Shown: positions 1 through 23,901 of the stretch, piece after piece
Numbering within the stretch: the first letter of the stretch is position 1
Layout: each line of letters opens with the position of its first letter
Source: an uncultured archaeon
Lineage (GTDB): Archaea > Asgardarchaeota > Lokiarchaeia > Sigyniarchaeales > Promethearchaeaceae
Direction: 5' to 3'
DNA length: 23,901 nucleotides
Assembly: GCA_964623665.1 (NCBI GenBank)
Contig: CAZUTM010000001.1
Location: 56,129 to 80,029 of the forward strand
Notes under the pieces: generated by a model
The model's database searches: none
Told to the model about the DNA's origin: nothing
Seen by the model: only the letters and a program-made list of their open reading frames with translations
Translations under genes and position numbers: made by a program

Positions 1-903
1 CACGATTCCCCAATTAAATTCATGTTTAAAGCAATCACGAAACGTAAACCCGAAATCCTTCATCAAATCGTTGAAAAATTTAGCGGACAAGATCATAGCA
101 AAGAAATCATCGACATATAATCCGATAATTGAGCCAATTGCAATGCCCATGATTTCTCCGACTTCCGGGTGCATCATTCCGTAGTAGCGACCGCCGATCA
201 CAAACCCGATTTCGGTGATTCTCTGGAAAAACTCACCGTGAATGAAATCCAATATTGCGGATTTGTCCAATCGTTGCAGAGTGGTTAAGGTGCTCTTGAA
301 AATATGGAGCATACCGGGGTACTGCACCGTGGAATGAATAAGCATGATCCATATCGCAAATGCAAGTTCGGTTCTGGGGACAAAATAGAGCGCATAAATC
401 GCGATCCCGGTGACTTGAGCCAATCCGGTGAACATCTGATACCAAATAAAGTATTGGATATACAAAAGCATCTTTTTCGGTTCTTTGACCGAGTATTCTC
501 CGATAAAACGATTCATAATATCTGCTGTGCCCAAGTCGAGCAATTGAAAAAGAAGAGAAAAGATGCCGGTTGCAGCAGAACGATATCCTATACTTTCCGG
601 ATACGGATACAAATACCCATAAAAAAATCCCAAAAGACCAATCCCTATGATAATTGAAAACAGAGATAAAGGAAGAGAATAGAAAAATCCTCCAATGGGT
701 CTGTGAAAACCTATATTGGCCCAAACATCATCAACGGAAATTTCGCTTTGACTGTTTTTCTCAGCGTTCTCATTATTCTCAATAATTTTATCTACTTCGT
801 GTTTCGTATTGTTTTCTTTAATAATTGATTCCTTTGAGGGTGTTTCATGCATTGTTTTTAGCTTGTCTCTTGAGATTAAATAGTTTTTCATTGCATTCAG
901 CAT
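1..903 (-). CDS. Multi-pass membrane protein, N-terminal part only (gene runs off the left edge); possibly a MOP/Wzx-type oligosaccharide flippase
   Basis: Absent from the ORF track because no stop lies inside the window. I checked every in-frame triplet from 951 down to 1 on the minus strand and found none that is a stop; the upstream in-frame stop is at 952-954. Candidate starts are ATG at 903, 891 and 852. The translation includes WANIGFHRPIGGFFYSLPLSLFSIIIGIGLLGFFYGYLYPYPESIGYRSAATGIFSLLFQLLDLGTADIMNRFIGEY and FIWYQMFTGLAQVTGIAIYALYFVP, i.e. several hydrophobic helices. The flippase assignment is only a resemblance by eye. Confidence 0.6.
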   Translation of the reverse strand, partial: MLNAMKNYLISRDKLKTMHETPSKESIIKENNTKHEVDKIIENNENAEKNSQSEISVDDVWANIGFHRPIGGFFYSLPLSLFSIIIGIGLLGFFYGYLYPYPESIGYRSAATGIFSLLFQLLDLGTADIMNRFIGEYSVKEPKKMLLYIQYFIWYQMFTGLAQVTGIAIYALYFVPRTELAFAIWIMLIHSTVQYPGMLHIFKSTLTTLQRLDKSAILDFIHGEFFQRITEIGFVIGGRYYGMMHPEVGEIMGIAIGSIIGLYVDDFFAMILSAKFFNDLMKDFGFTFRDCFKHEFNWGIV

Positions 904-962
904 TGTTGGAACGATCGGCAAAGTTTTAAATAAGTCAGATTCGATCTCTAGTTAGAATCTCC

Positions 963-3900
963 ATGTTTGAAGACATCATCGATTTCCTTTATTCCAATCG
1001 CTTCATAGATTTATATGAGTGGGCAAAGAAGGCATCTATTCAAAATATGAATTTACTTCCCACGAATTATCTTCGGTTCTTAAACCTTTTACATGAAGGG
1101 AAAATCGATGATGCGATTGATGTATTACAGCAAATTTCCACTATTGAAGTAGAGAACGAAAAGTTGACTATCGCTCTTAATGTTCTAAAGGAAAAGCGAA
1201 ATATTCTATTGGAGATTTCTCAATATCTTTCCAAATTTGACAAGAATAAACCCTTTGTGAATGTTGTTCTTGATAAGTATATTCTCGTTGGTCAGGTTTC
1301 GGATAGTTCTGAATATTCAAAAATCAACTCTATCGAAAGGCTAAAAGAATTGGCTTCAAATCCGAATGTGTGTTATTATAATGGAAATATTATTGAGTTC
1401 AAAGGAATATCTTCTATTGAACGGCTTTCTGCCATCATAAATGATCAAGATTTTATGTCCCAAATGGAAAATATTAAGAAATATGAAAAAGTGTATTATT
1501 TTATTAGCAAAATAAACGAGAAGATGCAGCGCTATTTTTCAGAAAATAAAATCGGCATGATTGTATATAATCAAGAATTATATCTGATCAAATTTATTCC
1601 GATGTTCTCATTTGATAATTCCGCGCAACCAACGTCCGGGAAGAGGGTAAGTGTCTTAGACAATAATTTTGGAACCATAATCGGGATATTAATAAATTCA
1701 GATTTATCTTTTGGCGATATGGTCGTATTTCAAGAGGAATCTTTGAATTCTGGAGAGATGAATTTGCGGCCCTTAATCTCATTTGATTTGTCTCTGTTTA
1801 AAACTGAAGAAAAAAAGAATTCCGGGTTTACTCTCGAAACCGAGGAAGATATCAACAAATTTATTACTGCTGTAAAAGATTGGATTGATTTTGGAGTTCA
1901 AATATTATCTTCTAATAAAAAAATTGATTTGAAAAACCGACAAGATCTTTATATTTATACCAAAATGGAACTCCAAAAATTAGAAAATGAGCAAAATCTG
2001 AATATTAAAATCTCTAAGTTATCTCAATTGCTAAATTTTGATCATGACCAAGAAATGGAACGAAAAATCAAAGAAATACTTGAAAAAACCTATTTGATTT
2101 ATATCCGGGAAACCGCATCAAAAAAACTCCCTCTTAAATTAAAAGAATTGTTAAATCGGCTTATCAACCTTAAGCTGTTCAAATCGGAAGAGTCTTTTAT
2201 GAAGTTCATGAATCTCTATTCGTTCATTCTTGATAAATATTCTTTGGATCCGAAAGAAATCATAGAAAGTATTGATCTTTTGGATAAAAACTGGGATCTG
2301 AATGATCAACATTACAAAATCATTGAGAAAATCCATCTAACCGCGATCGCAAGCCTTATCGAGCCCCAAGTGGCTTCGGGAAATATTCAAGATATCCTTT
2401 CAATAATTGAAAAGAATACTCCAAAATCTAAGATACTTCAAAACAAATTGAATCTTCTAATAATCGATGTTGTGTACCATATTTATAAAAACGCCTTGAA
2501 AAAAGACACTAAGGGTGCGATCTCGAATATCACTTTCATAATGTTCTTAAGGAAATTAGCCATCCATTACGATAAAGCATTTCCATCAATATCCTTTGCG
2601 CATCAAGAGGAATCCAACAGAAGCAATGAGCCTTATAATAATATCACCTTGCTACAGCAAAAATTGGATTCATTATTTCTTAGCATTACCTCACAATTAG
2701 AATTTCTTCTCTACATGGGGGACCAATCGATCATTGAATTTCTCGAGTTAATTAAGGATTTTCCGAGCCGGATGTTAAAACCAAACATCAAAGAAACGTT
2801 AATTGGTCAAATTCTGAAGAATGCCATCGTATTAATTCCTGCCCACGGTATGTATGAACTGGGAAAGAAATTAATTGAATTTCTCGTTTCTCAGAAAAAA
2901 ACCACTCAATTCGTTTCTTTCATAACAAAATTCGTTGAGAGTTTAAATCAAAGCGCATTTAACGATATTAACAACTCAAGGTATTTGGAATCTATTGTTA
3001 TCATTTTCGATGCTATTGAAAGTTATCTTCCAACCCTTGCGATAAAAGAAGAGTATCTTATTCCGTTCAAAAGCGAAGTCCAAACCTTATTGAATAACTG
3101 GTACAAAAAAGGAAATCTTCCAAAGACCGATTTTAATCTTCACAAAAGGCTTCTTCAACGGCTTTCAATATACATCGAAAAGAATTCAGATGTCAAAATG
3201 ATGTATTATATGATTACGATTAAAGATATCCTCGAAACTAATCCTGACAATTGGACCAATCTTGATAATAAATTTTCCTTATTTATTCCCGAAATTATAA
3301 ACGATAGGAAAGTGCGAAATCTCTTTTTATCCGAAGCATACAAATGTATTGAACTGAATAAAATTGAAGATATCTTACTTTTCCAAAGAACGGTCAATAT
3401 ATTTCAATTGATCTTAAAATATCGATTAGAGATGGCTGTAGAGAATGAAATTATTGACAATCTCATCAAAGTATTTAATAAACAAATTGAGAAAACGCTT
3501 CTCTATTTTTTAACACACCAAGAGAACGAAGCAATTCAATCATTATTTTCAAAAATAAAAAATATTAAGGAAATAATTTCCGTTCCCGTTTTCCAAACCT
3601 TTTTCGACGAATTACTCTCGAAAATCGAATTCAATCATGAAAAACTGCCTTATGTTGAAAATATTCTCTCTCTTGTCCTTCAGACCTTTGAATTGATAAA
3701 TTCTATCAAAATTGAGAAGTCCGATTTTATTAAATATTTGCATATCATTACGCTTCCGATACTTTCCGATGAGAATGCGAAATCCCGGCTGTTAATCTCG
3801 CTTAAGTCGCAATTTGATGCAAAATTTGAGATTTTTACCCAAGGCCTTGTTGTCGCAGCCTCTTCCTATTACCTTTCGGAGCAATATCAATCCTATTATT

Positions 3901-4544
3901 ACACCCAATCCCAATCCAATTTGAATACAATCTTCAGTTTCTATTTTCAAATTATATTATTCAATTTAGAATTTGCCCCAATGGCCAATCAAATCAAGCA
4001 GAAAATCGAATTGCTTTTCTTCCTTTTCCATAATAACCGGATTCACCTCCAATCGAGAATCGTATTATTGAATATTCTATTTAATATTGTTAAACAATAT
4101 AATTTCTATGATCTCTTCGAATTTATCAATAACGAGATCAGCATTTGCGGGAAATTGGAATCAATTAAAGAATATCTCGATAATAAAATTAATAAACAAC
4201 AAAACTTGAAGCAAAAGACAGATGAACAAATCGATACGGATATTGAAATCCTCTTGAAAGATCAGGAAAATTACTTGAATGACTTTTTCTATCAATACTA
4301 CCTCGGATTATTCTTCTTCTATAGAAAAAACTATCAAAATGCCGAAAAATTTCTGAAAAAAGCATTTGTTTTGGATTGTCCGGAAAGCCTTAAACTTAAA
4401 AAATATCGAAATTACATGTTTCTATTGCACAAACTGAATAAAAAACAAGAATTGATGAAGATATATATCGAAGCACCATCAGATATCAAAGAAAATGAAA
4501 CCTTCAAAGAATATATTGCACCTCTCGGGCTAACTCAAGCATAA
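963..4544 (+). CDS. Large (1193 aa) hypothetical protein, apparently helical-repeat with a TPR-like C-terminal segment
   Basis: Longest ORF in the window, uninterrupted in AT-rich DNA where stops are frequent. It is K/I/L/E/N-rich. The C-terminal YYLGLFFFYRKNYQNAEKFLKKAFVLD resembles a TPR helix pair. No catalytic motif was recognised. A TATA-like TTTTAAATAA at 924-933 lies about 30 nt upstream of the ATG. Confidence 0.8.
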   Translation: MFEDIIDFLYSNRFIDLYEWAKKASIQNMNLLPTNYLRFLNLLHEGKIDDAIDVLQQISTIEVENEKLTIALNVLKEKRNILLEISQYLSKFDKNKPFVNVVLDKYILVGQVSDSSEYSKINSIERLKELASNPNVCYYNGNIIEFKGISSIERLSAIINDQDFMSQMENIKKYEKVYYFISKINEKMQRYFSENKIGMIVYNQELYLIKFIPMFSFDNSAQPTSGKRVSVLDNNFGTIIGILINSDLSFGDMVVFQEESLNSGEMNLRPLISFDLSLFKTEEKKNSGFTLETEEDINKFITAVKDWIDFGVQILSSNKKIDLKNRQDLYIYTKMELQKLENEQNLNIKISKLSQLLNFDHDQEMERKIKEILEKTYLIYIRETASKKLPLKLKELLNRLINLKLFKSEESFMKFMNLYSFILDKYSLDPKEIIESIDLLDKNWDLNDQHYKIIEKIHLTAIASLIEPQVASGNIQDILSIIEKNTPKSKILQNKLNLLIIDVVYHIYKNALKKDTKGAISNITFIMFLRKLAIHYDKAFPSISFAHQEESNRSNEPYNNITLLQQKLDSLFLSITSQLEFLLYMGDQSIIEFLELIKDFPSRMLKPNIKETLIGQILKNAIVLIPAHGMYELGKKLIEFLVSQKKTTQFVSFITKFVESLNQSAFNDINNSRYLESIVIIFDAIESYLPTLAIKEEYLIPFKSEVQTLLNNWYKKGNLPKTDFNLHKRLLQRLSIYIEKNSDVKMMYYMITIKDILETNPDNWTNLDNKFSLFIPEIINDRKVRNLFLSEAYKCIELNKIEDILLFQRTVNIFQLILKYRLEMAVENEIIDNLIKVFNKQIEKTLLYFLTHQENEAIQSLFSKIKNIKEIISVPVFQTFFDELLSKIEFNHEKLPYVENILSLVLQTFELINSIKIEKSDFIKYLHIITLPILSDENAKSRLLISLKSQFDAKFEIFTQGLVVAASSYYLSEQYQSYYYTQSQSNLNTIFSFYFQIILFNLEFAPMANQIKQKIELLFFLFHNNRIHLQSRIVLLNILFNIVKQYNFYDLFEFINNEISICGKLESIKEYLDNKINKQQNLKQKTDEQIDTDIEILLKDQENYLNDFFYQYYLGLFFFYRKNYQNAEKFLKKAFVLDCPESLKLKKYRNYMFLLHKLNKKQELMKIYIEAPSDIKENETFKEYIAPLGLTQA

Positions 4545-5092
4545 TTTCAACGAATCATATCAATTTTTTGGTAAAAGGTTCACCTTTTACGTAATGTTGG
4601 TAAAAACTGGTGAAGGATTTGAGCAACTGATGTTGGTTCAGGAAAGATGTTTGGGTAGAAAGGATTATCCATATTTTGCGCAGAGCGTCTATATTCAACG
4701 AGAATTTCCTTTCTCACCCTCTTTTTTTTATCTAAAAAATTCAAGCGAATAAAAGCAATGAAATTATATCTTCTCTTCTATGGTTTTTCATAACGAATGA
4801 TATGGCCGATAAATAAACAGCGTGTGTATTTTATTCAGAAACAAAAGAGACCGCCCGGAAAACCGAAAATTGATAGTTCTTGATCATTCGAATCAAAATT
4901 ATAGTTTGGAGCAAGAAATCAGTTAATAAGCATCTCGATAGCCCAATATATCTAAAAAAATTATAATAAAGGCTAAAATTGAAATAAAAGATAAATCAAA
5001 TCCATGAAAATGAATCAATAATCCAAGAATAAACAAATGGTCAGTCACCTTTTTTCCGAAAGCGCTTTTAAGCAAGATCTCGCTATTGACGC

Positions 5093-6685
5093 ATGGAAGT
5101 GAAAAGTATGCTTCACTCAAGAAAATTATGCATAGTAGCCTCGCTCTTTATCGGAATATTTGTTTTGGGCTCATTTATAACACCATCATTCGCCCAAACC
5201 GATGAATTGCAAGGAAAAAACTTCGATCAAGAATATTGGACGTTGAACTATAGCGCCAGCCCACCGAATGCCTCCGAACGAGCCGTTGATATCAATATTG
5301 CCTATATGAATATCGGTGGCGTGAAGACCATTTATCTTGCGCTTTTAAACATGACCGCGAATAAAAGCGATCCGTTGAAATTGGGATATGCGCCATTCCA
5401 AACCACGTATCAATACTTCAAAGTTCCGGATGGCAATCATGTACTCGTACAGAATGTCTTTGCAGGGTTAGTTGCGTATGTAAACAACGCAAGCACCAAT
5501 AATTCGGTTCCGGATGCTTCAGACAAAATCTTCTTCAGCTACACACTAAGCTCAAATTATCATCGAGCCTTGATTAGAAACGCCTTATCAAATGCAATCG
5601 GATACGACCCGTTGGGTTCAGAATCGCTTTATTCCTATACGGCAACCCCCTTCTTTGAAAGAATCGATAATGATGAAAAAATTGAATATAAATTTGGTAT
5701 CACCTACGAGAATATGTTCATTCTCTGGCACCCGGTTGCAATCGAAACCGATGATATTGAAACAACATCAAGTGCCAAGATACTTTTCAATAGAACCGCT
5801 GCCTTCTGCCGGCTTTCGAGTTTGAATTTCACATATGTGCTTTCCTATAATAAAACGGCGGATGATGGCAAGGTAAAAATGACCACCGAATATGATATCG
5901 GCCCGATCACCGACCTCTATATTCCATATGATGATCCGATAGGCACTGGAGCAATAGGAGGAATCGTATTAAATATTAGTGCAATCGATTCCGGAAAAAC
6001 ACTCTCCAGATATAATACCACTGATGCGATAACAAAACGATTGAACGGAACGGCAACATTCGGGCGATTCAGTCTTGCAGTTCTTAATTATGCACGCATG
6101 ATTGTTATAGAAAATGTGGATGCCCGTGCCAGAAACAGAATTGAGGAACAAGGCGCGATCGAAAATGCAAATGGCCAAAAAGTGGATCCTGAGAACGTGA
6201 ATGCCACGGAACAGCACCGAATTAAATTAAGAGATGCGGTCAATAAAGAAGCATTTATGATCGATTTTGCAAGCAAACCCGATTATATTTTAAATGATGA
6301 TACCGCAAACCCGATTTTGGCACCGGTTCAGCTCTATCCGAAAACAGCTATTAAGAACCCTGCGATGCTCTTGTTATATGGTTATGCAAACCGCTTTATC
6401 ATGAACTACGCAAAGAAATTCATCGAAAAACAATATCCAAATGCTGATGAAGCAAGATTAAAATTACGAATTGCCGCGCATGATGGATTGTATTATGCAA
6501 TCTGCTTCCCACGATGGAATGGGCTAAAAATAAATCAAGATCCAACATTCGTAGCTTTCACCGATCTTTCATCTGCTGCCCTCGGAAAAAAGATCGATGG
6601 CTTCTCTCTCTCATTACTTCTTTTAGCCGCCTTGGGAACCGCGTTTGCCGTTGTAATGATCAAAAAGCGCAAAGCGATGTACTGA
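5093..6685 (+). CDS. Secreted, C-terminally membrane-anchored, probably N-glycosylated surface protein (hypothetical)
   Basis: Signal-like N-terminus MLHSRKLCIVASLFIGIFVLGSFITPSFAQ. C-terminal hydrophobic helix LSLLLLAALGTAFAVVMI followed by KKRK. I count 13 N-x-S/T sequons. No enzymatic motif was seen. The start could be ATG 5093 or ATG 5108. Confidence 0.8.
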   Translation: MEVKSMLHSRKLCIVASLFIGIFVLGSFITPSFAQTDELQGKNFDQEYWTLNYSASPPNASERAVDINIAYMNIGGVKTIYLALLNMTANKSDPLKLGYAPFQTTYQYFKVPDGNHVLVQNVFAGLVAYVNNASTNNSVPDASDKIFFSYTLSSNYHRALIRNALSNAIGYDPLGSESLYSYTATPFFERIDNDEKIEYKFGITYENMFILWHPVAIETDDIETTSSAKILFNRTAAFCRLSSLNFTYVLSYNKTADDGKVKMTTEYDIGPITDLYIPYDDPIGTGAIGGIVLNISAIDSGKTLSRYNTTDAITKRLNGTATFGRFSLAVLNYARMIVIENVDARARNRIEEQGAIENANGQKVDPENVNATEQHRIKLRDAVNKEAFMIDFASKPDYILNDDTANPILAPVQLYPKTAIKNPAMLLLYGYANRFIMNYAKKFIEKQYPNADEARLKLRIAAHDGLYYAICFPRWNGLKINQDPTFVAFTDLSSAALGKKIDGFSLSLLLLAALGTAFAVVMIKKRKAMY

Positions 6686-6924
6686 AGATCTTGACCTTCC
6701 TCTTCTTTTTTTCTGTCATTTTTATTCTTATTTAAACATTAAAAAAAAGAAAAAAAAGCATGGGATATGGGCATTCCCGAAGAATATCAACGTGCTAAAC
6801 AGAACATGGAATATTCTGTCTATTGAAACTTTTTTTCGGTTTACATTTTTCATGTTTAATAATGAACCGAGTTTATAACAGATCTGAAAATTTTTATCTT
6901 TATTTTTGTTTTCTATATGGATCC

Positions 6925-7803
6925 ATGAAAATTTTGATATTATGCGCGCATCCGGATGATTTGGAATTCTGTATCCCGAATCTACTTATCGGATTGTCTC
7001 GAAATCCCGAAATCTCTTCTGAACAAAAGAAAGAATTAAACAGATTTCTCTTTTCCGAGAAAAGGAAAGGCCAGAGCTCGGAGATCTGTGTGTATTCGAT
7101 GACCAAAGGTGAGATGAGTACATTCACCGATGTGATAAAATCAACGAAACGAGCTGCCGAAATCCGCATTAAAGAGCTAAATAAAAGCCAACATCTCTTA
7201 ACTGGAAAAACTCCGCATTTTCTTAATTTCTTCGATGGTTATCTGAAAGTCACCGATAAAGCCGTTGCAATTATAGAAAAGATTATAGCGAGGGATCGGC
7301 CGGATATTGTATTGGCCCCCGAGCCTTGTTTGGGCTATTACCATCATCCCGATCATGTTGCCACCGGAAAAATAGCCTTCTATGCGGTTCGACGATTGCG
7401 GACTAAAGAAAAAGCGAATAAACCGATTTTATATTTCTTTCAATCGATTTCCAACGATTGGTATTACCCGGATTTCCCGTTCAACAAAGAAAGAATTAAA
7501 AGCGCTTTAGCCGCGCATAAATCACAACAAGGGATTTTGTTTGCAGGCTCGATATTAAAATGGTTTGAAACATTAATTCATGGCCTTCATATTCGGAATT
7601 ATACGAGGGCGGAATGTTTGAGGTGGCAACCCGTTTTTGGCACAATTACGCAGAAAACAATCCGATATCGCTTTGAAAAGATGAATTTTCTAAAGAAAAT
7701 CATATATTATGTGTCGAAACATTTTGTGGATGCTCATCCTGTGAAGTACTCCGTTCGATATGATAAATATTATGATGGAACGGTCGAATTGGAAGATGTT
7801 TAA
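6925..7803 (+). CDS. PIG-L / LmbE family N-acetylglucosaminyl deacetylase
   Basis: MKILILCAHPDDLEF (AHPDD motif) and YYHHPDHVATGK (HPDH motif) are the zinc-site signatures of the PIG-L/LmbE family. I prefer ATG 6925 to the track start 6823, because the AHPDD motif normally lies close to the N-terminus and the extra 34 codons look non-coding. Confidence 0.85.
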   Translation: MKILILCAHPDDLEFCIPNLLIGLSRNPEISSEQKKELNRFLFSEKRKGQSSEICVYSMTKGEMSTFTDVIKSTKRAAEIRIKELNKSQHLLTGKTPHFLNFFDGYLKVTDKAVAIIEKIIARDRPDIVLAPEPCLGYYHHPDHVATGKIAFYAVRRLRTKEKANKPILYFFQSISNDWYYPDFPFNKERIKSALAAHKSQQGILFAGSILKWFETLIHGLHIRNYTRAECLRWQPVFGTITQKTIRYRFEKMNFLKKIIYYVSKHFVDAHPVKYSVRYDKYYDGTVELEDV

Positions 7804-7806
7804 TTT

Positions 7807-7918
7807 GGAAATGGAAATGGAAATGGAAATCGAAAAACCGGAAATTGAGGGAGAATGGAAATGGAAATGGAAATGGAAATCGAAATCGAAAAACCGGAAA
7901 TTGAGGGAGAATGGAAAC
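7807..7918. repeat. Tandem duplication: 50-nt copy (7807-7856), 56-nt copy (7857-7912), then a 6-nt partial. Each copy starts with (GGAAAT)x4
   Basis: Direct reading gives GGAAATGGAAATGGAAATGGAAATCGAAAAACCGGAAATTGAGGGAGAAT, then the same unit with one extra ATCGAA. It spans the gap between the PIG-L stop (7801-7803) and the start of the next gene. Confidence 0.9.
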
Positions 7919-8790
7919 ATATATTTAATCCGAATCTTTCAAAAAAACAAATTCAGAACAGAGGGCATTGGTACACCAACGATCATTGCTTTGTAAAGTC
8001 ATCCGATGGAACATGGCACGCGTACGGCATAGTCGGCTATAAAAAATTTGGGTTTGTGTTCTCTTGGATAATTGAGAAGAATTTGTTTCATATTTCTTCT
8101 AAATCTCTCTTTTCGGAAGAATGGCAAGAACATGACTATGCATTATCTGCATCGACCGAACAAGGTGAGCGATTTGCATGGGCTCCGCATGTTCTCTATT
8201 GGAATGGCAAATACTATATGTTTTACGCGGTAGGAGACCTCAGAAAATTCTCTTGGCTTCTCCCTTCTCCCGGAAAAATACATATGGCCACATCTAATGA
8301 TGCGTTCAATTGGAAAAGATCAAATACGAACCCAATCGTTTATGCCCCGGGTTATGCTCGAGATCCGATGATTCTCTTCACTAATAACGAATTCTATATG
8401 TATTACACGTGCAACACAAGCGAGATTCACTATGCTTCCGCTGTTGCGGTAAAAAAAAGTAAGGATTTGATCTATTGGACCGGCCCGAAATTGGTTCACC
8501 AATATCCTTTTAACAAAATATGGTTGGCAGGTCATACCGAAAGCCCATTCGTGGTGGAAAGAAAGGGCATTTACTATCTTTTTACGTGCATGGCGTTGAA
8601 AAATTACAATTTGACCAAAGTTTATTGGTCGAAAAACCCCGAATGGTTTCCCCGAAAAAATTTTATCTGCGATCTCAATACCCATGCATCAGAAATCATT
8701 TTTGATGAAAAAGAAGGCTGGTTTATCTCCAATACGGGTTGGGATAAAAAGGGACTTTTTCTTGCGCGCTTAAGGTGGAAGGGCCTTTAA
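7855..8790 (+). CDS. GH43-like five-bladed beta-propeller glycoside hydrolase (clan GH-F), cytoplasmic
   Basis: Blade-like motifs WAPHVLYWNGKYYMFYA, ARDPMILFTNNEFYMYYT and GHTESPFVVERKGIYYLFT. No signal peptide. The start lies inside the ME repeat; ATGs at 7855, 7861, 7867 and 7873 are all in frame. Confidence 0.7.
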   Translation: MEMEMEMEIEIEKPEIEGEWKHIFNPNLSKKQIQNRGHWYTNDHCFVKSSDGTWHAYGIVGYKKFGFVFSWIIEKNLFHISSKSLFSEEWQEHDYALSASTEQGERFAWAPHVLYWNGKYYMFYAVGDLRKFSWLLPSPGKIHMATSNDAFNWKRSNTNPIVYAPGYARDPMILFTNNEFYMYYTCNTSEIHYASAVAVKKSKDLIYWTGPKLVHQYPFNKIWLAGHTESPFVVERKGIYYLFTCMALKNYNLTKVYWSKNPEWFPRKNFICDLNTHASEIIFDEKEGWFISNTGWDKKGLFLARLRWKGL

Positions 8791-8950
8791 ATTACAGACA
8801 TGAAATATAAAGAGCAAAATGATCGCTGGAAAAATAACCGACTCCGCAAATCTTGTTGACATATTCTGCGGGAATGCATGTGACCCCTCTCTTTTTTTTA
8901 GATGTTCATTTTTTTCAATTCAAGCCAATACACGACTCGCAAATAGGTAA

Positions 8951-9123
8951 ATGTGTGCGATCGAACGGCATATTATGAGTGCGGGTACGATCGAACGGAA
9001 TAATATGCGTGCGGGTGCGATCGAACGGCATATTATGAGTGCGGGTACGATCGAACGGAATAATATGCGTGCGGGTGCGATCGAACGGCATATTATGAGT
9101 GCGGGTACGATCGAACGGAATAA
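8951..9123. repeat. Perfect 60-bp tandem repeat, about 2.8 copies, built from two diverged 30-bp half-units
   Basis: The unit GTGCGATCGAACGGCATATTATGAGTGCGG + GTACGATCGAACGGAATAATATGCGTGCGG starts at 8955, 9015 and 9075 with no mismatches between 60-bp copies. The half-units differ at 4 of 30 positions. Each half-unit contains a CGATCG palindrome. The array lies between convergent genes, beyond their T-run terminators. Confidence 0.95.
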
Positions 9124-9143
9124 AATAGAAAGAGAAGTTGAAT

Positions 9144-9150
9144 AAAAAAA
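9144..9150 (-). terminator. Oligo-T (T7 on the minus strand) just downstream of the actin stop codon
   Basis: A7 on the plus strand at 9144-9150 gives T7 in the actin sense, 14 nt past the stop. A short stem, CGGTG (9158-9162) pairing with CACCG (9171-9175), spans the stop codon. Archaeal terminators are typically oligo-T. Confidence 0.4.
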
Positions 9151-9163
9151 TATTGTGCGGTGT

Positions 9164-10312
9164 TTAGAAGCACCGGTGGATAACTTGAGCACCGTATTGT
9201 TTGTATTCCCTGCGGGTAACCCACATTCTCTGGAAGGTCTTCAACGAAGCAAGGATAGATCCTCCAATCCAGACCGAATACATACGTTCGGGTGGTGCAA
9301 TAATCTTTACATCGACTGAATCCGCAACTTGTTCTTTGATTTCTTTGGTTAACCGTTCTTTTAATCCCGGATACATGGTGGAACCACCGGACAGAACGAT
9401 GTTTGCATACAAATCTCTTCGGAGGTCGACATCACATTCTTTGATTGCGTTAACAATAAGGTCATCGAGTGGTTGCAACTCTTTTCCGATAACGCTCGGG
9501 TTAAAGAACACTTCTGGTGCCAAGAATCTCTCAACACCGATTGTGATGGTTTCTCCATCGGGTAACATATAGACTTTTTCCATACCCGAAACCCGTTTGG
9601 CCAAGAGAATTTCTTTTTCTGGGTTCAATGCAACATAACATAATTTTTCTTTAATATCCCGAACGATTTCTTTTTCCGCACCGGTTGAGAATGCGTGTCC
9701 TTTTTGTCTTAAAAGTCTCTGTAAATAGTTGGTTATATCCCGCCCTGCGAGGTCAACACGGGCAATTGTGTGACTGAGCGCGAAACCTTCATAGATGGGA
9801 ACCACGTGCGAAACTCCATCACCGATATCAATAACACAACCAGTGGTACGTCCAGATCCGTAGAGAGAAAGGACTGCTTGCATAGAAACATACATAGCCG
9901 GAACATTGAAGGTCTCGAACATAATTTGTGCCATCTTCTCTCGGTTTTTTCTCGGGTTCAAAGGTGCCTCCGTTAACAAAATCGGGTGTTCGGAGGGATC
10001 GACTCGAAGATCAGTAAAGAAGGTGTAGTGCCAGATTTTCTCCATGGCAATCCAGTCCTCAATAATACCGTGTTCAACAGGATAATTTAATTTCAAAACA
10101 CCTTTCATCGAAAGCGCTTCTTCACCGATATAATACTCCCGCGAGTAGTGTTCTACATCAGACATAATCGAAACATATTTTGGATATCCAACGAGCGTGG
10201 GAAACACACTACGTGGTTGGTCTTCACCGGCAAAGCCGTTTTTGGACATACCAGTACCGTTGTCTACTACAAGCGGTTTCGCTGATAGGAAATCTTGTTC
10301 TTCAGCCGCCAT
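9164..10312 (-). CDS. Eukaryote-like actin (lokiactin-type Asgard actin)
   Basis: Long stretches match canonical actin motifs: [108 protein letters not shown] and [23 protein letters not shown]. The length of 382 aa is close to eukaryotic actin. Confidence 0.97.
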
Positions 10313-10653
10313 ACTTCATCGCCATTTTTTTTTGTTTAAGCCCAAATTTTTCCTCACATTTCTTAGGAAATTTCAGACTAACAATAATAGTTTGGATAAG
10401 CAACTATATAAAAATTTCCAAAGAAACGTTTTGTTGTAAGCTTGAAGAAAAATATAACGTTAGCACCTAAAAGGTTTTGCGTACGTATGTGTTAAGAGCT
10501 TTTAATTATTTGATTCGGGGAAAAAGGCTTTTAAAATCTTTTTATTGAAAAAGCCAGAATTCCTTTTTTTGTGGAAATATTTTAGTTCAACGACTATTTA
10601 AGTAAAAATATTGAAAAGGAAAATAATATTAGCTTCTCAACATTTTATCGGGT

Positions 10654-11172
10654 ATGGAAGAAAACAACCTATTCAATCACCATTTGGTAGCCCAAGGAAA
10701 ATTAGACTATGCACGAGGAAAAAGGCCTAATGTTGATTGTATCTTTTGCGCTTTGCTAAATAACCATCCGGATGTGGAGAAATTGCCTCTGTATGAAACA
10801 GATGAAATTCTTGTTTCGCTTAATATGTTTCCATATAATCCGGGACACTTGATGGTGATTCCCAAGGTCCATTATGAATCATTCGAGGATCTCCCAAAAA
10901 ATCTCTATAATAAAATATGGGACTATGTTATTGCTTCGCAGAAACTCTTAAGAAAAGCGTTTTCGCCTATCGGTTTTAATGTCGGGTATAATCAAGGCGA
11001 TTTTTCGGGCGCTTCAATCAAACATATTCATGTTCATGTAGTTCCCAGATATAAGACGGAATTAGGATTCATCGATATTATTGGGCAGACAAAGGTGATT
11101 GTTCAAACCGTTTCCGAGTGTTTGCAGAAAATGAAACCCCTTGCCGACGAATTTTATGGCCCCTTGAAATAG
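10654..11172 (+). CDS. HIT (histidine triad) family nucleotide hydrolase/transferase, Ap4A-phosphorylase/GalT-like branch
   Basis: Histidine triad HIHVHVVPR, an upstream CIFCAL cysteine pair, and LNMFPYNPGHLMVIPKVH, which is typical of the branch. Confidence 0.85.
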   Translation: MEENNLFNHHLVAQGKLDYARGKRPNVDCIFCALLNNHPDVEKLPLYETDEILVSLNMFPYNPGHLMVIPKVHYESFEDLPKNLYNKIWDYVIASQKLLRKAFSPIGFNVGYNQGDFSGASIKHIHVHVVPRYKTELGFIDIIGQTKVIVQTVSECLQKMKPLADEFYGPLK

Positions 11173-11193
11173 ACCGCGATCGAAGGGTCTGTT

Positions 11194-12450
11194 TCAGTCC
11201 GTTCGGGTTCGGAAAACATACACGAAATCTCCTTTTTTGACGGGATGATCCACCTTAATGGTGATAATTTGGTGATTTTCCGTTGCAGCGAGAGGGGTAT
11301 TCTCAATCGATTTTCCATCGATCTGAATACTTTTAACGATTTGGGTGAAATAAGTTGCTTCTTTATTCTTTTTCGAAGATTCTATCAAAATTTCTTCGTT
11401 TATGTTGAGGGTGCCCGATGTGGCTTTGATTACGGCTACTTGGATATTCGGATAATAATTTTCAATCGTTCCCAACAATTTCTTTTCGAGTTTCGAGGCA
11501 TTTCCTTGAACATTTCGGTTATGATCTTCAACCTTCGGGCTATCGAAATAGAAGCCCGTGTGGAACCCTCTATTGAATACCGATTCCAATTGCACTTTCC
11601 ATTCTTTTATTTTGTCATCGGTATAGGATAAGTCGAATATTGAATCCAAAGCTTCTCTGTAGACTTTGGCGGTCACCCCGCAATATTTCGGATCCCGGAT
11701 TCGGCCTTCGATCTTTAAACCGCCTACTCCGGTGGCAATGACCAAATCCATATGTTCGATCATGCAGAGATCTTTTGAATTGAAAAAGCGTTGCCCATCA
11801 GTTTCAAACTTAATGCCTTGATCATCGCAGATCCAAAACATCCTTCGGCAAGGCTGGATGCACGCGCCTTTATTCGATGAAAATTCTCTCGAATATTCTG
11901 TTTCTTCGACCGAAAAAAAGCATCGACCCGATACCATCGAACACATCGCTCCGTGAATAAAGATTTCGGTCTTGGCCGTATCCAAGGATTTCGCTATCTC
12001 GGCAACTTGACCCAAGGACAATTCTCTGGATAAAATAATCATTTTTGCACCAAGCGCTTCGTAAAATTTTGCCGAAACCTTATTGGTTATATTTGCCTGC
12101 GTAGAGACATGAAACGGAACCCCGAGATGCCGGCATATCTGGATTGATGCTTGATCGTGGCATATCACCGCATCTATTCCCAAAGATTTGACCAATTCGA
12201 TGGCTTGGTGCAACTCCACGAGTTCATCATCATAAACGATTGTATTTAGCGTGAAATAACTTTTCACAGAATGATTCTTACAAAATTGGATCACTTCACC
12301 TAGTTCATTGTACTCAAAATTCTCTGCACGTTGTCGCATGTTGAGAAAATCAGCTGCACCGAAATAGACTGCATCCGCATAAGGAATCACTTCTCTGAGC
12401 GCGGGCCAATTTCCCGCTGGACAGATCAATTCAGGTTTCGAAGCGGGCAT
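11194..12450 (-). CDS. Peptidase U32 family protein (collagenase-like; the family also includes RNA/quinone hydroxylation factors)
   Basis: ELICPAGNWPAL....ADAVYFG at the N-terminus. EIFIHGAMCSMVSGRCFFS is a near match to the U32 signature E-x-F-x-H-G-[SA]-[LIVM]-C-x4-G-x-C. I prefer ATG 12450 (MPASKPELICPAG); the 21 codons up to 12513 translate a T-run (MFCCFFWCG). Confidence 0.85.
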   Translation of the reverse strand: MPASKPELICPAGNWPALREVIPYADAVYFGAADFLNMRQRAENFEYNELGEVIQFCKNHSVKSYFTLNTIVYDDELVELHQAIELVKSLGIDAVICHDQASIQICRHLGVPFHVSTQANITNKVSAKFYEALGAKMIILSRELSLGQVAEIAKSLDTAKTEIFIHGAMCSMVSGRCFFSVEETEYSREFSSNKGACIQPCRRMFWICDDQGIKFETDGQRFFNSKDLCMIEHMDLVIATGVGGLKIEGRIRDPKYCGVTAKVYREALDSIFDLSYTDDKIKEWKVQLESVFNRGFHTGFYFDSPKVEDHNRNVQGNASKLEKKLLGTIENYYPNIQVAVIKATSGTLNINEEILIESSKKNKEATYFTQIVKSIQIDGKSIENTPLAATENHQIITIKVDHPVKKGDFVYVFRTRTD

Positions 12451-12838
12451 TGCGATTTTCGCAAATTCTGGAGCATTTCGTTGATTTCCACACCAAAAAA
12501 AACAACAAAACAAAAAAAAAAGTTTGGTTTTCGGTTAGCTCTTTGATTTCGAGATTTCTTCAAAATCATCATATATGGCTTTCCATATTAAATTACGCAC
12601 GCTGTTTATAAATGAAATGTGTAAATTCTTATGAAATTCCATATAGCGAAATGTTTCGTCAAGCGTCTAATTTTATTCTTTTTTTTAAGTTTCTTTTTTT
12701 CTTTGCACTCCGAAATTAATTTCGATCTAATCCGGAGCATCGCACTTTAAATGTTCATTCTGATTGCGGTGATTTTTTTGCAAACATGTAAAAATAGTCT
12801 GAAAAAACGTTTCCCTTTACAGTCTATTCCACGCTCTG

Positions 12839-12875
12839 AAAAAAACGTGGATATGCTGCGGGAATTCCCATATCC
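12839..12875 (-). terminator. Hairpin plus T7 downstream of the 580-aa gene
   Basis: In the minus sense, GGATATG (12875-12869) pairs with CATATCC (12855-12849). The loop contains the palindrome GGGAATTCCC. T7 follows (plus-strand A7 at 12839-12845). The element begins 34 nt past the stop. Confidence 0.45.
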
Positions 12876-12908
12876 CGTGGAACCTTTTTTTGATGCTTTT
12901 TTTCGCTT

Positions 12909-14651
12909 TTAACCGACAGAATGATAATGAACGCTGGATCCGCGGTAGTGCAAACTCGAACGATAATATCCACGACGATATCTTGGGCCCACAATATAAC
13001 TCATCGGGTGGTATCTAACGATTTTCTCTATAACCGGGAACATTATGTACAAGGAGGTAATATGCATAATCGGCATCGTGAAGTACCTTAGTTTTATTAA
13101 GTCTTCAAGTGAGACTTCATCTTCCAACTCAAGAATCCGCTGATTAATGCACATGAGGAAAGCCATTTCGAGCATCTCCGGGATGAAACGGAACTCTTTG
13201 GATTTCATTATGATGTTTTGAGCCCGTTTAACGATGCACCAGGATTTTTCCACCGACCAAGGTAAAAGGGTAGCAAGTGCTGCGAAGAACCCGATTTCTT
13301 GGATATTGAATTTCAAAATTTCTCTGTATTGCAAGATGTTTTCGGGTTGCTTTGCAAAGGAAAGAAGAAATGCTGAAATCACTTTTTCGTTTAAGTCTTT
13401 AAATTCTATTTTGGAATATGGGTTGTTCGGGTCTGGTGGTTGTGTCTGAATCGCTTTTTGATTTGTTATTTGCCCGGGTTGACCCATTTGGTTTGTTTGT
13501 TGATTGAATGGTAGGCCCGATTGACCCATTTGATTCTGAATATTTGAATAACCTTGCTTAGGCTGCAAAAATGGGGGGGATTGACCACTACCACCATATA
13601 GCGTTTGAATTTGGGGTTTCGGAAGCAATTGCTCAATTAGGTATTTCAAGCGAGCGGAAACATCATTGCGAATCTTTTGTGTGAAATCTTGCGACAATGA
13701 CAAATTAACTGAGCGAAATTCTGTGTTGTTTCTGATGGTCCTTACATATTGATCGATGATAGGATCTTGATTCGCTCTGCTATTCCCGATTCTTTGCATC
13801 ATTTGTTCAAAGAAATTCAAAATTGCAATCATGGTGTTTCTCTCTTGTGAAAATTGTAATAAGGCGGTGTATTCCGGGCTTTGGTTTAATGGGATTTTAT
13901 AGGTATTGAATTGCACACCGTAAAGCCAGCCAAGCAATAATAGAATTATTTCTTCAAACTCGTCATAATTGGGATATTGCCAAATTTGATCCATACTTGA
14001 AGCGATTCTTGAGGCATTTCCTCCGATATTCACCGCAAACAATCCAAAGCTTCTTGGGAATTGACGGAATCGCGTCGTATCATCAATATCTTTCAAGATC
14101 GTCTCGAAGGCCGCATCAAGCGATTTAAGATGAAATAAAAACTCCTTAAAATCTCGTTGCAGCATGTTCGGTCGGACCTTTAATTCGTCGATGCAATCCT
14201 TTCCAAAGAGGGTTAATTGAACCCTTCTTCCATTGACAATCAGAGATTTATTGAGGATTTCCAACTTTTGATTTGTTGCCATCATTTGGTCGCGCAGAGT
14301 ATTCACTTTAGTCTCTATTTCAGAAACATTTTTCTTTGCAGCTTCGAATTCCGCCCTTAGAAGATTTGATTTGCTCATTTTAAATGCCAATTTTTTGAGG
14401 ATGGGGAGCTGTTTCACTTCTTGTTCTTTCCAAAGCAGAAAATTTTTCGCTTCTCTGAGTTTTTCAGATTCTTTGATAAATTCTGCTTTGATTCGAGTAT
14501 ATTCCTCTTTTATCTGACCAGGGTCTCCATCGATCTTGACTTCCGATAACAGACCATCGGAAATTAATACTTCTAGCTCATCGGGTCGGATCGAAGGGAT
14601 GAGCGTTCGATTGAACGTCTCCAAATATTCCAATACTTTTTTACTTTCCAT
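12909..14651 (-). CDS. Hypothetical protein: N-terminal coiled-coil, central Q/N/P/G-rich low-complexity linker, C-terminal helical region with an R/Y/G-rich tail
   Basis: 580-aa uninterrupted ORF. Heptad-like charged N-terminus (EEYTRIKAEFIKESEKLREAKNFLLWKEQEVKQL). Linker YGGSGQSPPFLQPKQGYSNIQNQMGQSGLPFNQQTNQMGQPGQITNQKAIQTQPPDPNNPY. Tail GPRYRRGYYRSSLHYRGSSVHYHSVG. No known domain was recognised. Confidence 0.75.
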   Translation of the reverse strand: MESKKVLEYLETFNRTLIPSIRPDELEVLISDGLLSEVKIDGDPGQIKEEYTRIKAEFIKESEKLREAKNFLLWKEQEVKQLPILKKLAFKMSKSNLLRAEFEAAKKNVSEIETKVNTLRDQMMATNQKLEILNKSLIVNGRRVQLTLFGKDCIDELKVRPNMLQRDFKEFLFHLKSLDAAFETILKDIDDTTRFRQFPRSFGLFAVNIGGNASRIASSMDQIWQYPNYDEFEEIILLLLGWLYGVQFNTYKIPLNQSPEYTALLQFSQERNTMIAILNFFEQMMQRIGNSRANQDPIIDQYVRTIRNNTEFRSVNLSLSQDFTQKIRNDVSARLKYLIEQLLPKPQIQTLYGGSGQSPPFLQPKQGYSNIQNQMGQSGLPFNQQTNQMGQPGQITNQKAIQTQPPDPNNPYSKIEFKDLNEKVISAFLLSFAKQPENILQYREILKFNIQEIGFFAALATLLPWSVEKSWCIVKRAQNIIMKSKEFRFIPEMLEMAFLMCINQRILELEDEVSLEDLIKLRYFTMPIMHITSLYIMFPVIEKIVRYHPMSYIVGPRYRRGYYRSSLHYRGSSVHYHSVG

Positions 14652-14757
14652 TTGTTTTCCTCCAATTTTTTACATTTTTTTTCGTTGACTTAACCATTTG
14701 ATTATTTCTCTTCAACTTTCAAAATTTTTTTCTACCATAATTTTTCCATTGATTATG

Positions 14758-15981
14758 TTATTCCAAAAAAGGGATGCTGATGGGCATAATGTTGGCCTCA
14801 TGATTCGATAAACATACTTCAAGTTTGCCTTGATCGAATTTCGGATAGCAGTAGTCGTCATCTTGAAGCGCAATATACACGAGATCGCAGAGTTCTTTTC
14901 GATACTCTACCCAAGGATTTGCTTCACCTTTTAATCGTAAATAAAATCCAAATACATGCGTAAGCCCATTGAGAAATTCGAACACCAGTTTGTGCCATTC
15001 ATCTTGGATTTCCGCCTTGACTTTTTCTTCAGGGACCGATTTCCAAAGTAATCCTTCGAGATCTGCAAAATGGATGATGCCGTCAGGTGCAACGATGCAG
15101 TCTTTATCGAACCAGACATCATGGAAACATAATCCTTCTATTTGCTTTGTTTTTTTATTTCGACGGGCGGTTCGTACGAAGAGGGAAAGAATCGCCGACC
15201 CGCTTTTGATAAAATTCAATAGGAATCGCTCGGCTTGCTCCGGATTCGTTATTCCGAATATGTTATTAAGTGTATGTTCATCGGAAATCACATGGTCGGA
15301 TTCAAAATACAATCGAATGTTAGATGGGACCAAGCGGATTGATTGGTAGAACGGCAGCGGAAATCTGCGAAACCAATAAAATTGCCTCGCAATAGACTCA
15401 AATTCTTCGGGCAATCTGACAGCAGCAATTAACGGACAGATGTATGCCCCTGAAATCGAAACGCCCGCGCTATCATTCGCAAGCATCGAAACGGAAAGTT
15501 CCCGAAGCGCATTTTCTTGACCATGACCGCCATATGGGCTTTCATTCATCCAATTTTCGCTCATGATAAATCCATTGGCCACATCGATCGATTTTATAGC
15601 CTCAATTAATTTCGGATCTGAGGATCGACAAGCCCGTAAGAGGGCTTCGGCTGAAAGCATGTGTTCGCTGAAGAGATCGGTATAGGCCCCGCAGCCTTTG
15701 ATTGATAAAAAATATTCCCGATTATCTATCGTAACTGCGTGGGACGGGATAATACAATTTCGATTCTCGTCCCGAATCGCGCTGTAGTCCGCCGTGCTTC
15801 TTGATATCGCATTGATTTTGCGGAATAAATGTGCGCTGCCGGACCCCAAGTATGTATGAACCCATTCTTTCAAGTTGGCAAACTTCGGATTTGCTTCAAT
15901 ATATTTTCCGCGTTGGGGCAATGCGATGGCCGTAATGGTGGTGTTCCATATACCGGATAGATAATCTTGAATTTTGCTCAT
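14758..15981 (-). CDS. Hypothetical protein with protein-kinase-like (PKL) motif arrangement
   Basis: 407-aa ORF. YFLSIKGCGA could be a beta3-Lys-type motif. LCFHDVWFDKDCIVAPDGIIHFADLEG resembles the HxD...(N/K)...D-x-E catalytic and metal-binding loops of aminoglycoside/choline-kinase-type phosphotransferases. The fold assignment is by eye only. Confidence 0.75.
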   Translation of the reverse strand: MSKIQDYLSGIWNTTITAIALPQRGKYIEANPKFANLKEWVHTYLGSGSAHLFRKINAISRSTADYSAIRDENRNCIIPSHAVTIDNREYFLSIKGCGAYTDLFSEHMLSAEALLRACRSSDPKLIEAIKSIDVANGFIMSENWMNESPYGGHGQENALRELSVSMLANDSAGVSISGAYICPLIAAVRLPEEFESIARQFYWFRRFPLPFYQSIRLVPSNIRLYFESDHVISDEHTLNNIFGITNPEQAERFLLNFIKSGSAILSLFVRTARRNKKTKQIEGLCFHDVWFDKDCIVAPDGIIHFADLEGLLWKSVPEEKVKAEIQDEWHKLVFEFLNGLTHVFGFYLRLKGEANPWVEYRKELCDLVYIALQDDDYCYPKFDQGKLEVCLSNHEANIMPISIPFLE

Positions 15982-16033
15982 TTTCGTTTCTTTCCTTTTT
16001 TATTTAATTAGATCGGTTTCCATTTCGCGGAGT

Positions 16034-17707
16034 TTATCTCCTATTAATTTTAATTTTGGGCGGCTTCTTTCCTTGGAGGAACATCGCTCCGACCAATTGG
16101 AAATTGAGTTTTGAATATATCTTTTGAACGGGAGCATTCCATGTTGCCATTTCCGTGATTGCTTCGTAGCCCAAATCTCGGAGTGCAGATAATCGAGCAT
16201 TTACTAAATGCCGTCCGATGCCGCGGTTTCGGAATGCCGGATGAACATAAAGGCCGTATAACCATCCCATTTTTTCCGACGGCGTGCAAAACGCACAGCC
16301 GATAATCACTTCTCCATTGATAATATCGGGTCGAGAATATTTCTTCACGGTAGGACTGGCTAAAATTTCCTGTACCCATGGTGCGCTCACGGGGACTTTA
16401 GCAACGTAAATCAAATCGCTGATCCTCGATTTATCAACCCACTTCGCGTTTTTAATATCATCATTACCCACATCCTCGATGGAAATAATCTTTTTTATCG
16501 GATTGATATATTCTGCACGCAACGGACTGATCATTTGCGTGTCATAAGAAAGATCTAGCCCGGTTAAATTGTCGCATTTGAATATTTTATATTCCTCAAT
16601 CGTTGAAAATCTCTCATTTTTGAATTCGGTAAAGAACACGTAGGGATTCGCATATTTGATCAATTCGTTGATACCACTTCCGAAAAACGAACCCACGTGG
16701 CCCTCTTTATCCAAAATGCCGATCCCCACAACTTTATCATTGAGCACCGCGGATACGATTTTCTCATTAAATACCACAGCCCGATGTAAATATTCCGGAA
16801 TCAATTTTATGTAATTGGAAGATAATTCTATTGGTTTATTTTGAATCCCTTGCATAATGGTCATGGGCCCTTTTTGTGTTTGCACTAATCTAGGTTTCCA
16901 TCTTATAACATTATAAATCGGAAAGATCACCACAAGGAATCCAACAAATGGCAACCAAAAGACCAGAAGCACGGAGATATAATCAATCGGAATCTCATAG
17001 CTTGCCGCGAAAATCCGAATCGTGGAAGATTTTTCAAACTCGGAATCACTCCATGCCCCCGTTCCTTTATCTGTTTCTTTGTAGTTCTCTCCTAAAATCC
17101 ATCCATCTTTATTGAAAATCATCTCGCTTGTTGAATATGCTCGGAATGTTCCATACGCATCATTGCGGTTAAATTCCCCGCTTGAAACAATCTTTGTTCC
17201 CTTAAACGGTACCAATCCGGTCCAATAGGTTCCTACTCCGGAAAATTGATATTCTTGATCCAACAACCAATAGGTGTCTGATGGGCTGTCGTTTTCGGCA
17301 ACAAATGTATAAAACCAAACTTGCATCGTTGTTGCATTGAAATCTTGATCATGGCCGGTTAAATACTCCAAGGTCTCGCGGGAATACGTGAAATCTATAA
17401 TATCCTTGCTTGAATTATCTTGGTTTTCGCCATATCCATCAGAATACTTATAAGTCCATTCAACCGTACCCGTTACTCTGGCGGTAGTTCCTTGAAACTG
17501 GATCTTGTAATGCCCGATCGCATTGAAATCTTCGCTGACTCCGTAATAGCGGCCCGCCGTCCCGCGAACTTTCCAATCCCACCGATATTTAAACTCGACA
17601 TCATAATTAGAAACGATCTTGCTTTGGGATATTGCCGTAATCAAGAAAATGCCTTGGATCACCAAAAATCCGATGTAGAGAAGGGCTAACCATTTTCGCT
17701 TTTGCAT
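16034..17707 (-). CDS. Bitopic membrane protein with an extracytoplasmic domain and a C-terminal cytoplasmic GNAT acetyltransferase domain
   Basis: Signal anchor KWLALLYIGFLVIQGIFLITAI. About 210 aa of W/Y/T/G-rich domain. Second TM VLLVFWLPFVGFLVVIFPIY. C-terminal GNAT core with the acetyl-CoA motif LYVHPAFRNRGIGRHLV. Confidence 0.8.
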   Translation of the reverse strand: MQKRKWLALLYIGFLVIQGIFLITAISQSKIVSNYDVEFKYRWDWKVRGTAGRYYGVSEDFNAIGHYKIQFQGTTARVTGTVEWTYKYSDGYGENQDNSSKDIIDFTYSRETLEYLTGHDQDFNATTMQVWFYTFVAENDSPSDTYWLLDQEYQFSGVGTYWTGLVPFKGTKIVSSGEFNRNDAYGTFRAYSTSEMIFNKDGWILGENYKETDKGTGAWSDSEFEKSSTIRIFAASYEIPIDYISVLLVFWLPFVGFLVVIFPIYNVIRWKPRLVQTQKGPMTIMQGIQNKPIELSSNYIKLIPEYLHRAVVFNEKIVSAVLNDKVVGIGILDKEGHVGSFFGSGINELIKYANPYVFFTEFKNERFSTIEEYKIFKCDNLTGLDLSYDTQMISPLRAEYINPIKKIISIEDVGNDDIKNAKWVDKSRISDLIYVAKVPVSAPWVQEILASPTVKKYSRPDIINGEVIIGCAFCTPSEKMGWLYGLYVHPAFRNRGIGRHLVNARLSALRDLGYEAITEMATWNAPVQKIYSKLNFQLVGAMFLQGKKPPKIKINRR

Positions 17708-17900
17708 GTTTCTATCTCCTTAGTATTCGATGATCTCTATAGGAAATCTTTCAATTTAAGCAATTAGTGCAAAAAATTTGGTTGAAAAATGTTTTTTATG
17801 TTTTCTAAAACGATGAGATCTTTAAACGTCGGTCAAATCGAGGGCTATGAATAGCGATCTGCAGAGTAATCCTTATATCTCATAAGATTCAATAAATATT

Positions 17901-18968
17901 ATGCACCAAAATAGCAAAGGTCGTGTGTACAGCATTGTATTAATGGCAATTCTGATTTCGAGCCATGTATCGGTTTCTATTGCGGTTTGCCAAAGCGAGT
18001 TGAAAACTCTATCCGAAATTTGGATTCGTGACCCCAATATCGTGTTCTATGAAGGTAAGTATTATATGACCGGAACAACTGCTGATGATGGCTTTTTAGG
18101 CTTTAGTTCTTCCGATTTGGTGAATTGGGAGTCTCATGGATATATTTATCGCAAAAATGATTCGAATAGTTGGGCAAAAAGATTATTTTGGGCTGCCGAA
18201 ATTGTACCGTATAATGGAAAATTTTATCTTTTCTTTACCGCAGATAAAGAAGGCGGGATTCGTGGGACCGGAGTTGCCGTTTCCGATTCTGCCATGGGCC
18301 CATATGTTGATCTGATCCCCGAGCCTTTGACTCCTAAGGAATTTCATTGCTTGGATGGGCATGTGTTCAAGCATCCAAACGGTTCCCTTTATTTCTACTA
18401 TGTTTTCGAATGGATCAACAATGGTACTGGCGAAATGTGGGTTCAAGAGATCGCTCCGGACTTCAAAAGTCTGTTGGGCACGCCAAAATCGCTGTTTAAA
18501 GGTGGAGATGCCAAATGGTCCAATGGCGTCGTTGATGGGCCTTCCATGCTCTTCGTGAATAACACGTATTATTTGTTCTGGAGTTCGTTTAATAAAGAAA
18601 CAAATGGGCATTATTGCGCCGGATATGCCTCCGCATCGGATCCTTGGGGCCCCTTTACTCAATCCAATAGACCGGTGATTTGGGATGATTGCGGCCATTC
18701 GACATGGTTTATCGAGAATTCTACGGGAAAATTGAAAATCACATTTCACAAACCGAACGGGCCCATCGGGAGCGGAAATGAGCGTGCAGTAATAAAGGAT
18801 TTGTTATTCGATTCAAAACTGCGCACTTGGTACGTCTATCCGCCTGAGTCTGCATATCCGGAAAATGCATGGCTCGGTCCTGTGATGATGGTTTCGTTGG
18901 TGGTAGTTGTACTCGGAATTTCGGTGATCATAATTCGCAAATTAAAAAAAACGAAACATATTTCTTAA
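17901..18968 (+). CDS. GH43-family beta-propeller glycoside hydrolase, secreted and C-terminally membrane-anchored
   Basis: Signal-like VYSIVLMAILISSHVSVSIAV. GH43 blade motifs IRDPNIVFYEGKYYMTGT, WAAEIVPYNGKFYLFFTA, LDGHVFKHPNGSLYFYY and VDGPSMLFVNNTYYLFWS. C-terminal TM VMMVSLVVVVLGISVIII followed by RKLKK. Five N-x-S/T sequons. Confidence 0.85.
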   Translation: MHQNSKGRVYSIVLMAILISSHVSVSIAVCQSELKTLSEIWIRDPNIVFYEGKYYMTGTTADDGFLGFSSSDLVNWESHGYIYRKNDSNSWAKRLFWAAEIVPYNGKFYLFFTADKEGGIRGTGVAVSDSAMGPYVDLIPEPLTPKEFHCLDGHVFKHPNGSLYFYYVFEWINNGTGEMWVQEIAPDFKSLLGTPKSLFKGGDAKWSNGVVDGPSMLFVNNTYYLFWSSFNKETNGHYCAGYASASDPWGPFTQSNRPVIWDDCGHSTWFIENSTGKLKITFHKPNGPIGSGNERAVIKDLLFDSKLRTWYVYPPESAYPENAWLGPVMMVSLVVVVLGISVIIIRKLKKTKHIS

Positions 18969-19042
18969 AAATCGAAAATATAAATCTCAGTATTCAAGAT
19001 TGAAGCAATATTTAAATCATTTTTTCCCTTATTATCAATTAT

Positions 19043-19531
19043 ATGAATCTTTCTGAAGAAGAGAAGCGATTAATCGATGTCCGTGTTTATCCGATTCGAC
19101 CCCATATCGGCGTGGGCTGTATCATTCGCTATTATGATCAAATTTTGCTTATAAAGCGGAAATATGACCCCGAAGCGGGTAAATGGTCGATTCCGGGTGG
19201 GCATCTTGAGCTGGGCGAATCGCCGGAGGAAGGTGCGGCCAGAGAAGCAAAGGAAGAAGTTGGAATCGATGTGAAAATCATTGGATTATCCGGCGTCGTT
19301 AACAAAATTCTTAAAGATAATCACGGGAAGATAAAATACCATTATGTTTTGATTAATTTCTTTGCCGAACCTATATTAAATAAAAATCAAGGTGAACTCG
19401 TGATTCGGCCTTCAGAAGAATGCCTTGATGCAAAATTTGTATCGATCTCGGAATTAAACACCTTTGATTTAACCAAATCGCTTCTGGATCATTTTATCTT
19501 TTTGGGCTTAATGAATAAGCCATGCATGTGA
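19043..19531 (+). CDS. Nudix hydrolase
   Basis: Complete Nudix box GGHLELGESPEEGAAREAKEEVGI (G-x5-E-x7-REUxEExGU). Confidence 0.9.
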   Translation: MNLSEEEKRLIDVRVYPIRPHIGVGCIIRYYDQILLIKRKYDPEAGKWSIPGGHLELGESPEEGAAREAKEEVGIDVKIIGLSGVVNKILKDNHGKIKYHYVLINFFAEPILNKNQGELVIRPSEECLDAKFVSISELNTFDLTKSLLDHFIFLGLMNKPCM

Positions 19532-19540
19532 TTGTTTTTG

Positions 19541-19562
19541 TTTTTTTTTCATGAAAAAAAAA
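19541..19562. terminator. Bidirectional oligo-T terminator: perfect 22-nt palindrome T9-CATG-A9
   Basis: TTTTTTTTTCATGAAAAAAAAA read directly. It gives T9 to the plus-strand Nudix transcript 10 nt after its stop, and T9 to any minus-strand transcript coming from the RT gene. Confidence 0.5.
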
Positions 19563-19563
19563 G

Positions 19564-19574
19564 TTTTAATTTTT
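19564..19574 (+). promoter_or_regulatory. TATA-like box (TTTTAATTTTT) that could drive a plus-strand transcript starting near 19595
   Basis: An AT-only element centred about 26 nt upstream of the 5' arm of the terminal helix of the structured element. This is the spacing expected for archaeal TATA-to-TSS. It is weak evidence in AT-rich DNA. Confidence 0.25.
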
Positions 19575-19594
19575 GAATCTTCATTTTAGTTTTG

Positions 19595-19809
19595 TGTAGC
19601 TTTGGCGTTCTCGCAAGAGAAGGCGCGATGTATCATCGTGCAGGACCGATTGCGGTATTGCTGCATTCCATAACTCGGCGATCATTTATTCAAATAACTG
19701 CCGAGTTGAATGCTACGCACAATATTTAAACAAATATCGGCGTTGATGCGCCCTATTTTGTTTCAATTTGGTCGGTCGACCAAATATTTGACTCGAAAGC
19801 AAAGCTACA
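19595..19809. ncRNA. Candidate structured ncRNA of about 215 nt next to the RT gene (possible RT template/msr-msd analogue); strand unresolved
   Basis: A GC-enriched patch in AT-rich DNA. A 10-bp terminal helix pairs 19595-19604 (TGTAGCTTTG) with 19800-19809 (CAAAGCTACA). Internal hairpins: 19608-19612/19617-19621 with a GCAA (GNRA) loop; 19623-19630/19634-19641 (8 bp, one G-U); 19645-19648/19653-19656; 19672-19679/19700-19707 (8 bp perfect, AACTCGGC/GCCGAGTT); 19739-19742/19749-19752; 19767-19773/19778-19784. T6 lies at 19815-19820 in the plus sense and T9 at 19562-19554 in the minus sense. Confidence 0.5.
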
Positions 19810-19831
19810 TATTCTTTTTTCGCTTTCTTTG

Positions 19832-19865
19832 TTTTCTCTCTCGCTGTTTTCTTTTCTCTCTCGCT
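19832..19865. repeat. 14-nt direct repeat TTTTCTCTCTCGCT x2 (period 20) inside a strand-skewed pyrimidine tract (purine-rich on the RT strand)
   Basis: Identical copies at 19832-19845 and 19852-19865. The whole 19811-19890 stretch is almost entirely C/T on the plus strand. Confidence 0.85.
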
Positions 19866-19898
19866 TCTTTGTCTCATTCTCATTTCTGTGATCGTTAA

Positions 19899-21410
19899 TC
19901 ATTTTGGAGATCCATCGATCATTTTTTTAAATTTCTGTGCTTTTTGAGGATTCACCATGTGTAGAAATGCTATTTTTCCTTGAATCTCGTTCAGTTCCCG
20001 TTCCTTTTCTTCTTTTTGCAATCCTTCTTTGTTTTCATTGAATTGGTGGATTTGAGCCCGCAATTTCATACACCATTGCCTATCGGGGTTCAATTCATCA
20101 TTTACCACGATTCCGGTTATCCGTTTCTTATGACCCTTTCGGTAATACTTAATTTTTTCAAGATTGGGCTTTAATTCTTCATCCGTAATGATTCCTAAGG
20201 AATAATAGACCATTTTATCTAAATTATGAATTGTTTGCTTGGTTGAAATGGCAATGTCATCCGCATATCTCGTATATACAAAGCCCATTTTTGTCCAAAA
20301 AGCGTTGAGTCGTGCATCCAAATTTTTTGCGTAGAGATTTGCAATCATAGGGCTCGTTGGGGCGCCTTGAGGTGCATACCGCTTTTTTCGAAATACATCG
20401 GTGCATAAACACGCAAGAAGGCCTGCAACCGGTCTTCCGTATCCAAATCCTAGAAACACTTTGTAGACGTGAAGAAAGGAGAGGGAAGGAAAGAAATCTT
20501 CAAGATCGAGTTTGATCATCGATTCCGCTTTCAAATGCGGTTTTGCGTTATCAACAATCGATTTGCCGGTGCAAAAGCCTTTGCATACGTCCGGGACCTC
20601 GGATTTTTGAAGAATCTCCTTCAAAATCTTTTTTTGTATCATTTTCAATCGATATTTTGGTGCCGAAATCATTCTCATCTTGCCGTTCGCTTTGGGAATA
20701 AAATATCGTCGATAATGGGGCGAATTATATTCTCTCCATCTCGTTTTATTGAAAAGAAGATGCTTTTTCTTTATATAATATCTTGGGTTATCCGGATCTT
20801 GTGAATATGCATAGCCTAACAATTCGTTAACACTAATATTCAGAAAATATGCGAGATCTATTATTGTCGATACGTGCGGGAGTTCGGTTCCCGGCTTCAA
20901 ATTGAAAACAAACTTTCGAGGCATAGAAGTATATACAATTTTATTTAAATTTGGTCCGAAATATACTCTTTTCAACAAAGGAAACACAGATTCAATCATT
21001 TTTACTCGTTCGAAAGGTAGCTTTGGTGTATTTTTATTAATGGCGTTCAATAAAGAACGTTTAAATCGGGTGTGATATCTCATTGAATGGGCCTTGATTT
21101 TATTATTCACATCATTGGAATGGGCTTTTCTATTCACATTATACTTGAAATTGGCTCTTATCCTTATTTCATTAACAAACTTTTGAAAATCTGCGTCAGA
21201 ATCGGTTAAAATCTTCTCTTTTATTTTCTCTTCCAAAATAGGGAATAAGGATAGTTTGTATCTTTCTAATCTCCTTATCCTTGCTCTCGACGATGATTTC
21301 TTCTTTGAGCGACGCGTGTTCGCTTGATTGTAAAAATAAAGATTCAACACGATTATTATGAAGAAAATTAAAAACAGTGTAATCCACAAGAGAAGCAATG
21401 AGCCTTCCAT
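19899..21410 (-). CDS. Retron-type reverse transcriptase with an N-terminal transmembrane helix and basic extension
   Basis: RT motifs occur in order: YFIPKANGKMRMISAPKYRLKMIQKKIL (1-2), LDLEDFFPS (3), PQGAPTSPMIANLY (4), YTRYADDIAIS (5; YADD = 20256-20267) and KRITGIVVN (7, VTG-type). The retron-specific NAxxH (DNAKPH, 20535-20549) lies upstream of motif 3. The N-terminus has LLLLWITLFLIFFIIIVLNLYFY followed by RRSKKKSSSRARIRRLERYK. Confidence 0.9.
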   Translation of the reverse strand: MEGSLLLLWITLFLIFFIIIVLNLYFYNQANTRRSKKKSSSRARIRRLERYKLSLFPILEEKIKEKILTDSDADFQKFVNEIRIRANFKYNVNRKAHSNDVNNKIKAHSMRYHTRFKRSLLNAINKNTPKLPFERVKMIESVFPLLKRVYFGPNLNKIVYTSMPRKFVFNLKPGTELPHVSTIIDLAYFLNISVNELLGYAYSQDPDNPRYYIKKKHLLFNKTRWREYNSPHYRRYFIPKANGKMRMISAPKYRLKMIQKKILKEILQKSEVPDVCKGFCTGKSIVDNAKPHLKAESMIKLDLEDFFPSLSFLHVYKVFLGFGYGRPVAGLLACLCTDVFRKKRYAPQGAPTSPMIANLYAKNLDARLNAFWTKMGFVYTRYADDIAISTKQTIHNLDKMVYYSLGIITDEELKPNLEKIKYYRKGHKKRITGIVVNDELNPDRQWCMKLRAQIHQFNENKEGLQKEEKERELNEIQGKIAFLHMVNPQKAQKFKKMIDGSPK

Positions 21411-21430
21411 ACTTCTCTAGTGAGCCAAGT

Positions 21431-21442
21431 AAAATTTAAATG
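21431..21442 (-). promoter_or_regulatory. TATA-like box (minus sense CATTTAAATTTT) in the 36-nt gap upstream of the RT start
   Basis: It lies 21-32 nt upstream of ATG 21410, which would give a leaderless or very short-leader RT mRNA. This is weak evidence in AT-rich DNA. Confidence 0.3.
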
Positions 21443-21446
21443 TTAT

Positions 21447-22361
21447 TTAAGTTGATTTTGCGGAAGACCACACAATTCCGATGAAAATTAGCAAGGCTCC
21501 GATAGCAAACGCAAGCGTCAAATATTCCTGTCCAAAGAAGATTCCGAAAAGGACTGCAAATACCGGTTCCAGCGAGTACATGATGGCGGCCCGGGTTGAG
21601 TCAATAAATTTTTGGGCCCAGGTTTGGATCATGAGTGTCAATGTGGTTGAGCAAACTCCAAGATAGACCAAGCCCCAAATGATAATCGATGTGAAATCTT
21701 CGATAATAAGCCGTTCGCCCGCTATCCATGAGGCCAGAAACATGAAGATGCTTATGAGAATCATTTGTATCATGATGAATGCGAATATATCCACTTTTTT
21801 TACGTATTTTTCAATGAGAACGATTTGAATTGCGTTGAAAAATGCGCCCAAAATCACCAAAATATCGCCAATATTGGGTGCAAGTTCGAGATCCGCAGAA
21901 TTTGCATTTCCGAATATCATTATGGACATTCCGATCATCGCGACTGCAACCGCACCGATTTGATGCTTTTTTATTGGCGATTTGATGAGGAAATAGGCAA
22001 TAAACGGCACAAATACAACATATAAACAAGTTAGAAAAGCGCCTTTGTTCGATGTGGTATATTGAAGGCCGTAGGTTAAGAAGGCTAAGAGGAAGAAGAA
22101 CACTATGGCGCTTATTGATCCGCCTTCAACGGTGGTTTTGTTTAAACGCTTTAATCGACCCCACACGGGTGCGAAAGCGAGAAACGCAATTACATGCCGG
22201 ATTCCTTGAAATAATAGCGGAGGAATTTGTTCCACAGATTCTTTTATGAGAAGGTATTGCGAGCCCCAAATAATGGTGGCGAGGATTACTAAAATGATTG
22301 CGATCGTTTTTTTCATTTGCAGATCAGAGTTAGGTGCTTCTGGTGGTATCTCGCTTTCCAT
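21447..22361 (-). CDS. EamA/DMT-superfamily transporter (10-TM type)
   Basis: Two-fold repeated hydrophobic architecture. The N-terminal IIWGSQYLLIKESVEQIPPLLFQGIRHVIAF is typical of EamA domains. The start may be Met16 (MKKTIAI). Confidence 0.85.
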   Translation of the reverse strand: MESEIPPEAPNSDLQMKKTIAIILVILATIIWGSQYLLIKESVEQIPPLLFQGIRHVIAFLAFAPVWGRLKRLNKTTVEGGSISAIVFFFLLAFLTYGLQYTTSNKGAFLTCLYVVFVPFIAYFLIKSPIKKHQIGAVAVAMIGMSIMIFGNANSADLELAPNIGDILVILGAFFNAIQIVLIEKYVKKVDIFAFIMIQMILISIFMFLASWIAGERLIIEDFTSIIIWGLVYLGVCSTTLTLMIQTWAQKFIDSTRAAIMYSLEPVFAVLFGIFFGQEYLTLAFAIGALLIFIGIVWSSAKST

Positions 22362-22465
22362 ACGGGCAGAAAGCTTAACGGCTATAAGAAGGAATGGAAT
22401 TTCGGATTTTTCAAGAGTGCTAGCAAAGCACTTTAAGTATCGGTGTCCTTTGTTTACCGATTGAG

Positions 22466-23901
22466 TTGAAGCAAAAAATTACGATTCATGTGGTGGCCCA
22501 GTCGCATATCGATCTTGCGTGGTGGTGGCGTTTTGATCCCGAAACCATCAATGTGTGTACCAAACTCACTTTTGGGCCTGCGACCGAACATATGGATCGC
22601 TTTTCTGACTATCATTTTTCTCAAAGTCAAGTGCCTTTATATCGTGCGACCGAGCAGATTTATCCCGAGATCTTTTCAAAAATCGAGACTTATCTCAAAG
22701 AGGGTCGTTGGGAAATCGTGGGCGGGATGTTTTGCGAGGCGGAAGGCGGTGAACCTTGCGGAGAATCTCTTGTTCGGCAAATTATTTATGGAAAAAAATA
22801 TTGGAAACAGCGTTTCGGTGTTGATGTGAGAACCGGGTGGCAAGAAGATAGCTGGACGCACCCGTGGCAATTACCACAAATCATGAAAAAAGCCGGTATC
22901 GACTATTATATGTTTATTCGTTGTCTCGGGTCTTACAAACATCCGCTTTTTTGGTGGGAGTCTCCGGATGGGTCGAAAATCCTTGCACACCGGCCACTGT
23001 TGCAACAATGGAATTATCCAAATATTAAATGGAAATTATATGCGAAAAAGATAGCAAAAAAATATGGGATTTCCGATGTTATGATTATGATCGGGAAAGG
23101 AGATCATGGCGGTGGGCCTAAAACCAAGGAAATCGAAAAGATATTGAAATTCAGAACCAAAAATAAAAAGAGTTTTGATGTTAAATTTAATCGTTTTGAT
23201 AAATATATGGATCTCATTTCGAAAAACCCCGATTTTCCGGTATTGAAAACGGAGCTGGCTCATGAATTGGTGGGCGATCTCACAAATGTTGGAGAAATTA
23301 AAAGAGAGAATCGGGAATTGGAACAATTGCTTCTTTCAACCGAAAAATGGGCTACTATTGCTTCTTTATTATCTCCACAAATCTTTCGATTTCCACAAAA
23401 GGAGTTCGATGATGCATGGGAGTTGCTGCTCTTCAATCAATTTCATGACATCATCGGCGGAAGCGGGCTCCTCGAAGTTCATCTCGATGCATTCCGGGAT
23501 TTCGGAAAAATTCGTAGACTATTAACCGAGATATGGGCTATAACCAAGGATTCGATTATTAAATCCGCGTCCAACCGTGCAGAAAAAACCGAGGGGTGTA
23601 TTGACACAGTAGTGATTTTTAATTCGGTTTCATGGGACCGAACGGAGTATGTTGAGTTAGACCTTATGGACAACGAAGCGGAAGATTATATCATCGAAGA
23701 TAGCCATGGAAACCGATATTCTTACCAAAAAGTTCAAAAGGATTTCAAACCAACGCTGCTTACTCAAGTAAATTTGCCTTCTTTTGGCTTCATAACGCTT
23801 TTCATAAAATATATTACGGGTTCCGATAGGGGATTTAATCATTCGTGTTCGGGTGTGCAATCGAATCAAGAGGGTTCGGGTGTGCAATCGAATCAAGAGG
23901 G
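22466..23901 (+). CDS. GH38 alpha-mannosidase, N-terminal about 478 codons (runs off the right edge)
   Basis: Absent from the ORF track (non-ATG start, no stop in the window). My translation of the frame containing GTG 22490 gives ITIHVVAQSHIDLAWWWRFDPE, EGRWEIVGGMFCEAEG, WQEDSWTHPWQLPQIMKKAGIDYYMF and LFNQFHDIIGGSG, all GH38 hallmarks. The in-frame stop is at 22421-22423 and no ATG occurs before the HVV motif, so the start is TTG 22466 (MKQKITIHVV) or GTG 22490. Confidence 0.85.
   Translation, partial: MKQKITIHVVAQSHIDLAWWWRFDPETINVCTKLTFGPATEHMDRFSDYHFSQSQVPLYRATEQIYPEIFSKIETYLKEGRWEIVGGMFCEAEGGEPCGESLVRQIIYGKKYWKQRFGVDVRTGWQEDSWTHPWQLPQIMKKAGIDYYMFIRCLGSYKHPLFWWESPDGSKILAHRPLLQQWNYPNIKWKLYAKKIAKKYGISDVMIMIGKGDHGGGPKTKEIEKILKFRTKNKKSFDVKFNRFDKYMDLISKNPDFPVLKTELAHELVGDLTNVGEIKRENRELEQLLLSTEKWATIASLLSPQIFRFPQKEFDDAWELLLFNQFHDIIGGSGLLEVHLDAFRDFGKIRRLLTEIWAITKDSIIKSASNRAEKTEGCIDTVVIFNSVSWDRTEYVELDLMDNEAEDYIIEDSHGNRYSYQKVQKDFKPTLLTQVNLPSFGFITLFIKYITGSDRGFNHSCSGVQSNQEGSGVQSNQE
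23847..23901 (+). repeat. Perfect 27-bp in-frame tandem repeat (2 copies plus 1 nt at the window edge) inside the GH38 ORF
   Basis: GTTCGGGTGTGCAATCGAATCAAGAGG occurs at 23847-23873 and 23874-23900. It encodes SGVQSNQEG twice. The true copy number is unknown because the window ends. Confidence 0.9.

What the first reader, a model, noticed from the sequence alone, without database searches (positions are those of the whole stretch)
19595..19809. GC-enriched multi-hairpin element closed by a 10-bp terminal helix, immediately 3' of the RT gene
This is a conspicuously structured, non-coding patch in an otherwise AT-rich intergenic region. The terminal helix pairs TGTAGCTTTG with CAAAGCTACA. It encloses at least six hairpins, including an 8-bp perfect stem (AACTCGGC/GCCGAGTT) and a stem capped by a GNRA (GCAA) tetraloop. 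Inverted repeats flanking a structured RNA are the hallmark of retron msr-msd (a1/a2). Both strands have plausible transcription signals. On the plus strand there is a TATA-like box at 19564-19574, an unpaired G (19605) directly after the 5' arm (as for a retron branching G), and T6 right after the 3' arm. On the minus strand the element lies in the RT 3' UTR and is followed by the T9 of the palindromic terminator. I found none of the signature motifs of SRP RNA, RNase P RNA or tRNA.
Basis: partly seen in the sequence, partly recalled or inferred. Interest (0 to 1): 0.75.

Follow-up and report, generated by a model that had tools for sequence, protein, structure and literature searches.

The report
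Asgard archaeal retron RNA gene
The structured patch is the non-coding RNA partner of a retron-type reverse transcriptase in an Asgard (Loki-type) archaeon, but unlike bacterial retrons it is its own small gene on the opposite strand, with an archaeal promoter and terminator.

Summary
Window 19593-19811 folds into a multi-hairpin structure closed by a 10-12 bp helix (z about -7).

The neighbouring 503-aa protein (19899-21410, minus strand) is a retron reverse transcriptase (RT). Its best model is PADLOC RT_XIII, and its best sequence and fold matches are retron RTs. Its close relatives are Loki/Promethearchaeota proteins.

The same RNA lies next to the RT in 12 of the 14 related Asgard loci fetched (15 copies counting the window), although the surrounding genes differ. 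One further locus lacks it and one is cut off. The closing helix and the two 5' hairpins covary (97-100% paired; 0 of 500 shuffles reach the score).

G:U pairs, folding energies, a fixed-distance BRE/TATA-like box and an oligo-T run all place the RNA on the strand opposite the RT, which is the window plus strand.

A covariance model of the 5' module also hits bacterial type XIII retron loci just upstream of their RT on the RT strand (28 of 33 independent hits, p about 3e-24). The element is therefore homologous to type XIII msr-msd RNA, the family of Mx162 and Mx65.

Best reading: an archaeal type XIII-like retron whose template RNA is transcribed separately and convergently. No SWIM or ARM accessory gene was found. 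msDNA synthesis is inferred, not shown.

The parts
19553..19575 (+). A-run plus TTTAAT-type box: a putative archaeal BRE/TATA promoter for the ncRNA
   Evidence: Anchored on the invariant unpaired G, all 15 elements share the consensus AAAA.TtTatAtta at -43..-30. That spacing would put the transcription start near the first base of a1. The distance rule is established knowledge of archaeal promoters; the start site itself is inferred.
19593..19604 (+). a1, the 5' arm of the closing helix (TGTGTAGCTTTG)
   Evidence: Inverted repeat I3. In the alignment of 15 elements the 7-bp core is 99% paired and 4 of 7 pairs change on both sides.
19605..19607 (+). Unpaired GCG. G19605 is the candidate priming (branching) guanosine.
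   Evidence: The G directly after a1 and the G two bases later are invariant in 15 of 15 elements. The priming role is inferred by analogy with retrons (PMC6868368).
19608..19621 (+). hp1: a 5-bp stem with a GCAA tetraloop (msr-like hairpin 1)
   Evidence: All 5 pairs show changes on both sides across 14 sequences, and 91% of cells are paired. RNAalifold recovers the hairpin independently.
19623..19641 (+). hp2: an 8-bp stem, GCGCGATG-TAT-CATCGTGC (msr-like hairpin 2, the most conserved module)
   Evidence: 100% of cells are paired and 4-5 of 8 pairs change on both sides. G:U wobbles occur only on this strand. The same hairpin is present upstream of bacterial type XIII RTs, for example L039, L121 and L124.
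19640..19714 (+). hp3 (about 19640-19661) and the long hp4 (19664-19714, containing the 8-bp AACTCGGC/GCCGAGTT stem). These are extra hairpins found in the 'long form' elements.
   Evidence: Minimum-energy fold. hp4 is kept through compensatory changes in L082, L163 and L168. It is absent from the short-form elements.
19719..19723 (+). Conserved single-stranded ACAAU motif at the boundary between the conserved 5' part and the variable 3' part
   Evidence: ACAAU or ACAAA, or in L003 and L083 a one-base variant (UCAAU, AUAAU), lies in front of the variable hairpins. Its role as the msr/msd boundary is inferred.
19724..19799 (+). Variable 3' region: hp5 (19722-19737, which overlaps the ACAAU motif by two bases), hp6 (19739-19752), hp7 (19767-19784) and the tail CUCGAAAG ending in invariant G19799. 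This is the putative msd (template) region.
   Evidence: In L002 and L166 the tandem copies differ only in hairpins of this region. The G before a2 is invariant. The CUCGAAAG-a2 motif is also seen in bacterial L118 and L117.
19800..19811 (+). a2, the 3' arm of the closing helix (CAAAGCTACATA)
19815..19820 (+). T6 run: a putative archaeal oligo-T terminator for the ncRNA
   Evidence: A run of at least five T starts 2-12 nt after the a2 core in 12 of 15 elements. On the other strand such runs come only at +16..+44 or not at all.
19899..21410 (-). Retron-type reverse transcriptase, 503 aa, with an N-terminal hydrophobic helix and an extension of about 200 aa
   Evidence: PADLOC RT_XIII 2.8e-94. 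NCBIfam retron_St85_RT 1.9e-63, below that model's cutoff. NAxxH (N288, A289, H292), YADD (382-385) and TG (432-433) are invariant in the clade. The top PDB matches by sequence and by fold are all retron RTs.

Best explanation
Window 19593-19811 on the plus strand is a gene of about 220 nt for the non-coding RNA (msr-msd equivalent) of a type XIII-like retron in an Asgard archaeon.

**Proposed mechanism**
- The RNA is transcribed on its own from a BRE/TATA-type promoter about 30 nt upstream of a1.
- Transcription ends at the T6 run just after a2, running convergently towards the RT gene (19899-21410, minus strand).
- The RNA folds so that a1 and a2 pair. This places the invariant unpaired G19605 opposite the invariant G19799.
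- The conserved 5' hairpins hp1 and hp2 are the RT-binding msr part. The variable hairpins after the ACAAU motif are the template (msd) part.
- By analogy with bacterial retrons, the RT would bind hp1/hp2, prime from the 2'-OH of G19605, and copy the RNA from G19799 back towards about 19724. That would give a small branched RNA-DNA molecule (msDNA) of roughly 70-80 nt.

**Shown here:** the structure, its conservation and covariation, the strand, the linkage to the RT, and homology with the bacterial type XIII ncRNA 5' module.

**Inferred:** the exact promoter and terminator use, the priming G, the msr/msd boundary, cDNA synthesis, and any defence role.

No separate effector gene is conserved. 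The RT's own N-terminal membrane helix plus extension is the only candidate output module, and that is speculation.
For: **1. The neighbouring protein is a retron RT.**
- PADLOC's best model is RT_XIII (2.8e-94), and the 25 best of its 49 hits are all retron RT models.
- The NAxxH, YADD and (V/I)TG motifs are invariant in the clade.
- The 14 best PDB sequence hits are retron RTs, led by Ec86 at 2.7e-35.
- The 18 best Foldseek hits of the AlphaFold model (pLDDT 79) are retron RTs, with target-normalised TM-score up to 0.80.

**2. The RNA is linked to the RT, not to any other gene.**
- The RNA is found next to the RT in the window and in 12 of the 14 other Asgard loci. One further locus (L081) is truncated at the edge of the element.
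- The other neighbouring genes differ between loci: EamA/Nudix, EF-2/CCA-adding enzyme, ABC transporter, PPDK/lipase, TPR proteins.

**3. The structure is under selection.**
- hp1 and hp2 are 96.6% paired; 9 of 13 pairs change on both sides; 0 of 500 shuffles reach the covariation score; registers slid by 1-3 columns drop to 32-58% paired.
- a1/a2 plus hp2 are 99.6% paired. The a1/a2 sequence is entirely different between subgroups, for example GCUUUG/CAAAGC against UCCCUG/CAGGGA.
- RNAalifold finds the same helices on its own.

**4. The strand is the one opposite the RT.**
- 23 of 225 paired cells are G:U on the strand antisense to the RT, and only 1 cell is a non-pair. The RT-sense strand would therefore carry about 10% A-C mismatches.
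- The minimum free energy is lower on that strand in 11 of 12 elements (Wilcoxon p = 0.0015).
- A promoter-like consensus sits at a fixed distance upstream, and oligo-T follows directly after a2, only on that strand.
- In L083 the RNA lies upstream of the RT and is divergent from it, so it cannot be a 3' UTR.

**5. The RNA is homologous to bacterial retron ncRNA.**
- A covariance model of the 5' module hits bacterial type XIII-like loci on the RT strand, 330-1140 nt upstream of the RT match.
- With model R2, 28 of 33 hits in loci not used for training fall in that zone, which is 9.4% of the sequence searched (binomial p = 3e-24).
- Type XIII includes the experimentally proven msDNA producers Mx162, Mx65, Sa163 and Ne144 (PMC7736814, Table 1).

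**6. The retron landmarks are present.** The G directly after a1 and the G directly before a2 are invariant in 15 of 15 elements. These match the 'two opposing G residues' and the priming G at the inner end of the a1 stem described in PMC7736814 and PMC6868368.
Against: - No transcript, cDNA or phenotype data exist for this locus. msDNA synthesis is inferred entirely by homology.
- The gene arrangement breaks the canonical retron rule that msr-msd lies upstream of the RT on the same strand and is co-transcribed with it.
- The 3' half holds several short hairpins rather than the single long msd stem typical of bacterial retrons.
- The type XIII accessory genes (WH-SWIM, HEAT/ARM) are absent from the window. 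No effector is identified, so a defence function is unsupported here.
- One Asgard homologue (L001) has no detectable copy within the 6 kb held.
- The bacterial covariance-model hits are individually weak: at most 26 bits with the Asgard-only model R1. The two covariance models' E-values come from a shortened calibration.
- The 15 RNA copies come from a small, related clade, so the shuffle controls overstate independence.
Confidence: 0.75

Rival explanations
1. The RNA is the RT's dedicated partner and is homologous to retron ncRNA, but in these archaea it is not copied into classical branched msDNA. It could instead act as a scaffold or regulator of the RT. Or it could template a different product, such as a longer or repetitive cDNA of the kind made by DRT2- or DRT9-type systems.
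For: - The 3' half has several short hairpins rather than one long msd stem.
- No effector gene is conserved.
- The RNA is transcribed separately and sometimes occurs in two tandem copies.
- The family appears confined to one archaeal lineage with housekeeping neighbours, which would fit a domesticated role.
Against: - The landmarks that position priming in retrons are all strictly conserved: the a1/a2 helix and the G on each inner end of it.
- The RT keeps the retron-specific NAxxH and VTG motifs and the YADD motif.
- The RT is far from the Drt2 model: 39.8 bits against a cutoff of 390.
- DRT9 and DRT4 structures rank well below retron RTs in the fold search.
Confidence: 0.13
2. The structure belongs to the minus strand. 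It would be a structured 3' UTR or terminator of the RT mRNA, or a retron ncRNA co-transcribed downstream of the RT.
For: - The element lies 87 nt after the RT stop codon.
- The minus strand also folds well (-81.2 kcal/mol, z = -7.2).
- A T9 run follows on that strand about 40 nt further on.
Against: - On the RT-sense strand about 10% of helix cells would be A-C mismatches, whereas the other strand has G:U pairs there.
- 11 of 12 elements fold more stably on the antisense strand.
- On the RT-sense strand the conserved module would lie at the 3' end, and the G/hp1/hp2 order would be reversed relative to the bacterial type XIII ncRNA.
- In L083 the element is upstream of the RT, and in L165 it is 1.3 kb away.
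- The promoter and oligo-T motifs are positioned for the other strand.
Confidence: 0.04
3. It is an unrelated housekeeping or stand-alone small RNA (SRP RNA, RNase P RNA, an sRNA and so on) that merely lies beside the RT gene.
For: In AT-rich archaeal genomes, GC-enriched structured patches are often stable RNA genes. The element has its own promoter and terminator.
Against: - No Rfam family reaches its gathering score anywhere in the window. In 19400-20000 only chance-level hits appear at E up to 10.
- The RNA travels with the RT across unrelated gene neighbourhoods and occurs in tandem pairs.
- Its 5' module is found upstream of bacterial retron RTs.
Confidence: 0.02
4. It is a decaying remnant of a horizontally acquired bacterial retron and no longer functions.
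For: The accessory genes are missing. One homologous locus (L001) lacks the RNA.
Against: - The RT reading frames are intact and the catalytic motifs are invariant across proteins only 37-84% identical.
- The RNA helices are maintained by compensatory changes.
- Archaeal-type promoter and terminator signals are conserved at fixed positions.

All of these indicate continuing selection.
Confidence: 0.04

Closest known systems
Type XIII retrons of bacteria (RT clade 10 of Mestre et al. 2020; includes Retron-Mxa1/Mx162, Mxa2/Mx65, Sau1/Sa163 and Nex2/Ne144)
   Same: - The RT's best profile match is RT_XIII.
- The RT has an extended N-terminus, as the myxobacterial RTs do (PMC6868368).
- The ncRNA shares the same layout: a1, then G, then short hairpin(s) including the GCGAUG-NNN-CAUCGY-type hairpin, then UGGAAU. 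In some bacterial members the CUCGAAAG-a2 tail is shared too.
- The a1/a2 closing helix has a G on each inner end.
   Different: - The ncRNA is on the opposite strand from the RT. It is convergent in 12 loci and divergent in 1, and it has its own archaeal promoter and oligo-T terminator. In bacteria it lies upstream and is co-transcribed.
- No WH-SWIM or HEAT/ARM accessory gene is present in the window.
- The host is an Asgard archaeon.
- The RT begins with a hydrophobic helix, which was seen in only 2 of 73 bacterial relatives examined.
- The 3' half has several short hairpins.
- Two loci carry two tandem ncRNA genes.
Retron Ec86 (Eco1) RT-msDNA complex (PDB 7V9U, 7V9X)
   Same: It is the closest solved structure by sequence (2.7e-35) and by fold (Foldseek 2e-16, target-normalised TM-score 0.75-0.77). 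The general ncRNA logic is the same: the a1/a2 duplex positions a priming G, the msr hairpins are bound by the RT, and the msd is copied.
   Different: The sequences are about 29% identical over the RT core only. Ec86 lacks the roughly 225-aa N-terminal extension. Its ncRNA sequence and hairpin pattern are unrelated. It works with a separate effector (an NDT-like protein).
Defence-associated RTs with ncRNA templates (DRT2, DRT9)
   Same: In both, an RT gene is paired with an adjacent structured ncRNA that serves as the template.
   Different: The RT is not of those clades. The Drt2 model scores 39.8 bits against a cutoff of 390. DRT9 and DRT4 structures rank far below retron RTs. The ncRNA here has the retron a1/a2-plus-G layout.

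Membership tests
Retron ncRNA (msr-msd) | Terminal inverted repeats a1/a2 that pair and enclose the structured region | tested here: met
   A 10-12 bp helix in the window. Across 15 elements the 7-bp core is 99% paired, with changes on both sides at 4 of 7 pairs.
Retron ncRNA (msr-msd) | A conserved guanosine at the inner end of a1 (the priming G), with an opposing G before a2 | tested here: met
   The G after a1 (window 19605) and the G before a2 (19799) are invariant in 15 of 15 elements. That this G actually primes was not tested.
Retron ncRNA (msr-msd) | One to three short conserved hairpins in the 5' (msr) part | tested here: met
   hp1 (5 bp) and hp2 (8 bp) are 91% and 100% paired, with covariation. 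Long-form members add hp3 and hp4.
Retron ncRNA (msr-msd) | A long, variable stem-loop in the 3' (msd) part | tested here: inconclusive
   The 3' half is the variable part: tandem copies in L002 and L166 differ only there. But the window has three short hairpins rather than one long stem.
Retron ncRNA (msr-msd) | Located directly upstream of the RT on the same strand and co-transcribed with it | tested here: not met
   All 15 Asgard copies are on the strand opposite the RT. They are downstream and convergent in 12 loci and upstream and divergent in L083.
Retron ncRNA (msr-msd) | Reverse transcribed into 2'-5' branched multicopy single-stranded DNA | not testable with these tools
   This needs expression plus msDNA extraction and debranching.
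Retron reverse transcriptase | An RT domain with YADD, the retron-specific NAxxH motif and the VTG motif | tested here: met
   N288-A289-x-x-H292, Y382-A383-D384-D385 and T432-G433 are invariant in the 17-member alignment. Pfam RVT_1 scores 3.1e-24.
Retron reverse transcriptase | Closer to retron RTs than to group II intron, DGR, Abi or DRT RTs | tested here: met
   The 25 best PADLOC hits are all retron RT models. The PDB sequence hits and the Foldseek hits rank retron RTs first. No phylogenetic tree was built.
Type XIII retron system (Mestre et al. 2020) | RT of clade 10 / best match to the RT_XIII model | tested here: met
   RT_XIII scores 2.8e-94, against 1.1e-75 for the next model. Clade membership by phylogeny was not tested.
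Type XIII retron system (Mestre et al. 2020) | A type XIII-specific ncRNA | tested here: met
   A covariance model of the Asgard 5' module finds the canonical upstream, same-strand site of bacterial relatives, including Archangium (28 of 33 independent hits, p = 3e-24). It was not compared with the published type XIII covariance model, which was not available.
Type XIII retron system (Mestre et al. 2020) | Linked WH-SWIM (cluster 114) and WGR/HEAT-ARM (cluster 216) accessory genes | tested here: not met
   Pfam and PADLOC scans found no SWIM, HEAT/ARM or WGR hit. They covered every ORF of 300 aa or more in the window, plus the Nudix gene (19043-19531), the small ORF 22488-22829 and two further small ORFs far from the RT. 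Only L168 has a WGR-domain ORF beside the RNA, and it is cut off by the contig end.
Known housekeeping or Rfam RNA families | A match at the family's gathering score | tested here: not met
   There are 0 matches in the window at gathering thresholds. In 19400-20000 only chance-level hits appear at E up to 10.
DRT2-type RT/ncRNA system | RT matches the Drt2 equivalog model | tested here: not met
   39.8 bits against a cutoff of 390.

The most novel reading that the evidence does not exclude
Asgard archaea carry working retrons in which the template RNA has been separated from the RT mRNA into an independent small-RNA gene driven by an archaeal promoter. That gene is sometimes duplicated, and the copies have different template hairpins. 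One membrane-anchored RT would then make one or several distinct msDNAs in trans, without any separate effector gene. This would be the first archaeal retron with a defined ncRNA, and a natural 'RT plus trans-encoded, swappable template' design.
Probability: 0.45. Interest if true: 0.7.

Novelty: new variant of a known kind. Interest (0 to 1): 0.6.

Why it matters
Retrons have been studied almost entirely in bacteria. Archaeal retron-type RTs have been counted (about 4% of archaeal RTs, PMC8632793), but I found no paper in the library that describes their ncRNA or an opposite-strand arrangement.

This locus gives a concrete, testable archaeal retron. It has a defined RNA gene with predicted ends, a candidate priming G, and a small family of covarying relatives in Loki/Promethearchaeota.

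The separate promoter and the tandem RNA genes show that the RT and its template need not be co-transcribed. That matters for annotation, because pipelines that look only upstream of the RT on the same strand would miss this RNA. It also matters for engineering retrons with templates supplied in trans.

The lack of a recognisable effector and the membrane-anchored RT raise the question of what such a retron does in an archaeon.

Tried and rejected
- **Rfam.** The whole window at gathering thresholds and the region at E up to 10 gave nothing meaningful.
- **Direct sequence search for the arms.** Searching all loci for the arm sequences found only L082. The arms covary, so sequence search fails beyond close relatives.
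- **Metagenome and genome scans with the RT alignment.** Both were swamped by bacterial type XIII-like RTs. The metagenome scan yielded one more distant locus carrying the RNA (L083) and the genome scan three Asgard loci. The other Asgard loci came from exact-protein look-ups. The look-up of the window's own RT found no record.
- **Extra helix joining G19605/C19606 to 19623-19624.** The minimum-energy fold predicts it. I rejected it because those columns instead form the two outer, covarying pairs of hp2 in all sequences.
- **Conserved effector next to the Asgard RTs.** Pfam and PADLOC scans of neighbouring genes in eight loci found none.
- **N-terminal membrane helix as an Asgard novelty.** Only partly true. 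Two of 73 bacterial relatives (L005, L046) also start with a hydrophobic helix.
- **L001.** No copy was found even with the covariance-model speed filters off.
- **My first gapped pattern search.** It used the wrong spacing (150-180 nt instead of 195) and is uninformative.

Full report
**Observation**

The described element is real.
- The repeat finder reports the arms TGTAGCTTTG (19595-19604) and CAAAGCTACA (19800-19809) as 100% complementary with 195 nt between them. It also reports the inner AACTCGGC.../...GCCGAGTT repeat.
- The helix extends to 12 bp (19593-19604 / 19800-19811) with one G:U pair.
- Region 19585-19820 folds to -85.3 kcal/mol on the plus strand (z = -7.0; 0 of 200 dinucleotide shuffles fold as well). 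The minus strand gives -81.2 kcal/mol (z = -7.2).
- GC is 0.43 in the element, 0.15 in its 5' flank and 0.38 for the whole window.
- No Rfam family matches at gathering score. Only chance-level hits appear at E up to 10.

**The neighbouring protein and the organism**

ORF 19899-21410 (minus strand, 503 aa) has a Pfam RVT_1 domain at residues 238-433.
- Its best PADLOC model is RT_XIII (2.8e-94), and the 25 best of its 49 hits are all retron RT models.
- NCBIfam's best model is retron_St85_RT. The Drt2 model scores only 39.8 bits against a cutoff of 390.
- The best PDB sequence matches are Ec86, Ec83, Ec67, Kva2, Ec78 and Eco8 retron RTs.
- An AlphaFold model (mean pLDDT 79) has retron RT structures as its 18 best Foldseek hits, ahead of group II intron, DGR, Abi and DRT enzymes.
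- The retron motifs NAxxH, YADD and (V/I)TG are invariant in the clade.

The closest relatives are 16 proteins that share 37-84% identity over their best local alignment to the window RT. All of those that carry a source name are from Lokiarchaeota or Promethearchaeota. The window also encodes an actin (Pfam Actin, 8.3e-132). The window therefore comes from an Asgard archaeon. All full-length clade members start with a hydrophobic helix followed by an extension of about 200 aa.

**Is the RNA linked to the RT?**

I fetched 14 other Asgard loci encoding clade members.
- A homologous element lies next to the RT in 12 of them. L002 and L166 each carry two tandem copies.
- L081 ends 95 nt after the RT stop, just at the edge of the expected element.
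- L001 has none in the 6 kb held.
- The other neighbouring genes differ: EamA/Nudix, EF-2/CCA-adding enzyme, ABC transporter, PPDK/lipase, TPR proteins. The only conserved pair is the RT plus the RNA.

**Structure and covariation**

All copies share one plan, written here on the strand opposite the RT:
1. a1 (7-12 nt, ending YUG)
2. an unpaired G-N-G
3. hairpin hp1
4. hairpin hp2 (GCGAUG-NNN-CRUCGY type, 8 bp)
5. a G..GA motif
6. optional extra hairpins
7. a single-stranded ACAAU/ACAAA motif (a one-base variant in L003 and L083)
8. one to three variable hairpins
9. a short tail ending in G
10. a2

The counts support this plan.
- On a 14-sequence alignment of the 5' module, 96.6% of cells pair and 9 of 13 pairs change on both sides. 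No shuffle of 500 reaches the observed covariation score. Registers slid by 1-3 columns fall to 32-58% paired.
- On the 15-sequence full-length alignment, a1/a2 plus hp2 is 99.6% paired, and 4 of 7 a1/a2 pairs change on both sides.
- RNAalifold recovers a1/a2, hp1 and hp2 without guidance. In the long forms it also recovers hp4.
- A caveat: the sequences are related, so the shuffle control overstates independence. The slid-register control and the complete turnover of the a1/a2 and hp2 sequences between subgroups (including L083) argue that the signal is real.

**Strand**

Four lines of evidence agree.
- In the helices, 23 of 225 cells are G:U on the strand antisense to the RT, and only one cell is a non-pair. 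On the RT-sense strand those 23 cells would be A-C mismatches.
- Eleven of 12 elements fold more stably on the antisense strand (mean difference 4 kcal/mol; Wilcoxon p = 0.0015).
- Anchored on the invariant unpaired G, all 15 copies have the consensus AAAA.TtTatAtta at -43..-30. This is a BRE/TATA-like box at the spacing that would start transcription near the first base of a1. A run of at least five T starts 2-12 nt after the a2 core in 12 of 15 copies. On the other strand T-runs come only at +16..+44 or not at all.
- In L083 the RNA lies upstream of the RT and is divergent from it. In L165 it is 1.3 kb beyond the RT stop. Neither fits a 3' UTR.

**Homology with bacterial retron RNA**

- A covariance model of the Asgard 5' module (R1) scores all Asgard copies at 48-61 bits and L083 at 33 bits. 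It gives a single hit in the window.
- In 156 bacterial type XIII-like loci retrieved with the RT alignment, its weak hits cluster on the RT strand just upstream of the RT.
- I rebuilt the model with 10 of those bacterial hits (R2). It gave 43 hits at E below 1, of which 42 are on the RT strand.
- Among the 33 hits in loci not used for training, 28 lie within 1.2 kb upstream of the RT match. That zone is 9.4% of the sequence searched (binomial p = 3e-24). The hits include Archangium loci.
- Read directly, the bacterial sequences show the same a1-G-hairpin arrangement, including ACGAUG-UUU-CGUCGU, a trailing UGGAAU, and in some a CUCGAAAG-a2 tail.
- Type XIII is the class containing Mx162, Mx65, Sa163 and Ne144, the classical msDNA producers (PMC7736814, Table 1). 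Their RTs are known for extended N-termini (PMC6868368).

**Mechanism**

Shown here: an RT-linked, selected, separately signalled RNA that is homologous in its 5' part to retron msr.

Inferred from retron biology (PMC6868368, PMC7736814):
- The RT binds hp1 and hp2.
- The a1/a2 duplex presents G19605.
- cDNA synthesis starts opposite G19799 and proceeds through the variable hairpins towards the ACAAU motif. This would give a branched msDNA of about 70-80 nt.

The tandem copies in L002 and L166 differ only in the hairpins after ACAAU. This fits a variable template region.

No conserved effector was found. The type XIII SWIM and ARM genes are absent from the window. One locus (L168) has a truncated WGR-domain ORF next to the RNA. 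What the system does in the cell is open.

**Comparison and novelty**

The element works like a retron ncRNA and is related to one. It fails one canonical membership feature: upstream, same-strand, co-transcribed placement. It also lacks the type XIII accessory genes. I found no paper in the library describing an Asgard retron ncRNA or an opposite-strand retron ncRNA. I rate it a new variant of a known kind.

**Verdict**

The strand resolves to plus. Confidence is 0.75 that this is the RT's retron-type template RNA gene. It is lower, about 0.6, that it makes classical msDNA.

Noticed in passing
window 9164-10312 (-): A 382-aa protein matches Pfam Actin at 8.3e-132 (a lokiactin-type gene). Together with the RT's nearest relatives, this marks the window as Asgard archaeal.
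   Followed up: partly
window 19541-19562: A perfect palindrome, TTTTTTTTTCA/TGAAAAAAAAA, lies between the Nudix gene stop (19531) and the ncRNA. Its T9 half could terminate the Nudix gene, and its A9 half coincides with the A-run of the putative ncRNA promoter.
   Followed up: no
window 19828-19867: Two tandem 20-nt CT-rich direct repeats (TTTGTTTTCTCTCTCGCTGT and TTTCTTTTCTCTCTCGCTTC, 85% identical) lie in the spacer between the ncRNA's T6 run and the RT stop codon. The matching spacers in L082 and L081 are also purine-rich on the RT strand. Unexplained.
   Followed up: no
L002 6017-5883 and 5784-5656; L166 4721-4562 and 4493-4334: Two tandem ncRNA genes follow a single RT gene. Each has its own promoter-like box and T-run. 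The copies are near-identical except for the hairpin(s) after the ACAAU motif.
   Followed up: partly
L083 2576-2420 (-), RT 2638-4050 (+): In a more distant family member (38% identity) the ncRNA lies upstream of the RT and is divergent from it. It has a completely different hp2 sequence (CUUGUUG/GACAAGG) but the same architecture.
   Followed up: yes
L170 3237-3239; L003 5559-5563; L002 about 5647-5656: The 3' end of the ncRNA (a2 or its T-run) overlaps or abuts the RT stop codon on the opposite strand. The two transcription units therefore converge head-on within 0-20 nt in several loci.
   Followed up: partly
L165 4492-5109 (-) and 5288-5545 (-): Two ORFs of 205 and 85 aa with no Pfam or PADLOC hit lie between the ncRNA and the RT. 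They are on the ncRNA's strand and downstream of it, so they could be co-transcribed partners.
   Followed up: partly
L168 4621-4839 (+): A WGR-domain ORF (Pfam 7.7e-17), cut off by the contig end, lies next to the ncRNA. The type XIII accessory cluster 216 is described as WGR-like plus HEAT/ARM.
   Followed up: no
window 21321-21410 (RT residues about 1-30), and loci L005, L046: The RT begins with a hydrophobic helix that is conserved in the Asgard clade. Most bacterial type XIII-like relatives instead start with a soluble TRQELYDRIR..EEMIRLGFWP motif. Only 2 of 73 have a hydrophobic start.
   Followed up: partly
L001 (RT 684-2147): This Asgard homologue (45% identity) has another gene starting 56 nt after the RT and no detectable ncRNA in the 6 kb held.
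   Followed up: partly

What the first reader, a model, noticed from the sequence alone, without database searches (positions are those of the whole stretch)
19899..21410. Bona fide retron-type reverse transcriptase on an Asgard (actin-encoding) contig
The ORF has the complete RT motif series. It also has the two signatures that, in the retron literature, separate retron RTs from group II intron, DGR and other prokaryotic RTs. These are NAxxH immediately upstream of motif 3 (DNAKPH then LDLEDFFPSL) and the VTG-type triad after motif 7 (KRITGIVVN). The thumb-like C-terminal LRAQIHQF...IQGKIAFLHMVNPQKAQKF is also present. Retrons are known essentially as bacterial anti-phage systems, and archaeal examples are rare. 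This one lies 9.6 kb from a eukaryote-like actin, in sequence that looks compositionally uniform by eye. No transposase, integrase or recognisable retron effector (ATPase, TOPRIM, TIR, NDT, protease) is nearby. It may therefore be an uncharacterised archaeal retron-like system.
Basis: partly seen in the sequence, partly recalled or inferred. Interest (0 to 1): 0.85.

Follow-up and report, generated by a model that had tools for sequence, protein, structure and literature searches.

The report
Asgard archaeal retron with convergent ncRNA
The gene is a genuine retron-type reverse transcriptase native to an Asgard archaeon. It belongs to a rare lineage with a membrane anchor, no partner effector gene, and a template RNA gene placed downstream on the opposite strand, a layout I found in none of the retron papers searched.

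Summary
The ORF at 19899-21410 (-) encodes a 503-aa protein with intact catalytic residues (D302, YADD) and the retron signatures NAKPH and ITG. Profile, sequence and fold searches all place it among retron RTs, nearest type XIII (the Mx162 group).

It is not a chimera. Two independent assemblies keep the same EamA-RT gene order, and composition is uniform across the window.

It belongs to a tight clade of 17 proteins, all the named ones from Lokiarchaeota/Promethearchaeota. These share an N-terminal transmembrane helix and a helical domain of about 130 aa found nowhere else among 1.84 billion representatives.

It has an a1/a2 stem, two opposing G residues, two covarying msr hairpins and a long variable msd hairpin. 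A TATA-like box lies about 29 nt upstream and an oligo-T run follows it.

The ncRNA is present in 11 of 12 related loci, although the neighbouring genes differ. Its msr is homologous to that of bacterial type XIII retrons, where it lies upstream on the RT strand.

No SWIM, HEAT or other effector gene is present. msDNA synthesis and any defence role are inferred, not shown.

Verdict: a new variant of a known kind.

The parts
19899..21410 (-). Retron-type reverse transcriptase gene (503 aa plus stop codon).
   Evidence: ORF and translation. Pfam RVT_1. PADLOC RT_XIII 2.8e-94. PDB Ec86 RT 2.7e-35. Foldseek top 18 hits are all retron RTs.
21433..21440 (-). TATA-like box TTTAAATT, starting 30 nt before the RT ATG. 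This suggests the RT has its own promoter and a leaderless or near-leaderless mRNA (inferred).
   Evidence: Read directly from the sequence. Only 36 bp separate the EamA stop codon from the RT ATG.
21330..21401 (-). N-terminal transmembrane helix (residues 4-27, SLLLLWITLFLIFFIIIVLNLYFY), followed by a Lys/Arg-rich stretch. This predicts a signal anchor with the RT on the cytoplasmic side.
   Evidence: Kyte-Doolittle 19-residue mean is 3.12, with 9 K/R and no D/E in the next 25 residues. An equivalent helix is present in all 14 full-length clade members. AF2 models residues 2-54 as one helix.
20880..21263 (-). Clade-specific all-helical N-terminal domain (about residues 50-177), of unknown fold and function.
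   Evidence: Conserved across the clade. No Pfam match. No PDB fold match, best E = 2.9. A profile search of 1.84 billion representatives found only 9 proteins at E <= 1e-10, seven of them RT-length or already in the clade and two 215/256-aa fragments.
19902..20879 (-). Retron RT core (residues 178-503): N-terminal helices, fingers, palm and thumb.
   Evidence: Bacterial type XIII RTs align from about residue 177 onward. TM-score 0.75-0.77 to Ec86 RT, normalised to the target.
20535..20549 (-). NAxxH motif (NAKPH, residues 288-292).
   Evidence: N, A and H are invariant in the clade.
20256..20267 (-). Catalytic YADD (residues 382-385).
   Evidence: Invariant in the clade.
20112..20120 (-). ITG triad (residues 431-433), the position of the retron VTG triad.
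   Evidence: T432 and G433 are invariant, and most clade members have VTG.
19564..19571 (+). TATA-like box TTTTAATT, 29 nt upstream of the ncRNA 5' stem and preceded by an A run. Candidate archaeal promoter of the ncRNA (inferred).
   Evidence: A full-score TATA-like 8-mer lies at -27 to -30 in 10 of 13 ncRNA copies, which come from 11 loci.
19593..19811 (+). Retron ncRNA gene (msr-msd), 219 nt, convergent with the RT gene.
   Evidence: MFE -84.5 kcal/mol, z = -7.17, 0 of 200 shuffles fold as well. Covariance-model hit of 57 bits on the + strand. Homologues lie on the strand opposite the RT in 11 of 12 loci.
19593..19604 (+). a1 arm of the closing stem (UGUGUAGCUUUG).
   Evidence: Perfect inverted repeat with 19800-19811. 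6 of the 9 stem pairs compared change on both sides across the 13 copies.
19605..19605 (+). Predicted branching (priming) G, immediately 3' of a1. G19799 faces it across the stem.
   Evidence: Every one of the 13 copies has a G after a1 and a G before a2. This position is the rule described for retrons in PMC6868368 and PMC7736814. Priming itself is inferred.
19608..19621 (+). msr hairpin H1 (UUCUC-GCAA-GAGAA).
   Evidence: All 5 pairs show changes on both sides, and 89% of cells are paired. H1 is weak in L002 and L006.
19623..19641 (+). msr hairpin H2 (GCGCGAUG-UAU-CAUCGUGC), the most conserved element.
   Evidence: 8 bp, 100% of cells paired, 4 pairs changed on both sides and 20 G.U cells. 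The same hairpin occurs upstream of bacterial type XIII-like RTs.
19642..19798 (+). msd-like template region. Its long hairpin (19663-19713, 19 bp) differs in sequence between loci.
   Evidence: The closest relative, L089, keeps the base of this hairpin but has a different interior.
19800..19811 (+). a2 arm of the closing stem (CAAAGCUACAUA).
19812..19875 (+). T/C-rich tract with a T6 run at 19815-19820 directly after a2. Candidate archaeal oligo-T terminator of the ncRNA (inferred).
   Evidence: A run of at least 5 T lies shortly after a2 in 10 of 13 copies. Repeats D1 and the TRF row.

Best explanation
This is a two-gene retron of an Asgard (Promethearchaeota/Lokiarchaeota) archaeon.

Gene 1 (19899-21410, -) encodes a catalytically intact retron RT. 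Its core is closest to bacterial type XIII (Mx162-group) RTs. It carries a lineage-specific N-terminal transmembrane anchor and an uncharacterised helical domain.

Gene 2 (19593-19811, +) is the cognate ncRNA. It appears to be transcribed from its own archaeal TATA-type promoter, towards the 3' end of the RT gene, and to end at an oligo-T run.

Proposed mechanism:
- The ncRNA folds so that a1 and a2 pair.
- The membrane-tethered, cytoplasm-facing RT recognises the conserved msr hairpins H1 and H2.
- The RT primes on the 2'-OH of G19605 and copies the variable msd region, starting next to G19799, into a branched msDNA.
- No separate effector gene accompanies the pair in any locus. I therefore propose that the RT's own N-terminal transmembrane and helical module is the output part, or localises the complex. 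On this view the RT-msDNA complex sits at the membrane as a sensor, as in antiviral retrons.

Shown: RT family membership, intact catalytic residues, conservation of the RT-ncRNA pair, the ncRNA helices, the ncRNA strand, and the absence of known partner genes.

Inferred: transcription start and end, the priming G, msDNA synthesis, membrane insertion, and any antiviral role.
For: RT identity: all place it with retron RTs. The catalytic and retron-specific residues are invariant in the clade.

Native to Asgard:
- The clade has 17 proteins, and the named ones are Lokiarchaeota/Promethearchaeota.
- Synteny is kept in L086 and L089.
- Composition is uniform.
- RT, EamA and actin are recorded on one 88-kb contig.

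ncRNA:
- The element is found downstream of the RT in 11 of 12 loci with enough flank, although the neighbouring genes differ.
- For the a1/a2 stem plus H2, 97.7% of cells are paired and 10 of 17 pairs change on both sides. No shuffle out of 500 reaches this, and slid controls give 33-50%.
- For H1 plus H2, 96% of cells are paired and 9 of 13 pairs change on both sides.
- The window copy folds with z = -7.2.

Strand:
- 216 of 221 cells pair on the strand opposite the RT (24 of them G.U), against 194 of 221 on the RT-sense strand.
- The minimum free energy is lower on that strand in 12 of 13 copies.
- A TATA-like box sits at -27 to -30 and an oligo-T run follows a2.
- All 13 covariance-model hits are on the strand opposite the RT.

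Canonical retron layout: a1, then G, then conserved msr hairpins, then a variable long hairpin, then G, then a2, in 13 of 13 copies.

Homology to bacterial msr: weak hits of 20-25 bits carry the same H2 sequence. In six bacterial type XIII-like loci they lie just upstream of the RT start on the RT strand, with flanking inverted repeats of 8-14 bp that fit a1/a2.

No partner genes.

Membrane anchor in every full-length member.
Against: - No expression, msDNA or phenotype data exist for any member.
- L004 has an orthologous RT but no detectable ncRNA in about 5 kb downstream. In L001 the ncRNA is 1.27 kb away. Adjacency is therefore not absolute.
- TATA-like and oligo-T strings are frequent in DNA of 35-40% GC, and I did not calculate a chance expectation for their positions.
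- H1 is only 2-3 bp in L002 and L006.
- The RT_XIII model matches only the core. Its N-terminal 137 positions do not match.
- Nothing in the N-terminal domain suggests an enzymatic or pore-forming activity. The 'built-in effector' step is therefore the weakest.
- The loci lie among housekeeping genes rather than in defence islands, and they look vertically inherited. This weakens the antiviral reading.
Confidence: 0.7

Rival explanations
1. It is a real RT-ncRNA retron, but it has been domesticated for a cellular role rather than virus defence. Possible roles include regulation, stress response or DNA metabolism at the membrane. It would be inherited vertically within one Lokiarchaeal lineage, as has been argued for the myxobacterial type XIII retrons.
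For: Synteny is kept at 70-77% nucleotide identity (window, L086 and L089: EamA-RT; L087 and L091: RT with 12TM_1/ABC genes downstream; L087 and L092: the same 340-aa ORF upstream). Neighbours are housekeeping genes such as EF-2, CDC48, PPDK and the CCA-adding enzyme. No defence genes lie nearby. No close relative occurs on viral contigs. Type XIII retrons correlate with host 16S, and a non-defence role was suggested for them (PMC7736814).
Against: The msd hairpin turns over quickly even between close relatives (window against L089; L002a against L002b). That pattern is typical of conflict systems. Every retron tested so far that has a known function is antiviral. Vertical inheritance over short distances does not exclude defence.
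Confidence: 0.3
2. The system is a standard tripartite type XIII retron whose partner genes (WH-SWIM and WGR/HEAT-ARM) are encoded elsewhere in the genome.
For: The RT core and the msr H2 hairpin are closest to type XIII. In L090 a 72-aa WGR-domain ORF follows the ncRNA, and the type XIII accessory cluster 216 has a WGR-like domain (PMC7736814).
Against: No PADLOC or Pfam hit to such proteins was found in any of the 14 sizeable window ORFs. None was found in the gene calls of nine other loci. The L090 WGR ORF is a single case and has no HEAT repeats. Retron partners are normally adjacent to the RT.
Confidence: 0.1
3. The structured element is made as the 3' UTR of the RT mRNA, in the RT-sense orientation, rather than as a separate convergent RNA.
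For: [quoted passage not shown] In the RT-sense direction the first long T run after the RT stop lies beyond the element, at 19542-19550. RT-sense folding is also stable, with z = -6.4 for the 374-nt spacer.
Against: 22 cells that are G.U on the opposite strand become A.C or C.A mismatches in the RT-sense reading, giving 194 against 216 of 221 paired. The RT-sense reading would put the conserved hairpins next to a2 and the variable ones next to a1, the reverse of every known retron. In L001 two ORFs on the other strand lie between the RT and the element.
Confidence: 0.08
4. The RT region is bacterial contamination or an assembly chimera, or the downstream structure is just a bidirectional terminator unrelated to the RT.
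For: Retron RTs are overwhelmingly bacterial. The element lies between convergent genes in the window, where terminators are expected.
Against: Synteny is kept in two independent assemblies. Composition is uniform. All named members of the clade are Asgard. The element travels with the RT into unrelated gene contexts and has sequence-specific homology to bacterial msr.
Confidence: 0.02

Closest known systems
Type XIII retrons (RT clade 10; Retron-Mxa1/Mx162, Mxa2/Mx65, Sau1/Sa163, Nex2/Ne144; Mestre et al. 2020, PMC7736814)
   Same: Best-scoring RT model: 315 bits, against 253 for the next type. The nearest bacterial relatives are full-length type XIII RTs. The msr H2 hairpin, GC(C/U)GCG(A/G)UG...C(A/G)(U/C)CG(U/C)GG(U)GG, is shared. 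Both have an N-terminal extension on the RT. Inheritance appears vertical in both.
   Different: The N-terminal extension is not homologous: positions 1-137 of the RT_XIII model are unmatched, and this domain is unique to the clade. All members have a transmembrane anchor. There are no WH-SWIM or HEAT/ARM partner genes. The ncRNA gene lies downstream and convergent, apparently with its own promoter, instead of upstream and co-transcribed. The host is an archaeon.
Retron-Eco1 (Ec86, type II-A3), the structurally best-characterised retron
   Same: Best PDB match by sequence (2.7e-35) and by fold (TM-score 0.75-0.77 normalised to the target). The ncRNA logic is the same: an a1/a2 stem, a priming G directly after a1, msr hairpins and a long msd hairpin.
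   Different: Ec86 has a separate NDT effector, no transmembrane anchor and no long N-terminal extension. Its ncRNA lies upstream of the RT on the same strand.
Stand-alone (msr-msd)-RT cassettes of retron RT clades 2 and 11 (Ec107-like; PMC7736814)
   Same: No associated effector gene, only the RT and the ncRNA.
   Different: These are different RT clades (RT_Ec107-like scores 202 bits against 315 for RT_XIII). They are bacterial, have the canonical gene order and have no transmembrane or N-terminal domain.
Type IV retron (Retron-Eco6/Ec48) with a two-TM effector
   Same: A membrane-spanning element is the presumed output of the system. This is an analogy only.
   Different: In Ec48 the TM protein is a separate gene and the RT is from clade 3. 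Here a single TM helix is fused to the RT N-terminus, and no effector activity is shown or predicted.
Two-component RT-plus-ncRNA defence systems of the UG/Abi lineage (for example DRT2, DRT9, DRT10)
   Same: One RT gene and one structured ncRNA gene make up the whole system.
   Different: The RT lineage is unrelated (Drt2 scores 40 bits against a cutoff of 390; DRT9 and DRT4 rank far below the retrons in the fold search). DNA synthesis is protein-primed, rolling or template-free rather than 2'-OH-primed msDNA synthesis.

Membership tests
Retron (RT plus msr-msd ncRNA) | The RT groups with retron RTs rather than with group II, DGR, UG/Abi or CRISPR-associated RTs. | tested here: met
   The 25 best PADLOC hits are all retron RT models. 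NCBIfam gives 214 bits for a retron model against 57 for group II and 40 for Drt2. The PDB top 14 by sequence and top 18 by fold are retron RTs.
Retron (RT plus msr-msd ncRNA) | NAxxH motif and VTG triad in the RT. | tested here: met
   NAKPH at residues 288-292. ITG at 431-433, where most clade members have VTG. N, A, H, T and G are invariant.
Retron (RT plus msr-msd ncRNA) | An adjacent structured ncRNA closed by a1/a2 inverted repeats, with a conserved G after a1, short msr hairpins and a long msd hairpin. | tested here: met
   The window element is at 19593-19811 (+). It is found in 11 of 12 loci, as 13 copies. Helices covary. [quoted passage not shown]
Retron (RT plus msr-msd ncRNA) | msr-msd lies upstream of the RT gene and is co-transcribed with it. 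| tested here: not met
   In all 11 Asgard loci the ncRNA lies downstream of the RT on the opposite strand. Bacterial relatives have the canonical order. This is a matter of gene layout and does not change what kind of system it is.
Retron (RT plus msr-msd ncRNA) | Production of branched msDNA primed from the 2'-OH of the conserved G. | not testable with these tools
   Requires an experiment.
Retron (RT plus msr-msd ncRNA) | An associated effector protein or fused effector domain (tripartite system). | tested here: inconclusive
   No known effector gene was found in the window or in related loci. The fused N-terminal TM helix and helical domain could serve as the effector, but it has no recognisable function.
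Type XIII retron | RT of clade 10, matching the RT_XIII profile over its full length, including the N-terminal extension. | tested here: not met
   RT_XIII is the best model, but only positions 138-420 of 469 match, at 290-331 bits in four clade members tested (window, P0004, P0012, P0017). Bacterial members match over more of the model (five of seven full-length) at 440-660 bits.
Type XIII retron | A linked DEDE/winged-helix/SWIM protein (cluster 114). | tested here: not met
   No such hit in the window ORFs or in the gene calls of related loci.
Type XIII retron | A linked WGR-like/HEAT-ARM repeat protein (cluster 216 and relatives). | tested here: not met
   None in the window. The only candidate is an isolated 72-aa WGR ORF in L090.
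Type XIII retron | The type XIII ncRNA structure. | tested here: inconclusive
   The msr H2 hairpin is shared with six bacterial type XIII-like loci at 20-25 bits. I did not have the published type XIII consensus to compare with.
Group II intron RT/maturase | Score above the family cutoff, plus intron RNA domains flanking the ORF. | tested here: not met
   TIGR04416 scores 57 bits against a cutoff of 300. Rfam finds no group II intron, or any other family, in the window.
UG/Abi/DRT reverse transcriptases | The RT matches DRT, Abi or UG profiles better than retron profiles. | tested here: not met
   No DRT, Abi or UG model is among the 25 PADLOC hits shown (of 49 matched). Drt2 scores 40 bits against a cutoff of 390.

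The most novel reading that the evidence does not exclude
This would be a self-contained, single-protein archaeal retron. The RT is tethered to the cytoplasmic face of the membrane by its own N-terminal helix. Its lineage-specific helical domain is the effector or signalling part. The template ncRNA is an independent gene, convergent with the RT, so that RT mRNA reading through would be antisense to it. That could provide built-in regulation. Some genomes carry two tandem ncRNA genes with different msd hairpins, which would let one RT make two different msDNAs. If so, it would be a retron type without a number in the current I-XIII scheme and, to my knowledge, the first archaeal retron with a defined ncRNA.
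Probability: 0.3. Interest if true: 0.75.

Novelty: new variant of a known kind. Interest (0 to 1): 0.62.

Why it matters
Retrons have been studied almost only in bacteria. Archaeal retron-type RTs are listed in surveys at about 4% of archaeal RTs (PMC8632793). I found no paper that describes an ncRNA, architecture or function for any of them, and none that links retrons to Lokiarchaeota.

This locus gives a concrete and testable archaeal retron:
- a defined RT;
- a defined 219-nt ncRNA with a predicted priming G;
- a gene layout showing that the RT-ncRNA partnership survives without co-transcription;
- a membrane anchor and a domain of unknown function in place of the usual effector genes.

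It extends the host range and the architectural range of retrons. It suggests a bacteria-to-Asgard (or reverse) transfer of a type XIII-like module, followed by rewiring to archaeal transcription signals. It also offers a compact RT/ncRNA pair from a relative of eukaryotes that could interest people building retron-based editing tools.

It does not overturn any concept, and its function remains inferred.

Tried and rejected
- Exact-sequence look-up of the window RT and of its identical database copy P0001 found no contig record. I used relatives instead.
- A metagenome scan with patterns from the N-terminal domain matched 142 stretches, but none was a relative. The collection apparently lacks these contigs.
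- I first assumed the downstream structure was on the RT-sense strand, as a 3' UTR. I rejected this after counting G.U against A.C cells, seeing the promoter and terminator positions and comparing the layout with known retrons.
- MAFFT on the full-length ncRNAs did not align the a1 arms. I replaced it with anchored, spliced sequences: 9 nt of a1, the G, the msr part, an artificial A6 linker, then 6 nt and 9 nt of a2. The linker is artificial and is not part of any helix counted.
- I considered an ncRNA upstream of the RT or inside its 5' part. I rejected it because only 36 bp separate EamA from the RT ATG, and the whole N-terminus is conserved as protein.
- The Rfam gathering and E-value scans found no known family. 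No tRNA was found.
- The sigma-70 and intrinsic-terminator scan was uninformative for an archaeon.
- The N-terminal domain gave no Pfam hit, no structural match and no relatives outside the clade.
- Viral contigs hold only one distant RT, at 30% identity.
- One preprint that might discuss ncRNA strand arrangements could not be opened.
- I did not build a phylogenetic tree with curated reference RT sets because no such set was available. Placement rests on profile scores, E-value gaps and msr homology.
Full report
**1.

The ORF at 19899-21410 on the - strand encodes 503 aa. It contains these motifs:
- DNAKPH (NAxxH; residues 288-292 = 20535-20549);
- LDLEDFFPS, with the catalytic D302;
- QGAPTSP;
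- YADD (residues 382-385 = 20256-20267);
- KRITGIVVN.

The triad is ITG in this protein, whereas most relatives have VTG.

Several searches agree on what the protein is:
- Pfam RVT_1 matches residues 238-433.
- The 25 best PADLOC hits are all retron RT models. RT_XIII leads at 2.8e-94 (315 bits), and the next model scores 253 bits.
- NCBIfam gives 214 bits for a retron model, against 57 bits for group II RT/maturase and 40 bits for Drt2.
- Against solved structures, the best sequence hits are the retron RTs Ec86 (2.7e-35), Ec83, Ec67, Kva2 and Ec78. Group II RTs appear only at about 1e-6.
- An AF2 model (mean pLDDT 79) has retron RTs as its top 18 fold matches. Its TM-score to Ec86 RT is 0.75-0.77, normalised to the target.

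**2. It is native to an Asgard archaeon and is not a chimera**

A search of 5.8 billion protein clusters found one identical copy and 16 relatives at E <= 1e-106 that cover 90-98% of the query where complete. There is then a gap to bacterial retron RTs at about 5e-51, and these align only from about residue 177 onward. The named members of the tight group are 'Candidatus Lokiarchaeota archaeon' and 'Promethearchaeota archaeon'. GTDB representative genomes gave three archaeal loci, followed only by bacteria. Promethearchaeota is a phylum of the archaeal kingdom Promethearchaeati. That this kingdom corresponds to the Asgard archaea rests on my own knowledge.

Four lines of evidence argue against a chimera:
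- L086, from another assembly, is collinear with window 19904-23815 at 74% nucleotide identity (GH38-like gene, EamA, RT).
- L089 has the same EamA-RT order.
- The 2-kb segments covering the RT correlate at r = 0.94-0.95 in tetranucleotide use with the rest of the window, whose mean is 0.921.
- The RT, EamA and actin proteins are all recorded on one 88,128-bp contig.

**3. Anatomy of the protein**

All 14 full-length clade members start with a strongly hydrophobic stretch of 19-23 residues followed by a Lys/Arg-rich segment. The Kyte-Doolittle mean is 2.0-3.4, and 3.12 in this protein. By the positive-inside rule (established knowledge), this predicts a signal anchor with the RT in the cytoplasm.

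Residues of about 50-177 form a conserved all-helical domain. This domain has:
- no Pfam match;
- no structural match in the PDB (best E = 2.9);
- only 9 relatives at E <= 1e-10 among 1.84 billion representative proteins, seven of them RT-length or already in this clade and two 215/256-aa fragments.

The part shared with bacterial retron RTs begins near residue 178 with the helices IIDLAYFLNISVNELLGYAY.

Bacterial neighbours match RT_XIII at 440-660 bits, five of the seven tested over its full length. The four clade members tested (window, P0004, P0012, P0017) score 290-331 bits over the core only. Membrane helices are not unique to the Asgard group. Four of 103 bacterial relatives have an N-terminal one and about thirty have a C-terminal one, for example the 658-aa Delftia proteins.

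**4. The missing piece: the ncRNA**

Only 36 bp separate the EamA stop from the RT ATG, and the N-terminus is conserved as protein. There is therefore no room for an upstream msr-msd.

The 367-bp spacer downstream of the RT (19532-19898) is highly structured. It contains a perfect inverted repeat, 19595-19604 with 19800-19809, that extends to 12 bp.

The same kind of element occurs downstream of the RT in L001, L002 (two copies), L006, L084 (two copies), L087, L088, L089, L090, L091 and L092. That is 11 of 12 loci with enough flank, and L004 has none. The protein-coding neighbours of these loci are unrelated to each other, except between close relatives.

The closing-stem sequences differ completely between loci. 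I made an anchored alignment of 13 copies. It contains an artificial A6 linker in place of the variable middle, outside all counted helices. Results on this alignment:
- For the closing stem (9 bp) plus hairpin H2 (8 bp), 97.7% of cells are paired.
- 10 of 17 pairs change on both sides.
- No shuffle out of 500 reaches the observed values.
- Partners slid by 1-3 columns give only 33-50% pairing.
- H1 plus H2 give 96% pairing, with 9 of 13 pairs changed on both sides.

The window copy (19593-19811) folds at -84.5 kcal/mol, with z = -7.17.

**5. Which strand**

On the strand opposite the RT, 216 of 221 cells pair, and 24 of these are G.U. On the RT-sense strand those cells become A.C or C.A, and only 194 of 221 pair. 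H2 alone has 20 G.U cells. The opposite strand folds better in 12 of 13 copies.

On that strand the layout is the canonical one for a retron:
- the a1 arm;
- a G immediately after it (context YUG-G-CGU);
- two conserved short hairpins;
- variable long hairpins of 9-25 bp;
- a G;
- the a2 arm.

[quoted passage not shown] Their positions are as described for retrons in PMC6868368 and PMC7736814.

A full-score TATA-like 8-mer lies 27-30 nt upstream of a1 in 10 of 13 copies, usually preceded by an A run. A run of at least 5 T follows a2 within about a dozen bases in 10 of 13 copies. The RT gene's own TATA-like box (21433-21440) has the same spacing to its ATG.

A covariance model of the msr part hit every Asgard copy at 46-57 bits, always on the strand opposite the RT, and found only one copy in the window. 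I conclude that the ncRNA is a separate gene, convergent with the RT. The transcript ends are inferred.

**6. Relation to bacterial retrons**

The same model gave weak hits (20-25 bits) in six bacterial type XIII-like loci. All were on the RT strand, just upstream of the RT start. They carry the same H2 sequence (GCCGCGGUG-UUY-CGCCGCGGUGG) and are flanked by inverted repeats of 8-14 bp in the positions expected for a1/a2.

The Asgard ncRNA is therefore homologous to the msr of the Mx162 group. Its gene, however, has been moved downstream and inverted, and it seems to have acquired archaeal transcription signals. Classical retrons transcribe msr-msd and ret as one RNA (PMC7736814). I found no paper describing a convergent arrangement, within the limits of the library.

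**7. What is absent**

Type XIII retrons carry a DEDE/winged-helix/SWIM protein and WGR-like/HEAT-ARM proteins (PMC7736814). None of the 14 sizeable ORFs of the window matches these or any other retron effector. None appears in the gene calls of the related loci. The one exception is an isolated 72-aa WGR ORF in L090.

The window neighbours are an EamA transporter, a NUDIX hydrolase, GH43, GNAT, peptidase U32, a HIT protein and actin. Rfam finds nothing. There are no tRNAs, no transposase and no integrase. No close relative lies on viral contigs.

**8. Mechanism proposed**

Shown:
- an intact retron RT;
- a conserved, covarying ncRNA with every sequence feature of an msr-msd;
- the two genes travelling together.

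Inferred:
- The ncRNA is transcribed on its own.
- The membrane-tethered RT binds H1 and H2, primes on G19605 and copies the msd region into msDNA.
- The RT-msDNA complex acts at the membrane, with the N-terminal module as the output or localisation part.

The antiviral role is the least secure step. The loci sit among housekeeping genes and look vertically inherited, as do type XIII retrons in myxobacteria (PMC7736814, PMC6868368). On the other hand, the msd hairpin changes fast between close relatives, and two genomes carry tandem ncRNA genes with different msd hairpins.

**9. Verdict**

This is a real retron-type system and a member of the retron family in the broad sense. It is nearest to type XIII but fails three of that type's defining features. 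It has a distinctive architecture: a TM-anchored RT with a unique N-terminal domain, a convergent ncRNA gene that appears to be independently transcribed, and no effector gene.

It is a new variant of a known kind, of moderate to good interest, and directly testable.

Noticed in passing
window 8955-9123: A perfect 60-nt tandem repeat (2.8 copies; also readable as 30 nt x 5.5) lies immediately 3' of the actin gene, whose stop is at 9164 on the - strand. It produces the repetitive 90-aa ORF at 8920-9192. The surrounding 8-10.5 kb is the most compositionally deviant part of the window (tetranucleotide r = 0.82-0.86).
   Followed up: no
window 963-4544: A 1193-aa ORF in a markedly lower-GC stretch (0.31, against 0.38-0.44 elsewhere) has no Pfam or PADLOC match. 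The 530-aa ORF at 5093-6685 also has no match.
   Followed up: partly
window 12909-14651 and 14758-15981: Two adjacent - strand ORFs of 580 and 407 aa have no Pfam or PADLOC match. The 580-aa protein has a Q/N/P-rich low-complexity middle.
   Followed up: partly
window 7806-7917 and 23847-23901: Two short tandem repeats: 56 nt x 2 (98% matches), overlapping the start of the GH43-like ORF at 7855-8790, and 27 nt x 2 at the very end of the window.
   Followed up: no
window 19043-19531 and 10654-11172: The NUDIX protein, whose gene ends 62 nt before the ncRNA gene on the same strand, matches the PADLOC candidate PDC-S07 (4e-13). The HIT protein matches ThsC2 (8e-11). Both look like generic family matches, and neither gene is conserved next to the RT in other loci.
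   Followed up: partly
L084 about 7336-7494 and 7559-7724; L002 about 7672-7805 and 7901-8035: Two Asgard loci carry two tandem copies of the ncRNA gene downstream of a single RT. The msr parts are almost identical but the msd hairpins differ, which suggests that one RT could make two distinct msDNAs.
   Followed up: partly
L090 4621-4839: A 72-aa stand-alone WGR-domain ORF lies just after the ncRNA. Type XIII accessory proteins have a WGR-like domain, but this is the only such case among the loci, and the contig ends 94 nt later.
   Followed up: partly
L004 (Promethearchaeota Bin_342), RT at 684-2147: This locus has an orthologous RT (45% identity) but no detectable ncRNA in the 683 nt upstream or about 5 kb downstream. 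In L001 the ncRNA lies 1.27 kb from the RT, with two small opposite-strand ORFs in between.
   Followed up: partly
proteins P0085-P0120 (Delftia and others) and P0051, P0066, P0088, P0102: About 30 of the bacterial type XIII-like RTs in the hit list carry a hydrophobic helix at the extreme C-terminus (658-aa Delftia proteins), and a few carry one at the N-terminus. Membrane tethering may be a recurrent and little-noted feature of this retron group.
   Followed up: partly
window 19542-19562: The palindrome T9-CA-TG-A9 lies between the NUDIX stop and the ncRNA promoter region. It could act as a bidirectional oligo-T terminator. If the RT mRNA ends only here, its 3' part would be antisense to the whole ncRNA.
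   Followed up: no

Follow-up and report, generated by a model that had tools for sequence, protein, structure and literature searches.

A gene on the reverse strand at 19899..21410 of the window (the whole 23,901-nt stretch of DNA analyzed here) encodes a 503-aa retron-type reverse transcriptase (RT) that is predicted to be membrane-anchored, which raises the question of what kind of retron, if any, such a protein would serve in a Loki-type Asgard archaeon. Work on retrons has been almost wholly bacterial and describes systems in which a soluble RT is joined by an effector and by an RNA that lies upstream and is co-transcribed with it. The locus departs from this three-part picture in its Asgard host, its predicted membrane anchor, a template RNA that forms a convergent gene, and the absence of an attached effector gene. 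We consider it probable that this RT, as a bitopic protein with its N-terminus outside and its C-terminus inside, pairs with an antisense msr-msd-like RNA to make up a minimal archaeal retron.

The RT begins MEGSLLLLWITLFLIFFIIIVLNLYFYNQANTRRSKKKSSSRARIRRLERYK in the translation of its open reading frame. An in-frame TAG lies 9 nt 5' of the ATG at 21410 with no other start in between, which fixes the N-terminus at this ATG, and Met1 is the sole methionine ahead of the conserved N-domain motifs, the next being M110. A TATA-like box (TTTAAATTTT, 21431..21440, reverse strand), a candidate promoter element by its letters, is located 21–30 nt upstream of the ATG, and TATA-like boxes also occur 20–50 nt 5' of the long-ORF start in homologues. 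Over 20925–21410 the RT frame has no stops in 162 codons, compared with 5–18 in the other five frames, and the probability of zero stops at this base composition (GC 0.32, 0.080 stops per codon) is 1.4e-6, in agreement with the first-pass annotation, which had judged such a run very unlikely to arise by chance. That annotation also took the extension to be coding, and this is borne out by homologues of only 41–48% identity, which keep it in frame and share a series of well-conserved motifs in the stretch leading from the helix to the RT core (DPxLExK, SDEDF, INYKY, LKRSxLNVINK and FPLLKRVYFGP). It might be argued that the upstream 110–162 codons are untranslated, with an internal methionine as the start and the hydrophobic stretch an accident of T-rich DNA, since AT-rich DNA easily yields F/I/L-rich peptides and gene callers picked internal starts for P0002, P0003, P0014 and P0125. 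We regard this as very unlikely given the open frame and the TATA-like box at -21..-30, the motifs conserved between the helix and M110, the retention of the helix and its charge asymmetry in about 23 relatives, one of them GC-rich, and the assembly gaps or wrong starts that account for the short calls.

Translation from ATG 21410 is also the reading that the homologues favor. All relatives whose N-terminus can be read, about 23 of them, show the order of hydrophobic helix, basic stretch, helical domain and RT, so that the hydrophobic helix and K/R-rich region noticed at first in this one sequence characterize the group. In P0002 the apparent frame disruption coincides exactly with runs of N, which are assembly gaps, and in P0014 the helix is in frame 5' of a wrongly called start. 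The expectation that homologues would keep the extension uninterrupted held elsewhere and failed in P0003 (L002) alone, which is frameshifted and has the helix on a separate 82-aa ORF; its contig is 3.9 kb long with 4x coverage, and the frameshift may be real or assembly-derived. The GC-rich relative, P0124, keeps the helix, indicating that AT-rich codons do not account for it.

The predicted transmembrane signal-anchor helix occupies residues 4–27 (21330..21401, reverse strand), as judged from hydropathy, charge asymmetry, the AlphaFold2 model and conservation. At residue 4 the Kyte-Doolittle mean over 19 residues is 3.12, and the apparent free energies of the helix sum to -6.5 on an approximate Hessa-type scale; in relatives the corresponding values are 2.0–3.4 and, on the same approximate scale, -2.2 to -7.0. 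A short acidic N-tail precedes the helix and a K/R-rich stretch follows it: the N-flank (MEG) has no K or R, while the 20 residues past the helix contain six K/R and no D/E, and a basic run (RRSKKKSSSRARIRRLERYK, residues 33–52, 21255..21314, reverse strand), with a basic flank also present in relatives, is predicted to lie on the cytoplasmic side. Among relatives, 10/11 have an N-flank free of K/R, and 11/11 have 4–7 K/R in the 20 residues that follow the helix. AlphaFold2 models residues 2–54 as a single continuous helix, with block pLDDT values of 83–95 over the first 30 residues, so that structure prediction agrees with the original proposal of a helical anchor. There is thus one hydrophobic helix of at least 20 residues with more positive charge on its cytoplasmic flank, as in bitopic N-out/C-in proteins, and the combination of hydrophobic helix, acidic or neutral N-tail and basic C-flank fits a signal anchor with a cytoplasmic RT, the topology first proposed from the positive-inside rule.

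That the segment is instead a cleavable secretion signal, with the RT exported, is suggested by its position at the N-terminus. Signal peptides have h-regions much shorter than the hydrophobic core of about 23 residues seen here, and they carry a positively charged n-region, which is lacking here (no K/R ahead of the helix in 10/11); the positive charges follow the helix instead, and an RT requires cytoplasmic dNTPs and its own RNA. Export is therefore highly improbable, and the predicted signal anchor is the reading we retain. The first-pass annotation did not recognize a transmembrane helix fused to a retron RT as a described architecture, and our literature search likewise found no paper describing one.

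The helix leads into a clade-specific, all-helical N-domain (residues 53–146, 20973..21254, reverse strand), which has the conserved motifs listed above and no homology to the type XIII N-domain; the domain alone had no match in a PDB fold search (best E 2.2). A linker and HTH-like segment common to type XIII RTs follows (residues 147–225, 20736..20972, reverse strand). Hhalign aligns the protein from residue 147 (KRVYFGP) onward to the bacterial type XIII 'YLG ... LP...LA.AMGI' region, and because profile-profile homology to type XIII starts only at this residue, the clade-specific part amounts to the first ~146 residues. This also shifts the reference point from Met163, near which a typical retron RT had been suggested to begin, to residue 147, since type XIII relatives are themselves extended by about 140 aa. 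The fingers and palm (residues 238–433, 20112..20699, reverse strand; Pfam RVT_1, 3.1e-24) contain YADD at 20256–20267, and Y382, A383, D384 and D385 (YADD), N288, A289 and H292 (NAxxH), and T432 and G433 (VTG) are invariant in 17 aligned sequences. NAxxH and VTG are retron RT motifs (PMC6868368).

The RT belongs to the retron/retron-like clade, nearest to type XIII (the Mx162 group). PADLOC retron RT models match it at 1e-45 to 2.8e-94, the best being RT_XIII at 2.8e-94, a match that spans only profile positions 138–420 of 469; for genuine type XIII members the E values run from 1e-126 to 1e-190 and the matches cover almost all of the profile. The NCBIfam retron St85 family matches at 1.9e-63, which is under that family's curated cut-off. 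The closest relative of solved structure is the retron Ec86 RT (7.7e-60 by sequence, E 2e-16 by Foldseek), and the top 13 Foldseek hits are all retron RTs.

The clade is sparse. Among 1.84 billion representative proteins the N-domain had no more than 17 matches, in a search that used the N-domain alignment minus one row, and a genome scan located the clade in 3 of 185,579 species genomes, all three being Asgard MAG loci. Scans of metagenome and viral contigs with the N-domain profile revealed no further members, and a full-length profile recovered from metagenome contigs bacterial type XIII loci and one distant archaeal-type locus, L089. The RT of L089, P0130, is a sister sequence with a soluble N-terminus, indicating that the anchor is not required for the RT-ncRNA pair as such.

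A candidate for the second component lies beside the RT gene. A 219-nt msr-msd-like ncRNA gene at 19593..19811 on the forward strand, convergent with the RT gene and ending 88 nt from the RT stop codon, was identified by conservation, covariation, folding and a covariance model. An ncRNA adjoining the RT did not figure in the first-pass annotation. The element is conserved beside the RT in nine Asgard-clade loci. In an alignment built with fixed ends, 97.6% of cells are paired, 9 of 17 pairs show compensatory changes and 28 cells are double changes (the count omits P1, which MAFFT leaves out of register); none of 500 shuffles reached this pairing, and slid controls gave 31–51%. The a1 arm (UGUGUAGCUUUG, 19593..19604, forward strand) forms a 12-bp helix with the a2 arm (CAAAGCUACAUA, 19800..19811, forward strand). 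The arms range from 6 to 12 bp among loci and vary in sequence while keeping their complementarity, and an invariant G stands on either side of the enclosed region, at 19605 immediately past a1, where it is the candidate priming residue, and at 19799 just before a2. Two hairpins follow a1 on the forward strand. P1 (UUCUC-GCAA-GAGAA, 19608..19621, from the MFE fold) has a 4–6 bp counterpart in 7/10 copies and is degenerate in L006 and L011, and P2 (GCGCGAUG-UAU-CAUCGUGC, 19623..19641) is conserved and 100% paired. The element thus shows a1/a2 inverted repeats, a conserved G by the stem, 5' hairpins and variable 3' hairpins, as retron ncRNAs do, and differs from them in lying downstream of the RT, with strand evidence that points to antisense transcription.

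An Asgard covariance model that was not trained on L089 matched that locus (E 8.6e-6), where the structured element lies upstream of the RT and is again antisense. The model found no ncRNA within 5 kb of the RT in L009 and had no match in L001, whose contig ends 95 nt past the RT. Rfam contained nothing relevant in the window at gathering thresholds or in 19300–21700 at E values up to 10, and a tRNA scan found none.

Wobble pairs, flanking Gs and promoter-like and terminator-like signals argue for the forward-strand reading of the ncRNA. P2 is 80% paired on the reverse strand, where its G.U pairs would turn into A.C, and the MFE is lower on the forward strand in 10/10 copies. A TATA-like box (TTTTAATTTTT, 19564..19574, forward strand) keeps its position among copies, with a TATA-like hexamer between -37 and -20 relative to the a1 core in 11/11 copies in this orientation versus 2/11 in the other, and an oligo-T run resembling archaeal terminators lies directly 3' of a2 (19815..19820, forward strand), with T-runs of at least five within 20 nt past a2 in 8/11 copies versus 1/11. 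Read on the RT strand, the element would instead be an msr-msd embedded in the 3' UTR and co-transcribed in the order RT-ncRNA. Bacterial RTs and their ncRNAs are as a rule co-transcribed, pairing in the a1/a2 helix is equally good on either strand (95.6%), CYYTGCWAWC past the arm resembles CCTTGCAAYC of the bacterial type XIII msr, and the fold z-scores are close (-6.9, compared with -7.2 on the forward strand). However, this orientation would convert 16 P2 cells into A.C mismatches, move the conserved hairpins to the msd end and flank the arms with two Cs rather than two Gs; the TATA-like and oligo-T signals suit the forward strand only, and in L089 the element is antisense even where it is 5' of the RT. 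We therefore consider an RT-strand transcript improbable and take the ncRNA to be a separate, convergent gene.

Examination of the gene neighborhoods revealed no conserved partner other than this RNA. The divergent Asgard-clade loci have no neighbor gene family in common, and neither the loci nor PADLOC, which was negative for the RT's neighbors, showed a SWIM, WGR or HEAT/ARM partner beside the RTs; the 128 kb of sequence from Asgard-clade loci contained no SWIM or WGR hit, versus hits in 104–105 of 156 bacterial loci. An effector gene could lie elsewhere in the genome. The neighbors encode housekeeping proteins (EamA, NUDIX, aEF-2, CCA-adding enzyme and PmbA/TldD) and there is no defense island, which would suit a domesticated RT-RNA pair that these archaea use for housekeeping or regulation rather than defense, as would the reported largely vertical inheritance and possible domestication of type XIII retrons (PMC7736814). 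Against such a role, genomic position differs among divergent loci, and such rarity is what one would sooner expect of an accessory element than of a core function. Domestication thus appears to us rather unlikely, and we favor a retron that may serve in defense.

Type XIII comprises Retron-Mxa1/Mx162, Mxa2/Mx65, Sau1/Sa163 and Nex2/Ne144 and corresponds to RT clade 10 of Mestre et al. 2020 (PMC7736814), and a long N-terminal extension has been noted in Mx162-group RTs (PMC6868368). The Asgard system resembles type XIII in its best-matching profile, in homology from residue 147 to the C-terminus, in having a long N-terminal extension, and in an ncRNA that has a1/a2 arms and, close to its 5' end, a CGRUG-NNN-CRYCG hairpin whose U.G wobble occupies the same position; this P2 motif and wobble position were found upstream of the RT in bacterial type XIII loci. 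The two differ in that the first ~146 Asgard residues, which open with a membrane helix, are unrelated to the bacterial N-domain, in that the Asgard loci lack both the linked SWIM zinc-finger/winged-helix protein (cluster 114) of type XIII and the WGR or HEAT/ARM protein that usually accompanies it, in their hosts, and in the ncRNA, which in bacteria is upstream of and co-oriented with the RT. The Asgard covariance model retrieved no bacterial type XIII RNAs (best E 0.91, to the hairpin alone).

A membrane anchor is not unique to the Asgard clade, since public data contain bacterial type XIII RTs with hydrophobic helices at the N-terminus (P0051, P0088 and P0102) or the C-terminus (Delftia acidovorans P0103, P0065 and P0029). 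Like the Asgard RT, these proteins fuse a hydrophobic helix to a type XIII-class RT, and those with N-terminal helices share the sequence of short tail, helix and RRKK-type basic stretch. Unlike it, they have full type XIII scores (E 1e-126 to 1e-190), continue from the helix into the bacterial type XIII N-domain, and keep SWIM_XIII beside the RT, with WGR_XIII also present in Delftia.

We can postulate how the pair might operate. The signal-anchor helix, 24 residues at the extreme N-terminus, would hold the basic stretch, helical domain and catalytically intact RT on the cytoplasmic side, where the tethered RT would bind the conserved 5' hairpins P1 and P2, prime from the 2'-OH of G19605 just past the a1/a2 stem, and copy the variable 3' part of the ncRNA into msDNA. 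If the RT is membrane-tethered, the resulting RT-msDNA particle would stay on the inner side of the membrane. The N-terminal module may localize this sentinel where a virus enters, or may itself be the output, damaging the membrane once the msDNA complex is disturbed, in the manner of RTs with fused effectors. Because helix-bearing bacterial type XIII RTs keep SWIM/WGR, the helix alone does not replace the effector in those bacteria, which favors a tether over an effector.

In its strongest form, the effector interpretation holds that RT-msDNA restrains the N-terminal helix and domain, and that viral disturbance leads to oligomerization, permeabilization and abortive infection. The loci conserve no effector gene in cis, and in types I-C (RT-Toprim), VII-A1 (RT-DUF3800), XI (RT-protease) and XII (RT-TIR) the RT carries its effector as a fused domain (PMC7736814), placing, as here, the RT and an extra module on one polypeptide without a separate effector gene. 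Those effectors are C-terminal enzyme domains, however, whereas the Asgard module is an N-terminal helix and helical domain, and PADLOC scores for the fused-effector RT models were below that of RT_XIII. Type IV (Retron-Eco6/Ec48) links a retron to the membrane through its effector, but this is a separate two-helix membrane protein, and the RT is soluble and of a different clade (PMC8632793). A single helix with an external tail of 3–13 residues is a weak pore former, and the retained bacterial partners again weigh against it. We therefore think a built-in effector doubtful, and the tether is the role we prefer. Similarly tentative is the proposal of an archaeal retron of two components, an integral-membrane RT whose N-terminal helix and domain are the sole output and a template RNA that comes from an independent antisense gene; if true, it would be a self-contained sensor-effector at the membrane, a retron type of its own and, among the literature we found, the first defined retron unit (RT plus ncRNA) in Asgard archaea.

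The recurrence of membrane helices on bacterial type XIII RTs extends the relevance of this locus to the Mx162 group, which includes the first retrons discovered. To our knowledge, no function has been assigned to the N-terminal extension of Mx162-group RTs, and placement at the membrane offers a hypothesis for it. The coordinates of the ncRNA define a compact RT-RNA pair for experiment.

The RVT_1 domain (Pfam) occupies residues 238-433 of the 503-residue reverse transcriptase (RT) encoded at 19899-21410 on the minus strand, and the top PADLOC model for this protein was the type XIII retron RT (2.8e-94). The top NCBIfam match, the retron St85 family, fell under its curated cut-off, and the nearest solved structures were retron RTs, with Ec86 first (7.7e-60 by sequence; Foldseek 2e-16 by fold). 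YADD, NAxxH and VTG are invariant across the family alignment, and homologues with names come from Lokiarchaeota/Promethearchaeota MAGs. The RT family and its motifs, together with the architecture of the RNA, class the RT and its RNA as a retron. It is probable that the RT is a single-pass membrane protein, whose one membrane span would tether the catalytic part in the cytoplasm, and that it is paired with an msr-msd RNA, which it would copy starting from the G behind the terminal stem.

The first-pass annotation had described a stop-free extension of 162 codons, opening with a strongly hydrophobic helix and a basic stretch, and each of these features was borne out. Between 20925 and 21410, the RT frame contains no stops in 162 codons, compared to 5-18 in the remaining five frames, and at the GC content of this region (0.32) such an open frame has a probability of 1.4e-6. 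Because an in-frame TAG lies 9 nt upstream of the ATG at 21410, with no further start codon in between, the N-terminus is fixed at this ATG; a wrong start, leaving the extension untranslated, is very improbable and poorly supported. The helix (residues 4-27, SLLLLWITLFLIFFIIIVLNLYFY) has a Kyte-Doolittle 19-residue mean of 3.12 and a summed apparent insertion free energy of -6.5 on the scale of Hessa et al. 2005. The tail preceding it, MEG, has no K/R, and the 20 residues following it contain six K/R and no D/E. Structure prediction, proposed earlier as a check, gave a single long helix at residues 2-54 (AlphaFold2 with 17 input sequences; pLDDT 79, pTM 0.72).

A search of 5.8 billion protein clusters recovered 17 close homologues. 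The 13 that are full length have a common layout, in which a short acidic tail precedes the hydrophobic helix, and a basic stretch and a conserved helical region lead on to the RT. We inspected the short homologues at the DNA level for the absent or frame-disrupted extension that had been raised as counter-evidence, and found it in one, but not in two others. The helix and the remainder of the extension are present in P0002, where the apparent frame changes coincide exactly with runs of N and are therefore assembly gaps, and in P0014 a 472-aa ORF starting MLLELSDLGFWIFFPILLFILILICLL begins before the annotated start codon and shares its frame. P0003 carries a frameshift and a deletion of ~10 codons, resulting in an 82-aa helix-bearing ORF, on a 3.9-kb contig with 4x coverage. 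A profile of the post-helix region (residues 31-212) matched 17 proteins at E <= 0.001, including 10 at E <= 1e-10, among 1.84 billion representative proteins. The helix occurs in every clear clade member with a complete N-terminus; these include P0124 from a GC-rich organism, indicating that codon bias does not explain the helix. Summed free energies were negative in 11/11 sequences analysed (-2.2 to -7.0), the N-flank lacked K/R in 10 of the 11, and the C-flank held 4-7 K/R. Hydrophobicity and charge combined in this way mark a signal anchor of N-out/C-in topology, in agreement with the earlier prediction of a cytoplasmic RT behind a membrane anchor. A secretion signal is more improbable still and poorly supported, since the flank charges fit such an anchor and not a cleavable signal peptide.

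An extended N-terminus of unassigned function is already known from the type XIII RTs Mx162, Mx65, Sa163 and Ne144 (PMC6868368; PMC7736814). In a profile-profile comparison, residues 147-503 aligned to 25 bacterial type XIII RTs with a probability of 100%, beginning at KRVYFGP and taking in the HTH-like segment, while the first ~146 residues had no counterpart. Homology to type XIII RTs thus starts at residue 147, and not near Met163, where the first-pass annotation had placed the start of a typical retron RT. The N-terminal domain alone (model pLDDT 75.6) had no PDB fold match (best E-value 2.2). The Asgard RT thus differs from type XIII RTs in its N-terminal module, and the loci searched lack two further type XIII features, a SWIM partner and an RNA upstream of the RT in the same orientation. 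Hydrophobic helices do occur on bacterial RTs: P0051, P0088 and P0102 have an N-terminal helix followed by RRKK-type residues, and P0103 (Delftia), P0065 and P0029 end in one to three hydrophobic helices. All six are type XIII by score (1e-126 to 1e-190). Loci L169 and L171 belong to this group of bacterial helix-bearing RTs, and the Delftia acidovorans protein (658 aa) is widespread. Because bacterial members also have N- or C-terminal helices, membrane anchoring, as predicted from sequence, is recurrent in the type XIII RT class and not confined to the Asgard clade. The searchable literature yielded no mention of membrane helices on type XIII RTs, in line with the first-pass annotation, which did not recognise such a fusion as a described one; proteins of this kind are present in public data.

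BLAST of the flanks revealed that non-coding DNA directly past the RT stop codon is conserved among Asgard loci. In the window, it contains a structured, covarying, msr-msd-like RNA at 19593-19811 on the plus strand (fold z-score -7.2), convergent with the RT, with a TATA-like box at 19564-19574 and an oligo-T end at 19815-19820. Every copy comprises inverted repeats at its ends (6-12 bp) whose sequence is locus-specific (e.g. TGTAGCTTTG, TAGACTCTG, TTAAATCCCTG, ATAGCCCTG), a conserved hairpin, CGCGAUG-NNN-CRUCGYG, and a variable region containing more hairpins. Across the terminal helix and hairpin of 10 copies from 8 loci, in a fixed-end alignment, 97.6% of cells held standard pairs and 9/17 pairs showed two-sided changes; none of 500 shuffles matched the observed pairing or covariation score, and slid controls paired at 31-51%. 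A covariance model from these copies found one untrained match (E 8.6e-6), at the more distant, AT-rich locus L089 (2418-2578, minus strand), upstream of, antisense to and divergent from an RT (2638-4050, plus strand; 470 aa, 38% identical) whose N-terminal extension is soluble and which lacks a membrane helix. A covariance model search of L009 found no copy. Two Asgard loci have two tandem copies adjacent to a single RT gene (L003, 7333-7494 and 7561-7722; L006, 9671-9805 and 9901-10035); the paired copies diverge in their msd part, and every one has a promoter-like box of its own. At L005, 1.27 kb separates RNA and RT; two small ORFs in between (8275-8892 and 9071-9328, both minus strand; 205 and 85 aa) are oriented like the RNA, absent from other loci and without Pfam or PADLOC match. 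Type XIII bacterial loci have the same hairpin motif, with a U.G wobble at the identical position, but there it lies 30-45 nt past the a1 arm, on the RT strand and upstream of the RT. The RNA, which lies outside the interval of the first-pass annotation, is the likely template of the RT.

The terminal helix pairs equally on either strand. Co-transcription of the RNA with the RT, as its 3' UTR, is unlikely, as pairing of the hairpin drops from 100% on the plus strand to 80% on that of the RT, with 16 G.U cells turning into A.C. The plus-strand reading also places invariant Gs beside the arms, as in the retron layout of priming and opposing G (PMC7736814), and the conserved hairpins at the 5' (msr) end. 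In 11/11 copies on the plus strand, versus 2/11 on the other, the a1 core is preceded by a TATA-like hexamer at a distance of 20-37 nt. A T-run of at least 5 occurs within 20 nt behind the a2 arm in 8/11 versus 1/11, and the plus strand has the lower minimum free energy in 10/10. Because all these features favour the plus strand, we interpret the Asgard RNA as the product of a separate gene that is convergent with the RT gene. The minus strand has no T-run before 19554-19562, and RT mRNA may therefore run through the antisense of the RNA, creating a sense-antisense overlap. The 88 nt between RNA and RT stop (19812-19898) show a strong strand asymmetry, being pyrimidine-rich on the plus and GA-rich on the minus strand, with an imperfect 27-nt direct repeat (19812-19838 and 19849-19875).

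PADLOC matched none of the window's unassigned ORFs or the neighbours at other loci, and tblastn with the type XIII partners SWIM_XIII and WGR_XIII gave no matches in 128 kb of Asgard-clade loci, versus 104-105 of 156 bacterial loci. All-against-all comparison of ORFs <=5 kb from the RT revealed no family common to divergent loci. EamA and the region past it are common to the window, L001 and L002 only, all close relatives, and housekeeping genes neighbour the RT elsewhere; the conserved unit is RT plus RNA. With no effector in Asgard loci, the helix itself could be the toxic output. This is doubtful, because helix-bearing bacterial RTs keep their effectors: in the two neighbourhoods examined, SWIM_XIII adjoins the RT of P0051, and WGR_XIII and SWIM_XIII both occur beside Delftia P0103. 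A non-defence role is equally doubtful. That retention of effectors favours a helix that merely positions the complex at the membrane.

The window also encodes a lokiactin-type actin homologue (9164-10312, minus strand; 382 aa, Pfam Actin 8e-132), which together with the named homologues identifies the host as an Asgard archaeon. Its other ORFs encode a GH43 glycosidase with a hydrophobic C-terminal anchor (17901-18968, plus) and a protein of 557 aa that combines an N-terminal helix and an internal hydrophobic stretch with a GNAT domain at its C-terminus (16034-17707, minus). Several large ORFs of 1193, 580, 530 and 407 aa, including those at 963-4544 (plus) and 12909-14651 (minus), had no Pfam or PADLOC match.
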